Made by a program: the position numbers and the translations under genes | Part shown: in pieces, positions 1 to 64,000 of the stretch | Numbering within the stretch: position 1 is the stretch's first letter | Layout: each line of letters begins with the position of its first letter | Notes under the pieces: generated by a model | Databases searched by the model: none | What the model was told of the DNA's origin: nothing | The model's input: only the letters and a program-made list of their open reading frames with translations | Source: Gnetum montanum | Lineage: Eukaryota; Plantae; Gnetophyta | Assembly: GCA_015680685.1 (NCBI GenBank) | Contig: MNCI01002045.1 | Location: forward strand, 573,172-637,171 | Direction of reading: 5' to 3' | DNA length: 64,000 bases

Positions 1-2812
1 TCCAAGATGTCCTTACACATGGGATAGCACATTGGGCATCCCCATGGTATAATCTCCATGGAATATTCTCTACCTTGGATAGGGTAGGAAGCTAATTGTC
101 TCATGTAGGATCCCATCTAACTTTGGATACTGTAATAGCCAAAGTGTAACAAAAAAACAAAAACAACAAAAATAATCAAAATATTTTAAACTAATAAACT
201 CACATAACGAAAATAAAATAAAATAAAAACCATAAAAATATAAAATAAAAATGCAAAAAAATATGCTAATTATTCTTACCAACATCGGGGGCTATCTATT
301 ATAATCGATCAACCATATCCTCTACCATGCCTTATCTAAAACCTTAGCCCAAGGCTTAAAATGAAACTTAGATGTGGATGATTCTAGAGGAGTTTTATGT
401 ACTACAAAAACCATAACCATAAATATAGTTTGCAAGGATAGACATAAACATTTTTTTAAAAAATAAAAATAAAACTAAAGAGTACCTAGAAGATCATGTG
501 ACATATCCACAGGGAAAGTACCTTCTATAGACAAGTCCTCAAAGATAGAATCTATGACATCCAATGCTCCCTTGAATGTCCTCTCTTCTTCCTCCTTGCA
601 TATTTTCTCCTCTACTTTCTTACATCTTTGTTTTGCTTCCATAGGAGCTTGGGTAGCCAACCCTTGTTGTCTGCCTACAACCATGTCAAAGCCAAAACAT
701 AGAAAAGGTTAGCAAATTGTTTTGTTAAAAGTAATATAAATATATAACCACATAAAATAACATGAAAAAAATACAAAATTACAACATAAAAAATGTATAC
801 ATACATGCCTACAATAGATTGATGCATCTTGCCAAACCTGATGGATACCTTCTTATGCACTAGGTAATCAATAATAAGAGCATTTACTTCAACCTATTGC
901 ATCTTCATCTTATCTTTATCTATACCATCAACTTCTACCTGTGTCTTCTTGGCTCTCTTGGCATTACCATATGTAACATGGGGTTCAACCCCTATGTTGT
1001 TAAGGGAAGAAAATTTTGCTTCACTAAACATCTTAGTCGTAATTAACAGTGACTCTTCGATATTCTTAACTAGTGGATCTTGGACATACATGGTTAGAAC
1101 AATGTGTTTGATCCAAGGGTTGAAACATTGGGAGGGATCATGGCCCATCCACTTTTCATCTCTCATAACCACTATGAATTCTACAAACCTTCTAAAATAC
1201 ACAAGAAAGAATGTGAAATTCATATAACATATGGAGTTGATATTGTTGTAGAATTTTTAGATTTCATCCTATAACCTAGAGACCAAAAATGTAGCTTAGT
1301 TAAAATTAGTACCACTGGTAAAGACCTTTTTCATGATTCAAGCTTGTTGAACACCAATTATCTGCTTCTATGATAGCAAGATTGGAAAGATCCTAGAACG
1401 AAATAGAGGATAAGTTTCATTAGCTTTTTCAACTTTGTAGTTGCTAAGTAACAATGCACCACTACTAGAATAGTTAAGCCAATCCTCCATTTTCACTTTG
1501 TGGCTCACATCTTTCCTTACTCTTATGGAAACCTTAACACCATCAGAAGGTACTCCAAAGAGATCACTGAGAGCAGACTCACTAATGCTCAATACCATAG
1601 GGAAATCATGTACATAGAAAATGAATTTTTTGAATCCCTTATCAAAGGAATCTATCACATTTAGCATCTCTATTGATGACATTGACATACTAGAAAGCAC
1701 AAACAAGTCAAGCAAACCTGCATTAGCAATCCTCTGCTGATCTCTCTAGGAGCTCTTCTTGCTAGTCACTTCTATGATGAGTCTGCTTCACCCCACCTAA
1801 GTTGGACCTTCTCCTTCACATTACTTGACATGGTCACAATGAAAGTAGACTCACACATGGAACCTACAACACAACATAGGTAGCCCATTATCATTTTACA
1901 TAAGTAGATGATCCAAGGACATAAAGGTATAAAACTAAGGAGTAACTTGCTAGAAAATAAAAATACCATGGAAGTTGGCCACACTTGAATTAATACCACT
2001 TACCAGGCTTAGGCGAAGCTAGAACCTTAGGATGAGTGCTTGCATGTACTATTAGATCTAGGAAAATTCACCAATCATGTGCATAAGGTGTGGCCATTCA
2101 TGTGTGGTACATGTTGAAATACCAAGAAGTATACTTTCCAAAGTCTTCACAAAGTTGGTTATGCACTTTTAATGTTATAGCCTTACCTTGTGTGAATACA
2201 TGTAAGGCTACATGGGTAAAATACAAAGTTTGATCACTCTTTACCAAATACATTACGCACTTGATGCATGTAAAGAATGAAACATGATAACAATTTGAAT
2301 AAGAAACTTAGAAGCAACAAAAAATAAATAGAATGTCCAACCAAGATAGAATTTATGGTTTCAAGAGATAGAAGGTCCAAGGAGGATCTTGAAACAAACT
2401 GTTTATCTAGTGAACAATCATTACAGTGTTGTTGACATTGTATTGTGAGTACTCTAGCATCCCTTAGATTTGTGACAACTTCCACACCTCTAGAGTAAAG
2501 AAATCATTGTTTTGTTTAGTATTTTCTTAGGTATTAGAATCATCAACCATGAACCTCATGATATGACTGGAAGTTCCATGTTAAAGAGTCTTTGTAATCA
2601 TGACTACAACATTCATAGTTGAGTGTGACCACATGATCATACCATAGTGTTGGAGCAAATATGTTAAGAACTATTTTGCTCCAGGTGTAAACCACACTGA
2701 ATTATGATGGTCAATGCTTAGATTAGGGTTCAAACTATTCTATGTAGTCATCCTTATGCAACACAAGATCCCTACCAACTCCATCACTATTAGAACTGAT
2801 TTCAACAAGGCC
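1..2812 (-). pseudogene. Antisense multi-exon accessory gene of element A (FCP1/NIF-like HAD fold + plant-transposon PMD/Transposase_32-like domain), decayed
   Basis: Exons are approximately 2812-2341, ~2260-2004, 1863-~808, 674-486, 401-280 and 129-<1, mostly bounded by AG/GT. Peptides LIVMELVGILC, FLTYLLQHYGMIMWSH, YNVNNTVMIVH*INSLFQDPP, SISESALSDLFGVP and GTNFN*ATFL match the 43256-47023 copy. Confidence 0.8.
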
Positions 2813-3177
2813 CTATACATAGCCATAACACATAATCATTAAAACATAAAAAAAGACTATATGAACATTAGAATAAAGATAACATTTTTTAACAAAAATA
2901 TCCTTTTTTATAACAACATTAGCATTAGATGACCAAAAATAAAATTCTAAACCTAAAAATTTAAATTGATGCATGAATAGAAAAAATTAATACCATAGGA
3001 AAAAAATAGTTTCCCAGTTTGTAATGTTTTGGACATTTTAACAAAAACTTGACACATGAACCCTCAAAATTAGCATTATAACAAAAAATTTCCATGAAAC
3101 CAAAATTATAACAAAATTTAGGAGTCAAATTAATAGTTTTGAACCTCTACAAGTGAACTTTTTCATAGGGCTATGGT

Positions 3178-4397
3178 TGTGGATCATTGAACTTAGAAGG
3201 GGGGGATGAATAAGTTTCTTAAATTGAAATTTTTTGGGCACAACACACACACCAAATTTAACATGGTTTCCTAAATTGTGTAGTCCACACTTGGAGGGTA
3301 GATCACAAGCACACCTCTGGACTTTATTGCTCTCAAATATGGTTTTAAGGGTTCACACCTTGTACAATCTTCAAGCCTTGCTCCGGAGTGTTTTGCTATA
3401 ACATCAACCACTCAACCCCTCAAGGTCTAGTTAGGCTTGGAATGTGGTTTTCAATCTTTCACAACCTTTACAATCTTGAGCTTCACTTCAAAGTGTTGTA
3501 CCACAAAACCAAATGCCCAATCCTATAGGATCTTGACAAGCACAAGCAAGATGCCTTTCCACAAGAAGCACATCAACCTTGTAGGCCAATAAGAAAGAAC
3601 AATTACAAGGGATAAATGAAACCTAGTTTGCTGATCCTTACACTTTAAGGTACAACATACTTACAATGAACAAATGATGATACAATGAAGAGCAATAGAG
3701 ATCACAATGATTGACAAAATGATTGTACAATGATTACACATAAGCTTGTCCATTTCCCAATACATATGATGTCTTCTTATAGCTATCATGTTTTCAAATC
3801 CATACTAGAATGCATGCAATGACTGGCAAATAGTTACTAACAATTATGAAAGGCATCTTCTTTGTTCCTTAGATGTCTTGCTATATTTTCCCTCTATTCT
3901 TGAAAGACATCTTTATGAAATCTTCATTTTGGGAAGATGTCTTTGTCTTATGAAAGATGTCTTTATGAAATTGACCTTTATTTTGTGTAGAGGTCTTTTC
4001 TTGATGGAAGAAGTCTTTGCTTGAGGAAAGATTTTTGCTATTTCTTGAAGACATGTTTGCCTGTGCATCCTCCAATTCTACCAAGACATCTACTATTTCA
4101 TAGAGATGTCTTTCTTCAACCTTCCTTTACATGATGAATTCATCATTCCTTGTCCATAGCCTTAATCTTTTGTATGCTTCAATAATGAAAAATCTACTTG
4201 TCCATGTTCTTTGAATTCTTTTCTTTTAAGCTTGCCTTTTATGGATGAACCCTTAAAACCTTGTGGATGAATTTCTTCTTTTGTTTACATAAGTGCATTC
4301 CTTGTCATCTCATCTTGGTTGTACAACCACAACAACCACACACACATATCCTTTGTCTTCATTTTACTTGATATTTTGACACACCACAAGGTCCATA
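3178..4397 (-). repeat. 3' LTR of SIRE-like element
   Basis: Aligns along its length with 6809-8088; adjacent to the PPT; contains repeated AAGAC(A/G)TCTT/AAGATGTCTT motifs. Confidence 0.9.
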
Positions 4398-4482
4398 ATA
4401 TCCCCCTTTTTGGTGATGTTTAAAACTTAAGAAAATGGATTAGTGATCATACAAATATAACCATACCACTCTCCCCCTTTTT
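4398..4482 (-). promoter_or_regulatory. Polypurine tracts (two copies) of SIRE-like element
   Basis: Minus strand reads AAAAAGGGGGATAT directly before the LTR, with a second AAAAAGGGGGAGAG about 70 bp upstream. Multiple PPTs are typical of SIRE. Confidence 0.8.
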
Positions 4483-5482
4483 GAACAGTAGCAAAAAGGT
4501 TAAGGCACATAAACTAGTGAAAGAGTAATCATAAAAGCATAGTATCATAAAATAAGAATAACCAAAAATTATGGCATAATCCAAAGAAAAAAAATTTAGT
4601 AAGTAAGAATATCAATTAAAGAGCACACATTTTTCAGCACTAAGTTCCATGAGGAGTTGCCTCAAATTTTTCAAGAACTAATCTAAGCCTTTCCAAGTGA
4701 TACTCAAACTTAATTCTTGAAGTGAAGTATAAGCCTTGAAGATAAAGTAATATGTCTCTAAATCAATAAATCATTAGTAGTTTATAGTGCATGGTTCTTT
4801 TAGTGCTTAAATATTCTCTATCCTTTTAAAAACATTAGCAAAATATATCTTATATGATAAGGAGAATATAGTAATACATATTCACAATGTGAAATTAGTC
4901 ATGCCATATTTTAAATTCTTGAGCTAGGAAGTACATCTCAAGGCAAACTATGCAAAGGATGTTTCAATCAAAATTGTGGATACTTTTCCATAATTAGAAT
5001 GATCATGTGCTTGCTCATATTGTTGTAAGAAATAATATCACTATTTGCATTTTTTCATAGAAATATAGACACTTCTTACTTTAGCTTATGCTTGAATATT
5101 GAATAGGTAGGCTCTTGATATTCTTATCTTTCTCATTTTGGAATATTTTGCTATTTCATATATGTGATGTATTTATTTGTTCATGCTCTTTATGATAGAA
5201 CCTTTGATCACTTATTGCATCATTTTCAATTCTTCACTTCTCTTCATTCTCACTTATTGGTACCTGCTCAATTTCCTTACCAAAGCCTTTTTGACAAGAC
5301 TAAGCACTAATCTTGTTTTGATCATCATGATTATAGTTAGGAGTTTGCTTACAACCACAATTTTTACAAAAAAATAAAGTATTATCCTTATGATCAAACT
5401 TATTAAACTTGTCTATGCTTGAGCTTGAAGTTTCATGTGTGGAGCTTGAGTTTTCATTTGTAGCTTCCTCTAAATTCTTTGG

Positions 5483-6753
5483 CTATTTTTTAGGAGTTTC
5501 CTCTTTTTGAACCTTGCTAAAAGCCTTATTAAAAGTGGTTAGTTGTTGAATCTCAAATTTTATGTCTGAGATATCTTCTTTCACTTTAGCATGAATAGCA
5601 TCCAACTTAGAAATTACAAATTTCTTTACCTTCCTAATCAAATGCTGTAAAAGAAAAATTTCTTCTTTAAATTCACTATACCTTTTGTCACACTTACCAT
5701 CTTGTTCAACCACATGTGAGAAATTTTCATCTGTAAGTGCCATGCATATGAGATGTGAATTTTTGAAAGAATTGCATGCTTCTTCTTCAGTTTTCTCACC
5801 ATCATTCCAACTTGTATAAAATTTGGTCTTTTTTAATTCCTTATCATTGCATCTATTCTTTGGTTGTATCTTATGATCACTAGGATAACTAGGATATTTG
5901 AAGGCCATATGGCCTCTTCCTTCACAAACCCAACATTCTATGGAATGAAAATCTAAGTTAGAATTTAAAAAATTTCTACCTCTTTCTCTACCTTTGAGTA
6001 GATTGGGCTTTTATTGTGATTCCCCCTTATTTCTTCTTGTTAGTAGTTGTTGTGAGAGAAGGGCAATCTCATCTTCACTGCCCTCATCATGTTCATTGAA
6101 GTCCTCCTTGGAGGCAGTCTTTAGAGCAACAGGTCTTTGTTGGATTGCTTCTTTGATTATGAGATTCATTTCATAAGCAATTAGAGCACTTTGAAGATCT
6201 TCAAATTTTAAGATTGAGAAATTTTTGATCTCCTCCATAGCCATGACCTTTGGTTTGAACTCCAATTGTAGAGTTTTGATCATTTTGACAATGACATCAC
6301 TTTTGGGCCAAATTTATCTATTCCTATTATAGCTAGAACAATCTTTGTTTTCTCACCTTCTCTCATTTTGAGTTTATTGTATTCACTTTGTAAAACTAAT
6401 AGTTTCAATTGCTTACCAATAGATGTTCTTTCATAAGTAGTTTCTAAAGTTTTCCAAATTTATTTGGCTATTTTACATCTTGCTACTCTATTAAATTTAT
6501 ATTTTTTTAATGCACAATATAAAAATTTGTTTGCTTTTGAATCAAACATGAACTTATCCTTTTCATCTTGTGTCCATTTGTTATGAGGCTTAATAATGTT
6601 GATGGCACTATTGATAGGTAAACTGTAGCCTTTAAGGATTGAATCCCATACTTCAAACTTAATGGATTCGAAGAACCCTTGCATTCTAGCTTTCCAATAG
6701 GCAAAGTCAAATCCATCAAACATAGATGGATTTGTATAAGATGTCCCCTCCAT
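5483..6753 (-). pseudogene. gag: Copia-type gag, decayed
   Basis: MEGTSYTNPSMFDGFDFAYWKARMQGFFESIKFEVWDSI, FKPKVMAMEE..LKFEDLQSALIAYEM and zinc-knuckle remnant CWVCEGRGHMAF; contains stops and frameshifts. Confidence 0.9.
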
Positions 6754-6794
6754 TGTTCACTATTGAAGTTGATGATGACAAAGAAGAGTACCAA

Positions 6795-6806
6795 GCTCCT
6801 ATACCG
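6795..6806 (-). promoter_or_regulatory. Primer binding site, tRNA-iMet, degenerate
   Basis: Minus strand CGGTATAGGAGC versus canonical TGGTATCAGAGC, 2 nt inside the 5' LTR end. Confidence 0.7.
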
Positions 6807-6808
6807 CT

Positions 6809-8088
6809 TGTTGATCATTGAAATTAGAAGGAGGGAGATGAATAAGTTTCCCAAATTGAAATTCTTTGGAAAAAGCACACACACCAAATTTAACATGGGT
6901 TTCCAACTTGTGCATTCAACACTTAGAGGGTAGATCAAAATCACACCCTTGGACTTTATTGCTCTTAAATATGATTTGAAAGACCCACACTATGTACAAT
7001 CTTCAAGCCCCTCTTTGGAGTGTTGTGCCACAACACCAACCACTACACCCTGTAAGGTCTAGTTAGGATTGGAATGTGGTTTTGAGGCTTTCAAAACCTT
7101 TATAATCTTGAGCTCCACTTCAGAGTGTTGTGTTGCAACAACAATCACTTAATTTCGTAGGATCCTGACAAGATCAAGAAAGATGCCTTCCCGCAAGAAG
7201 CACATCAACCCTATAGGGCAACAAGGGAGAATAATTACCAGGGATAAATGTAACTTATTTTGTTGATTCTTGCACTTTGAGGTATAGCACACTTTTCAAT
7301 GAATAAATGATGATATAATGAAGATCAATAGAAATCACAATGATTGAAAAAATGATTGTATAATGATTACACATAGCTCATTTCCCAATACATATGATGT
7401 CTTCTTATAGTTGTCATGTTTCTAAATCCATGTTGGAACTCATGCAATGGCTAGCCAACTATCATTACTGGTTATGGAAGACATCTTCCTTGTGCAATGG
7501 CTAGCTAACTATCACTAACAGTTATGAAAGGCATCTTTCTCATGCCTAAGATGTCTTTCTATATTTTCCCTCTATTTTGGAAAGACATCTTTATCTAGGA
7601 AAGACATCTATTTGAAATCTTTGTTCTAGGAAGAAATATTTGTCTGATCGAAGACGTCTTTTTGAAACTATCTTGCATTCTATGAAGACGTATTTGCCTA
7701 ATGGGAGACATCTTTACCTAAGGAAAGATGTCTAATATTTCTTGAAGACATCTTTACCTATGCATCCTCCAATTCTATCAAGACATCTACTGTTTGTTAG
7801 AGATGTCTTTCTTTAATCTTCCTTTGCATGATGAATTCATCATTCCTTTTTCACAACCTTGATCTTTCACATGCTTTAATGATGACAAATCTACTTGTCC
7901 ACATTCTTTAATTTTTTTTTAAGTTTTCCTTTTGTGGATGAACCCTTGAGATCTTGTGGATGACTTTCTCCTTTTGTTTACACAAGTGCATTCCTTGTCA
8001 TCTCATCTTGGTCCTACAACCACAACAATCACACATAATTCATTTGTCTTCATTTTACTTGACATTTTGACACGCCAAAAGGTCCACA
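6809..8088 (-). repeat. 5' LTR of SIRE-like element
   Basis: TG...CA termini; homologous to 3178-4397; followed by TSD ATGGT. Confidence 0.9.
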
Positions 8089-8667
8089 ATGGTTAACAAG
8101 AAATAGCAAGCTTAAATGTTTGAAATTTGAGTAATCTGGAAGAAACGTTTTGCTAGTTTGTGAGCTTAGATATTCCCAAACCTCCCCACTAAAATCCCAA
8201 AACCTTACACACATTGTGGTATCAAACATGAATAATACCAGATGCTAATCATAGGGCTAGGGAAAATAAAAGATAATCAATAGACCAACCCTAGTATCCA
8301 ACAATACTGAGCATAGCCAAAACATCAAAATTTTGCATCCAAATATGGCTCTTCTATGTTATTTTTAGTAATCTTGGGCAAGATGTGAGCTGCAACACTA
8401 GAGTTTGATGTTCAAGAAATCTACTTGAAAGCTTGAACATTGAGCATATGATCCCTAGAGCTAGAAAAAAAAACCTTTTAATGTGGAACTAGGTTTTACA
8501 AGGTAATATGAGCTTAATAAGTTGGGTGTTTCAAAAATCTCAAACTTTAGAGCTTATACATTGGCTTTTGAATAATTTTTGGTGGATGTGGATCACACGA
8601 GACTTAGCCAAAAGCATTTACAATGTATTATATGCTGAAGGCCAAGCTCCACATGCTAGGTAGTTAT

Positions 8668-9712
8668 TGATGTCAACACTCCCATGCTCTCATGGGGCCA
8701 TGATTATCAACGTCTCTATCTCTCTCTCTTAATAACCACAATAAAAATCATGCAAGTAGTAGGCATTTAAACTATTAGGTAACAATTATTAATGATGACG
8801 ATTAAAATTATTAATGATGGAGGTTACAATTATTAATGATGATGGTTACAATCATTGATGGTGGCAGTTATAATTATTAATGATGATGGTTACAATTATT
8901 AATAATGATGGTTACAATTATTAATAATGATGGTTACAATTATTAATGATGATGGTTACAATTATCAATAGTGGTGGTTACAATTATTAATGGTGGTAGT
9001 TACAGTCATTAATGGTAGACATTTCAGAAGTTATGGACATAGTGGGCACTTAAATTAGAGAACGTAGCCATCATTATGGATGGTCGCAGCAGCTATAAAA
9101 TGGAATCTGGAGGGGGGCTCTAGAAGGATCATGGAAGGGTGGAAAGGAGTCCCAGTTTTTTTTCTTTTCTTTTCTTTACAGGCTTCGAGAAGGGTCCAAG
9201 GTAGGAGCCAGTGGCTCAAAATTGAATCCTTGGGGGTCTTCTCGGCGACGGTAGGAGCTTGTCATAGTGGTGCAGACGTGGGTGAATGATCTTCCTCTCT
9301 ACGGCGGTGAACAAAAGGCGGAAAACGGTGGCAGACTTTGAGGATTGTAGTTGCTGCCCTGTACAGACTGGAATGGGAAATCTCTCTCTTTCTCTTTCTC
9401 TTTCTCTCTCTCCCTCTCTCGTGGTGATCATGGTCTTCCTGCCTAGCAATGGATACCATCGCTAGTCATGGATCAGCAGCATCAGCGAGACCAGGGAAGA
9501 TTCAATTCTTTTAATTACTTATTGTATTGAAGAAAATTATTTAATTTAAATTCCAGATTTCTTTCTAGTTTCTTATTTGCAAAACGCCATGTAGCCCTCT
9601 CCAGTTGAGACTATTCTTGGGTTTCCGTACCCATATGGGAGGCACCCTAGGCAATAGTCTCCTAAAATGAGTTTTCTTTCCTGGTGTTGGTGTGACCAAA
9701 ATTTATGCATCA
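8668..9712 (+). repeat. 5' LTR of element C
   Basis: Terminal inverted TGATG/CATCA, TATA-like CTATAAAA near 9093, CT-rich tract 9380-9420, PBS 9 nt downstream. The start is inferred from the terminal repeat only. Confidence 0.65.
8778..9016 (+). repeat. 22-bp tandem repeat (GGTTACAATTATTAATGATGAT, ~11 copies) in LTR of C
   Basis: Directly visible units, e.g. starting at 8822, 8844, 8888, 8910, 8932 and 8954. Confidence 0.95.
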
Positions 9713-9721
9713 AGACCTTTT

Positions 9722-9738
9722 TGGTGCTAGAAGGAGGG
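9722..9738 (+). promoter_or_regulatory. PBS complementary to tRNA-Asn(GUU) 3' end
   Basis: TGGTGCTAGAAGGAGGG; plant tRNA-Asn ends ...CCCTCCTTCTAGCG-CCA (recalled, 1 mismatch). Confidence 0.85.
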
Positions 9739-10420
9739 CCTTTCCCCAACCTTTTGTTTATCAGCTTTTCTTGTCATTTCTCTTACCTTTATTATCCCAT
9801 TTTCTGAAATATTTATTTTTTGTCCTTTTCTAGTCCCTATTTTTATTTTTTAAAAATTTCCTTTTCCTTGTTTCAAACTTGTTTTATTTAAAATTTCCAT
9901 TTTCAGCCATTGTCTTGAAAAATATTCTAAAATAATTTTCAAGCCTTTTATTTCTTATTCTCAGAAGTTCCTTTCCTAAAAACTTTTGGGTCTCATCACC
10001 CATTTTTCTTTAATCTTTTCCTTGTTATTTTTTCTTAATCCTTGTTTCCAATCCCATTTTTGAATCTATGTTTTGGCAGTCCTTACCATAGTCCTAGGTT
10101 AGGTAAGGTGGTTTTATTTGATTATGAAATTTTAAGTTTATTTTCCTAAAATCTTGCATTTTACTATTTTCCCTTTTAATTTTATAAGTATTGCAATTTT
10201 ATACATTTATTTTTCTTTTCAAAAAAAAAAAGTTTTATTTCAATATTTTCTTTTCTTTTTACGCAATTTCATAGTTTCATTCTAAGAATTATATTTTATA
10301 GTTCTATTTATGAGTGAACTCTCCTCTGCTTCTAACTGACCAATCACTCGTCTCTTCGCATTAAGGAAACAACAAGCCTCACATTTTTCAAGTTTTATTC
10401 CTAGGAGAGCCTAGACTAGG

Positions 10421-12828
10421 ATGGCAGGCAATCAACCCCCAGCTCCCTTGGTTAGTAACCCCTTAAACTTTACTAACTACCGTGAAATTCCAAAGTCACT
10501 CCAGAATATAAATTTGTTCTACAACCCCACAAACCCTTCTAGTGATGCCCGCCAACATATACAATGTTTTGAAACCTTAATAGGCATTTACAACATTGTC
10601 CAAAATGATGTGGCTTGTAGGGTATTTGTGACAACATTCAAAACCAAAGCAATCCAGTGGTTCTTAATGCTTCCATTAACTCATGGCATGAGTTCAAAAA
10701 TAATTTTTTGACCCAGTTTGACAAATTCACAAGCCCTGTCATAACATCTAGTAACTTCACCAAATTAAGAAAGCTACTTGGGGAAAATGTTAGGGATTAT
10801 AACCTTAGATTCCTTCACCTGTCGGCCTATGTGCCAAGTGAGATGTGTCCATAACCCGATGGCATCCTCAACTTTTAACTCTCTACCATTGACCCATTCT
10901 TTGCCTATGCCATTAAATCAGACCCTAACATAATAGAAATATAGGGAGCAATGGCTAAAGTTGTGAAGCTAGAACCAATAAACCTTATGAATAACATTCA
11001 AACTCAATTCAGAATGATGAGTGTTAGCAATCCTATGCAACATAGTCCTCTACCTCTACCAACTTTCCCAATGACCAACACTATGTTCCAAACTCTCGTT
11101 CCCCTTCAAATGACTCAACCTACAAATAGCTATTTTCAAGGTCCCACATTTTCTCCATTCCTACCATCTAACACTGGTTTGAATGAGGATCAATCAAACG
11201 CCTTAGTTCAGTCCATCATAAACCCAAATGAGGTATCTAATCCTATTGAACTCCCAACTCAAACTCAAGATCAAATGACCCAAATATTAACTTCACTTAA
11301 AGAACTTTCCAACGAAGTAGTTTAACTAAAGTGAAACAACAACAAGGGTCCTATACAACCAGAAAAGTCAAGTTCATCAACAAATGATGACTATTTTCGC
11401 CTCCATAACACTAGGCAACATTCTGAGAAGACTTGTCCCCAATTTTTAGCATTATTTGGTGATAACACCCAAGGTCAAGAAAATGGGAAATCTCCTATTA
11501 TGGCCCTTAACCTTCCTCATGAAATAGAAAATGAAGAGGTTTTCTCATTGGAGCAAGTTATGGTAAACAACCCCAACCCACCTAATGCTTGCTACCGTAG
11601 ATTTAAAGACATCATGAACAACACACAACAAAAAACTAGGAATGACCCTTACACTTCTCCAAACAGAAAAGCTCCTAGTCAAAGTAACACAAATACTCAA
11701 ACTGAGTCATCTCAAAAAAATGCTCCACAACAATCAAATCCACCTTCTATACTTAGAAGAACTCCACCTTAACAAGAAGTCAAAAGTGTATGTAAGACTT
11801 ATGATCTAGTTGAGGATTTGAAGAAAACCAAAGCTAACATCTCAATGTATGATCTTTTACAATTTAATGAAATGAAAGAGGTGATACAAAACATAGTTCA
11901 TATGCTAGAAACTAGAAAAGAAACAACCCCAACCCTTGAAAGGCAAGTTCACTTCATGGAAAGTCCTAACACGCTATCAGTACACAATGCAAATAATTCC
12001 ATGATGAATAAGAAAGAGAAACTTGTTTTCCTAACAACTCTAATTATTTTAGCAAAGAATGTTCACAATTGTTTGATGGATTCTGGAGCAACTGTTAGTG
12101 TCATGCCACTTAAGGTATGTAAGACTTTAGGAGCACAAATGATACCACAAATGAAAAATGTGATTCAACTTGATGGGTCCAATGTACCTGTAGTAGGGTC
12201 ATTAAAAGGAGTGAAAGTGCAACTTAAACAATACCCTACATTCACATGTTACACAGATATCCTAGTAGTTGACATGTCACCTACCTATGGTGTGCTCCTA
12301 TCTAGGAATTTTGGAGCCAAGTTTGGGGGCTTCTTTAGGTCAGATTTCTGAGAGCTATTAATCCTTATCAAAGAAAAATTTGAGTACATGACTATACCTC
12401 AAGAACCCTTCTACAAATAAGTAGTTACAACCTTGGATCAACAAAATCAATCTTTGGAAGATCAAAACGCTAATCTTTATGTTGGGGTTATTAAGGTTGA
12501 GCGTAGTGAACATGTTGAGAATGACTATGTGAGTGGAATTACAAAAATAAATCCTATCTCTCATGTAGATCCCATCCAATCCTATCAAAGTTCTAGAGAA
12601 GGTGAAAAAAGCTATGGAGACATCCTACCTTATCAAAAACATGATGGATTTCATCTAAGTGATCCACCACCTTTAAGGGAAGATAAAGATATAAATAACA
12701 TGCTACCTCTTAAAATAGTTCAAGGTGTGCGAAATTTTAATGACACATTGATGGAACATTCTTCTAGAAAGGCTATATCTGATGTCCCACCAAGACCTAA
12801 GCCTATCATTGAAACTAATCTCAAATAA
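10421..12828 (+). pseudogene. gag: gag-aspartic protease of element C, decayed
   Basis: DVACRVFVTTFKTKAIQWF (retrotransposon gag) and NCLMDSGATVSVMP...YGVLLSRNF (retropepsin); split into several ORFs. Confidence 0.9.
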
Positions 12829-12839
12829 AGACTTGATAC

Positions 12840-13150
12840 AAGCAAGTTAAGATTAGGTCTTGATTTTCATAATCTTAAGCATCGAAAAATTGTTAAACAA
12901 TGTCTTAACAGGAAGTACATTGGTGAATTCTTTAAGATAGGAGATCTAGTCTTTGAAAAAGGTAAAACATTTGACCAAGCAAATCTTCAAAGTAAGTTCT
13001 CTCTTATGTGGTTAGGCCCATTCTGAATTAAAGATGTCATTGGCCCCAATGTGTACAAGGTTGCTGATGTGCAAGGACATAAGTTACCCAGAAATTTTAA
13101 TGCATTCCATCCAAAGAATTTCTACTTAGGTGCCCCACGTGGACACCTAG
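12840..13150 (+). pseudogene. Integrase C-terminal (GPY/F) remnant of element C
   Basis: FKIGDLVFEK...SKFSLMWLGPF*IKDVIGPNVYKVADVQG...NAFHPKNFY. Confidence 0.8.
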
Positions 13151-13570
13151 TAGATTCTTAGTTGCATATTTTCTTCCTCTTCATCATGCATTTCATTTGT
13201 ATATAGTNTTTATACTATATATTTCAATAATGCATTGATTCTTCCCAGTCTTTTTCAAGGTTTTAGTTTGTATAGTTATGTTGGATTATGGAGTATGAGA
13301 TTTGTGCTAATTGATCATGTAATCATCATGATCATGTGAGTGTAGGATAGGTGATGTTGGAGAATGGTTAGCCATAATCACTAGGTGACCTTGGAAAATC
13401 CCACTTTCCCTCTCATAAGCCCTAGCCCTCAAGTGTGATGATCCATGGCTACCTTGTGAACAACGGGGTGAAGTGTGTTCATTTGCACTTGAGAACCCTT
13501 AGCCACCTAGGAGACTTGCTATGATGTTATCAAATTGTAATCTTTGTCCCACCTACTGGGCACATAGGTT

Positions 13571-14348
13571 CCACATGCTGACTAGTGTATGGAGTAGTGT
13601 GTGGAAATTTTTTACAAGTTTCTACTACTCAAAATAGCTTAAAATTTGACTAGTGGAACTTTGAAGATCTAAAGTGGAAGATAAGCCAATATTTGATCTT
13701 TTTTATATTCTTAAAAGCTAGTTTTGAGCCTTACAAGTTGGCTAGCATGCGGGACAATGTGTGGCCTTCAAATAAGATCTTACATAGCTTTTTATGGTGT
13801 TAATATAGTTATTTTTGACACAAAACACTAGACGTAGAACCAAAGACCTAGAGTAGCAAAAAGATTAATGGAAAAACCCCACAAGCTAAGATTTTAGCTT
13901 TCATACACTGTCAACATAGCTGAAACATGTTTGCTAGCATGTGGACTAGCTTGTGAGCCATATATAAGCCTTTTTCTAGTAAAAAATATTCTCAGAACTA
14001 CCATACAAGATGAAAAACCCTAGCTGTTGACATGAGAAGGCCTAGGAACCAAGAACTAAGTCACAAGCCTTCATAAGCTAGCTCTCTAGCTCCTACATGT
14101 TGGAAACCCATGTAACAAAGTGTGAGCTAGTGTGTAAGGCAAGAACAAGTTCAAAATTAGTCAAAAAAGCTTAAATGCTATATTTAAAAAATAAAAGGAA
14201 GCTTCAAATACCTAACACCCTTCTCCAAGACCTAGGCACTACTACAAGAGCTAGAAGAAAGCTCACAAACAAGGTAAAAGGCCCCCACAAGCTAGTTCAT
14301 GAGCCCTACATGATGACACCTAGGCTTCAAATGCTAGGTAGCATGTGG
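13571..14348 (+). repeat. Spaced 22-bp palindrome array in spacer of element A
   Basis: Cores at 13571, 13731, 13923, ~14093 and 14327 (e.g. CCACATGCTGACTAGTGTATGG) are mostly derivable by C>T/G>A from CCACACGCTGGCCAGCGTGTGG. Confidence 0.65.
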
Positions 14349-14773
14349 ACCAATGTACAAGGTAAACAGAAATAACAAATCAAGCTCAAACATTGCTAAA
14401 GCAGGTTCAACATGCCAAAAGCTTAACTCAAAGGGGTCACAAGCTACTCTAGTGGTTCCTACAAGCCAAGAACTATGCATAAATTGTTACCATGCTAAAA
14501 GAACAATTCATTCACATTGGGGAAAATAAGTTTTATCTTTTTCTAAATATTGTTAACATAAAAAATCACTTTTCTAGTAGTTTACTGCTACTTTTCAGAA
14601 GCTTTTTTTTTATTAATTTTTATTATTTTTTATTTTAACAATAAAAAATTTATTTTATCTTAATTTTTAACTATTTTGAAACTTTACAACTTTTTTCCAT
14701 ATCTTTTTACTAATTTTGATAGTTTACCACATATTTTCCTTAGTTTTTTTTTTTGCCAATTTGAAGAATTAGC

Positions 14774-16066
14774 TGTAACGATAGAAGACGTCGGTGGCTA
14801 GAAACACCAAGAGGTTTTCGGGTGCATAGCCTTACCCTAGATCCATGTGAGGGCCATGCTGGATAAAATAGAAACAGGGTGCCCTGAACAGTTTGATCGA
14901 TCAGACATGGACTTAATCGGTGTACAATAACCCTTTTCCAAACAATAAAAGAAAACACAATGTGCATAGTAGTAGAAATGTGCTAAAGTGCGTAAAAGGG
15001 TAGTGAACATGATTTAATGCTTAACAATGCCAAATAAATACTATGATTAGCCAAAAAGAGATTTTGAATAGAAAGATACACCACCCTAAAAAAGGGTACA
15101 GGTATACAAAGTGTACAATAGGCATAGTAGGAGCAGAATCATAGCCTCGGTGGTATCGGGCTGTGAAATCTGGTGCTCACTGTGATAAATTGTGCCTCCT
15201 GGGTCTGTGGTCATAGTATACCATGTGATGTTGCACATTGTGATAAAATGTGCCTCTTGTGTTAGTGGTCATAGTATACCATGTGATGTAGTTGTGCCTC
15301 TCTGTCGGTGTGGTATGCTTTGGGTCTCATTCGCCCATGGAGCTAAGTGCCAAAATGCTAAAATGCCAAAATGCCAAAATGGAAATGCCAACTGCTTTTT
15401 TCCAGCGAGGAAATTGAAGCCTTTCCCCCTTTTTCTCCTCATTTTTTAAAGAGGGTGCAGAGGTATTTATAGGGCTAGGGTTAGCACAAAATGCAGATTT
15501 GGCTCCACGTGGTAGTGCAGTAGGTAACAACATGTAACAACAAGTAACAACGTGTAACAGTGCGTAACAGCATAGCGTAACGGGGTGCTACGCTACGCAC
15601 TATAGCAGGGTGCTACGTTAGCACTGTAGCAGGGTGCTACGCTATGCTACGCTACGCAGCATAAGAAGGTGCTATGCTAGCAGTGTAGCAGGGTGCTACG
15701 CTAGCACTATAGTACGGTGCTACACTATACTACGCTACTCAGTGTAGCAAGGTGCTATGTTATGCATTGTAGTAGGGTGCTACGCTACATAGTGTAGTAG
15801 GGTGCTACGCTATGCTATGCTATGCAGTGTAGCAAGGTGCTACACTATGCATTGTAGTTAGGGTGCTACGCTAGCACTATAGCAGGATGCTACACTAGCA
15901 CTGTAGCAGGGGCACTATGCTATGCTACGCTACGTAGTGTAGTAAGGTGCTACGCTAGCACTGTAGCAAGTTGCTACACTATGCTAGGCTATGCAGCATA
16001 GCAACACGTAACACTTAGCTAGATTTGCAGTTGCAATGCCGAGACCCGAACTTTTGTGGTGTTTCA
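14774..16066 (-). mobile_element. Solo LTR H (TGAAACACC...GTTACA family)
   Basis: Minus-strand termini TGAAACACCACAAAAGTTCGGGTCTCGGC...TATCGTTACA resemble the G LTR termini. Perfect TSD TTAGC at 14769-14773 and 16067-16071. Confidence 0.93.
15575..16003. repeat. ~24/34-bp tandem repeat of dyad GCTACGCT-AGC-A(G/C)TGTAGC in solo LTR H
   Basis: About 15 visible units of GGGTGCTACGCTAGCACTGTAGCA with optional extra GCTAC/GCTAT pentamers. Confidence 0.92.
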
Positions 16067-16744
16067 TTAGCAACCTATTTTTTTCAAGTTTTTACCTATT
16101 TGGAAATTTATAATTTATAATTTATTTTTACTAGTTTTTTCTTTTAAAAAATATTAACTAAATTTAAATTATGTTTACCATTTCTAGCCTGGTGCAACCT
16201 CAAATGACCAAGTTTGACCTAGTAAACATCATTTGATATCATTTCTTGATGACATTTTATACCATTTTTGATACCATTCAACCTTATTTGACCCTCGACA
16301 TTATTTTGCCTCATTTTGGCATCATTTGGTATCATTTGATGTCATTTTTCACAATTTTGACTTGATTTGATCATATTGGAGACCTTTGAATATCATTTTC
16401 TTAATTTAACATTATTTCTTCATTATGAAAACTTCATTTGATGTCTCTTGTGTCATTTTGAATCATTTAAACCCTTTTTGATGTCATTTTTTATAATATT
16501 ATATCATTTTGACATCATTTAGCCTAATTTTGACACATTTTAATGATATTTGACCTTGTTTCATCTTCATTTGGCATAACTGAATATCATTTGGTATTAT
16601 TTTCAATTATTTATGATATTAATTGGCCTCATTGTACTTTGTTTTACCTTGTCTTGACATTATTATGCTCCATGGTGTTTTATTACTATGTCATTTTGCA
16701 TTAGTTTAGCATTGTTGAGAAAATCTTATTGTACAAATGCCACT

Positions 16745-19700
16745 TAATGTGCTTTTGGTTGATGTATAGGGCTAGAACATGGGTACATGGACACAATTTA
16801 GCTTACATTTGAACTTGAGTAGACCCTACGGTGACATGGAGTGTTGCTTGAATAGATATTCAAAACCCTTGACCTTGAGGTTGGTGACCTTACTGAGGAC
16901 TTTGTAGCTAAGTTTCCTATCATAACACACAATGGTAAGGAGAAAATGCTAAAACTAATTTCCTCACTAGAACAACAACATGCTTAAGACATCACCAAGG
17001 TCCTTTAAAGCAACATTAAGACCTTTGCTTAGTTGTACAAGGATATGCTAGGTCTTGACCCATGATTAATGCAACATAACATATTCTATCCTAGTGTCAA
17101 ATAAAAGGTTCACAAAATTATAATAAACTTAGCCGTGGAAGTTTGTGATGAGATCATGAAACTTTACCAAGCTAGTTTCATCCAAGCTATTGATTATGTT
17201 GATTGGGTGTCTAACATAGTGGTAGTCCCCAAGAAAAATGGGATCATTCATATTTGTATAGATTTTTGAGATCTCAATAAGGTAATTATTAAAGATGATT
17301 TTTTATGACCTAGCATTAATCAACTTATTGATACCATGACTGGACTTATCTTGTTGTTCTTCATGGATGGATTCTTAGGATACAACCAAGTTAGGATCAA
17401 TCTAGAGCATTAACTCTACTAGACTTGCATGACTCCTTGGGAAATATTTTGTTATATCATGATGCCATTTGGTCTAAATAATGTAGGCATGACCTATCAA
17501 TGAGCCATGACCTACATATTTAGTGATTACATGCTAGGGTTGCTTAATGATAATGCTGATGACATAGTGGTCAAGTCCAATATAACCAATGACCATGCAC
17601 ATGATCTTAACTTAGTACTCCAATAGTGCTTATAGTATGAACTTATACTTAATCCTAAGAAGTATGTCTTTGACATTAAAATTGGTAAAATGCTTAGTTT
17701 TGTATTATTTAAAGTAAGGATATGTGCCAATATTGATTAGGTTAAGGACATAACCAACTTGGTAGTACTGACTAATCTTAAGGAGCTATGAGGACTAAAA
17801 GGTAGATTGTAATTTATTCATAGATTCATCTTAAGACTTATAGATAATCTACAACCCATGAAACACTTATTTGAGAAGGTAGTTCACTATGAGTGGATTG
17901 ACCAATGCTAAGAAGTCTTTGATAATATTAAGCAAAGGTTAACTCAACTATGCATTGTGTACCCACCATAGAAGGAAAAATCATTTTATATATACCTTGC
18001 AATATATGATGTGTCCACAGCCTCTCTACTTTGTCAAAAAGAAGATGATGGAGCAGAGCTACCCATTTACTACTTGAATCATGCATTAATAGCCTACAAA
18101 ACCTTATACCTAGAGGTTGAGAAATATTGCCTAGCCCTAGTCTTCTCCTTGAAGAAGTGGAGATATTACTTTTTCTAGAAGCCAAGTCAACATCATATGT
18201 AAAGATAATGTACTAAGATCCAACTAATATATACAAGAGTAGCCAAATAGCTCAGTGAAAGGTCATAACCGTTAAGTTTGAGTTGCATTACATCTCCCAA
18301 GCCTTAACAAAAGGTCATGTTATAGCCATGTAACTTACAAATTCCTCGATTGAGGACAACACATCCATCAATCCAAAGTTTCCCTATGAACACATCAACA
18401 TTGTTAATGAAGTACCCAAAGGTTATGAGGCCATCATGCACTTTGATGGAGCTTCAATTTCCCATGGAGCTAGTGCTGCTACAATCATAATATCATCATT
18501 TGGTGAGACACAAACTTTGACTACTGTTTCCATTTTGATGTACTAAAAATATAGTAGAATATGAATGGTTAATAAGAGAAATGATGGTAGCTCATAGCCA
18601 AGAAATCAAAATTTTGATGATAAAGGATGATTCACAACTCATGGTTAACTTGGTGAATAAGGTCTACACATGTAAAGCCAAACATTTACAACCTTAATAT
18701 GACCTAGTCAAGAACCTCATGCTACAATTTACAGATGTTGTCATTAAACACATACCTTGAACTAAGAATACCTTAGTTGATGACATTGCAACCTTGGCTC
18801 TTAGTGTAACACTAGATGTGTTTAGCAAGTTACCTTCCTTGATGGAGAACTATGCTCTTTCCATCACATAGAACACTAAAGGCACCTCTATAGTGACTAT
18901 TGACAATGTTCCTCAACAAGAGTGGTATGACAATACCAAATTTCATCCAATGCATGGTGAAACTCAATAGAACCTAACTACTTTTCAAAAGAATGATGTA
19001 CATAAAAGATCAAGATAATATGTCATTACAACCGATAACACATTATTTCAAAGGTCCTATGATGGCATATTATTGCTGTGCTTGAGAAAAACTAAAGCTC
19101 ACATAGTCCTTCAATAGGTTCAAAAAGGTGAATGTGGAGGACATATAGGACCTAGAGACATGGCCATAAATATTAGATGATTAGGATACTATTGACCCTA
19201 TATGGAAAGTAACTACTTGCAAAAGGTTAAAACTTGTGATACTTGTTAATGTCACAATAACTTAATACATGTACCATCAATTGAGTTACATACTAATAAG
19301 ATCATATGGCATTTTCAACCATGGGAAATTAACATTATTGGACCTATAAGGCCTAAGACTTTCATAGAGAAAAGCTTCATCATCTTCAGAACTAAATATT
19401 TTACAAGGTGGGCTTAAGCTATTCCAGTTAGGAAAATAATGTTTCAACATGTTTGTAAATTCATATTAAGCATACCCTTAACTATAGTCATAAACAATGA
19501 ACCATAGTTTAGTAGCTAGAAAACACAAACCTTTTATCAAAAATTAAGCATCAAATATTTCTTTTCATCATTATACTACCCACAAGCCAATGGACCTGCT
19601 AAAGCTAGCAACAAGATCATCATAAATCTTCTAAAAAGATGCCAAATAATAATAGATGAAAGTAGCATGAACAACTAGTGCACACACTTTGGGCATACAT

Positions 19701-20148
19701 AAAAACCTTTACAACTATAATTAGAGCCACCTCATATAGCCTTGTTTAGGAATTTGAAGCTATTTTACCTCTTGAATTATAGGTGCCATCCTTGAAGGTA
19801 GCTCTATATGATTTAATTAATGATGAGTAGAACAAGGAGCTATGTATCATTGACATTAATTTAGTGAAGGAGTAATGAATACAAATCCTTGCTCATGTCA
19901 AATGAAACCAAGAGAGGAAAAAACAATAGCATCTTTAGGATATAAATAAATAAAAAGTCATGAAATATGTCCTTATCCTTAAAGCCATTTGTGAACATGC
20001 AGACAAGTTCTTGGCCAATTGGGAAGGACCTTTCTTGATCACCAAAGCTTATGTTAATGGAGACTAAGCATTCAACCTTGCAAATATGGATGGGAATGAA
20101 TTGGCCAACCTGGACAACCATTTCTATCTCAAACCTTATTATATTTAA
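16745..20148 (+). pseudogene. pol: pol of element A (RT-RNase H-archaeal-type RNase H-integrase), heavily decayed
   Basis: WVSNIVVVPKKNG..ICIDF, FMDGFLGYNQ, MPFGLNN, aRH MHFDGAS...EYE...DSQL, integrase CGGHIG, YYPQANGPAKASNK, WEGPF. Confidence 0.92.
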
Positions 20149-21255
20149 CACTAACATATTCTTCTATAGTTCTTTTTTTTTAATTTTTAGGTATGGATGA
20201 ATGATTAATATCAATGATCTTTGTAGCCTACAAAAAGTGAGCTAGTTTGACCTCTCATCTCTCTCTTTTTGGAATAACAAGATACTACATACTTTATATA
20301 AGTCTACAAAACAAAATATAGATTTCTCATGTGATACAAATTATAACCTATGGTGGCCTGTATTCTACTTGTTTTCTCATATTACTGTATGCAATCTTTT
20401 ATAAGCACATGAATTCTTTAACGTATCTTCTTGTCCTCTTGGAGTTGTGCTTGTAGGATGAAGCATAAGGTCATCACAAGGATGCAACTCATCATGGTAG
20501 TGAGTTATCACATGACCTTGATATAAGAGATTTAGGTAGCTTGTCCAATTTTGCTAAGAGTGTTTACCTTACATCACTTCAGTTACTCCTTTTGAGTCAT
20601 AATCCTATAGCCAAATTACAACCTTCATTATCCTAATAACAATGAAAACCTATGTTTGACATTCATGTATTGTGATCACATGACATATCATTTGAAATAC
20701 TCCACCATCAAGTTCATTGAATGTAACACATCTCATATAATGAAAAAACAAACAAAATTTATCCTTGACAATAAAACCCAATGAAGGTTTCACCCAAAAA
20801 AAAAAAAGGAAAATCAAATTACCAAGAAATCCAAGAGGCCAATGAAGCCTAAAGTCAAATTAAAGGCTCCAAAAAAATAAACGAAGAAGCCTGATGGACA
20901 AAGAAGCCCATGAGTGGAGTGTTGGTTCCTCTAACACATTATTAAATAACCAATAGTTTGAACACAAATCATGAAGAACTCCTCGATTAACAAGCATGTC
21001 ACCACCATACCGTAGCCATGATGTCAACATTTGGAATCTATTATTGACCCATGTGATTATTTTTTGATAATCAATATAGCCTTTACCTCATCTCAAAATT
21101 ATGACGTTTAATCATGATCTTAGTTTGTCATTGTGAGAAATTTTGAGCATGGTTTGATAGCTATAGAAATAAGCATGGAGAAGGAGCATTGGTGATGAAC
21201 CTATGGTGGTGTTTCACATTCTTCAATGATCTCTTAGGTTAATCTTCAAAACATC

Positions 21256-21271
21256 AACAAAGAGGAGCCAA
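21256..21271 (+). promoter_or_regulatory. PPT of element A
   Basis: AACAAAGAGGAGCCAA immediately before TGAAAC; equivalent to B PPT 56933-56945. Confidence 0.75.
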
Positions 21272-21744
21272 TGAAACATCTCAAACAAATTCAAATAGAA
21301 GATAACTTCATTGTAAGAACTTTTAAATCATTTTTCATTGGGATGAATTTGAGACTTTCAGGGAAGTGCAAATCTCTAAGAGTTTACAACCATTTCTTTC
21401 TTAGAGTAGATCAATGTACCAGAGAAAACTGTGACAAGAAAAGTCCAAAGAGTATATCATATGAGATATTAGAAGTTAGATCTGATTGTAGAACACATCA
21501 TGCTATTATCATCAAATTTCAAGAATTTTATTTAAGCTCTCATGTATTGGAAGCTTACAACTTATATTCTCTAAAATTTTGTTTCAATGAATTTTTCTCT
21601 ATTCTAATACAAGTTTGTAGTATCTATTGTTTGCTACACTTTCCTTATATTTTTCTATACTTGAATCTAGCATTTAGACTACCATTTCATACGCTTTTAA
21701 TTTTTATTTCATATTTTGATAGAAAATATTTAGTTCCTTAATCA
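21272..21744 (+). repeat. 3' LTR of element A (right end tentative)
   Basis: Starts TGAAAC after the PPT and ends ...AATCA where D coding remnants begin. The partner LTR is outside the window. Confidence 0.55.
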
Positions 21745-24470
21745 ATTGGCAAGGCCTTTTGAGGTGCTTTGGATCCTTTTTTGAGGCCTGTGAATCTAGG
21801 GTTAAATTGTTTCACATGAAAATTCTTGATCTTCTAGCATTGATTGTTTCAATTGGTATACTCTTAGGGATCACTCATTCTTTTGGCTAGGTTATTAGCA
21901 ATAGATTGGTGATTGATGAACTCTCTCTTGAGAACCTTTAGATCTACATTAACGACATTCAACTTTTGCTTTGTCTCATTATGGAACTTAAACCATGCCT
22001 TGTAAAGGATGTAAGATCAACCTACTTTTCTAATTCACTCCAAGGCCTCTTTCTGATTAGCATTGTCAAGTTTACATAATAGAGGTTGACAAGATTCATA
22101 TACTTAGTCATCTTCTTGATTTATAAGTTCTTCTTGTGGATCTTTACTTAATTGTATGCATTGAGTCAATCAAAGATGGACTATCATGCATTGCTTTGTT
22201 GTTAGAGTTGCTAGATGGCCTTGGTTACCTTTAGCTTGACCAACTTTATTTCTTTCTTGTTGATTTTATTAATCCTTTTTACCTATTACCTATACTAAAC
22301 TTTCACTCTTTTAAAATTTCGAGTTTTATTTTTCTAGGCAGCAATCTCAATAGCAATTTTTTGGCAAAGGTTCTAAGCCTCTTCCATTGAGAGATTTCTA
22401 TTCATTTTAGCAAATCTTCTTAGATCCAAATTTACCTTTCCATGTTATTCTTGCTATTTTTGAATGTATTCTACTAGCTATTATTTTTGGTTCTTAGTAT
22501 TTTGTAGGTAGTGGTTATCACAGGAAAGCATGAAGTTTTCCTTGCAAACTTTTGAGAGATCATGATTAATGTTATTAACTATTGCATTTGAACTTGATGC
22601 TTCAAGGATCATCATTTCCTTTACATTCTTAGCCTCTTGGTACTTTTGTTTAAGCTACTAAAAATCTTCATTTCTTGTTAGTTTGGCCTAATAATTTTTG
22701 GATTGGAAAGACACACTCTTAATTTTGCAACCTTGGTAGCTAGCCATAAATTACTAGGATGGCCTCCTCGAGTTATGCATTGGAAATGAGTAAATTTATC
22801 TTTATCTTTCACAACTATGATTAGGTTGTTCATATATCATTTGGTAGATCAAAGATCTCTGGAAGTGGTTTCTTGACTCCCATGAGTTATTCCAACATTT
22901 CTTCATGTTGAACAGTGCTCATTCTTTTGCTCCTTACTCTTGCTAATGTATGTATGTCTGCCATAGTACTAATATTTGGTACAGATGAAGTAGATGCATT
23001 GAGAGCTTCTTCAACTTGGTCTACGATCACCTCTACTACTATATCCTAGCCTCTTTGTGTTATGACCAAGACTGTCACCCCTTCTCCTTCTTGTAGTATG
23101 AAAAAAGAAGGCTATTGCATTCCCCAATATTTTAGAAAATTCTTATCTTGGAATGGACACAATGAATTCTCTAGTACTAGGATTGGATTGAATAAGTCCT
23201 TGGTTTCTCTATGCTAAGAATAGTAGTACTACCTCATTTTCTACCTAGCTAATGTTCATTACAATCTTGTTCAAGTGGCTCATGGTTGGATTGTATATGG
23301 ATGATTCCCTACCATCTCTAGAGTCTTGTTTTTTGCTATAGTTATTACTCTTAGAGTTTTCTAAGTAGTTCAATAGCTACAAGAATTTCTAGTATTATTT
23401 ATGGTGCTATAGGTGGTGGTGGTGGTGGATATTCCTCTTCTTATAACTTGGTGATAGCTTTGTCCTTCATCATCTCCTAATATGATGCAGTAGGAGTGCG
23501 GTATATCAAATAATTATAATAGAAAGATAGTCCTACCCTCTTACATAATTTATTGATTAAGCACAGGAAGAGAAGTGTCTTCCTATCCTCATTTTTTTTG
23601 AACCATTTTTTGATTTCAAGGAATATGAGTTACAACAGGTTGATAGAAAATTTCTTGCTTAGAACCATACATGCCCTAGTAGAGAAGGTTGTAACCTTAC
23701 TTAGCCTTATCCTTGGATTGAGGTGATAGGCTACAATCTTGAAGTAGGCTTTCTTCACCTTTTTTAGGGCACTATCATCCTTATGGTCCTCTCCATAGCA
23801 TCATTGGATCCACTCCTTCTTGTCCTCTAGGTCAACTTGCATGGATATTTATGATAATTTTGCTATAGTATTTAGCAAACTAAGAGCTTCACCAATGGCC
23901 TCAACTAAGTGGGAGCTAGTAATGTCCTTGATTTTGATTGAGGCATCTCCTTGTTGGTTGTTCCAAAAGAGGTAGATTTATTTTATGTATCATTCCCTAT
24001 TGTTTGAGAGAATAGGCCATTGAGGAGACCTTTGTAGTTGTGTTTGGACTTATTTTGGTAACATCTTTAAGAATGAACTAAAGTTTAGCTTCTACAGGAT
24101 GAAGATTTACATATTCTTGGTTCAAATCCTTTTCAAGAAGGCTTTAGTAAGCATGACCTCCAAGTAAGATCTTGGTCTTAAGACCTCATCCCTCCTAGAT
24201 AGGCCTGTCTCTATAGTAGGAGTTTACTTGACAGATTTCACCTTAGGCTTTTCCTGTAAGGATTTGGTAGCATGTGTAGCTTTGGCTTCTTATTCCTAAG
24301 ATTGTTGTTGTTATTGGATCTTTCCTTCTTATGGTCACTTCTCCCTAGGCTATGATGGCCTTCCTACCTATGGTCCTCTTTTGGGTATCATCTATGATCA
24401 CAAACATGACCCTGGATTAGCTCTTGATCATAACCTTTGTTTCCTTTAAATACCTTTCTTGTTGGACTAT
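21745..24470 (-). pseudogene. Extra sense-strand ORF of D: Athila-ORF2/'putative plant transposon protein' (Transposase_32)-like domain plus coiled-coil tail
   Basis: Conceptual translation includes AYHLNPRIRLSKVTTFSTRACMVLSKKFSINLL*LIFLEI...TLLFLCLINKLCKRVG, resembling the LPFPxLITxLC motif. It is followed by Pro-rich and E/K/Q-rich segments. Ends are approximate. Confidence 0.6.
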
Positions 24471-24599
24471 TAATTTCTTATTTAATGATTATAGGATTAT
24501 GATATTATTTTATTTTCATTCTAGTAGAGTTTAATTATTGATATTGATTCTTTTGATCATTAACAGAATATTATTTATTATGTTATTTATGAAAGTTAG

Positions 24600-27402
24600 A
24601 AAAATTTTAAAAAATTTTCTATCTCAAAACATAGGTTTGATGTCTCCATGACATAAAGGGTATCTTTGGTAGTTTAGGGTTCAAAGAACAAGTAAATTTA
24701 GGTAAGTGGTTTGAAAGTTAGAGCTCATAGAAGGTTTTTCAGCCACTAGGAAGTTGGTGGATGTAGGAAGTTGCTTATCGGCTATGAATTCCAAGGAGAT
24801 AGATACTGGCACTACTACTATGACCCATTAAATGACTTGAGTGCTGAGGTAGTGTTTACTTGAATGTTCTTAGTTAAGGCTAGTTTGTCAAAAATGGAAA
24901 ATGGTACAACAATAGTTGTTGTCCCATCATCAACATGAACATGATGAACCTTGTACTTGCCAACATGTATAGTAATGAGAAGAGGTGCAGGCAAAACTTC
25001 TTCATTTTGAGAGTTAATCTTCACATCACTATCATAAACATTGGGCATGGATTAATGCCTATTTTCCATATGTGAAGCTTGCTCAATGATAGAGTGAATT
25101 GAATATTTGTTGGCTTGCATGTCCCTACTCATAGGGATAGAGATTAACACATGAGCTAGTGCATCTCTTTAAGTAGGAGAATTCATGACTAGGTCATACA
25201 AGCTCAATGATTTGTCTTTTGTTTCAAGGGCCATTTAGTTTGTTCCATTGTTGTTAGAAAATTATTTTCCTTGGTGTGTGACCTTTTAACCTTAGTGGCC
25301 TTAACTTCCTCCATTATTCCTAGATTTTATGGCTTAGGTTTTAGTGCATGTGCCTTAGGCCCCTTGTCCATGGGTGTAGCTAATCCTAGCATAGTTTTAG
25401 GTAGGTCAACTTGCTTTGAGCCTTTTTATCGTTGGTTACCTTCAATGGCCTTTGTTGTTGGTTTGGTAATAGGTTGTTTTTGTCACCATTGTGATGATGG
25501 TTTCATGCTAACTATTGAGTTGTTAGCCACTATAGGTGGGCTTCGATCATGAATTATTGCAATTTTTCTTGCTAAAGGTGAAGGGACCTAGATAATAAAT
25601 GGTTTCTTAGGATTTGAAGGATCGATAACTTGTGGATTATGTTGTAATGTTGATGCTACTAAAGGGGGAACACGTTTGATGAAATACTTCTTAGGAGTTA
25701 GAGGAGGTGATACTCATATGATGAAGGGCTCTATAGGCTTTATGTTTTGGAGCTGAGGTGACACATTGATGACAAATGGTTTCCTAGGAGGAGTAGACCA
25801 TTTGGTTTCTATGACTTAGGCTATAATATAAGAGTTATTGTTGGCACTTGGAGAGTTAAGCTCATTCAACACTAACTTTCTATAGTCTATCATCTTCTTA
25901 GGTCATCCTTTAATACTAAGAAAAAATTGATGTCATGAACAACCATTTGATGATAATGGAAATACCTTTCTAGTCTAAAGTACTTGGGAAGATTGGAATC
26001 ATCCTTGGTTGCTATTGTTGGGCCTCTAGCTATGTTGCAAAGATGATCATGCCTCCTACAAGCCTCCTTAGGCAATTGCTTATGTTGTATATGATTGTCT
26101 TTAAGAAAAATTCTAAAAGTTTAAAGGGCTTCATAGACAACCTTGTGTACTTAGACCTATCGTTCTATCCAATGTTTGATCTTGGTTGATTTGGAGCATA
26201 GGAAGTGGATGGCTACCATGAGTGGAAAGGTGTGTTGCATGGCAGTGATGCCCACCTCTCTTCTTATTTTGACTCTTTTATTACTATGGCTACAATTGTA
26301 TGTTCATTCTTGGTTTTATTGCTATGTCTTCTCATGTGTTGATTTTTATATGCCACATAGGCTAGATCATTGCTAGGCATGCCCATTGGTAAGGTTATTT
26401 GAGACATAGTAGGGCTTATAGGATCATCCCGGTAAAGTTCTAGAACCTTGATTGTTTGAGTTGTATTCCCCTTGAGTTTTCATAGCTTCTTGATAAGGTA
26501 TTGGATCATTTGAAAGGATTAATCCAAGTTTAGGGTTATCCTTGTGGGTTGCAGTATTTGTATTAATGGTTGAGAGGGAAGTTTTGAGGCTTGGGATTGT
26601 GTGATTGGTATTGATGTAGGTGGAAGAGGTTGAGTAACCATCATTGTAGGTGGGTTGAACTAGGAGAAAAGGTTTGACTTGGGATATGTGGTACAAAATA
26701 GGGAAAGGGAGTATGAGAGGCTTGTGGTTTTTAAGGCCCCTATGAGGGTCTTGCTAATATGATAAAGGAAGATGGTGAGGTAGACATCATTGGGGGAAAG
26801 TGCATAGGACAAAGTTGTATTGTAAAGGGCATGGATGAGAATAAGGAGGTGGACTAAAACATAAGTTGTGGTTGGTGTATGGAAATGATGGAGGTAGATC
26901 CAAACATGGCAAGATAGAAAAGAGGGAAGGGTTGAGAGATCAATCCTATGGAAGAGCCAAGGGAGGTCAAATTGGGTATAGTGGCTCAGGGAGCTAATTA
27001 TTGAAAAAGGATTTAAATAAAGTTGTTAGGTTTAGGTTGAACCTTGAATTTGTCATGCTCTTCATGGTGATCCTCTGAGTTGGCCTTCTTACTTTGCTCA
27101 TCGGTCTTAATTAACTGGGATAGTATGCAAGTGTGAATGTTGTTCAATGGTATTTTGTTGTATGGGGAAGGAATGTGCTCCTTTCCATTTCGGTGAATCA
27201 ACTCATACTCATGTTTGGACTTAGTTTCCACCTATGGAATAAGTAAGATAGCTTGGATTTTGGTACAAGGGAAGTTGTAGTACTCTTCATTTATTATGGA
27301 AAAATCCAAGCTCTATCTACTTTCTCCAAGTGATTGCTTATGCTTAGCCACAGTTGGATCTTTTGGGTCATACACCCTCATTGCATCTTGGTTGCAGGCC
27401 AT
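24600..27402 (-). pseudogene. gag: gag-protease of element D, decayed
   Basis: HEYELIHRNGKEHIPSPY, YFHYHQMVVHDINF (decayed CHHC knuckle), VHHVHVDDGTTTIVVP...LKSFNGS (retropepsin). Part of the capsid region appears deleted. Confidence 0.88.
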
Positions 27403-28169
27403 GTCTATAAAGTTAATGGGCAAAAAAATTAATTTACTAAAAGGCATTGACTATAATTTAACTTTGGTTTTATTTTTTAATTAATTAAGTAAAAATTCTA
27501 GCAAGTGGAATTGCCCAAGGTGTACATAATTTTAGTTGTAAAAATTGTTAAAACTGCAACTATAGGTGTAGTGGAAGTTATAGAAGTAGTGGTATGGACT
27601 GCACTTGGAAAAATATGGTAATTTTAATTTTGGAAAAAATAACCATGTTGGCTTTGCGAGTAAGAACTATGTTAGGGAGTAAGTGTAAATGTTTATTTTT
27701 CCCAGAAAAACTACACTAGGATTATTTCCACTTGAAAGTGTAAGCTAGTTTTTAAATGGTATATGAAAAATGTTGATTTTTCCAAGAACTATGTTGAAGT
27801 CTTGGGAATAACCATGTTGGCTTTTCCCACCAAATTTTATAGTAGGGTGATAAGGTTGTTGAGGAAAAACTACATTGACCTTTACAACATCCAAAGGTAG
27901 GTTTTAGCAAGGAAACGTGACAAGCTTTGTAGGAAACCATGCTAGCTTTATGAAGTTAAAAAACTACTTTGAAGATTTTGGAAACACCCAAATCACCTAT
28001 AATTGATACACTAGGTATTGGTTGCAGAAAATGGATAGCAACATTGGTTTTCTTGGCATAGATTTTTTGTAGGTTTTAAAAACTTTTAATGTAGGTTGAA
28101 ATGTTTTAATTTGTAAAAATTATTTTCAAATGGGACAAAGAAAGATTGGATGAAAAATTTGGGTGGAGG

Positions 28170-28186
28170 CCCTCCTTCTAGCACTA
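28170..28186 (-). promoter_or_regulatory. PBS (tRNA-Asn) of D
   Basis: Minus strand TAGTGCTAGAAGGAGGG, 5 nt from the LTR end. Confidence 0.85.
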
Positions 28187-28191
28187 GAAAC

Positions 28192-29526
28192 TATAACACT
28201 TGAAACATTTGGTTGCTGGAAAACAAAAAATTTTAGGTGGAATAGCTTAACCTTGGATCCTAATGGCCTTTGAGAAAGAGGATTGAAGGTGCCCTAAATG
28301 GTCTTGTCGATCACCTAGGGACTTAGGAAGTGTAAATAATTTAAATAAAAATTGCAAATGCACATTAAGAAAATGCACAGAAATGAATTATAAATAAATT
28401 TGCACAAGAAATGAACTACAAGATTTTTTACAATAATAAAATATTAAAAATAAAGAGCTTAACATGTATACAAATTGTATGCCTAAATGCACAAGGAATT
28501 GCATGGATGAAGCTAAAAACCTATTGAAGCTGGTAGGTTATGCTTTGTAGTCAGCCCCACAATCCAAGTACTTCCTAGCTTTGATTAGCAAAGCTCCTTG
28601 TGGGTGCTTAGCTAGGATTTATAGCATTAGGGACCAAGTATGTAAATGATGTTCTTGACCTTTTGTAATTTTGGAACTATGCTAGGAGTCTCCAATGCCT
28701 AGTTAGTCTCCAATGTGTTGTAAAAAAAGTCTCATAAATGTCAATGCTTTTAAGTGCTCAAGGTTGCATAAGGTGTGGAGCCAAGAAAATTTTTTGATTG
28801 AAGAATCTTTTGTTGAACCTATGTAATGTGTTCAAATTTAGCTTTTATATGCTATATGGTTGCTAATTTGTGGTTGCAAATCTCTACATGACTATTGATA
28901 GATCGATGTATTTTTTAGGTGTGACAGGCCTTTATTTTTAGCATAGTTTTCTATTTTTGGTAAGTTTTGATGTACATAGGCCATCAAAACTATGTTGGAT
29001 ACCATAAATAGTAAATGGATTTTGTAACTATGATGGCTTTACCCAACTACATTAGCCTCATGGGAGTTATGATGGCTTTCTAGGATCCATGCTGGCATTG
29101 CTAAAAGTATGATAGCCTTGTGGAACCACATTGAAATTATTGGAACTATGCTAAGAGTTATGAAAAACATGTTGACCATTGTTGGGAAAATGAAAACCCA
29201 ACAACTTGAATGCTAAGTGTAGGTGGTTCTAGCATAGTTTTGAATATGGCTAACATAAAAACTATGAAAACACCAAATTTGGCAATTGTCAAGGCATTTT
29301 CAATCTTTCCAAGCTTGAATATGGACATGAAATAAATTTTTTCACATGGGAAATGAGGCTACGACAAATTATGAGGCATTTTTTAGCCCAAAAAGTATAA
29401 AGTATGTAAGATTGCAACTCATGGACTACAAACATTACATTTTACAATGAAAATCTAGCCACAAGTTCAATGGTGAAGGTTACAATGCCAAAAAGTTACA
29501 ACATGAATTTTCTTGATGGTGTTTTA
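28192..29526 (-). repeat. 5' LTR of D
   Basis: Minus strand begins TAAAACACCATCAAGAAAATTCATGTTGTAAC (cf. F at 58878) and ends GTGTTATA; both termini are deaminated from TG/CA. Confidence 0.88.
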
Positions 29527-29661
29527 GTAGCCTATAGGTCCTTTCCAGCACTTACAATTTTCTCTCTTTGAGTATTTTTACTTAGTTTTATTTCTTGTTC
29601 TCATTTGCACTTGATCCTTGTTTCTACTTGTAGGTTTGTGCAAGAGACTCTCTTTGATACC

Positions 29662-32600
29662 ATGATAGGGCAAGGATTTAAGTCCTCCTAGAGCTTTTAG
29701 ATTTGTAAGTTGATGGAAATGGGGAAAGCTTAGGTACTTATAGTACCCATGATGTAGCATGGCTATAAAGTTGCATGCACAAAAAGGAAACTAAGAATTG
29801 AACTCCTTGAAAATGAGCTAATGAGAATAACTAGATATGAGGTAGATCCAAGCATAATCCAAGCTATCCTATCAAGCTCACCCGGTCTAAGAAAGCCACA
29901 CTGGTAGACTATTTGCTTAGTACAGATGAAATATAGGCCATGGAAAGTGACATTGGGAAACATCTCATTGAGAACCCTAATATTAATGTTAACAACTAAA
30001 ATTTCTAGTTTCATGATGAGAAAAGTGAGAAAAGTTAAGATATCAATGTTCATGATGGTGATGAGGAAAAGACTTCTCATGTTACTCTTCCTATAGATTT
30101 TTTTCATCCATCAAATACGATCATAACACAATGCATGAACCTCGTTAGCTTCTCTCACTACCTACTTCAATTAACCCCATTATCATGATTCTACTAGTAG
30201 CTAGTAAGTCATCCACGTATAATCTCTTTCCAAATACTAGTGTTATTAATGCATGATTCTATCTTTCAAATCCCAATTTAATGTTAATTTTTTCTCAACC
30301 AATATCACATATGCGAAAGACTTAATTAGTAGAAGTGTCACTACCATTTTTTTCACCTATGTAGCATGTACCCTAGTATCATGCACGTCAAATTTCCATA
30401 TGAGACAATATACCAATGCAACCATTTTTACCATTTTGTAACCTCATTTGTGGTAATCGTATAGTTCTATTAATTTTTGGTGTTTCACCTATGGTAATGC
30501 TCTTATCGCGAGACCTCATATCTAGGCTCTAAGTGAATGAAGAATAAACATAAAAAGCCATAGCATTGCATGGGGGTAGTTTCATCATCTCTATTACACA
30601 TTTTCCTTTCAATCCTATTAGTCCTTTGGTCTTCCCTGCTCAAGCTTTCAAAGGCATTTAATTGCCAAATTTTTCTACATATAACAAAGAATCTGATTAG
30701 ATGAACCATGTTATTACCTTCTGTAATGTATGGATGCTACTTGACAATTATCCCCACACCATCCTTAGAAGATTTTTAAACTCCGTGATTGGCAAAGTAC
30801 TTGAATGGTATAGATCACTCCCCCATGCATCTATCATATCCTTAGAAAAACTCTTCACTACCTTTGTGAAGAGTTTCAAATATAATATCATTAAGGATGG
30901 TACTTTGCCAAACCTCCTAAAAATTAAGCAAGCTTCCAATGAATCTATCTTCAAGTTCATCTCTAGGTGGACATCAGCAACCATAGAACTTACACATTAA
31001 TTACCTAACAACTAGTTACTAGACATTTTTGAAGAAGATATGAATGATTATAGTAGAAGAAAGTTGATCTACCCCTTTCTTGTTTGCCTTCATGATGCAA
31101 TAACCTCCACAATGTATATTAAGGAGGTGAATATTCAACACAATGATCCAAAGTGGTTCAAATTCAAGAACAAAGAAAATAAAGTAGCAAGTAAAGACAA
31201 GTAGACCCAAAATACTTATCAGATGGTGGCTTTGGTAAACCAAAATATAATAGGCTCATCATCAAATAGTGAAGTCAATGATGTAAGGAAGAACATGAGC
31301 CCCAACCTGATGTATGACAGTGGTGGGTAAAATACATTCAACAATGGAGGACAACCAAGGAGGCCACCAAAATACCAATCCAAGTACCATAAATTCTCAA
31401 TCAAGTACACTCAAATATATAGTATACTACTTAAGGATTGATGCATAATGCCTAAGTATATTTTAGAACAAATGAGGGTACCATTCAAAAGTCTTTAAAC
31501 CTTGGCCATTGATCATTCCAAACATATGGAAGGAGATCCATTAGTTTCTAAGTGGTACAATCCTAATAAGTTTTTCTAATATTATGAATCTTGAGGATTG
31601 TAACACCCTTGAAGATGGCATTCAAGTATTAGTAGAGAAAGGAATAATTGTGTTCAATACTATCATCCAATCCAATAACTAAAATGTGCAAATTCATTAG
31701 GATCCTCTAAATTTCCATTCAAGGAGAACTTCAGCCTTCCACATGGGATCCAAAGAAAATCATCTATAAGCCCTCTTTGTTGTCCAAATGGATTCTTTCT
31801 ATTACCAATCTTCATCATCCTCTTATTTTATCCCATCAAGCTATAAGAAGATTTTGATAATTAATCTTCATTGGAATGATGTCAATGCCTCTCCTCCCTA
31901 GAATGTAGGAAGGGCTCCATTAGTATCTAATATGACTTCTTACTATGATGAAGTTCCTATGACATTCTAGTCTATTTTCTCTTATCCTCTCTCTTGCATA
32001 AGAAAGAGAGTTCCCATGCTTACTCACCTTGTTCATTATCCTCTTGTCTTGCCCTAGGCCATGCATCCACCATATCATTCTTTATCTCCACCAAAATTAC
32101 AAGAGCCTTCCTTGATCCCTACTTCTACTTCATCCATTAGAATTCTCAAAAGGACTGAAAAGGAGACACTAGTTAATGATAAGGAGAAAGATATGAAAAT
32201 GGCTATGAAGACAAAAAAAAAATTCATTTCAAGATGCATCAAATGAAAATCCTGCTACTTCCATTATCATCTCAACTTCATGAACCACATTTCCCCTACG
32301 CCAGCTTCCAAAACTATAACTTCTAAAAATAAGGCTACACCTCAAATTACCATTACCATGAAGTTAATAGGGATAATTATTTTTCTAATTGACCTCATTT
32401 CCACATTCACAAAACATTATTTGGTGTTGAAGGAAGTGATAAAATCCATCATGGTGCCTTTGGACATTTAGCTCCATGTTCATGTGATCTCATCAATGCT
32501 CAATCCTTTGTGTTATGAAGCTAACTATTTAATCTTTAAGAAAGAGAACATCAAAACACATCCTGTGATGGATGTTATGTATTAGCCTCTATTTTATCAC

Positions 32601-33220
32601 ATCTATGGATTTGAAAAAACATGTTGCTACAATTAGTACATGTGGATGATATATTCAGAACCAATGTCATATCATGGATAGTCATTAAGCATTCTAACCT
32701 TCAAAAATAGATTATGTACTCTAAGTGCAACTCCTCTCTAGTTTTATTTATTGATGCTAGAGTAGAAATCATATGAACAAGAAAATTATCTTTTTCTATA
32801 GGTAGTATGATTGAATTTAAAATTGTATTTTCTATTAGAGATTCATTCGAAATTAATACTATTTGAGGATAACCTTGGTTAGCATATCATCATGCTATTT
32901 CATCACCCTTGCATTAAGAAATATACTTCCCTTGCAAGGATAGACAAATAGTCTTGAGTAATGATATTGAAATCTTAGCTATTTCATAATTAGATGTATT
33001 GGAAGAGACTAGATTAGGATTTGAACCTACTCTTGTTGGTTAGACATCCTCGACAAAAGAAAGTAATGAATTTGATGCAATCATTCATTGGTCATCTAGC
33101 ACCTACAAATTTGTAGATCTAGGATTTGATGAGTTTTACATTATTTAATTCATTAAGGGCATAAAGGTTTTCACTAGATCTGATGCTAGAAAATCCATTG
33201 ATAAGGCATCATAGTATTAA
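29662..33220 (+). pseudogene. gag: gag-protease of element E, heavily decayed
   Basis: N-terminal YKVACTKRKLRIEL..RYEV domain, GKVLEWYRSLPHASIISLEKL, and protease VHVDD..RTNVI...NTI*G*PWL remnants. Confidence 0.8.
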
Positions 33221-34209
33221 ATATTTATAGTTCTTTTCCTATTTTATCTTCATTTATCTTTTATATTTGTGTATGTTTCTTAATATGAAATGAATTTTAG
33301 CTTCCTTAGATTAGTTCAATCATTGTACTTTTTTATTTTCAATCATGTCTACTTATTTAGCATAGTCTTGCTTATCACCTTACTCTAGTATTTACTATAA
33401 TTTATTGTACATTTTATCACATTTTTTTCTAGTGTTTTCTTCATTTTTACATTGAAAAATCAAAAATTTATAATTATAGAAAATTTAAAAAAAAACTTAA
33501 AAATTTGTAAATATAGAAAACCATAAAAGCATAAATACGTAAAACAAAAATTCCATAAACAATAGTTCCATGTAACATAGTTCTCAATTTCCATGCAAAT
33601 ACATTTCAATGTAAATCTATCACATTTAGCAAAAACATATATGCTAAAGCACAACCAAAGATCCTAATATTTACTCCTCTTAATCTCATGCTTTACACTT
33701 ATAAAATTTGTCATACTCAGCTTTCAATCTTTCATACCTTAGAAATTTTTAGATTTTGGTTTTTTCTTTAAAGCTTAGAAAATTTTCTAACTCCTTTACC
33801 TTGGCTCCATGCCATATAAAATTCTTTAACTTTTTTAGGCCCTAGAAAAATTTTCCCTTACCCTACCATGAAGACTTTCCAACCTTTTTTCTCATTCTTC
33901 TAACTTAAATTTTTTTTCCATGTTCTTTGCCTTTATAAAAATTTGATACTTCTTTCTCCTCTACATGTTAGAAAATTCTCTAACTTTTCTATCTTTTCAA
34001 AACTTAGAAAATTTTCTACCTTTCTCTCCACACATAGGCAAAATTTTCATCCTTCCTCAAAACTTAGAATCTTCTTCCTATCTCTTCCTTGAAAAATTTT
34101 AATTTATTTTTTCTCTAATTCTTCTTATTTTATGGAAGAAAAATTGAAATATTTTCTAATTATTTTTCTTATTTTAATTTTTTTATATAACTATTAGTTT
34201 CTCTCTTAG

Positions 34210-36711
34210 GCTTTATAGGCCATGGATCCTAAGTTACACCATCATTTGCATGAACCACTTGCTATGGCTGGGCCTTGTGGTCGAATCTGTTAGCCTTTCA
34301 ATGAGGATTTGATCAATTTTTCATCCATTAACCCCTTAGATTCTATTATATAGACCCAAAATATCACCAAGAAATACTTAATTTCTCAAACTAACCTTCC
34401 CATATTAGATCATGAATCCATTTTGACTAATGATCCATGAAAAGAACTCACTAGAAAATATCACTGAAATGAGAAAAAGACCTTACAACTAGGGGAAAAC
34501 CTACTTGAAAACATTAAGAAATCCATTCTAAAATACACTTAGAAGAAATTCTATTTCTTTTACATGGGGATATGATGACATGCCTAGTTTTGATCCCATT
34601 CTCATCCAACATAACATCATACTTAAGGAAGGATTCAAACCTGTTAAGCAAAAAGCTTGAATATGAAGCATGTATTGGCCTTAGCCATAAAAATGAAATC
34701 ATGAAAATTTACAATGCTGGATTTATTGGTTCCATAGATTACTCTAATTAGGTATCTAACATGGTGATTATTCCTAAGATAAATGGATCTATTAAGATAT
34801 GCAGTGATTTTCATGACCTCAAATAAGTAACATTGAAAGATGATATTCTACTATCCAATATTGATCAACTTATAAACACAACGATAATTCATGTGTTATT
34901 GTTTTATGAATGGTGTTTTAGGCTACAATAAAGTTTAAATCAATCACAAGCATTAATACTTTACAACTTTCATGACCTCATGGGGGATCTTTTGTTACAT
35001 GATAATGTCTTTGGAGCTTAAGAATGCTAGAGTGACATATCAATGGATCATGATCTTCATATTTAGTGATATGATATTTAAAACAATCAATGATTATGTG
35101 GATCATCTAACAGTCAAAAATAACATCACAATTAATCATCCCACTAACTTAGACCTAGTGTTGGCTTGTTGCAACAAGTATAACCTTCACTTAAATGCCA
35201 AGAAGTATATTTTTGATGTGAAAACAAGTAAGATGTTAGGATTTATAGTTTCAAATAATGGTAGAGTTGTAGATCTTAACAAATTTAAAGCAATCATGAA
35301 CATCTCACCACCTAAGTATGTTAAGGACATGTTTATTTTGCAAGGTAGACTCTAATCCATTTATCATTTCATATGCAACCTAACTGATCAATTTCATCTC
35401 CTTTATTACTTTCTCAAGAAATCTAAAACTTTCAATTGGGACTCAAAATGTCAAGAAGATTTTGATGCAATCAAGTAGAACCTTAACAACCTTTTCATCC
35501 TTTATTCTTATCAATTTAATCTCTCTTTCTATCTCTATCTTTCTAAGTCTAATCACTCTATTGCAACCATGATTTACCAATGATGTGAAGATGGTGTTGA
35601 TCTTCCTATCTATTACATTTCTTATCCTTTATTTGATTGTAAAAAACATTAAATGGACATAGAAAAATATTTCTTAGGCCTAGTCTTTGCATTTAAGAAA
35701 TGGAGACATTACCTATGAGGGACAAAGGTTCATGCCATTTTCCGAGACAATGTTTTATGATCTATTGCTATCAATTCATATGATAATAACTACCTGTCGA
35801 AATGGAAAATTATTTTAACCAAATTTGATTTATCCTACCTTGCATAATAGTGGATTAAGGAATAATTCATCATGGATATACTTACATTGGCTCAACTCTA
35901 TGAACCATTTGTTGTAGCCATTCAACCTCCCCTTGAGAAATTATGTAAGGAAGAGGTAATCCCTCCTCTAACTATAATGTTGAAACATAAGGATTTTGAT
36001 TGATATTTGTATTTTGATGGTATGCATATAGCCTAAGTTTTAAGTATGAATAGTATTCTAAATTGCTAAGGTATGAATCTAATTTATCAAACTTATAAAT
36101 TTGATCTTCCATATACTCAAAATGTGGGAAAATATGAAGGTTGCAAACAAGATATGCTTTTATTCTTTTTACTTGGAACCAAAAGACTTTGTGTGCATGG
36201 TGATTCCCAATTGGTTATACACTAGGAAAATAAAAAATATTCTTGTAAAACTGAACATATTTAACATTATTTAGACGTAGCAAAAAAATTGATTTCTTGG
36301 TTTGACAAATGCTTACTCACACATATCTACTATTCAAAAAACATTCTTGCTAATGTGATATTGACCTTTTCTCTTCTTTTCAATCCTACTTTACTCAAGG
36401 ATTATTATCTCATTCAATACAAGATACACCTATTATGGTTATGGATACATAACACATTATCTTAGTTAACTTAGACGAAGATGAACATATGTCTTATTCA
36501 AAAAAGGATGCTATCTGTAAACATTTTAAAAATTTTTATATTGTTGATCCTAGTATTTTATGTCACCTATCTATGTTAGACATTCTTTTACATCAACTAA
36601 GTAAGGAAAAAACACAAAACGTGTTAGAACAAGTTCATTCTAGCATATGTGGAGGTCATTTAGGCTCATGATCTATACTACCTTGTATCATTTCATTAGG
36701 TTACTAGTGGC
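34210..36711 (+). pseudogene. pol: pol of E (RT-RH-aRH-integrase N-terminus)
   Basis: MTSWGIFCYMIMSLELKNARVTYQ, DYVDHL, aRH YLYFDG...HGDSQLVI, integrase VHSSICGGHLG. Confidence 0.9.
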
Positions 36712-38016
36712 TAAAAAATCACCTAGAAAATTCATTTTGTAACTTGTAACCTTCATCACCCAACTTGACATAAGATCTTATTGTAAATGTAATGTTTGTA
36801 GCCCATGAACTACAATCTTGCATATTTTAACTTTTTGGGGTTGAAAAATACCTCATAAGTTGCTACTACCTCACTTTCCAAATGGAAAAATTCTATCATG
36901 TCTATATATGGGCTTGGGAAGGCTAAAAATGCCTTGGCTATAGTTAAATTTGGCATTTTAAAGGGTTTTTGTTTAGGTACAGCCTCGACTACGATGGAAC
37001 CATCTACCCCTAGCATAGATGGTGTTTGGTTTTCATTTTCCAACATAACCTAGTGCAGTCACCACAAAACCCAACATAGCTGCACACATCCAACATTGGT
37101 ATTGTTGGGTTTTCCATTTTCCCAACAATGGCCAATGTAGGCATAACTATCTTCCAGTGGTGGTAGCATTGCTAGCATGGTCATCATGGATTTCTAGCAG
37201 CTATAGTTTGGCCAACNCAAAACTTGCTATAAATGGTCAACTTTGTTGAAAACCATAGTCATTACACCTAAAAATAAACATCAATTGGTCAACAATCAAG
37301 GCAAAAATTTGTAGCATGAAATCAACAACCTCAAGCCTACAAAAGCCAAACATAAACACATAATTCAGGTTTTAAACATTTTTTCTTGGAAAATTCCAAA
37401 AATAATTTTGTTTTAAACATTTCTTCAATTAAGAAACCTAGCAACCTTTACAACCTCAAGCATTTTACACGCTTTTTTGCACTTGTAAGACTTTTGGGAA
37501 GTAACTGGAATCTACTTGAGCACTAGAGACTCTTAGCATAGTCCCATTACCACCAAAGTCAAACATCATTATTTACATCGTGAACACCCAAGTGTTGCTA
37601 ACATGAATAGAAACCATCAAGGAGATGTACGAGATTGGTGTTGGAAAGTACTTGGATTGTGGAGTTTGATTGCAGAACACAACTTGCTAGCTTCAATAGG
37701 ATTCAACCTTCATCCAAGTTAGCTTCTTGTGTATTTGAGCAACCATTTGTACTTCTTGAAATTTATACTTTTATTCAATGAAGTTTTTAGTGTATTTGTA
37801 GTGTAGATATAGTTTCAAGTTTAATTCTCTATTTATTTATTTTCATTCGAATCTACAATTTTATTTTTCCATTTACACTTTGTAAGTCCTAGGGTGATCG
37901 AAAAGACTATCCAGGGTGCCTAGGATCTTATTTCTTTGAGGATCTTGGGATCCAAGGTTAAGCTATTGCACCTAGGATTTTTGGTTTTCTATTGACCAAA
38001 TTTTCTAGGTGGTATA
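36712..38016 (+). repeat. 5' LTR of B
   Basis: Aligns with 56946-58390 apart from ~140 bp missing at the 'n' (37217); termini deaminated (TA...TA). Confidence 0.92.
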
Positions 38017-38021
38017 GGTTT

Positions 38022-38038
38022 TGATGCCAAAAGGAGGG
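38022..38038 (+). promoter_or_regulatory. PBS (tRNA-Asn, degenerate) of B
   Basis: TGATGCCAAAAGGAGGG, 5 nt after the LTR. Confidence 0.8.
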
Positions 38039-38823
38039 CCTTCCCTCAAATTATCAGCCCAAAAAACCTATTTCAAAATTTTGCAAAATATTTTCAAACA
38101 TTTTTTTAAAAACCAATTATTACATATTCTAAACCTTAAAACCTACAAACCTTGAACTTCAAAAACCAATGTTGGTGTCCTAGTTCCCATCCACAATACC
38201 CAACATAGTTATGGTTGGTGATTTGAGTGTTTACTACATTTTCAAAGTAGCTGCTAGATACTTTGAAACTATTGTAGTCAATACCAAAACCTCTAATTTT
38301 TGCCAATTGAAACCTATGTTTGACACCTAACAACCACTGTAGATCATTTGAAAATCCAAATGTACATGTTGTGTAATTTTGCAGGACAAAGATAATGTAG
38401 ACACTACTAGGACTATAGCATAGTCTTTAGAAGATCCAAGATTTTGACAATTTATTGCTTAAAACCAATGTAGACATACTTTGAATGAAAACCCCTAGCT
38501 TGGTTTTACCAAGTAAAAATCCATTTTCCACCATCTACCTTAGTGTAGTTGGCTAGAAAATACTATGTTCTACTGCACACTTCATAGCGTAGATCTTGCC
38601 TAGTGTAGTTGGTGTTACCAACTTGAACACCATAACACCATTTTTCTAAGTGTAGTATATACCATTTATACTATAGTAGCAATGTCAACCATTTTTTCCA
38701 TTTATAGTCAACTACTCCATTGGGCAATCCCAACTTACTAAAATTTTTACTTAAAATAGTAAAATGTCTAAAAAAACATCTTTGATAATGCCTTTCATTA
38801 AGTCCGCAATTTTGCCTATAGAT

Positions 38824-41800
38824 ATGACCAACATGACATATGGTTAGGATGGATTGAGGATATATGATCCAAGAGACCTCACTTTGGCTAAGTGTAGATA
38901 GTCACTTAGGCAAAGAGGACAAATCCCAAACTTTGCTATACTCAATGAAGAGCACTACAACTACATTTGTGCTAAAATCCAATCTAGATTAATTCTCCCA
39001 TGTCCAGAGGTTGAAGCCAAACATGAATACGAGTTAATCCATCATAATGGGAAAGAGTATATACCCTCTCCCTATGAAAAAATATTACTTATTAATGTGC
39101 ATGCATGCATAATTTCTCAATTAATTGAGATAGACAAATGGAGTGAAAAGTTGATTTTAGAGGGCTAGCATGAAGAACATAATGAGTTTGAGGTAGAGCT
39201 TGAATTAGAAACCTTCATATGGAACCTATTCCAAAAAATGGCCTCTGACACCGCCATAAACACTTTAGCCTTGCCTATTTCTTCCATGGGATAGGTATCT
39301 CAACCATCATTTCTTGTATATCCCATGATGTTTGGGACTACACTAGTTGTGGTAATACACCAAGCATAACCTATGCTTCAAACGACCTCTCTTTTTTCTT
39401 TCATGTCTTTTGCCATGTAGCCTCAGTCTACACAATTATTACTAATGAATCTCACCATTGATCATCCCTTTTCTACACTAGTGGATCCCATAGTGATGCC
39501 ATAAGTGACTTAGGGAACACAAACTCTATTTTTCCCTTTTGTGCCTTAAGCGTTGGCACAAGCATCATCTTCATTATTTAGCCCATCCATGATCACCATA
39601 ACCTAGTCTCTCCCCTCTTTACCATAGTCCATAGTAAGGACATAGGTCTCTTAATAAATTCCTCAACCATTCAATCAAACATCATAGCTTGCAGGAATTC
39701 CCTAAGGGTTAGCTCAAGCAATTTAGATGATCCAAGACTTAATAGAAGAGTTTCAGAAGCTCAAGGCTTGCACAATTGAAACTGTAAAAATAATGGATTT
39801 CTACTAGGATGATCCCATTATTCCTTTATTCCCACCAATAACTCTTCCATCAAGCATCCCCATTCTACATTTCATCAAGTACAATAGTGAAGGCAACTTG
39901 AATGCCCACCTTATAACCTTTCATTCTGAGTGGCTACTACTATAAGCGTGGTTACATATCATAATGTAGATTTTCCCTATATCCCTTATTAGGAAATCCT
40001 TGGATTGGTATTGTGCACTACTGAGAGGATCCATATCCTCACTAGAAGACTTAATTTCATAGTTTGTTAACCATTTCAAGTACAACTTGAAACCTGACAT
40101 GACTCTTGACTAATTAATGAAGGTCAAGTAGAGATTCCTTGAGCCCATATAGAAATTCATACAATGATGGAATTATCTTCTTAACAATATTGTAGAATCA
40201 ATGGCTGAGACCCACCTTGTTATATTCAAGGGGATGATTAAAAACTTTGTTAAGTCAAAACTATATTACCTAGGACCATAAGCACTCAAGCAAGCCTTTT
40301 CCCAAATAAAGAACATAGAGGACATAGCAAAGGCTAGCCATGAACTTACCTATGTGGCATATAAAAACCAGTAAACCTAGAAAGATAAGAAGAAGGGGAG
40401 GCAAAACAACACAACTATGGCCACAATGGCCAAAGACAATGAGACAATTGCACAAGGGCCTAAGAAAATTCAGCCCAAGTCCCCTACTAACAAGAATCAA
40501 CCTTCAACTTCTGGTACCTCTACATCAACTACCATGAGGGCCAAATTTAAGCAAAGAGACAGATCAAAGTATACTATGTTACCACTAAAACCATTAGAAC
40601 TCCTTGATTAACTATTGAAGAGTGGAAGAATACAATACAAACAAATTATCAAAAATGCTTGCTAGAGGCATGGTTGACTCTACAAGATAGCCAAAGATTC
40701 CACTCTTGCAATCAAGAATGATCCCTTGGTGCTTAAATACTTCAAAATTTACCATTTCTGCCACTACGATCAAGTGCCAAGTTATGAAACTAACTTTTTC
40801 CTAGCACTTAAGGATGACCTGCAGAAGGTGATAGATAAGGATGAATTAGTCCTCGATGCTTCAAACCTAGTTAAACCGTAAAACCAATCCATGCAAGCCT
40901 ACTAGGACCCATTGAATACCAAAAATAGCCCATATAATATAGTGGCATTCAATGTGACTAACAACACTAGACCTACACCAAATCCATTCATGATACAGGT
41001 ACCTCCTCACAATGACAGGGGTCCTTCACCTTTGACTAGCTCAAGGTCCCATTTTGTTGTAAGGGTATCATTACCTATGCCTCCTAGGGATTCTTTTATG
41101 ATCAAGGTGCCCCCTTTTGTTGAAGCTAAAACTAAACCTACCCATACAATTGAAAAATGTCCTCCCATAGTGGCCAATGCAATAGCTTCTTCACAACCAA
41201 CCAATAACAACAAAAAATCCTTAAGAAAAAAACACAAAAAACCTATGCTAAAGCCCAAGAACAATGACAAAAAATTGGATAAGGCATGAAAGGAAGTGGA
41301 TCCACTAAAGTAAACTCCCATCTCATCTATTCCAATGAGTTCCATTGCCTAGGCTACCTCAACTGGTCAACCATGGGAGGATCCCAAGATGCAAGGGAAG
41401 GGAAAAGAAGTCAAGTAACCATTGAAGCATGAAGTTTACATTTTGAAGCATATGGAGGAAGTCAAGAATAGTAAAAATGAGAATCCTACAACCAATGACA
41501 TGGACTTTCTCATTGAAATGGAATAGGTTAAGTAGTTGCTAAAGAAAAAGAATACCTCCCTTAGCCTGTATGAGCTTATGATGACTTCTACAGTGCATCA
41601 CAAAGCATTGGTCAAGATGTTGATTGCTATTCCTGTTAGTGAGGATATCCTTGATAGTGACGAGTCCATACATGCAGTGATGGTGCCACCTTCATCAAAG
41701 GATGAAATGAGGTTGATCACATTAACATTTCATGATAGAAAAGTCAAGACCAATCCCCAAGATTTTGACACAACCAAGGCTTTCCTCTTTATAACCATCA

Positions 41801-42417
41801 TGGTGGGACAATATAAAGTGCATGTTGACAATGGAGCTGCAACGAATGTAATATTGTATACCATCATAGAATGTCTTGGCCTAACTAAACAAATGTAACA
41901 TACCTCAACAACCCCTCTTAAGTCCTTCAACGGATCTCAAGTGGCCATAAAAGGCTTCATTTCTTTAGACTTTATGGTAGGGGAATAATTCCCAACAATG
42001 GGCAATTTCTTGGTAATGGAACAGACACTAGGGTTCAGCCTTATCATGGGAAGATCTTGGATAGCTTAATTATGAGCTATTTCCTTACCAATCCATCAAG
42101 AAATTCAACTATCTTATAAGGAAGGTGAGATAATTATCCATGACAATAATGTGGTTTCCTTGGTAGTCAACAACATTGACATCAAACAAGGATTCAAAGT
42201 GGATTTTTAGGAAGAAACTTATACTATTATCCACAAAGTCAAGAATCCCAATGGAGCACAAGAGGTCAAAACTTAAAACAATGGACCCATGGATGCACCA
42301 TGAAAAGAACTCCCCTTCAACATAGTTAGTAAAGGAAATGGGGAATACCAAATTTTGCAAAGTATTCCATATGCATTTCCTAATCTCTCAAAAATTAGAA
42401 AACATTTGAAAAATTGA
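38824..42417 (+). pseudogene. gag: gag-protease of B, decayed
   Basis: HFIKYNSEG, GKSLDWYCAL, FKYNLKP, FCHYDQVPSYETNF, VHVDNGAATNVI, FSLIMGRSWI; ends TGA at 42415-42417. Confidence 0.92.
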
Positions 42418-42687
42418 TGTATCTTATCCAATTTTCTCACCCTTGCACCTACAACCATGTAACCTATTTTTTCTATAACCTTCTTAGCCTAGTTGAAACA
42501 TGTTTCTTGTATGCATTATTTTTTTACTTTTTTTTTTACTTTGTTTTAACCTTTACTTTGCACATAGCCTATGGTTTACTCTTGTTTAAAAATTTCTTTT
42601 TCAACATAGATAAAAAATTTAAAACTTGAAAAACTCATAAAAATTTTAAAAAACATAAAAAATGATAAAAAATTTTCTTTAAATCAT

Positions 42688-42945
42688 ATGGCCCACCATG
42701 GCCTAAGATTGACAAATCACAAAACATCGTATGACTTGCCATGGACTAAAACTAGTAAGACATTACATGGCCCATCATGGACTAAAACTGACAAAACAAC
42801 ACATGGCCCATTGTGGCCTAAAATTGGCAAAACATTGCATAGCCCATCATGGCCAAAAATTGGAAAAACATTGCACAACCCACCATGGCTTAAAGCATGG
42901 AAAACATCCCATGGTCCACCATTGCCTAAAAGTGACAAAACTCTT
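42688..42945 (+). repeat. 33-bp tandem repeat (~8 copies) downstream of the gag-PR stop
   Basis: Unit ~CATGGCCCATCATGGACTAAAACTGACAAAACA(TTG); produces the periodic shadow ORFs (HGPSWTKTDKT). Confidence 0.92.
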
Positions 42946-43255
42946 ATGACCATTACAACCTAGTTTATATTATGGTAGTTTTCATAGTTAACCAATGTAG
43001 CCTATGACATAAATGAAAAACATAAATATTAAACATATGTTAAAACATAAAACATTAAAACATTTAAATGAAATTAAAACTTAAAAAGAATAATATTCTA
43101 AATGTTTGTCACATAGCATGACAAAAGTCTAAACATTACATGAAACAATAAATTGTCTATCAATTGATCAAATTGCTAACACTAGCTAATACCTCACAAT
43201 AATGTCATCAACTAAAATTGTAGAGATAACTATAGGGAATGACCAATAGATGGTA

Positions 43256-46173
43256 CTAAGGAGCTATTGGAGTGGACTGAGGAGCACTTCCATCTTCACC
43301 AGTGGGGTCATTGGCATCACCTAGTACCTATACCATAACAAAAACAAGAGTTTAACCAATAATTAACAAAGTATAAAACCAAATTATAAACTAAATCAAC
43401 TTAAACCAAAATATGCTAAAAAAAATAAAAGGAGAAAACCTAGGAGGGCTCGGGTATAACATCTTTTGGTGGGAGATTTAGAAGACTAACCTCCAAACTA
43501 TGGAGGATTTGTTCCTTAGTCAATTAGGCTCAATCCACCTCCCTAAGATTGATACCTATCAAGATGTTGCTATCATTGTTATCAATCCATGTATGTGGCT
43601 CCCATGAAAATGTCATAGTAGTCACCTCCCTAGAAGTGGTAGAGACCTAAGGGCATGGGGAATTAACCACAGTTAGAGTACATTTAAATAATTTGAAGAC
43701 ATTCTCCATCTGAATCCATTTCACAAACAGCTTGAACTTGCACCATTTAGTGGGCTTCTCTTTTAACCACTTAAGATAGGCTTCATGTTTAGCCTTGTAC
43801 TTCTTATTGTGGTCTTTCTATTCTTGGCCACAATGACGAACCTAGGCACAAGAGTTTCTCCACTTCCTAGCCTTGTGTGCCAACAAGTTCATTTGGATCT
43901 TTTGCTATACAACCTCTTGGGCAAGGGAAACCTTGTCATGGATGGCATTCTAGTACCATGCCCTTTGAATCTCTTTAGTTCACAAGAAACTCTTGTTGGT
44001 CACTTGGGCCTCCATAAATTCCTTACAATCTTTGAGACCCTAGTTAGCCTCAACCAAGTTTTTTTTTCTCATTCCAATGCTAAAACTCATTTCCATAGGA
44101 ACTTATTGGAATGTTGAACTTCCCATGAAGTTTTGATGCATGAAAATACATAATTAGTAGTACATTTTTGACATCTGAGGGTATGTTGGGCAAGGCATTA
44201 ATCTCAATGGGATGGTTGGGATTCCATCGAAGCTTAGGTGCTGAAACAAAACATAATAAAACATATGAAAAAAATAATAAGTAATTGAATAACCAAGAAA
44301 CAAAAATTGATAAAATGATCAAAACAATACAATCATAAAACTAAAAACTTAGAGTTTAAGATGAACTACGCTCTTACCAACATTGGGAGCAACCTATTGC
44401 AACCAATCAATCATGTTCTCAACCATCCCCTGCATGAAGTCCCTCTTATTAAAAGTGTTCAGCCATGGCGTCATGTGGAATGTGGAGGTTGAGGCAGTGA
44501 GCTGAGGCTTAGTAGCTAAGGCAAGCATAACAAGCAATAAAAAATTAAGACAAAGCTTAAACCAAAATAACAAAAGAACTTAAGCATATGAAACCAAAGG
44601 CATAAATACTCCAAGCATCATCTTGGATGATGATAGGAGGTTCACCTAGCTATGAGGATTGAATATAGCATCAAAGTCATCTAATGGGACATTGGAGAAC
44701 CCCTCATCCTCATAGCACTATAGGAGCTCATCCTCTAGGCATTTTTGCTCTACCTTCGCTACTGGTACTTGGGTCACAAACTCTTACTGCTTACCTATAA
44801 GAACAATAAGAGAAAAATGAAATATAACTTAGCATGTCTTTCCTAAAACAAAATAGCTATATAGCCTTATAACAAATAATAATAATAATGTAAAAAAACT
44901 AAAAAATAAAAGAAACTAAAACATACTTATAATCATATCGCATACTTGGCTAAGTCTAACCACGAACCTCCTCTTGGAGGGTTGCTCAATCACTAGTGTT
45001 GCCTTCTCAATCATGGACCTCTTTAGTTTGGATCTAGCCAAATCATTAGCTTTAGCTTGTAATGTCATGGCTTGATCAATGTTCCCATGCTCAACCTAGG
45101 GTTGAATCCCCATGCTATTAGGGGAAGCAAAATGCCTACCACTAAGTTCCTTAGTGGTAATAGACATTGACTCCTCGACATCCTCTGGTTGGTTGTAAGC
45201 ATGTATAGTATGAAAAACATGTTTAACCCATGGCTTGGAGAGTTGGGATGGATCTTGTCTTACCCATTTTACATCCTCTTTATCACCAAGAACTCCAAAA
45301 AACTCCTTAGATATGCCCCAAAGAATGCATAATGCATGTGGAATTTTGTTGTGAGGTTGTCATGGAGTTTGAGGATCTCATTGCATAGACTAGAAGCCAA
45401 ATGATCAACCTAGTTGAATCGAGCACCCTTCAAAAGGACCTCCTTCATGGTCCATTCCTATTCAATGCCCATTATATTGCCGTATGATAGAAACTTGGGA
45501 AACCCCTAGGATTGGAATAGGGGATATACTTCTCTAGACTCTTCAACCCAGAATTGGTTAGGAGACAATCCCTTTTGATCACGGTAACTACCCAACCACT
45601 CTTTCACCTTTTGGGTGCTTCACTTCTTTACCTACCTCAATGAAAATTTTTAGGCCTTCACAAGGAATGCCAAAGAGGTCACTAAAGGTGGATTCATTGA
45701 TGGCTAGGGTGATAGGCATACCATGAACTTGGGTGATGAACATCTTCACTTCTTTGTTAAAGGAGTTAATGATGTTCACCATCTTGGGCGTAGGGATAGT
45801 GGGGCTAGGGGCCATGAAGAGATCAAGAAAACCTAGATCAATAATGTTTTCTTGAATTTTTTTGAGCATCCTACTAGCCAACCACTATTGCACTGAACCC
45901 ACCTCACCATACTTGAGGATCAAAGTCTTCTCAAAGCATCCTAAAATGACCAGCATGATGGTAAAGGAGGTGCTAGCACCTATAGTACAACAAAAGACCA
46001 ATTAGCTTAAGCACATCAAACCAAAATATAGCAAGCATGATCAAATGAAAACCAAATTTATAACTAGTTAAAACCAAGTTTATAGCTAATTAAAGCCAAT
46101 AAAACCTTTTGAACACTTAGAGCCTAAGTAACATACAATCGTATAACCATGAAAACATTGACATGAAAATAAC

Positions 46174-46209
<36 letters not shown>

Positions 46210-47023
46210 TCTTTATCTTTCTTGCATGGGGGCCTCAACGGGTATGAAAGTAAGGTCTAACTTGTCCCACCAACCATACATTGTCCCATTACCTACACAC
46301 CATTGGTAGGCATTGGAGTAATGTGTAGTGTACCTGCCTAGGTTACCTCTTATTTTTTCCACCACCGGAAGCCTCACTATGGGTCTTTTGGCAAAAACCT
46401 TCAATGTTGTTAGAGCCAAGGGTAGGAGTTGATCACTTTTGATGAACCTCTTGTCATCCACCCTATACTTGTAAACATACCCATTCAAGCAAGAAAAACG
46501 TTACAACTAAATAGCCTAATAAAACAATAATGAAAATAGCCAAAAAATGAAAAATTAAAGATAGGCTTACCCTTCCACATGGTAAATAGTACTAGGAGGA
46601 TTCTAAAATAGCATGTGGGCCCAATGACGAACTAGCAAAGTGTTGTTGGCATTATAAAAGTTAATCTTAGGAATGTTCCTAATCTTGAACAACTTATGAG
46701 TATATCTTATATAAGTGCCATCAAGAACTTCACCCTTTGCACACATTTTAGGATCACCTTCTAGGAACTTGAAGATAAAGCTAGATGATTGGGGTAACAG
46801 AGTTTTCACAATGATAACAACCATGCAAGATGACAAGTGTGACCATACCATCACACTGAAATTTTGCAACACGTAGGCCAAGAACGCTTTTGCTCTAGGC
46901 TTGAGCCACAATGAGCCACACTTCAACATCATGTATGGAAGTTGAGTGTGGGGCCTTGGTGCATGGATGTAGCAGAGTAGCCCCACCAACTTAATGACCA
47001 CTAATATGGGTTTGAGAAAGACC
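43256..47023 (-). pseudogene. Antisense spliced accessory gene of B: FCP1/SCP(NIF)-like HAD fold + PMD/Transposase_32-like domain + coiled coil
   Basis: At least 7 exons: 47023-46571, ~46490-46217, 45979-44927, 44794-44609, 44515-44378, 44240-43440 and 43327-43256 (TAG). Introns are short, T-rich and mostly GT-AG, at positions equivalent to the copy at 1-2812. Confidence 0.82.
46170..46209. repeat. (AAT)n microsatellite inside an intron of the antisense gene
   Basis: aataataataat... directly visible. Confidence 0.9.
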
Positions 47024-49190
47024 CTGCACGCAACAACAATAACCATCAAAACCATAAGTAATCATAAATAATATAAAAAAATGTTAAATAGAAAAAATTA
47101 CATAAACTTTAATTTTAATTTTTCCATTCCAAATAGATAACCAAAACCATAGTTTCAACACTTAGAACCAAAACCAAAACTAGGAACAACTAAAATCCAT
47201 AAACAACCAAGTGGCCTACTAACAACTAATTGTAGTTTTCATTATAAGATATGCATAAAAGTGTAAAATTAATTTATGTAGAAATATCAGGTACATGAAA
47301 ATTATCTTGAACCTACAACAATAATCACCAACAGTAAATTTTGAAAAATTTTACTAGACATCCTAGTTAATGGTGAAATTAGCCATAGCAAAAACTCTAG
47401 GAGGGATAGTCAAAATTCTCTAAAAATCAAATGACTATTGAGAACCAAAAACTAACATGTAAATGACTTTTTGAATCTTTGAACATAGCTAAAAAATACA
47501 ACATCAACACCAATGCTACCTGTACAAATAGGGAGGTTTGTAGTTTTCATGGCCAAAACTATAACTATATAGAATAGTTTACACATGAATGAAAATGACA
47601 GAGTGGAACTAAATTTTTTTTCCTAAGGCTAGAAATTGTGTGGCCATTAAAATTAAATGGAATTTAGCATCTAAATTGTAGTTCCAATGTGAAATTTAAA
47701 ACATAAACCAAAGCCTTAACAACATTCAACAAAAATTGTACAACAACCAAAAGTTGTAGAAAATGGCTATAGTAGAGGATTGATAAAAATTATCATAAAA
47801 TTCTTAAAACTTGTGAAACCACTTCCAAACCTTCCCTAACATCCCAAAGTATTTCTAGGAACTTGGGATGTTGGCTGGAAAAATTTTCTAAGGTGCCAAT
47901 GCTGCACATCTTCACAGGGGTAAACCGTAAAAGCCAAAAAAGAAAAAACCACACTTTAAACTAGTTAATAAAAAGAATTTATCAAAAATCAAATATGTAA
48001 CTAAATTAATTAATTCCATAGCTATTGGAATGCTTAAACAACAAAATAAATACCCACATTAGAAACCATAAAAATTCCTAATCGTTTTTGTAGAAAATAA
48101 TGCAAAAGTAACATAAACTAAACCATAATAGCAAAACCCCACTTTGTGTGAGTTTATGAAAAAAATTTGTCAAAAATTAACCACATTGAAATTCAATGAT
48201 TCCATATCCAATAAAATTATTAAAAAAATAAATACAAAAAAAAAATATGAAAACCAAAAAACTGAACCATTTTTACACAAAAGAATACCAAAGTACCATG
48301 AAAAATGGCCAAAAATTGAGAACCCACTATACATTGTCTTATGGAAAAATTTGTACAAATTCAACCATAATTTAGAATCAAATGGTTTAAAACTACAATT
48401 GACCATTAAACATAGTACTAAAACCGTATGGCCATAAAAACTAAAATTTCTAAACCATTTGAGCACAAAAAATGACAAAATTTGTGTTTCTTTTTTGTCC
48501 AAAACACAAGAAAAATCCATAGAATTAACTGAAACACGTTTTTCAACACTAAAATCCCATAGAAATAGCTACAACTAACATAGGAATCTATTAAACCTCA
48601 ATTACAGCCAACACAAAAGATTGCACAAGCAAAAATGCTTAGGATTCTAGCAAAATTTCTTAAGAGAAGACTATAATTTATGTACTTGGGAGTCATAGCA
48701 ATGGAGTTTATAGCAATTACTAGTTGTGAGAGGTGAGAGAGGCCCTATGTAGCTACACCCACATCCTCTAGGGTTGGATTCCTACTAGTGGAATCCTTGA
48801 GCTACTAAAGCCTCCTACAACAACTGCACCCACTCCTTGGGGTAGAAAGGTTGGTCTAAGCTGGGGATGCATGTAAGAGAAGTTAGGATAAAATTAGAGT
48901 TCTAGTGCTAGGTTTTGATTCTTGGAAGTGATGAGAAGATAATGATTTGTGTAAAATTGTGTTTTGGAAATCACTTCCAAGCTTATGCACCTACCTTAAA
49001 AACCCTGGTTTCTCACAACATCCATCTAAGTCTCACTGAGCTCAATGATCACAATTGGAAGGTGGGACTACGTTAGGTGAGTGGGAAACTAATGCATGAA
49101 AAAATTCAAAATTAAGATGGACCCCACTAGACACCTATGTATTAAGCCAATGGAAATCCTAACACACTTGGATTTTTAGCTTTCCATAGT

Positions 49191-51530
49191 GACTATGCTA
49201 GGGTTCAAGCATCTAGAAGCCTTAAAATGGATTTGAAAATTCAAATAATGTCAAAAAGCACCTCACAACCACCCATCCATGTCATGAAATGTTATGTCCA
49301 AAATGGGAAACCAAGTGTTGACACTGATGGAAACTGGGCAACAAGGAAGGCCAAAACCCATACCAAAACTTGCTATTTTGGATAACTACATTGACTAGTA
49401 GCCTAACTACATTCGCTAGCATAGTCACAAGTGGGAGGATGTTTCAAAACATCAACCAAACTTCCAACTAACTTAAAAATTTCCAAATAATGCACCAAAC
49501 CTTAATTAGAACCTCCAATAGCTCTAAAATTCCATGAAACTAGTCAAAAATCCAACAAATCCATTTTCATTGCATGGACTATACTAGGAAGGCCTCAACT
49601 ACATTGGCTAGTGTAGTTCCAAAATAGTTGGGAGAGGATGAACACCAAAAAACCAAATATAAACTTCAAATTAACATATTTTAGCTTTTACATCACCCTA
49701 GAACCTTTGGTAGCCTTGAAATAGCAAACAATTGATCTAAAACAAGTTAAATTCCATTCCACACTTTAGACTACACTAGGGGTGACCTTGACTATGCTGG
49801 CCAACATATTTGTAGTGTAGTTGGATCAAGGTGGATTACCAAAAGTAAGTAACAACCTCTAAATTGCCATATTTTTACCCTAAAACTCCTTTGGAACCTC
49901 CAGTGATCTTGGACTGATAAATTGTGAGAAGAAAGAAGACTAAATTCCATTTTCATTTTGTGACTACATTAAGGAGGCTTAGGACTACATTGTCCAAAGT
50001 AGTCACACTCCTAAAACATAAAATGGCTTACCAACATGCCAATTTAACTTTCAAAAGCATCATATCAAATCAAAAATTTTACTAAAGACTTCAGAGACCT
50101 GTGAACCTTGCAACCTTGGTCAAAAATGGTCAAAACCCATCATACACCTCACATCCATACTATGACTATGCTAGATAGTGTAGCCTAGTTGTTTATAACC
50201 ATTTTTACATCAAAATAGTCATCAAAACTAATAATTTAAGGCCTCATATGCTAGTTTCAAACACTAGTGATCCTAGAACTCAAAAATGCAGTGAACCAAT
50301 CATAGAATTATACCAAAATTCAATGTTCATGTTGTGACTATGTTGAAGGGGGTTTGAATTACACTAGCCAGTGTTTTCCTAGTGTAGTCATGGTCTAGGA
50401 TTGATTGAACTAGTGAGTTGACATCCAAAACAATCCAAAACCTTACTTGGAAACCCAGAATCCAGTTTGGCCTTACCTAGTTGCAAATTCATCTTGTTTT
50501 AACCCTAGAAATGTTAGATTCACTCCATCTACATTGAGGCTAGGCTCAACTATGTTGGCCTACATAGTGAAAATGGAAAATCATTATCTGAAAGCCTAAA
50601 CAACCTTTAGAATTAGCTATCCTAAGCCAAAACCTTGGCCAGAGACATCGGTAACCCTAGGGATCGAACTACTATGTTGATTAACTATAGAAATCCACCA
50701 AAATCTAGATTCCAAACTTGACTACATTGGAATATGCCATGACTATGCTCGTCAATGTAGTTCTAATGAAGTCATGGTTGGAAATTAATGCAATTGGTAT
50801 CATGACATCCCAAATGGCCTAAACGTTAACATAAGACACCTAGAATATCGATTGACATTTCCTAGTGGAAATTTCACCTTGTTTCAATCATGGAAATGTC
50901 AAATTTCATGTGAATATGCTGAGGTAGACCTGTGACCATGCTAGCCAATATAGTCCTTGCCCCAAGTTGGTTTAACTAGCATAATAGCACTTAGAATGGT
51001 CAAAAACTTGATTCTAGAAGATTAGAACCTTGAAATCTTGGAGCTAGCTATAGTTTGACCTTGTTCAATCATGAAAAATTTAAATTTTAGTTCACCTATT
51101 TTGGAGAAATCCACAAATATCCTAGCCAGTGTAGTCATGAGTTGTAGGTGCTAAAACTTCACTTCAATAGCTTGTTTTGACTTCCAAATGGCCTATTCAG
51201 CCCTTCGAAGATCCTATGCTACCCTAGGAAGATGATAGAACACTGTTATCTACTTTGAAACCCCATAAATTCATTTCTCACATGCATCTATACTAGGGGA
51301 ATCTTGACTATGTTGGTCAACATAGTTTCAGTAGAGTCACTAGTATTGGCATCATTTCTAGCTTTTGGAGGGTGAAAACGAAATCAAAATACATCAACTT
51401 TCAAACCTAGTGCATAGTGCTAATCATACAAATCATCAGGAATCCAAAAATGGTCACAAAAAACTTAGGAAACCATCTACTACCACCAACTATGCTGGAG
51501 CATGATCTTACTATGTTGGCCAACATAGTC
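49191..51530 (+). repeat. Diverged ~191-bp tandem array with conserved 22-bp palindromic cores
   Basis: Cores at 49405, 49597, 49790, 49983, 50164, 50357, 50548, 50741, 50934, 51115, 51306 and 51509; inferred ancestral GACTACGCTGGCCAGCGTAGTC. Confidence 0.85.
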
Positions 51531-52372
51531 ACCGGGAAATCCTAGCAGAGTCACATCAAAAAGTGTTAGTTTTTCTTTCAAACAACCTCACCATGTGTTC
51601 AAACTCACCTGTCAACCATATAGACCTTTCCCATGAATCTCTAAGGTCTAAAATTGATAAAGTTTAGCTCTGTTTGACCAAAAATGATCTTTTTTATCAC
51701 ATGTTTTCCACCTTGGTTGGTTTGACCTTGTTTTATGATGTTTTGACTTATTTTGATATTACAATGCATGGTTGGCCTATAGAGATCACTAGTTGACCTC
51801 ATTCAACTTCTACCTAACTCCATTTTTTCCATATCTACCTTATTTTCTCTCTTTTGACATCCATTGACCTTCTTTGGCCTTTGATTGATGTTAGGTGATG
51901 TGGCTTGATCATACTTGACCATTGTTTAGCATCATGTAACCATCATGTGGCCCGCTAAGGCCTAAAACTAGCAAGACCATGGCTAGTTAAGGTCTAAAAC
52001 TAGCAAAATCTAACCTTGTTTGACCATGTTTTACCTTATGTTTCCTACTTTGATTGATTTAGCCTTTATTCACTATATTTTGACTCTATTTGACCTTGTT
52101 ATGCATCGTTGACCTTCATTGTTTGGCCTTGGTTTCATTATTAGTCATCAGGGCATCACTTGGTCCCATTCCACCAAGTGTTCCCATAGTTTGATTTTTA
52201 TTTGACCTTATGTAGCCTTTGCTTCATTTTATTTATCTTCAACTACCTCTTATAGCCTTTGTTGACCTTCTTTACACCTTGTTTAACCATGGGATAACAT
52301 GTTTTGATTGATTCATGCATAGTTGCTAGAGCATTTTATATCTTTTTGGCATTATTTACTCATTTTACCTAG

Positions 52373-55300
52373 GTGAAACTTAATGTGCTTATTGTTGATA
52401 TGCAAGATTGGAGTATGGAAACTTGGAAGAAAATCAGTTTACCACTAAATATAAGTGAACCTCATGATGATGTTGAATGATGTATTAATCTTAATTACCT
52501 AGATCTTGAGCCTGAAAGTCCAATCAACCACTTAGCCTCAATAGAGAAACCTCTAGAATTGCCTATAAACCTAGTTAAAATCCTTGACCTTGAGGCTGGC
52601 AACATTACTGAGGACTATCTAGTTGAGGTTTCTATCATGAGACATAGTGGTAATGAGAAAACACTAAAATTAAGTTTCTCACTGGAACCTCGGTAGGCTC
52701 AAGACATTACCAAGATCCTCCAGGATAACATTAAGGTCTTTACTTGGTCATATGAAGATATGCCAAGTTTTGACCCATGCCTAGTGCAACATAACATCAT
52801 ACTTGATCCTAGTATTAGATAATTTAAGCAAAATGTTCATAAGATTATGCCTGATTTAGCCTTGGTAGTTCATAATGAAATCACAAAACTATATCAAGCT
52901 AGTTTCATTGGATTTGTCAATTATGCATAATGGGTTTTCAACATAATGGTAGTCCCTAAGAAAATGGGAGTATACATATCTATATTGATTTTTGAGACCT
53001 GAATATGATTTTCCTTTGCCTAGTATTGACCAACTTATCAATACTACGGTTGGGCATGCCTTGCTATCCTGTATGGATGGTTTCTTGGGATACAACCAAA
53101 TAAGGATTAACCCAAAATATCAACTTATTATAACCTTCATGACCCCTTGGGGTACCTTTTGTTATACCATGATGTCCTTTGGCCTAAAGAATGTAGGAGC
53201 AACCTACCAAAATGTGATGACATATATCTTTAGTGATTATATGCTAGGATTGCTCAATGATTATCTAGACAATATAGCTGTTAAGTCCAAAGTGGTCAAT
53301 AACCATGCACATGATCTTAACCTTGTGTTAAAATAATGTCTCAAATATGAGCTTAGGCTTAAGCCTAAGAAGTGTGTCTTTGGCATCAAAATCGGTAAGA
53401 TTCTTGGCTTTGTAGTATCCAAAGTGGGAATACATGTCAATGTTGATAAGGTTAAGGCCATATCCAACTTGGCTACATTAACTAACCCTAAGGAGCTTCA
53501 AGGATTATAATGGAAATTACAATTTATCCTTAGGTTTATCATTAGGCTTACCGATAAGTTACAACCCATGCAACACTTGCTTAAGAAAGGAGTTCACTAT
53601 GAGTGGATAATTGAATGCGAAGAAGCCTTTGAAAACTTGAAGAAAGAGTTGGCACAAATACCTATAGTTTATCCACTATAAAAGGATAAACCTTTTTAAA
53701 TCTACCTTGTTATCTTTGACATGTCTATTGCCTATCTATTCTATCAAAAATGAGATGATGGAGTAGAGTTAGGCATATACTACTTAAGCCATGTATTGAT
53801 TACTTATGATACCTGGTACACTGAAGTGGAAAAGTATTATCTAGCCTTAGTCTTCTCACTGAATATGTGATAGAACTACCTCTTTAGAATCCAATTTAAT
53901 GTCATTTTCAAAGATAACATTCTTAGAGCCATCAAAACTAATATCTATAAAAGTAGACATATAGCCCATTGGAAAGTCATAATAGTTGAGTTTAATTTTC
54001 ACTACATATCTCAAGCCTTAATGAAGGATCAAGCTAGAGCCACATAACACACTATTACATGAGTAGAAGATCATGTAGCCATAGATCCTAAATTTCCAAA
54101 TAAACATGTTAACATTGTTAGCAATGTACCCGAGAGCTATGAGGTAGTCATGTAATCTAATGGAGCTTTAATAGCCCATGGGGCTAATGCTACTACCATC
54201 ATAACACTTCCATTTAGTGAATCTAACCCTTCACTTACAATCTCAAATTCCCATGCATAAACAATATAGTGGAGTATGAAGGATTTATCAGGGAAATGAT
54301 GGTAGCCCATGGCCTATGAATCAAATACCTAATGATTTAAGGTGTTTTACAACTTATGATTGACTAAGTAACCAAGGATTATGAATGCAAAGCTAAAACT
54401 TTACAACCTTACTATGACCTAGGAAAGAAAGTAATGTAACAATTTATAGACATTGATATCAAACATGTACCCTAAAATAAGAACATACTAGCGAATGCCA
54501 TTGCAACCTTAGCTCTCAATGTGATGCTTAATGTGTTTAGTAAGTTGCATTTCTTAATCATGGATTGCATCATTCCCATCATGTATAACATTGAGGATAG
54601 CTTTGTAGGCTCCGTTAATACTGCCCCTCCAAGAGAATAGTATGAAGATATCATGTTTTACCTTATGCATGGTGAATCTCCATAAGGTCTAACTATTTCT
54701 CAAAAGGACATTGTACAAAAATGATCAAACCAGTATGTCATTGTAGGCAATAATACATTATGTCAATAGTCATATGATGGAATATTATAAGTGTGCTTGG
54801 AAAAAATCAAAGCTTGCACAATCCTTAAGCAAGTTCATGAGGGTATATGTGGATGACATATAGGAGCTAGAGCCATGGTTGCTAAGATTAGATGGCTAGG
54901 CTATTACTAGTCCTATATGGAAAATGATTACTTATCAAAGGTTAAAACTTGTGACACTTGTAAATGGCATAATAACCTAATAGATGTGCCACCAACTGAG
55001 TTACATATGACTTAGATAACCTAGCCATTCCAATGATGGGGATTGGACATTATTAGACCTATAATACCTAAGTCTTCTGTAGGGCAAAGTTTCATCCTTG
55101 ATGTCACCGAATACTTCACAAAGTGGGTTGAAGCTATTCCCCTTAGGAAAACAACATCCCAACAAGTCTATAGATTTGTACTTTCTAATATAATAGCCCA
55201 TTTTGGCCTACCTATGAACATTGTCATAGATAATGGACCATAGCTTAGTAGCCATGAAATGAAGAACTTTTGTCATGACCTAGGTATTAAATTTCTTTTT

Positions 55301-55864
55301 GTTACCATACTACCCCTAAGTCAATGGACAAGTTGAAGTTAGCAACAAGGCCATCATAAACTTGCTTAAAAATATGATGAATAATAGTAGATGCAAATGG
55401 CATGAGCAGCTTGTGAATGCACTTTGGGCCTATCGAACCATAACTAGTGTAACTTCATATAGCTTGGTTTATGATTTTGAAGTCATTTTCCTCTTGAATT
55501 TCAAGTTTCATTACTTAAAATTGTTATATCAGAATATATCAATGATAAATAGAAGAAGGATCTACTTACCATGGACTTATACTTGGTGAAGAGATAGTGA
55601 CCACAAATGCTTGCTCACATTGAGTGATACTAGGAGAGGTAGAAATAATAGCACTACCATAATCTAAATAGACAAAAGGTTTAGAAGGGAGACCTAGTTT
55701 TCAAAGTTGTCTATGAGCATGCAAAGAAATTCTCATCTAGCTGGAAAGGGGTTTTCTTGATCACCAATTCCTACAGTAATGGAGCCTTCAAAATAGCAAA
55801 CATGAATGCAAATGAGTTGGCCAATCGAGTTAATCATTCCTATCTAAAACCTTATTCTATCTAA
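52373..55864 (+). pseudogene. pol: pol of B (RT-RNase H-aRH-integrase), decayed
   Basis: DFPLPSIDQLI, CMDGFLGYNQI, MSFGLKNVGATYQ, YLDNI, aRH NNIVEYEG, integrase EYFTKWVEAIPL, IVIDNGP, LWAYRT, WKGVF; preceded by acceptor-like TTTTACCTAG. Confidence 0.94.
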
Positions 55865-56932
55865 CACATTTTCTTGGTAGGTACCAACATCAACATCCAT
55901 GACGATAGTGATTAATAACAAGCGAGCCAATATTCCTTTCTGTACCTCCTTTTTCACGATAAATGGATTGAGAAACTTTATAACATATGTAATGCAAGAT
56001 GTAGATCCCTTTTGTATGTAATGATGGTGATCATTGGTGGCTTGGTTTGCTAATTCTTTCATGTAGCCCTGTGCATTGTATTGTGATAATATGCTCTATT
56101 TTTCTTATTTTATTCTTCTCTTAGAGTTGTTCTTGTAGAATGAATCTTGGAGTCATTGTGAAGGTAAAACTCATTATAGTAGTAGGTTTCCATGTGACCT
56201 TAATGTGTAAGATACGATGAGATTTTCCTATCATACCAAGAGTTATTATTCTGCTTTGCCCCAATTACATCTTCTTAAGCGCCACACCCATACCCTCATT
56301 ATGACCTTTCTCATCCTAAATCAAAAAGGTAACCTATGTTTGATAGTCATGCATTATGATCATTTGACATCTCCTTCATTATGCTCCACCATCAAGTTTG
56401 TTGAATGTAACATATCTCATTCAACAGGAAAACTAAATCAAACTAGGGCTTGGTAATGAAACCCAATGAAGGGTCCATCTCCTAAAAAAATGGGGAAGCA
56501 AATCTCTAAGAAGCAAAATGGTCAATGTTGACTAAAAGAAAAACCAATGGCTTAAAACATACAAATGGAGAAGCTTGATGGCCAAAGAAGCCTTGGAGTG
56601 AGGTGTTGGTTGCTCAAAAACATTATCGAGTGAGCAACACTACAAAGCACAAAGCGTAAAAACCTTACTTATTATTCAACATGTTAGTGCCATATCATAG
56701 CCATGATGTCAACCTATGGAACCCATTGGTAGCCCTCATAACCATTTTCTAGTGAACAAATATAACATGCAAAATTTTACCTCCTCTTCATAGCCTTTTT
56801 CCATTATCACAAAGCACTCTTTGACATGACTTAATACTATAGGATCAAGTGTAGGGAGGAAACATTAGTGATAGACAGTGGTGTTTTGTATTCTTTTTCT
56901 TTGTCTCTTAGGTTAATCCTCCAAACATCAAT

Positions 56933-56945
56933 AAAGAGGGAGCAA
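56933..56945 (+). promoter_or_regulatory. PPT of B
   Basis: AAAGAGGGAGCAA directly before the 3' LTR. Confidence 0.85.
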
Positions 56946-58390
56946 TGAAACACACCTAGAAAATTCATGTTGTAACATGTAACCTTCAACATCCAACTTG
57001 AGGAAAGATCTTATTATAAATGTAAGGCTTATAGTCCATGAGCTACAATCTTGCATATTTTAACTTTTTGGAGCTAAAAAATGCCTCATAAGTTGCTATT
57101 GCCTTACTTCCCAAGTGGAAAAAGTGCTATAATGTCTATATATGGGCTTGGGAAGGCTAACAATGGCTTGGAGATAGCCAAATTTGGCATTTTCATGAAT
57201 TTTTGTAGAGGTATAGCCTCAACTACGCTGGAACAATCTACCCCTAGTGTAGATGGTGTTGGATTCTCATTTCCCAAAAAAACCCAACGTAGTCACCACA
57301 AAACCCAGTGTAGTTGAAATCATCTAATGTTGGTTTTATTGGGTTTTACATTTTCCTAGCAATGGCCAATGTAGTCATAATAGTTTTCTAGTGGTGGTAG
57401 CATGGCCAACGTAGTCATCATGGATTTCTAGCAGTTGAAATTTAGCTAGTGTAGTTACCATGATTTTAACAATTTCCAAAAAATGCTAGCATAGTCTTCC
57501 AAGGATAGCATAGTTGAGGTGAAGGCCAACATCATCATAATAGTATGTTTACAATTTTTAGTATACAGATGGGTTTTGATGGCTTTAATGCATAAAAAAT
57601 TCCTATAAATGGTCAACTATGTTGAAAACCATAACTATTACACCTACAAATAAACACCAATTTGTCAACAATCATGGTAGAAATTTGCAACATGAAATTA
57701 GCAATCTAAAGCCTATAAAAGATAAATGTAAAAATCTAATTTAGGTTACAAACATTTTCTCTTGGGAAGTTCTAAAAGGAATTTTGTTCCAAACATTTTT
57801 GTAATTGAGAAACCTAGAAACCTTTGCAACCTCAAGAATTTCATAGCCATTTTGGCACTTGTAAGACTTTTGAGAAGTAATTGGAATCTACTTCAGCACC
57901 AGATGCTCTCAATGTAGTCCCATTACCACTAAAGTCAAAAACCATTGTTTACACTGTTAACATCCAAAAGTTGCAAACTTGAATGACAACCAACAAGGAG
58001 TTGTAAGAGATTGGAGTTGGGAAGTACTTGGATCAGGGAGTTTGACTACAAAACATAACCTACTAGGTCTAATAGTCTTCAAGCTCCATGGAAGCCAGCT
58101 TCTTGTGCATTTTAGCACACCATATGTACTTAAACTTTAAACTTTTATTCAATAAAGTTTTCAATTCATTTGTAGTGCAGATTTAGTTTTAAGTTTAATT
58201 ATATGTTTATTTATTTTCATTTAAATCTACAATTTTATTTTCTTGTTTATACTTTGTAAGTCCTTGAGTAATCAACAAGATTATCTAGGGCACCTTGGAT
58301 CCTATTTCTCAGAGGTCCTTGGGATCCAAGGTTAGGATGTTGTACTTGGGGTTTTCAGTTTTCCAGTAACCAAATTCTTTAGGCACTACA
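56946..58390 (+). repeat. 3' LTR of B
   Basis: TGAAAC...CTACA, followed by TSD GTGGC. Confidence 0.94.
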
Positions 58391-58877
58391 GTGGCCTACA
58401 ATGTCTAAGGATGCACATATAGTAGTTAAGATGTGTGATAAATGCCAACATCATGCTCACTTATTTATGTTCCATATTAAGAGCTTAGGACCTCCAAAAT
58501 TATATGGCCTTTCAAAAATGGGGGCTAGATCTTATAGGATCTATCAATCCTTCATCTTCTCTTAGTGACTAGTTTATTTTAATAGCTACTGAATATTTTA
58601 CTAAGTGGTTTGAAGCTATTTTTTTAAGTGCTACAACTTCTAAGAATGCTTGTCATTTTATTTTAGATAATATAATCACTTACTTTTGTATCCCTCTTCA
58701 CATCATGATAGATAATGGACCTAAATTTAAGAGCAAAGAACTAGCCAAATTCTATGATTAATACCAAATTACCCATTCATTCTCATTTTTGTATTACCCA
58801 CAATCCAATGGGAAAGTTAAATTAACCAATAAATCCATCATCTATTTACTAAAAGTCATGATTGAAGAATCCCAATG
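58391..58877 (+). pseudogene. Integrase core of E (continuation after B)
   Basis: WPTMSKDAHIVVKMCDKCQHH...WGLDLIG...EYFTKWFEAI...DNGPKF...YYPQSNGK. Confidence 0.92.
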
Positions 58878-59889
58878 TGAAACACCATCAAGAAATCTCA
58901 TGTTGCAACTTGTAACCTTCACCATCAAAACCCAAGGTTAGAATTTTATTATAAAATGTGAAGATTATAATCCATGAGATATAATTTCACATTCTTTAAC
59001 TTTTGCGGCTGAAAAAAATTCCTCATAAGTTGTTATAGCATCACTTCCCAAGTGAAAAATGTCCTTTAATATCTATATTGGGGCTTGGGAAGCTTAAAAT
59101 GCCTTTTGGACTACCAAAATTGGCATTTTCATTGGTTTTATGGGGGGTATGACCATTACTACGCTAGAAACACCCATGCCTAGCATTGGGGGTTGGGTTT
59201 TCATCTTCCCTATAATGACTAGCATAGTTTCTGAAACCTTCAATGTTGCTACATCAAGCTAGTGTTGGAGTAGTTTGGGTTTCTATTTTTTCCAATAAAT
59301 TTTAGCATTACTTCAACAACTCCAATGTTGCTACAAAAGACTAGTGTGAATGGGAGAAGCGAGGGTTGTTGGAAAATCCCATTTACTATTTATGGTAATT
59401 AGCATGATTTTGGTGCCTTGGGGGGTACCAAAACTTACCATAAATGGAAACTACACTAGAATTGAAAGCCTGCCATGCCTACAAATGATGACAATTTTTT
59501 AGTAATCATGACAAAAATTTTCAACCAAAAATCAACAGCCATATAGCATATAAATGCCCATCTCAAACACCTTGAAGAGGTTTTCACTTTTGAATTTCTT
59601 GCATTCAAAAATCTTTTGGTAATTCTTGAGCATGAGAACCTTTAACAACCGCAAGAACTTATGAGAACCTTTAACAACCAAAAGCACTTATGACCTTTGA
59701 GGATTGTGTGAGATTTTTGGAGAAATGTCCAACTACCTAAGCACAAAGATTCTCAACGTAGCACCCCCTTTTCCATAAAAGTTATTCACATATCTTACCC
59801 CTTTGAAATCAATGTTGTAGATTTGGATAATAAACTGACAATGAGTTTTAGTGTTGGAAGTTGGGAAGTACCTAGATCATGGAGCTAAC
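58878..59889 (+). mobile_element. Element F: LTR of the B/D family, interrupted by G
   Basis: Starts TGAAACACCATCAAGAAA; colinear with the B LTR up to the GGAAGTACCTAGATCATGGAG segment, where G begins. Confidence 0.88.
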
Positions 59890-61436
59890 TGAAACACCAT
59901 GAAAATTGCGAGTCGGCCTTAGGCAAAGATTCGCAATTTAGGTGAGAGCACATGTCAGAATTCCAGAAGGGAGAACAAGACAGAGCAAGACCAAGAGGCG
60001 CGTAGCATCAACTCTTCGACTTCCTATGTAGATTCCTAATCTTACTATGTTTTCTCTGTTTACGCTATATGACGCGACGTAGCGTAATGACGCTTAGCAT
60101 GATTCCGTTTGACATAGTCTGACATCAGAAGGCTATTTACTGCAGCACGTGGAAGGGCTTGAGCAGCGTAATATGCGATTTCTCGTATATTTTGCTAAGT
60201 CTTTTGCTCAAAGCCAAGTTTATGCTTTGTAACACACGGCAGCGTAATGAGCTTCAAAACAGTCAAAGGCAAAGTCTAAGGAAGTGCACAGATCAACCCT
60301 TTTCTCTTGACGTGCGGATTGCTCATCATACGCTCATTACGCAACGTAGAGTATCACGGCGTAATGCATCGCCAAGCTAAACATTGTTTATGCTTCATTA
60401 CGCGCGGTTGCGTAAGCGAGCATAAAACAGCTTGAATCCATTGTTTCCATGTTATGTTACACTCTTACACGCAACGCAACATGAATGAGCGTAATATAGC
60501 CCAAAGACAGTTGAAACATGCCCGACGCACATCTGTTATTCACACACACAATACGCAAATGCACGTATTGTGCGTAGTCACGGAGTTCAACACAAAGCCG
60601 GTTAGGTCAACGATCTCCCGAAAGGTCTGAAACAAGTGTCATCACAGCTGTGCCTTCTCCACATATTGTCAAACCTATAAATGTCCCAGTTGGCGAAGAA
60701 AAATAGGGGCAACTAGACAGAACAGGAGCAACAGAGCAACAATAGAGAGACAGAGACAGGAGATACTTGACTTGAGCATTGGCAGTAAGAGCGATTACCC
60801 CTTTGGTGAAGAGACAATTTTCCCCATTGGTGATCGTCAACAGTTCCGAACAAAAACTACCAAGGAAAAAGGAGCAGATCAGAGATCCAGAGATCATCTG
60901 GTGTGGTTTGTGAGTTCCTATTGATCATAAGCAGTTGATCAATAGACGTCAGCACTTGACCTTCCTTGCATCCCTTCTCCGACCTACAAGGTAGATCGGA
61001 TTCTATTCTGCACTTCCGCTCAGACAGTTTGCTTGTTTCTTGTTGCTTTGTACTTGCTTTATACAAAACAATCGGGGTCTCCCCAGTGTAACTTGAATAT
61101 ACAAAATACTTATTTTCCTGGGTCAAACCATAGATCTTGTAATCACGTGTTTCTCTCGTGTCCGATTCTTGTTATCGTGTTAACGCTGTCACCATCGTTA
61201 CCATTCATCTACATCGCTTTCTCTCATTTCGCGACTTGTCGAATCAAATCATTCCATGAGATATTCATAATCTTCATCGGTTTACTGATTGGTAAGTCGC
61301 TGTTTGATTAACAAGACCATTCAGGGCGCCGCGGATTCATTTTTCCAACATAGCCCTTGCACGTATCCATGGTTAAAACTGTGTACGAGGGATTTTGTTT
61401 GGTATTTTCCAGCTACCTACATTTTCCGTCGTTACA
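59890..61436 (+). repeat. 5' LTR of G
   Basis: TG...CA termini, TATA-like CCTATAAAT near 60673, many GCGTAA/TTACGC motifs at 59998-60580. Confidence 0.9.
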
Positions 61437-61442
61437 GTTTTC

Positions 61443-61459
61443 TGGTGCTAGAAGGAGGG
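61443..61459 (+). promoter_or_regulatory. PBS (tRNA-Asn) of G
   Basis: TGGTGCTAGAAGGAGGG, 6 nt after the LTR. Confidence 0.88.
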
Positions 61460-61678
61460 CCTAGGCTCCGATCGATATTTTTCGGGTAGCCCTGTTAGCG
61501 ATTTATACCCAAAACCGTAAACGTAATACCTCTAGGGAAGTTTACGACAAATCGTGTGGTGTAGGTCGGTCGCAAGAACGATTCCTTTGGAATCCTGCAA
61601 GGTAGAAAGCCTATTTGCGATCTTTTTGTCAGACACCTTTTAGATCCAGTCATTCGTCGCCGTTAATCCACTTTATTG

Positions 61679-64000
61679 ATGGATTCTGTATACACGACCA
61701 CAACCACCATGGTTGCCGCTGACTTGGGTGCCACATCCGTGAACCCCATCCCTGTCACCAAGCCGGCTCCTAGTGCGGCAGGACCTCAAGGACCATCGCG
61801 TAGGTCATTGAGACTGCAGGGCAAAGACCCTATTTTCACGGTCATGACCCCTGAAGAATATAATTTCATTTGCGTTAAGATCCAGGCAAAGCTTGCCCTT
61901 AGCTGGGCTGAGATCGAAGTAAAAAGAAATTACGAGATGATCCACCGAGGGGGTCACGATTTCACTCCAATAGCCTACGAATTTATTCCTTTAACAGACC
62001 AGAAACATGAAATCATAACACAGTTGGTCATGGCCAAGAGCCAGGCTTCACGGGCTATGTTGGAGCCCTAGAATGGAGAGGAGGAAGAGGATGAATTGGC
62101 AGCCCAATCTGAACACTCGTTCCATACTCTGAGCCCCCACACGTACGTAAATCCCCTGTTTCCTTTCAACAGAGAGGCCGCTCCTCTTGACTCAGCCATA
62201 ACCACACAGATGCATGTCCCCATCATTCCACAAGCCACTGCAGAGCCATCTGGGCTACAAGTGCAAGTGCCCCACAATAACATGGGGGCAGTCGCATCAT
62301 CACGGGTACTCAGCATTCCAGCGGTGGTTCCGACAACCACCGTGCCCCACCTCATCCCGCAGATCCAACCCTAAACCATATCCATGACTTGCCCGATGCA
62401 AACCCTATCTTTGCCGCCCCCTCCAACCCATCAGATCACCACCGTCGTGTAGCCACAAATACCTGTTCAACAGTTTGCCGCCGCGAGTCAGTGGACCTAC
62501 CCCACGACACAACACAACCAATCGGCGGTGTACGGTGTGCAACCCTCGGTGGCACCAGCAACGCACATTCCGCAGGTGAACCCGCAATACCACTATCCTT
62601 ACCCCGCACAGCTGGCGGCGGCAAATCTTTCTTCTTGAACCGACGGATGGTGGTCTTCACAGGCATCCCTGCCTGCAGGGATTCCTGCCCCATAGTCTAC
62701 CGGCCCAACCATCCCGTCATTCCCACTGCCTGGCACTGCCTTCCAAGGTCAGCCCCCTGCTCCTCCTGCACAAACACCTCCAGCAACAGGTCTAGATCAG
62801 TCTTTCCAGCTTATCCAGACTCTTACCGAGGAGGTTAGACGCCTCAAAGCCGCCGGTTCAGATACCGTTCAGATCATGGACTTTTACCAGGATGATCCAA
62901 TCAGTTCGGCGGTCCCCATGTTGTCGTTGCCTCTAGGGATGTCCTTACCCCATTTCACCAAGTATAATGGAGAGGGAGATCCCAATGCTCAATTGGTCAC
63001 CTTTAGATCCGAGTCCTTGTTGTTACAACAATGGCCACAGACGATTATCCGAGTCTTTACTATGTCATTAATAGGGAAAGCTTTGGATTGGTACCGAGCC
63101 CTTCCACGCTCTTCCATTTCAACCTTGGAAGAGCTGCTGACACAATTTGTGACCCGCTTTAAGTACAACTTGAAGCCGAAAGTCACGTTGGATCAGCTCA
63201 TGGGGGTGAAACAAGACCCGCTTGAACTAGTCCAGAGGTTCATACAGCGTTGGAATGCAACCTTGAATGAAATCCGTGAGCCAATCGTGGATTCACATCT
63301 ATTTGTTATATTCAAGGGAGCAGTCAATGACTTTATTAAGTCAAAGTTGTACTATCTTTCCCCCAACTCTTTACATCAGGCCTTCGCTCAAGTTAGAAGC
63401 ATCCAAGATGCTGCGGAGGACAACAAAGACCCAGCGTATGTCGCCTACAGGAATGCTCACAACAAGGGCAAAGACAAAGGTAAGGCGACAACAACGACGG
63501 TAGCTGTGCTAACTAAGGGCGCAAAGAATAAGAACAAGAAGGCACCTACAGCGCCTCCTGAGGCTACGGCTGGTGTAGGAACTAGTCAGGACACGGCAGC
63601 TCCTGAAAAGGCCCCCCAGCCTAAACCAAACTTTGAGCGTAAAGATCGCTCAAAGTACACAACCTTACCTGTAAAGCATTCGGAACTGTTAAAACAACTG
63701 TTAAGGGTAGGGCACATTCAACCTAAGAAGGTGTCCGAGGAAGCTCTGAAGCGTCACAGAGGTCATTGTGAACTGCTGAAGAACCCTTCTTTAGCCTTAC
63801 CTAACGAACCACCAGTTTCGAGATCTTTCAGGCTGGACCATTTCTGTGACTACCACCAGTTGTGTGGTCACGATACGGATTACTGCTGGGCGTTGAAAGA
63901 CGACATTCAATGTATGCTGGATGATGGTTTACTCAAGTTAGACGGCAGTAACCCGACGCGCCCAGAAAACCAAACATTGCATGTATATAAGGACCCATTG
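61679..64000 (+). pseudogene. gag: gag of G: single frame with 5 in-frame stops in the P/Q-rich N-terminal half; open from 62696 to the window end
   Basis: PHFTKYNGEGDP, GKALDWYRALP, knuckle CDYHQLCGHDTDYC; stops at 62069, 62372, 62450, 62636 and 62693. Confidence 0.93.

Follow-up and report, generated by a model that had tools for sequence, protein, structure and literature searches.

Organization of the locus

The window analyzed here, 64,000 nucleotides of a Gnetum montanum contig (MNCI01002045.1), is AT-rich, with old plant retrotransposons nested in one another. A multi-exon gene lies on the minus strand at its start, and a second copy of this gene lies on the minus strand inside a complete plus-strand element further along. 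We refer to the two copies, and to the elements around them, as A and B, respectively, and list the features of the window in Table 1. The genes and pol regions of A and B are strongly depleted in CG (observed/expected 0.05–0.15) and CHG (0.21–0.32); element E, at a CG observed/expected of 0.79, is much younger.

Table 1. Features of the window, in order of position
Feature	Position	Strand	Remarks
A exon 6	1–129	−	Cut by window edge; homology to B reaches ~60
A exon 5 (GMVEDMVDRL..IAPDV)	280–401	−	DNA alignment to B
A exon 4	486–674	−	Charged; DNA alignment to B
A exon 3	809–1863	−	Largest; helical domain, weakly like PMD/DUF1985/Transposase_32 proteins
A exon 2 (KSDQ...FGKYT)	2004–2266	−	tblastx and DNA alignment
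A exon 1	2357–2812	−	FCP1/NIF-like (HAD) domain without catalytic aspartates
Copia-type element	3178–8088	−	LTRs 3178–4400 and ~6809–8088 (K2P 0.19); target duplication ATGGT
Element X	8667–13160	+	5′ LTR with 22-bp tandem repeats; gag and protease run into integrase C-terminus
Likely solo LTR	14773–16012	−	24/59-bp repeats; TTAGC on both sides
A element	16317–21860	+	Pre-RT non-coding end, RT, RNase H, archaeal-type RNase H, integrase, 3′ region, 3′ LTR from ~21272
Broken Transposase_32 ORF	23480–24199	−	E 3.6e-7; directly after truncated protease of D
Element D	29527–24821	−	LTR and gag related to B; truncated protease
B element	36713–58389	+	Complete, 21.7 kb; Tat/Ogre-type Ty3/gypsy
B LTRs	36713–~38018 and 56946–58389	+	LTR comparison
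B gag	39787–40911	+	Domain scan
B protease	to ~42480	+	Domain scan
Likely sense-strand intron of B	42480–52372	+	~9.9 kb, protease to RT; contains antisense gene
36-bp tandem repeat	42683–42941	+	Left side of B cargo block
B gene copy	43256–47023	−	Seven exons, ~980 codons summed
B exons 1–3	47023–46571, 46462–46217, 45979–44927	−	DNA alignment with A
B exons 4–6	44794–44610, 44515–44378, 44240–43440	−	DNA alignment with A
B RT	from 52373	+	Followed by RNase H, archaeal-type RNase H, integrase
B archaeal-type RNase H	54233–54517	+	RVT_3 match, E 1e-6
Element E	~59900–64000	+	Long open gag; protease-RT interval beyond window

Element B has a polypurine tract, LTRs that are 0.22 apart, and a perfect 5 bp target duplication (GTGGC) on both sides, and it inserted into the integrase of another element, C. 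Its domains run in the order gag, protease, a 9.9 kb gap, RT, RNase H, archaeal-type RNase H and integrase, and a coding stretch upstream of gag (38755–39165), where Ogre elements have a separate sense ORF with a PMD, has no Pfam match and may be the gag start. The archaeal-type RNase H was recognized in B and also in A (18533–18859, E 2e-10) as an RVT_3 match between RT_RNaseH and rve, an arrangement that passages of PMC6317226 describe for Ogre/Retand elements. Of the features that mark the Tat clade, this domain is thus present in A and B, while the two LTRs and the 5 bp duplication are seen in B, the 5′ half of A being outside the window.

The 9.9 kb between protease and RT is likely the element's own intron. 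T content jumps after the protease frame, an acceptor-like AG (52371–52372) is found where the pol frame resumes, and Ogre elements are described as having an intron at this place (PMC4408406, in part). No protease-RT splice joint of B was found in the RNA runs examined, of which 2–26% of each was read. The 36 bp unit repeated on the left side of the cargo block recurs in direct orientation at 51938–52008, so that it frames the block, and could mark the point where the block entered or permit its loss by recombination. Loose repeats of ~380 bp are also present within B at 49.5–51.6 kb. Element D, with its Transposase_32 ORF, was considered as a case of another cargo in the same slot and was rejected, since D breaks off inside the protease.

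The pol of A is the closest relative of B's within the window, with 68% DNA identity over 4.5 kb and an RT that is 69% identical in amino acids, versus 44% for C, and the two elements have their pre-RT non-coding end and LTR end in common. The A gene lies upstream of this pol with ~13 kb of nested insertions between them, and its position and its likeness to B lead us to assign it provisionally to the A element. The Copia-type insertion carries gag but no pol, and is a non-autonomous element. Element X is without RT or RNase H and no 3′ LTR was found for it, leaving its right border missing, and the end of the likely solo LTR matches the LTR end of young element E (61293–61437). Alignment gave no B match for A 2813–3177, 8094–8666 and 13160–14774. 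Between integrase and 3′ LTR, A 20372–21293 and B 56054–56967 are 66% identical, which is above the level of the antisense gene exons; a stop-poor minus-strand frame (20608–21111) lies in this region of A, and clear codon periodicity was not found in it.

The initial annotation had made the antisense gene an old, selected component of this retrotransposon lineage, and our results support this; of the three outcomes named as speaking against it, none was seen as far as each could be checked. In B the gene lies inside a complete element. C, whose protease-RT gap is T-rich and ~1 kb long, is without it, indicating that the gene belongs to the A/B sublineage and not to all such elements.

Exon structure of the two gene copies

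Standard blastn matched 58 bp between the two genes and nothing more. With tblastx, A 2835 to 254 and B 47046 to 44352 gave collinear minus/minus matches at 28–55% identity, and a global DNA alignment, on which the exon-intron junctions of both copies were set by eye, placed six exons and five introns in register. A canonical GT or AG occurs in at least one copy at 11 of 11 homologous junctions and in both copies at 7 of the 11 (A: acceptors 5/6, donors 3/5; B: acceptors 6/6, donors 4/5). Intron phases are 2,1,1,1,1 in both copies when frameshifts are allowed for, and because an acceptor precedes A exon 1, the gene must start further upstream. The six minus-strand exons reported earlier as pairing with the B gene therefore agree with it in order, splice position and phase, and the two peptide pairs quoted for them (GMVEDMVDRL/GMVENMIDWLQ and KSDQ...FGKYT/LGRYT) were found where they had been placed.

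The likeness between the copies is in the exons. Against shuffles, the DNA alignment scores of exons 1–6 have Z values of 15.5, 1.9, 32.5, 7.1, 9.8 and 4.5 (five of six above 4), whereas the cores of introns 1–5 are near shuffle level, at −0.5, 2.0, 2.7, 0.0 and −0.2, which bears out the description of the introns as dissimilar. Exon 2 matches weakly as DNA, but as protein it is 31% identical over 64 codons (E 8e-6). Matching introns are no more identical than non-matching intron pairs, with likeness confined to the intron ends, and lengths are similar in four of five (A/B: 90/108, 140/237, 134/132, 84/94 and 150/137). The introns are T-rich, with a GC content of 0.17–0.34 versus 0.36–0.47 in exons; chance likeness of AT-rich DNA as the source of the match was ruled out by the shuffles and by the frame controls given below.

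Purifying selection on the gene

Both copies are broken: the 678 aligned codons include 19 stops in A and 9 in B, and frameshifts occur as well. Removing 26 columns with stops left 652 codon pairs, over which amino acid identity is 36%, so the proteins are indeed only moderately similar, and identity at codon positions 1, 2 and 3 is 0.54, 0.67 and 0.40. The dN/dS of these pairs is 0.28 (bootstrap 0.19–0.39), with pS near saturation at 0.70 and saturated bootstrap replicates dropped from the interval, and lies well below the value near 1 against which the claim of an old, selected gene was to be checked. The RT-RNase H of the same elements gave 0.185 (277 pairs). Since both copies have also decayed neutrally since insertion, dN/dS during the active life of the gene was probably lower than 0.28.

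As a guard against CG/CHG deamination, transversions were counted alone, and differ at 0.34 of 80 fourfold sites versus 0.15 of 652 second positions, so deamination cannot account for the pattern. The gap between second and third positions (observed 0.23–0.27) was reached by none of 200 neutral simulations put through the same alignment procedure (maximum 0.15). The other five frames have dN/dS values of 0.41–1.69, the lowest being that of the mirror frame, and 29–68 stops, versus the 19 and 9 of the chosen frame. Stop counts alone are no proof of selection, as the neutral simulations contain as many stops (3.2%) as A carries. Stop density in the gene (28 of 1356 codons) is not above that in pol (18 of 586; p 0.19), as expected if both decayed after insertion. 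Taken together, these results show that purifying selection acted on the gene before A and B decayed. That two copies so far apart retain this pattern is direct evidence of selection on an antisense extra gene.

At synonymous third positions, A and B differ at 0.47 of 165 sites in the gene and at 0.33 of 542 in pol (p 0.001), in totals that include blocks read in the wrong frame, one from the gene and at least one from pol. The silent sites of the gene being more diverged, gene and pol may have had different histories; this would fit faster change of the gene, recombination between families, or an A gene that came from another B-like element.

The encoded protein

Exon 1 of A matches the Pfam NIF family (PF03031) at E 3.2e-4 and 20.8 bits, just under the cut-off of 21.8, and B matches more weakly. 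NIF is found in 29 of 30 Atlas neighbours of exon 1, at 0.90, and its best PDB match is the phosphatase UBLCP1 (E 0.13). At the place of motif I (DxDx(T/V)), as placed by the register of the Pfam NIF match, A has ELVGI and B has KLVGL, and the later acidic pair (DD in UBLCP1) lies opposite non-acidic residues in both copies. With both acidic motifs missing from both copies, catalysis was probably lost before A and B split, and the sequences point to a gene that probably encoded a disarmed, non-catalytic phosphatase-like accessory protein. The phosphatase-like domain gives experiments on function a starting point.

For an 80-residue piece of exon 3 from B, the nearest named Atlas clusters are DUF1985, ATHILA, PMD and Transposase_32 (0.78–0.82). 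Exon 3 had no Pfam match at E 10 and did not match the Transposase_32 ORF in the window, and we treat its PMD likeness as a lead. The end of B exon 6 is basic and, by eye, coiled-coil-like. No relatives were found in word-based searches with B exon 1 and the exon-3 alignment against longer proteins or with the exon-1 alignment at near lengths, nor when 1.84 billion representatives were searched with a 230-position profile of exon 3, nor with an 81-aa piece in one metagenome scan; the queries being decayed, these negatives are weak. Two AlphaFold models had a mean pLDDT of 35 and 33, too low to use.

Further copies and transcripts

Absence of the gene from other family members would have spoken against an old component, and many further copies that keep their introns are present in DNA runs. 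In runs X1, X2 and X6 (organisms A, B and C), 1434, 1224 and 1340 contigs matched A 1–3170, mostly less than 90% alike and with up to 44–48 at single exon positions. Summed depth reaches 300–975 over exon parts versus 16–70 upstream and in intron 1, with singly listed contigs at a depth of 4–13, and is not to be equated with copy number. Pieces ~82% alike span A intron 3, one of them swapping the intron interior for 87 other letters, and at the non-canonical intron-3 donor position of A, 28–35 contigs per run, most of the copies, have a canonical donor. In the protease-RT gap of B, every 600 bp bin is multi-copy in X2 (165–2343, with 1674 over exon 3), compared to 1105–3426 in gag and 5000–35000 in pol. 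No clean exon-exon joint was present among the joints listed (15 of 229 on A, 15 of ~1400 on B). Dozens of diverged, intron-keeping copies of the gene are thus present in the DNA runs of three organisms, on contigs too short to show their retrotransposon context.

In RNA runs X11, X14 and X15 (organism B) and X16 (organism A), of which 2–26% of each was read, reads on both strands were sparse, nearly all less than 95% alike, and no splice joint was found in sense or antisense. No run was listed as containing the B gene, and the oligo-dT RNA runs examined held no abundant close transcript of it. A 36-base stretch of B exon 1 (46828–46863) has 8–10 reads each in X14 and X15 that are unlike the gene on both flanks, and these are probably from an unrelated transcript.

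Origin and role of the gene

Antisense introns are not spliced from sense genomic RNA, and so can persist through retrotransposition. We think it likely that the six exons at the start of the window are the decayed second copy of a selected multi-exon gene, carried antisense between protease and RT by a Tat/Ogre-type sublineage, likely within the element's intron, and probably encoding a non-catalytic phosphatase-like accessory protein. Unspliced sense RNA would be packaged and copied, so that the whole block travels with the element, and the spliceosome would not read the antisense introns on the sense strand. Splicing of the sense intron would in turn remove the block from the gag-pol message, and a 10 kb cargo would therefore cost the polyprotein nothing. 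The gene itself may be transcribed from a promoter of its own within 47.4–52 kb of B and be spliced by the host.

Multi-exon genes are usual in Mutator-, CACTA- and Helitron-type transposons, and the block could be, or have begun as, a DNA transposon of such a type in the protease-RT interval, with A and B holding either independent insertions or a long-standing passenger, and with selection stemming from the transposon's own life. The more diverged silent sites of the gene, the missing block in C and the repeated 36 bp unit framing the block in B would all suit such an origin, as would the occurrence of PMD domains in MULEs (PMC9289625, in part). Yet the framing repeats are direct instead of inverted, no convincing inverted termini were found between the flanks (old termini could have decayed), and the gene pieces scanned contain no transposase domain. 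Also against it are the shared slot and orientation of the block in A and B, which have RTs with 69% identity, and a decay of the gene that equals that of pol, and we regard this origin as improbable; an ancient DNA-transposon origin followed by retention would merge with our main explanation. Still further from what we observe is the capture by A and B of two paralogues of an intron-containing host gene family, in which case selection would have taken place in the host, and the elements would have amplified the captured copies as neutral passengers. NIF-domain genes are ordinary host genes, antisense capture keeps introns, and no expression was seen in the RNA runs examined, all of which count in its favour. 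Two captures into one slot are unlikely, however, and no host-like relative turned up in the word-based protein searches, the HMM search of 1.84 billion representatives or, beyond the distant NIF match, the PDB, nor an abundant close transcript in oligo-dT RNA, making host capture very improbable.

A gene that is element-borne and selected could also have a different role: it could serve a structural or RNA-related purpose, such as assembling particles or exporting or protecting unspliced RNA of 20 kb, or its phosphatase fold could still have been active. With an intron of 10 kb, an element depends on export of its unspliced RNA; in retroviruses, such RNA is handled by antisense and accessory proteins (PMC7264820, in part), and decay could mask catalytic residues. 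Against this, both acidic motifs are missing at the aligned places in both copies, and the antisense product known from Grande, GENE23, is described as nuclear (PMC7264820), and we find these roles somewhat unlikely. Under the selected, non-catalytic accessory gene that we favour, our tentative suggestion for function, built on analogy with nuclear GENE23 (passages of PMC7264820) and with PMD-phosphatase modules (passages of PMC7156037), is that the protein may combine a dead FCP1/NIF fold, which would bind a phosphorylated partner and not cut it, with a helical, PMD-like domain and a basic coiled coil, and may act in the nucleus to help a long element be transcribed or escape silencing. More speculatively, and in our view doubtful as a whole, the lineage may have made its protease-RT intron a cargo bay and long kept there a seven-exon antisense pseudo-phosphatase-PMD-like gene whose element-encoded product would read phosphorylated forms of RNA polymerase II or of chromatin proteins, a selfish mirror of the host's PMD-phosphatase silencing module.

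Comparison with known systems

Within the main texts covered, a spliced antisense gene in the protease-RT interval was not reported, and neither was an LTR element with a NIF domain; extra-ORF domains are the subject of Additional file 4 of PMC6317226, which may bear on how new these features are. What antisense extra genes of plant LTR retrotransposons do, and where they come from, are described as open questions in passages of PMC7264820, which call for the study of antisense and spliced transcripts.

The closest known genes are the antisense additional ORFs between pol and 3′ LTR (aORF-3R), among them gene23 of maize Grande and those of rice RIRE2, Silene Retand, PvRetro13 and fungal Boty (brtn), as described in parts of PMC7264820 and PMC11963269. 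The Grande gene has a promoter of its own and a nuclear product (PMC7264820), and antisense accessory ORFs are nearly universal in Retand according to passages of PMC11963269. Like them, the gene described here is antisense, and is kept across many copies in Tat-clade elements. Unlike them, it lies upstream of RT, between protease and RT, has at least seven exons and carries a NIF-like domain, while the aORF-3R genes follow pol and are presented as ORFs; neither PMC7264820 nor PMC11963269 uses the word intron in its main text, and the part of PMC8365987 that cites brtn gives no intron data. Extra ORFs with PMD or PMD-coiled-coil domains are described in Tat lineages III–V (PMC4408406; PMC6317226), Ogre being Tat IV, but in the passages concerned they are 5′ sense or 3′ antisense, with none placed between protease and RT, and the PMD in our gene is a candidate.

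The exon 1 domain has a weak but concordant match to FCP1/SCP/UBLCP1 HAD phosphatases (PF03031) over most of its length, and differs from them in having lost the catalytic aspartates in both copies. An enzyme-derived extra domain is also found in the orchid Tat/Ogre-type element Gypsy_Pa_2799, which captured an m6A demethylase; that domain is reported as recent and functional (PMC9289625, in part), whereas the one here is old, multi-exon, antisense and apparently non-catalytic. In Arabidopsis MAIL3 and MAIN/MAIL1-PP7L, a transposon-related PMD occurs together with a phosphatase-family domain, either in one protein or as its partner, and takes part in controlling transcription and silencing, but passages of PMC7156037 describe these as host genes whose domain is of the PPP family, not the HAD/NIF family, and which silence transposons rather than travel in one. 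Compared to all of these systems, the gene is distinctive in its protease-RT slot, its seven-exon layout in two old copies and its NIF-like domain.

Follow-up and report, generated by a model that had tools for sequence, protein, structure and literature searches.

Antisense extra open reading frames are described in Tat elements (PMC4408406, PMC11963269), and they are reported to be kept under selection (PMC4408406, PMC6317226, PMC7264820). The antisense extra genes of plant retrotransposons are presented as having no known function and a mostly unrecognisable origin (PMC7264820). The pol order of reverse transcriptase (RT), RNase H (RH), additional RNase H (aRH) and integrase (INT) is given as the mark of Ogre and Retand of flowering plants, and the spacer of Ogre as an intron with a mean length of 274 bp (PMC6317226); the same pol order is reported from ferns, hornworts and lycophytes (PMC13468544). 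DxDxT is described as the NIF motif, and yeast Tim50 as a protein with no phosphatase activity (PMC13216928). Yeast Tim50 is a presequence receptor (PMC3257539).

In this study, the window, namely, the whole 64,000-nucleotide stretch of Gnetum montanum contig MNCI01002045.1 that was analysed, was investigated to follow up a sequence-only reading, which had noticed two diverged copies (A and B) of a phosphatase-like domain with replaced catalytic motifs. Beyond that reading, we found that an LTR retrotransposon holds an antisense gene of which the domain forms one exon, and that copies A and B are both now pseudogenes. We consider it probable that the inert NIF domain is the first domain of a spliced, family-owned Tat accessory protein, which would serve as a binding module and not as an enzyme.

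The Tat-type element and its antisense gene

One 21.7-kb Tat-type Ty3/gypsy retrotransposon (36712-58390) contains copy B; its LTRs are 81% identical (K2P 0.217), and the 5-bp target duplication GTGGC stands on either side. The parts of this element are as follows:

36712..38016, plus strand: 5' LTR, with target duplication GTGGC at 36707-36711
39700..42300, plus strand: decayed gag and protease region, gag assigned by similarity
47024..52400, no strand: spacer between the antisense gene and RT, the expected place of the 5' exon(s) and promoter
52400..55870, plus strand: decayed pol with RT, RNase H, additional RNase H and integrase, from Pfam matches
56946..58390, plus strand: 3' LTR, with target duplication GTGGC at 58391-58395

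A PBS-like site was recognised by eye from about 38021. The pol domains were matched by RVT_1 (E 1.4e-12), RT_RNaseH_2 (E 7.6e-14), RVT_3 (E 4.1e-5), Integrase_H2C2 and rve, in the order RT-RH-aRH-INT. The element's own gag is without a Pfam match and its protease reaches only E 0.1; the gag shares 59% nucleotide identity with the open gag of the window at 62696-64000 (Retrotrans_gag E 1.3e-6). A word-index protein search with the RT, limited to longer proteins and a weak negative, returned none among 40 candidates. The antisense gene sits between gag-protease and RT, in a spacer of about 10 kb, and this spacer may be a giant Ogre-like intron housing the gene. An AG acceptor-like site occurs just 5' of RT in two related elements (window 52406 and 16770). 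A 36-bp tandem array lies right after the protease (42721-42941), with one related unit (75%) at 51938-51977, near RT.

The antisense gene was outlined by comparing the two copies, and its parts, together with the element related to copy A, are as follows:

46571..47023, minus strand: copy B NIF/FCP1-homology exon, with an AG acceptor before 47023, a GT donor after 46571 and one in-frame stop
46217..46462, minus strand: copy B next putative exon, 31% amino acid identity to A over 64 codons, donor degenerate
44950..45979, minus strand: copy B large putative exon, frameshifted after its first part
43300..44794, minus strand: copy B further putative exons, with acceptor 44794 and donors 44646 and 44378 as in copy A
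2357..2812, minus strand: copy A NIF-like exon (2812 to about 2357), with the same acceptor position, 34% amino acid identity to B and six stops
1..2300, minus strand: copy A downstream exons, collinear with B, 59% nucleotide identity over 108-1801, running off the window start
16073..21293, plus strand: related Tat element represented by its pre-RT spacer, pol and 3' region, with 68.6% nucleotide identity to the pol of the copy B element

The peptides quoted in the sequence-only reading map to the minus strand, that of copy B to about 46576-47025 and that of copy A to about 2365-2814. Its assignment of 46217..47023 to a NIF feature stood for the exon 46571-47023; the interval also holds an intron and the next putative exon at 46217-46462, which may, judging by eye, complete the C-terminal helices of the NIF domain. 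Splice sites were chosen by eye from aligned regions. The two copies agree in the position and phase of the AG acceptor ahead of the NIF exon, and beyond this exon they are collinear for about 3 kb. Five splice signals coincide between them, and three junctions are degenerate in one copy. The NIF domain is likely the first recognisable exon of a multi-exon, probably spliced, antisense gene. No start codon or promoter of this gene was located in the analysis.

The first part of the exon at 44950..45979 is the most conserved piece (46% amino acid identity to A, 80 codons). This downstream block is plant-mobile-domain-like by eye only: Pfam gave no match to the plant mobile domain or Transposase_28, and the Atlas leads, including ATHILA (14% of members) and Transposase_32, reached only 0.83-0.88 (below 0.9). 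A word-index protein search with the downstream domain found none among 700 candidates, again a weak negative confined to longer proteins. Read data carry no weight for or against expression: in run X14, 24 reads overlapped 43000-49500 in part, and a few of these covered the NIF exon; run X11 gave 4391 reads, almost all A/T-rich partial matches; and no RNA splice joint was present among the 15 joints listed of 776.

The Tat element at 16073-21293 appears to carry copy A, a link that crosses nested insertions. Its pre-RT spacer has 57.5% identity to that of the copy B element, in which 51725-52482 is the homologous segment, and copy A shows the same strand relation and the same gene-spacer-pol order as copy B. 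Three nested pieces part copy A from this presumed pol, no homology was found between the upstream regions of A and B, and firm evidence for native carriage therefore comes from a single element. Among the contigs aligned from two DNA runs, none spans both the antisense gene and pol.

Several further insertions were observed in the window. An LTR element at 3178-8088, directly upstream of the copy A NIF exon, has 78% identical LTRs, the target duplication ATGGT and a gag that is copia-like by eye and without a Pfam match. At about 9720-13200, gag and protease are immediately followed by an apparent integrase C-terminal tail (by eye), with no RT and no LTR pair; this piece is likely a non-autonomous element, and a 22-bp tandem array lies upstream of it at 8782-9016. 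A likely solo LTR runs from 14774 to about 16014 on the minus strand, with a nearly exact 5-bp target duplication (TTAGC) and an internal tandem array at 15584-15996. The 5' end of a younger, GC-richer element with the same primer-binding-type motif occupies 61400-64000, and its open gag frame of 435 codons, which gives the Retrotrans_gag match above, runs off the window. The copy B element itself is inserted into another Tat-like element (34559-36711, 58391-59616), whose integrase it interrupts within the zinc-finger codons.

The possibility that the gene is part of a different element nested in the spacer of the copy B element (CACTA, MULE, Helitron or a captured host segment) bears directly on this arrangement, and we regard it as unlikely. 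DNA transposons are the typical setting of multi-exon genes with plant-mobile-type domains, insertions in the window are nested in one another, copy A is tied to pol only indirectly, and the interrupted Tat-like element, with gag at 30611-31180 and about 3.4 kb from gag to RT, shows no trace of the antisense gene. However, neither CACTA ends nor an internal LTR pair was found around the gene, and none of 86 short inverted pairs around it has a target duplication longer than 2 bp; old elements and Helitrons can be without detectable ends. The 36-bp repeat unit flanks the gene on both sides, once within the pre-RT spacer, and the strand relation and order recur near copy A. The spacer shares 241 9-mers with its own LTR and leader, against 168-190 in six other 3-kb regions, although these are raw counts without a shuffle control and the LTR region of the related element gives 215. 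Carriage of the gene by the Tat element itself is retained as the preferred reading.

NIF-type fold and altered catalytic residues

The sequence-only reading had assigned both copies to the FCP1/SCP (NIF) phosphatase-like fold of the HAD type and had suggested an HMM search and a structure prediction as checks. NIF (PF03031) is the top Pfam family for both copies (A, E=3.9e-4; B, E=0.014), with scores of 20.6 and 15.5 bits that both fall under the curated cut-off of 21.8 bits. A profile built from the two copies and searched against 1.84 billion protein representatives gave 35 matches at E<=0.001 and none at 1e-30, and 33 of these 35 proteins carry NIF. Twenty matches were looked up; organism names were attached to 11 clusters, all of them land plants. 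The Atlas returned NIF clusters at 0.90, many of them from large viruses; the top three matches are such clusters and have 163-171 features in common with the copies.

The homologue alignment and the structure model were made from 27 of the 35 profile matches plus both copies, omitting P0001 and seven long, mostly tandem-domain proteins. P0001, the top profile match, is repetitive and non-NIF, and was not considered further. When a profile of the 27 homologues without A and B was run against the six frames of the window, only copies A and B matched (E 1.6e-18 and 6.9e-22), a test that is partly circular because the homologues had been found using A and B; this six-frame search revealed no third NIF copy in the 64-kb window. 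A word-index protein search with the NIF exon found no relatives among 83 candidates (longer proteins only, a weak negative), and locus scans of metagenome and viral contigs confirmed no relative among 568, 119, 588 and 241 pattern matches. In the Asteraceae proteins P0002, P0004, P0006 and P0007, a tandem NIF pair was observed, and motifs I and IV are changed in the second domain; host genes, too, thus contain degenerate NIF copies.

The domain model reached a pLDDT of 77.8; it relies on the NIF alignment, the two copies alone giving 37. The top Foldseek matches were CTDNEP1, Tim50 and SCP1, with CTDNEP1 the best (E 6.7e-4), and in VIA-align the leading match was SCP1 (Z 9.1, rmsd 2.7, 113 aligned), followed by CTDNEP1 (Z 8.2, rmsd 3.4, 114 aligned); FCP1 was also among the best structural matches. 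By this model, the copies have an HAD Rossmann-like fold of the SCP/FCP type, in agreement with the fold proposed earlier. The sequence relationships of the homologues point to another group. The best PDB sequence match of their profile was UBLCP1 (E 5e-14), with SCP1 far behind (7.5e-6), and the nearest sequence group is an uncharacterised DxNG type with Asn at the +2 site. A quick tree of 43 rows (P0001 omitted) placed the copies outside the named land-plant group on a stem of 3.2 changes, so it says nothing about the donor of the domain. P0030, which has Val at +2 as in the copies, lacks a Pfam match and joins the copies via long branches only; it was rejected.

The motifs are numbered I to IV. 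Motif I reads K-L-V in copy B and E-L-V in copy A: the Asp found in 24 of the 27 homologues is Lys (B) or Glu (A), and both copies have Val at the +2 site, where 22 of the 27 have Asn. Motif IV is R-H (B) or V-H (A), where Asp occupies the first column in all 27 homologues and the second in 20. The replacement of the motif I Asp by E/K and of the DD pair by VH/RH, as read earlier from the letters, was thus confirmed against the 27 homologues. The motif II Ser is retained in both copies. The motif III Lys column holds His (B) and Trp (A) in the HMM register, or Arg and Leu in the MAFFT register, and both copies have a Lys one residue past this position. Twelve of 25 conserved columns (at least 70% conserved across the 27 homologues, start-Met column excluded) are intact in both copies, comprising structural sites together with the motif II Ser, whereas none of the four acidic/amide metal-site columns survives in either. 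In-frame stops within the domain number one in copy B and six in copy A, and no intact copy was seen.

Judged from these residues, the domain is a predicted pseudo-phosphatase of NIF fold, outside the active CTD phosphatases, whose DxDx(T/V) motif is absent from the copies. As the catalytic residues are missing, the product is likely a binding protein and not an enzyme.

The sequence-only reading had further suggested binding of the phosphorylated Pol II CTD or a decoy role, neither of which is supported. That the domain decoys or traps a phosphorylated substrate, for example the Pol II CTD, and so shields transcription of the element from host phosphatases, is in our view improbable. A substrate trap would need the metal and phosphate pocket, which appears largely gone, with bulky or hydrophobic residues in place of the metal ligands, and the analysis identified no CTD-binding feature. 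What weakens the CTD idea is that the nearest group is DxNG rather than DxDx(T/V) and that the PDB sequence closest to the homologue profile is UBLCP1 and not SCP1. These points are set against the high structural ranks of SCP1 and FCP1, the retained motif II Ser, the Lys beside motif III, and the nuclear regulatory role proposed for other antisense extra ORFs (PMC7264820). A binding module without substrate trapping is preferred for the domain.

Selection and related genomic copies

The NIF exons of A and B are identical at 52/66/40% of codon positions 1/2/3, the next exon at 45/64/25% and the conserved downstream domain at 60/79/39%. Between A and B, pN is 0.40 and pS 0.72, and dN/dS is about 0.24, only a rough value since dS (2.3) is saturated. 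The codon-position pattern shows past purifying selection on the domain. Val (+2) and His (motif IV) are common to both copies through synonymous codon differences. Together with the codon pattern, this indicates that selection acted at the protein level when the catalytic residues had already been lost.

The region is a high-copy repeat, with 9510 and 10793 contigs from two DNA runs aligned to 43000-49500, of which one run may be the window's own source; 433 and 643 contigs align to 46596-47022. The full table for 46596-47022 holds 23 differences at a share of at least 55%, and none falls in the codons of motif I (46992-46990 and 46986-46984; summed depth 764 and 365), motif III, His-110 or His-134. 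One of the 23 hits codon 133, where Gly (not Asp) accounts for 86% and 90% of depth, and motif IV in most relatives of copy B is G-H. This test sees only relatives at least 80% alike and bounds Asp carriers only to below 55% of depth. Related copies mostly share the dead motifs of copy B, so the loss is a family trait and not decay of A and B. These data support a catalytic-residue loss that is shared and older than the decay of the window copies, and the ancestral loss proposed earlier was upheld: Val and His were retained through synonymous codon differences, and most related copies have no other base there.

A separate observation concerns the motif II segment (46821-46865), where summed contig depth peaks at 5000-10000, several times that of the rest of the exon; the peak may reflect a large number of diverged subfamilies sharing only that piece, or chance short matches.

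The least probable reading, in which active family members make a functional phosphatase and the dead motifs stem from decay or from a passively copied defective subfamily, accommodates the pseudogene state of both copies with their heavy C>T and G>A load, the room left by the read test for an Asp minority or for diverged subfamilies sharing only 46821-46865, and the degenerate-motif proteins that stay active (PMC13216928), but it conflicts with Val and His being common at two catalytic columns via different codons despite saturated synonymous sites, with the loss of four of four acidic/amide sites against 12 structural sites kept, and with the same residues in most close relatives of B.

Proposed role and comparison with known systems

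If the product is an accessory protein of the Tat family, as we prefer, an antisense promoter in the spacer would drive a spliced mRNA. The introns would outlast retrotransposition because the reverse-transcribed RNA is the opposite strand, on which they would not be read. The dead NIF domain would bind a host or element protein, the downstream conserved domain would tether the product to chromatin or nucleic acid, and the product might thereby aid the element's transcription, its escape from silencing, or its integration. Such an accessory function has also been proposed for other antisense extra ORFs (PMC7264820), and the inert domain would serve for binding in the manner of yeast Tim50 (PMC13216928, PMC3257539). 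A more specific history is possible and is offered tentatively: the Tat lineage may have taken up an intron-bearing phosphatase gene as DNA, antisense in the gag-pol spacer, and turned it into a pseudo-phosphatase that binds a host regulator of transcription or silencing.

The open literature was searched for comparable elements. Reports of a NIF domain in a retrotransposon were absent among the matches listed, subscription papers lying outside this scope. NIF is absent from the domain table of PMC6317226 (domains in at least five elements) and from the domains listed in the parts of PMC11963269 consulted; a term search of five supplements of PMC6317226 gave none, although its element table and sequence file may hold such elements. 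In the parts of these sources covered, antisense extra genes in Tat elements are known, and the NIF domain, the protease-RT position and the introns were not found reported.

The TatIII/Ogre plant mobile domain genes, Retand TRP28 and maize Grande gene23 are, as here, antisense to gag-pol in a large Tat element. In the Tat extra ORFs described, the position is either 3' of pol, ahead of the 3' LTR, or 5' of gag, whereas this gene lies between protease and RT (43300-47023, with pol from 52400); they encode plant mobile, Transposase_28 or coiled-coil domains, whereas this gene has a NIF domain and apparent multiple introns. In Ogre, gag-protease is set apart from RT-RH-aRH-INT as in the copy B element, yet the 274-bp spacer of Ogre contrasts with the gene-bearing spacer of about 10 kb found here.

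The DxNG NIF proteins (PF03031) of land plants, protists and large viruses share with the copies the fold, the motif spacing and the patterns L-x-G-x-L, P-x4-F-L, W-S and Y-N-x-x-N-T. Compared with this group, the copies are without the motif I Asp, the +2 Asn and the motif IV DD, have 16-26% identity, are retrotransposon-encoded and stand on a very long branch. Yeast Tim50 and the fungal DxNxT NIF pseudophosphatases also have a NIF fold without the catalytic motif, but the copies lose motif IV too, with no sign of orthology or of a membrane anchor; the likeness to Tim50 would be a functional analogy only. An antisense extra gene with an identifiable host-type fold, in which the scaffold was kept and the catalytic site removed, provides a direct handle, namely, finding the bound partner. 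If the acquisition of a phosphatase gene outlined above is true, the pseudo-phosphatase would have a recognisable fold and would parallel, in plants, the accessory factors of retroviruses.
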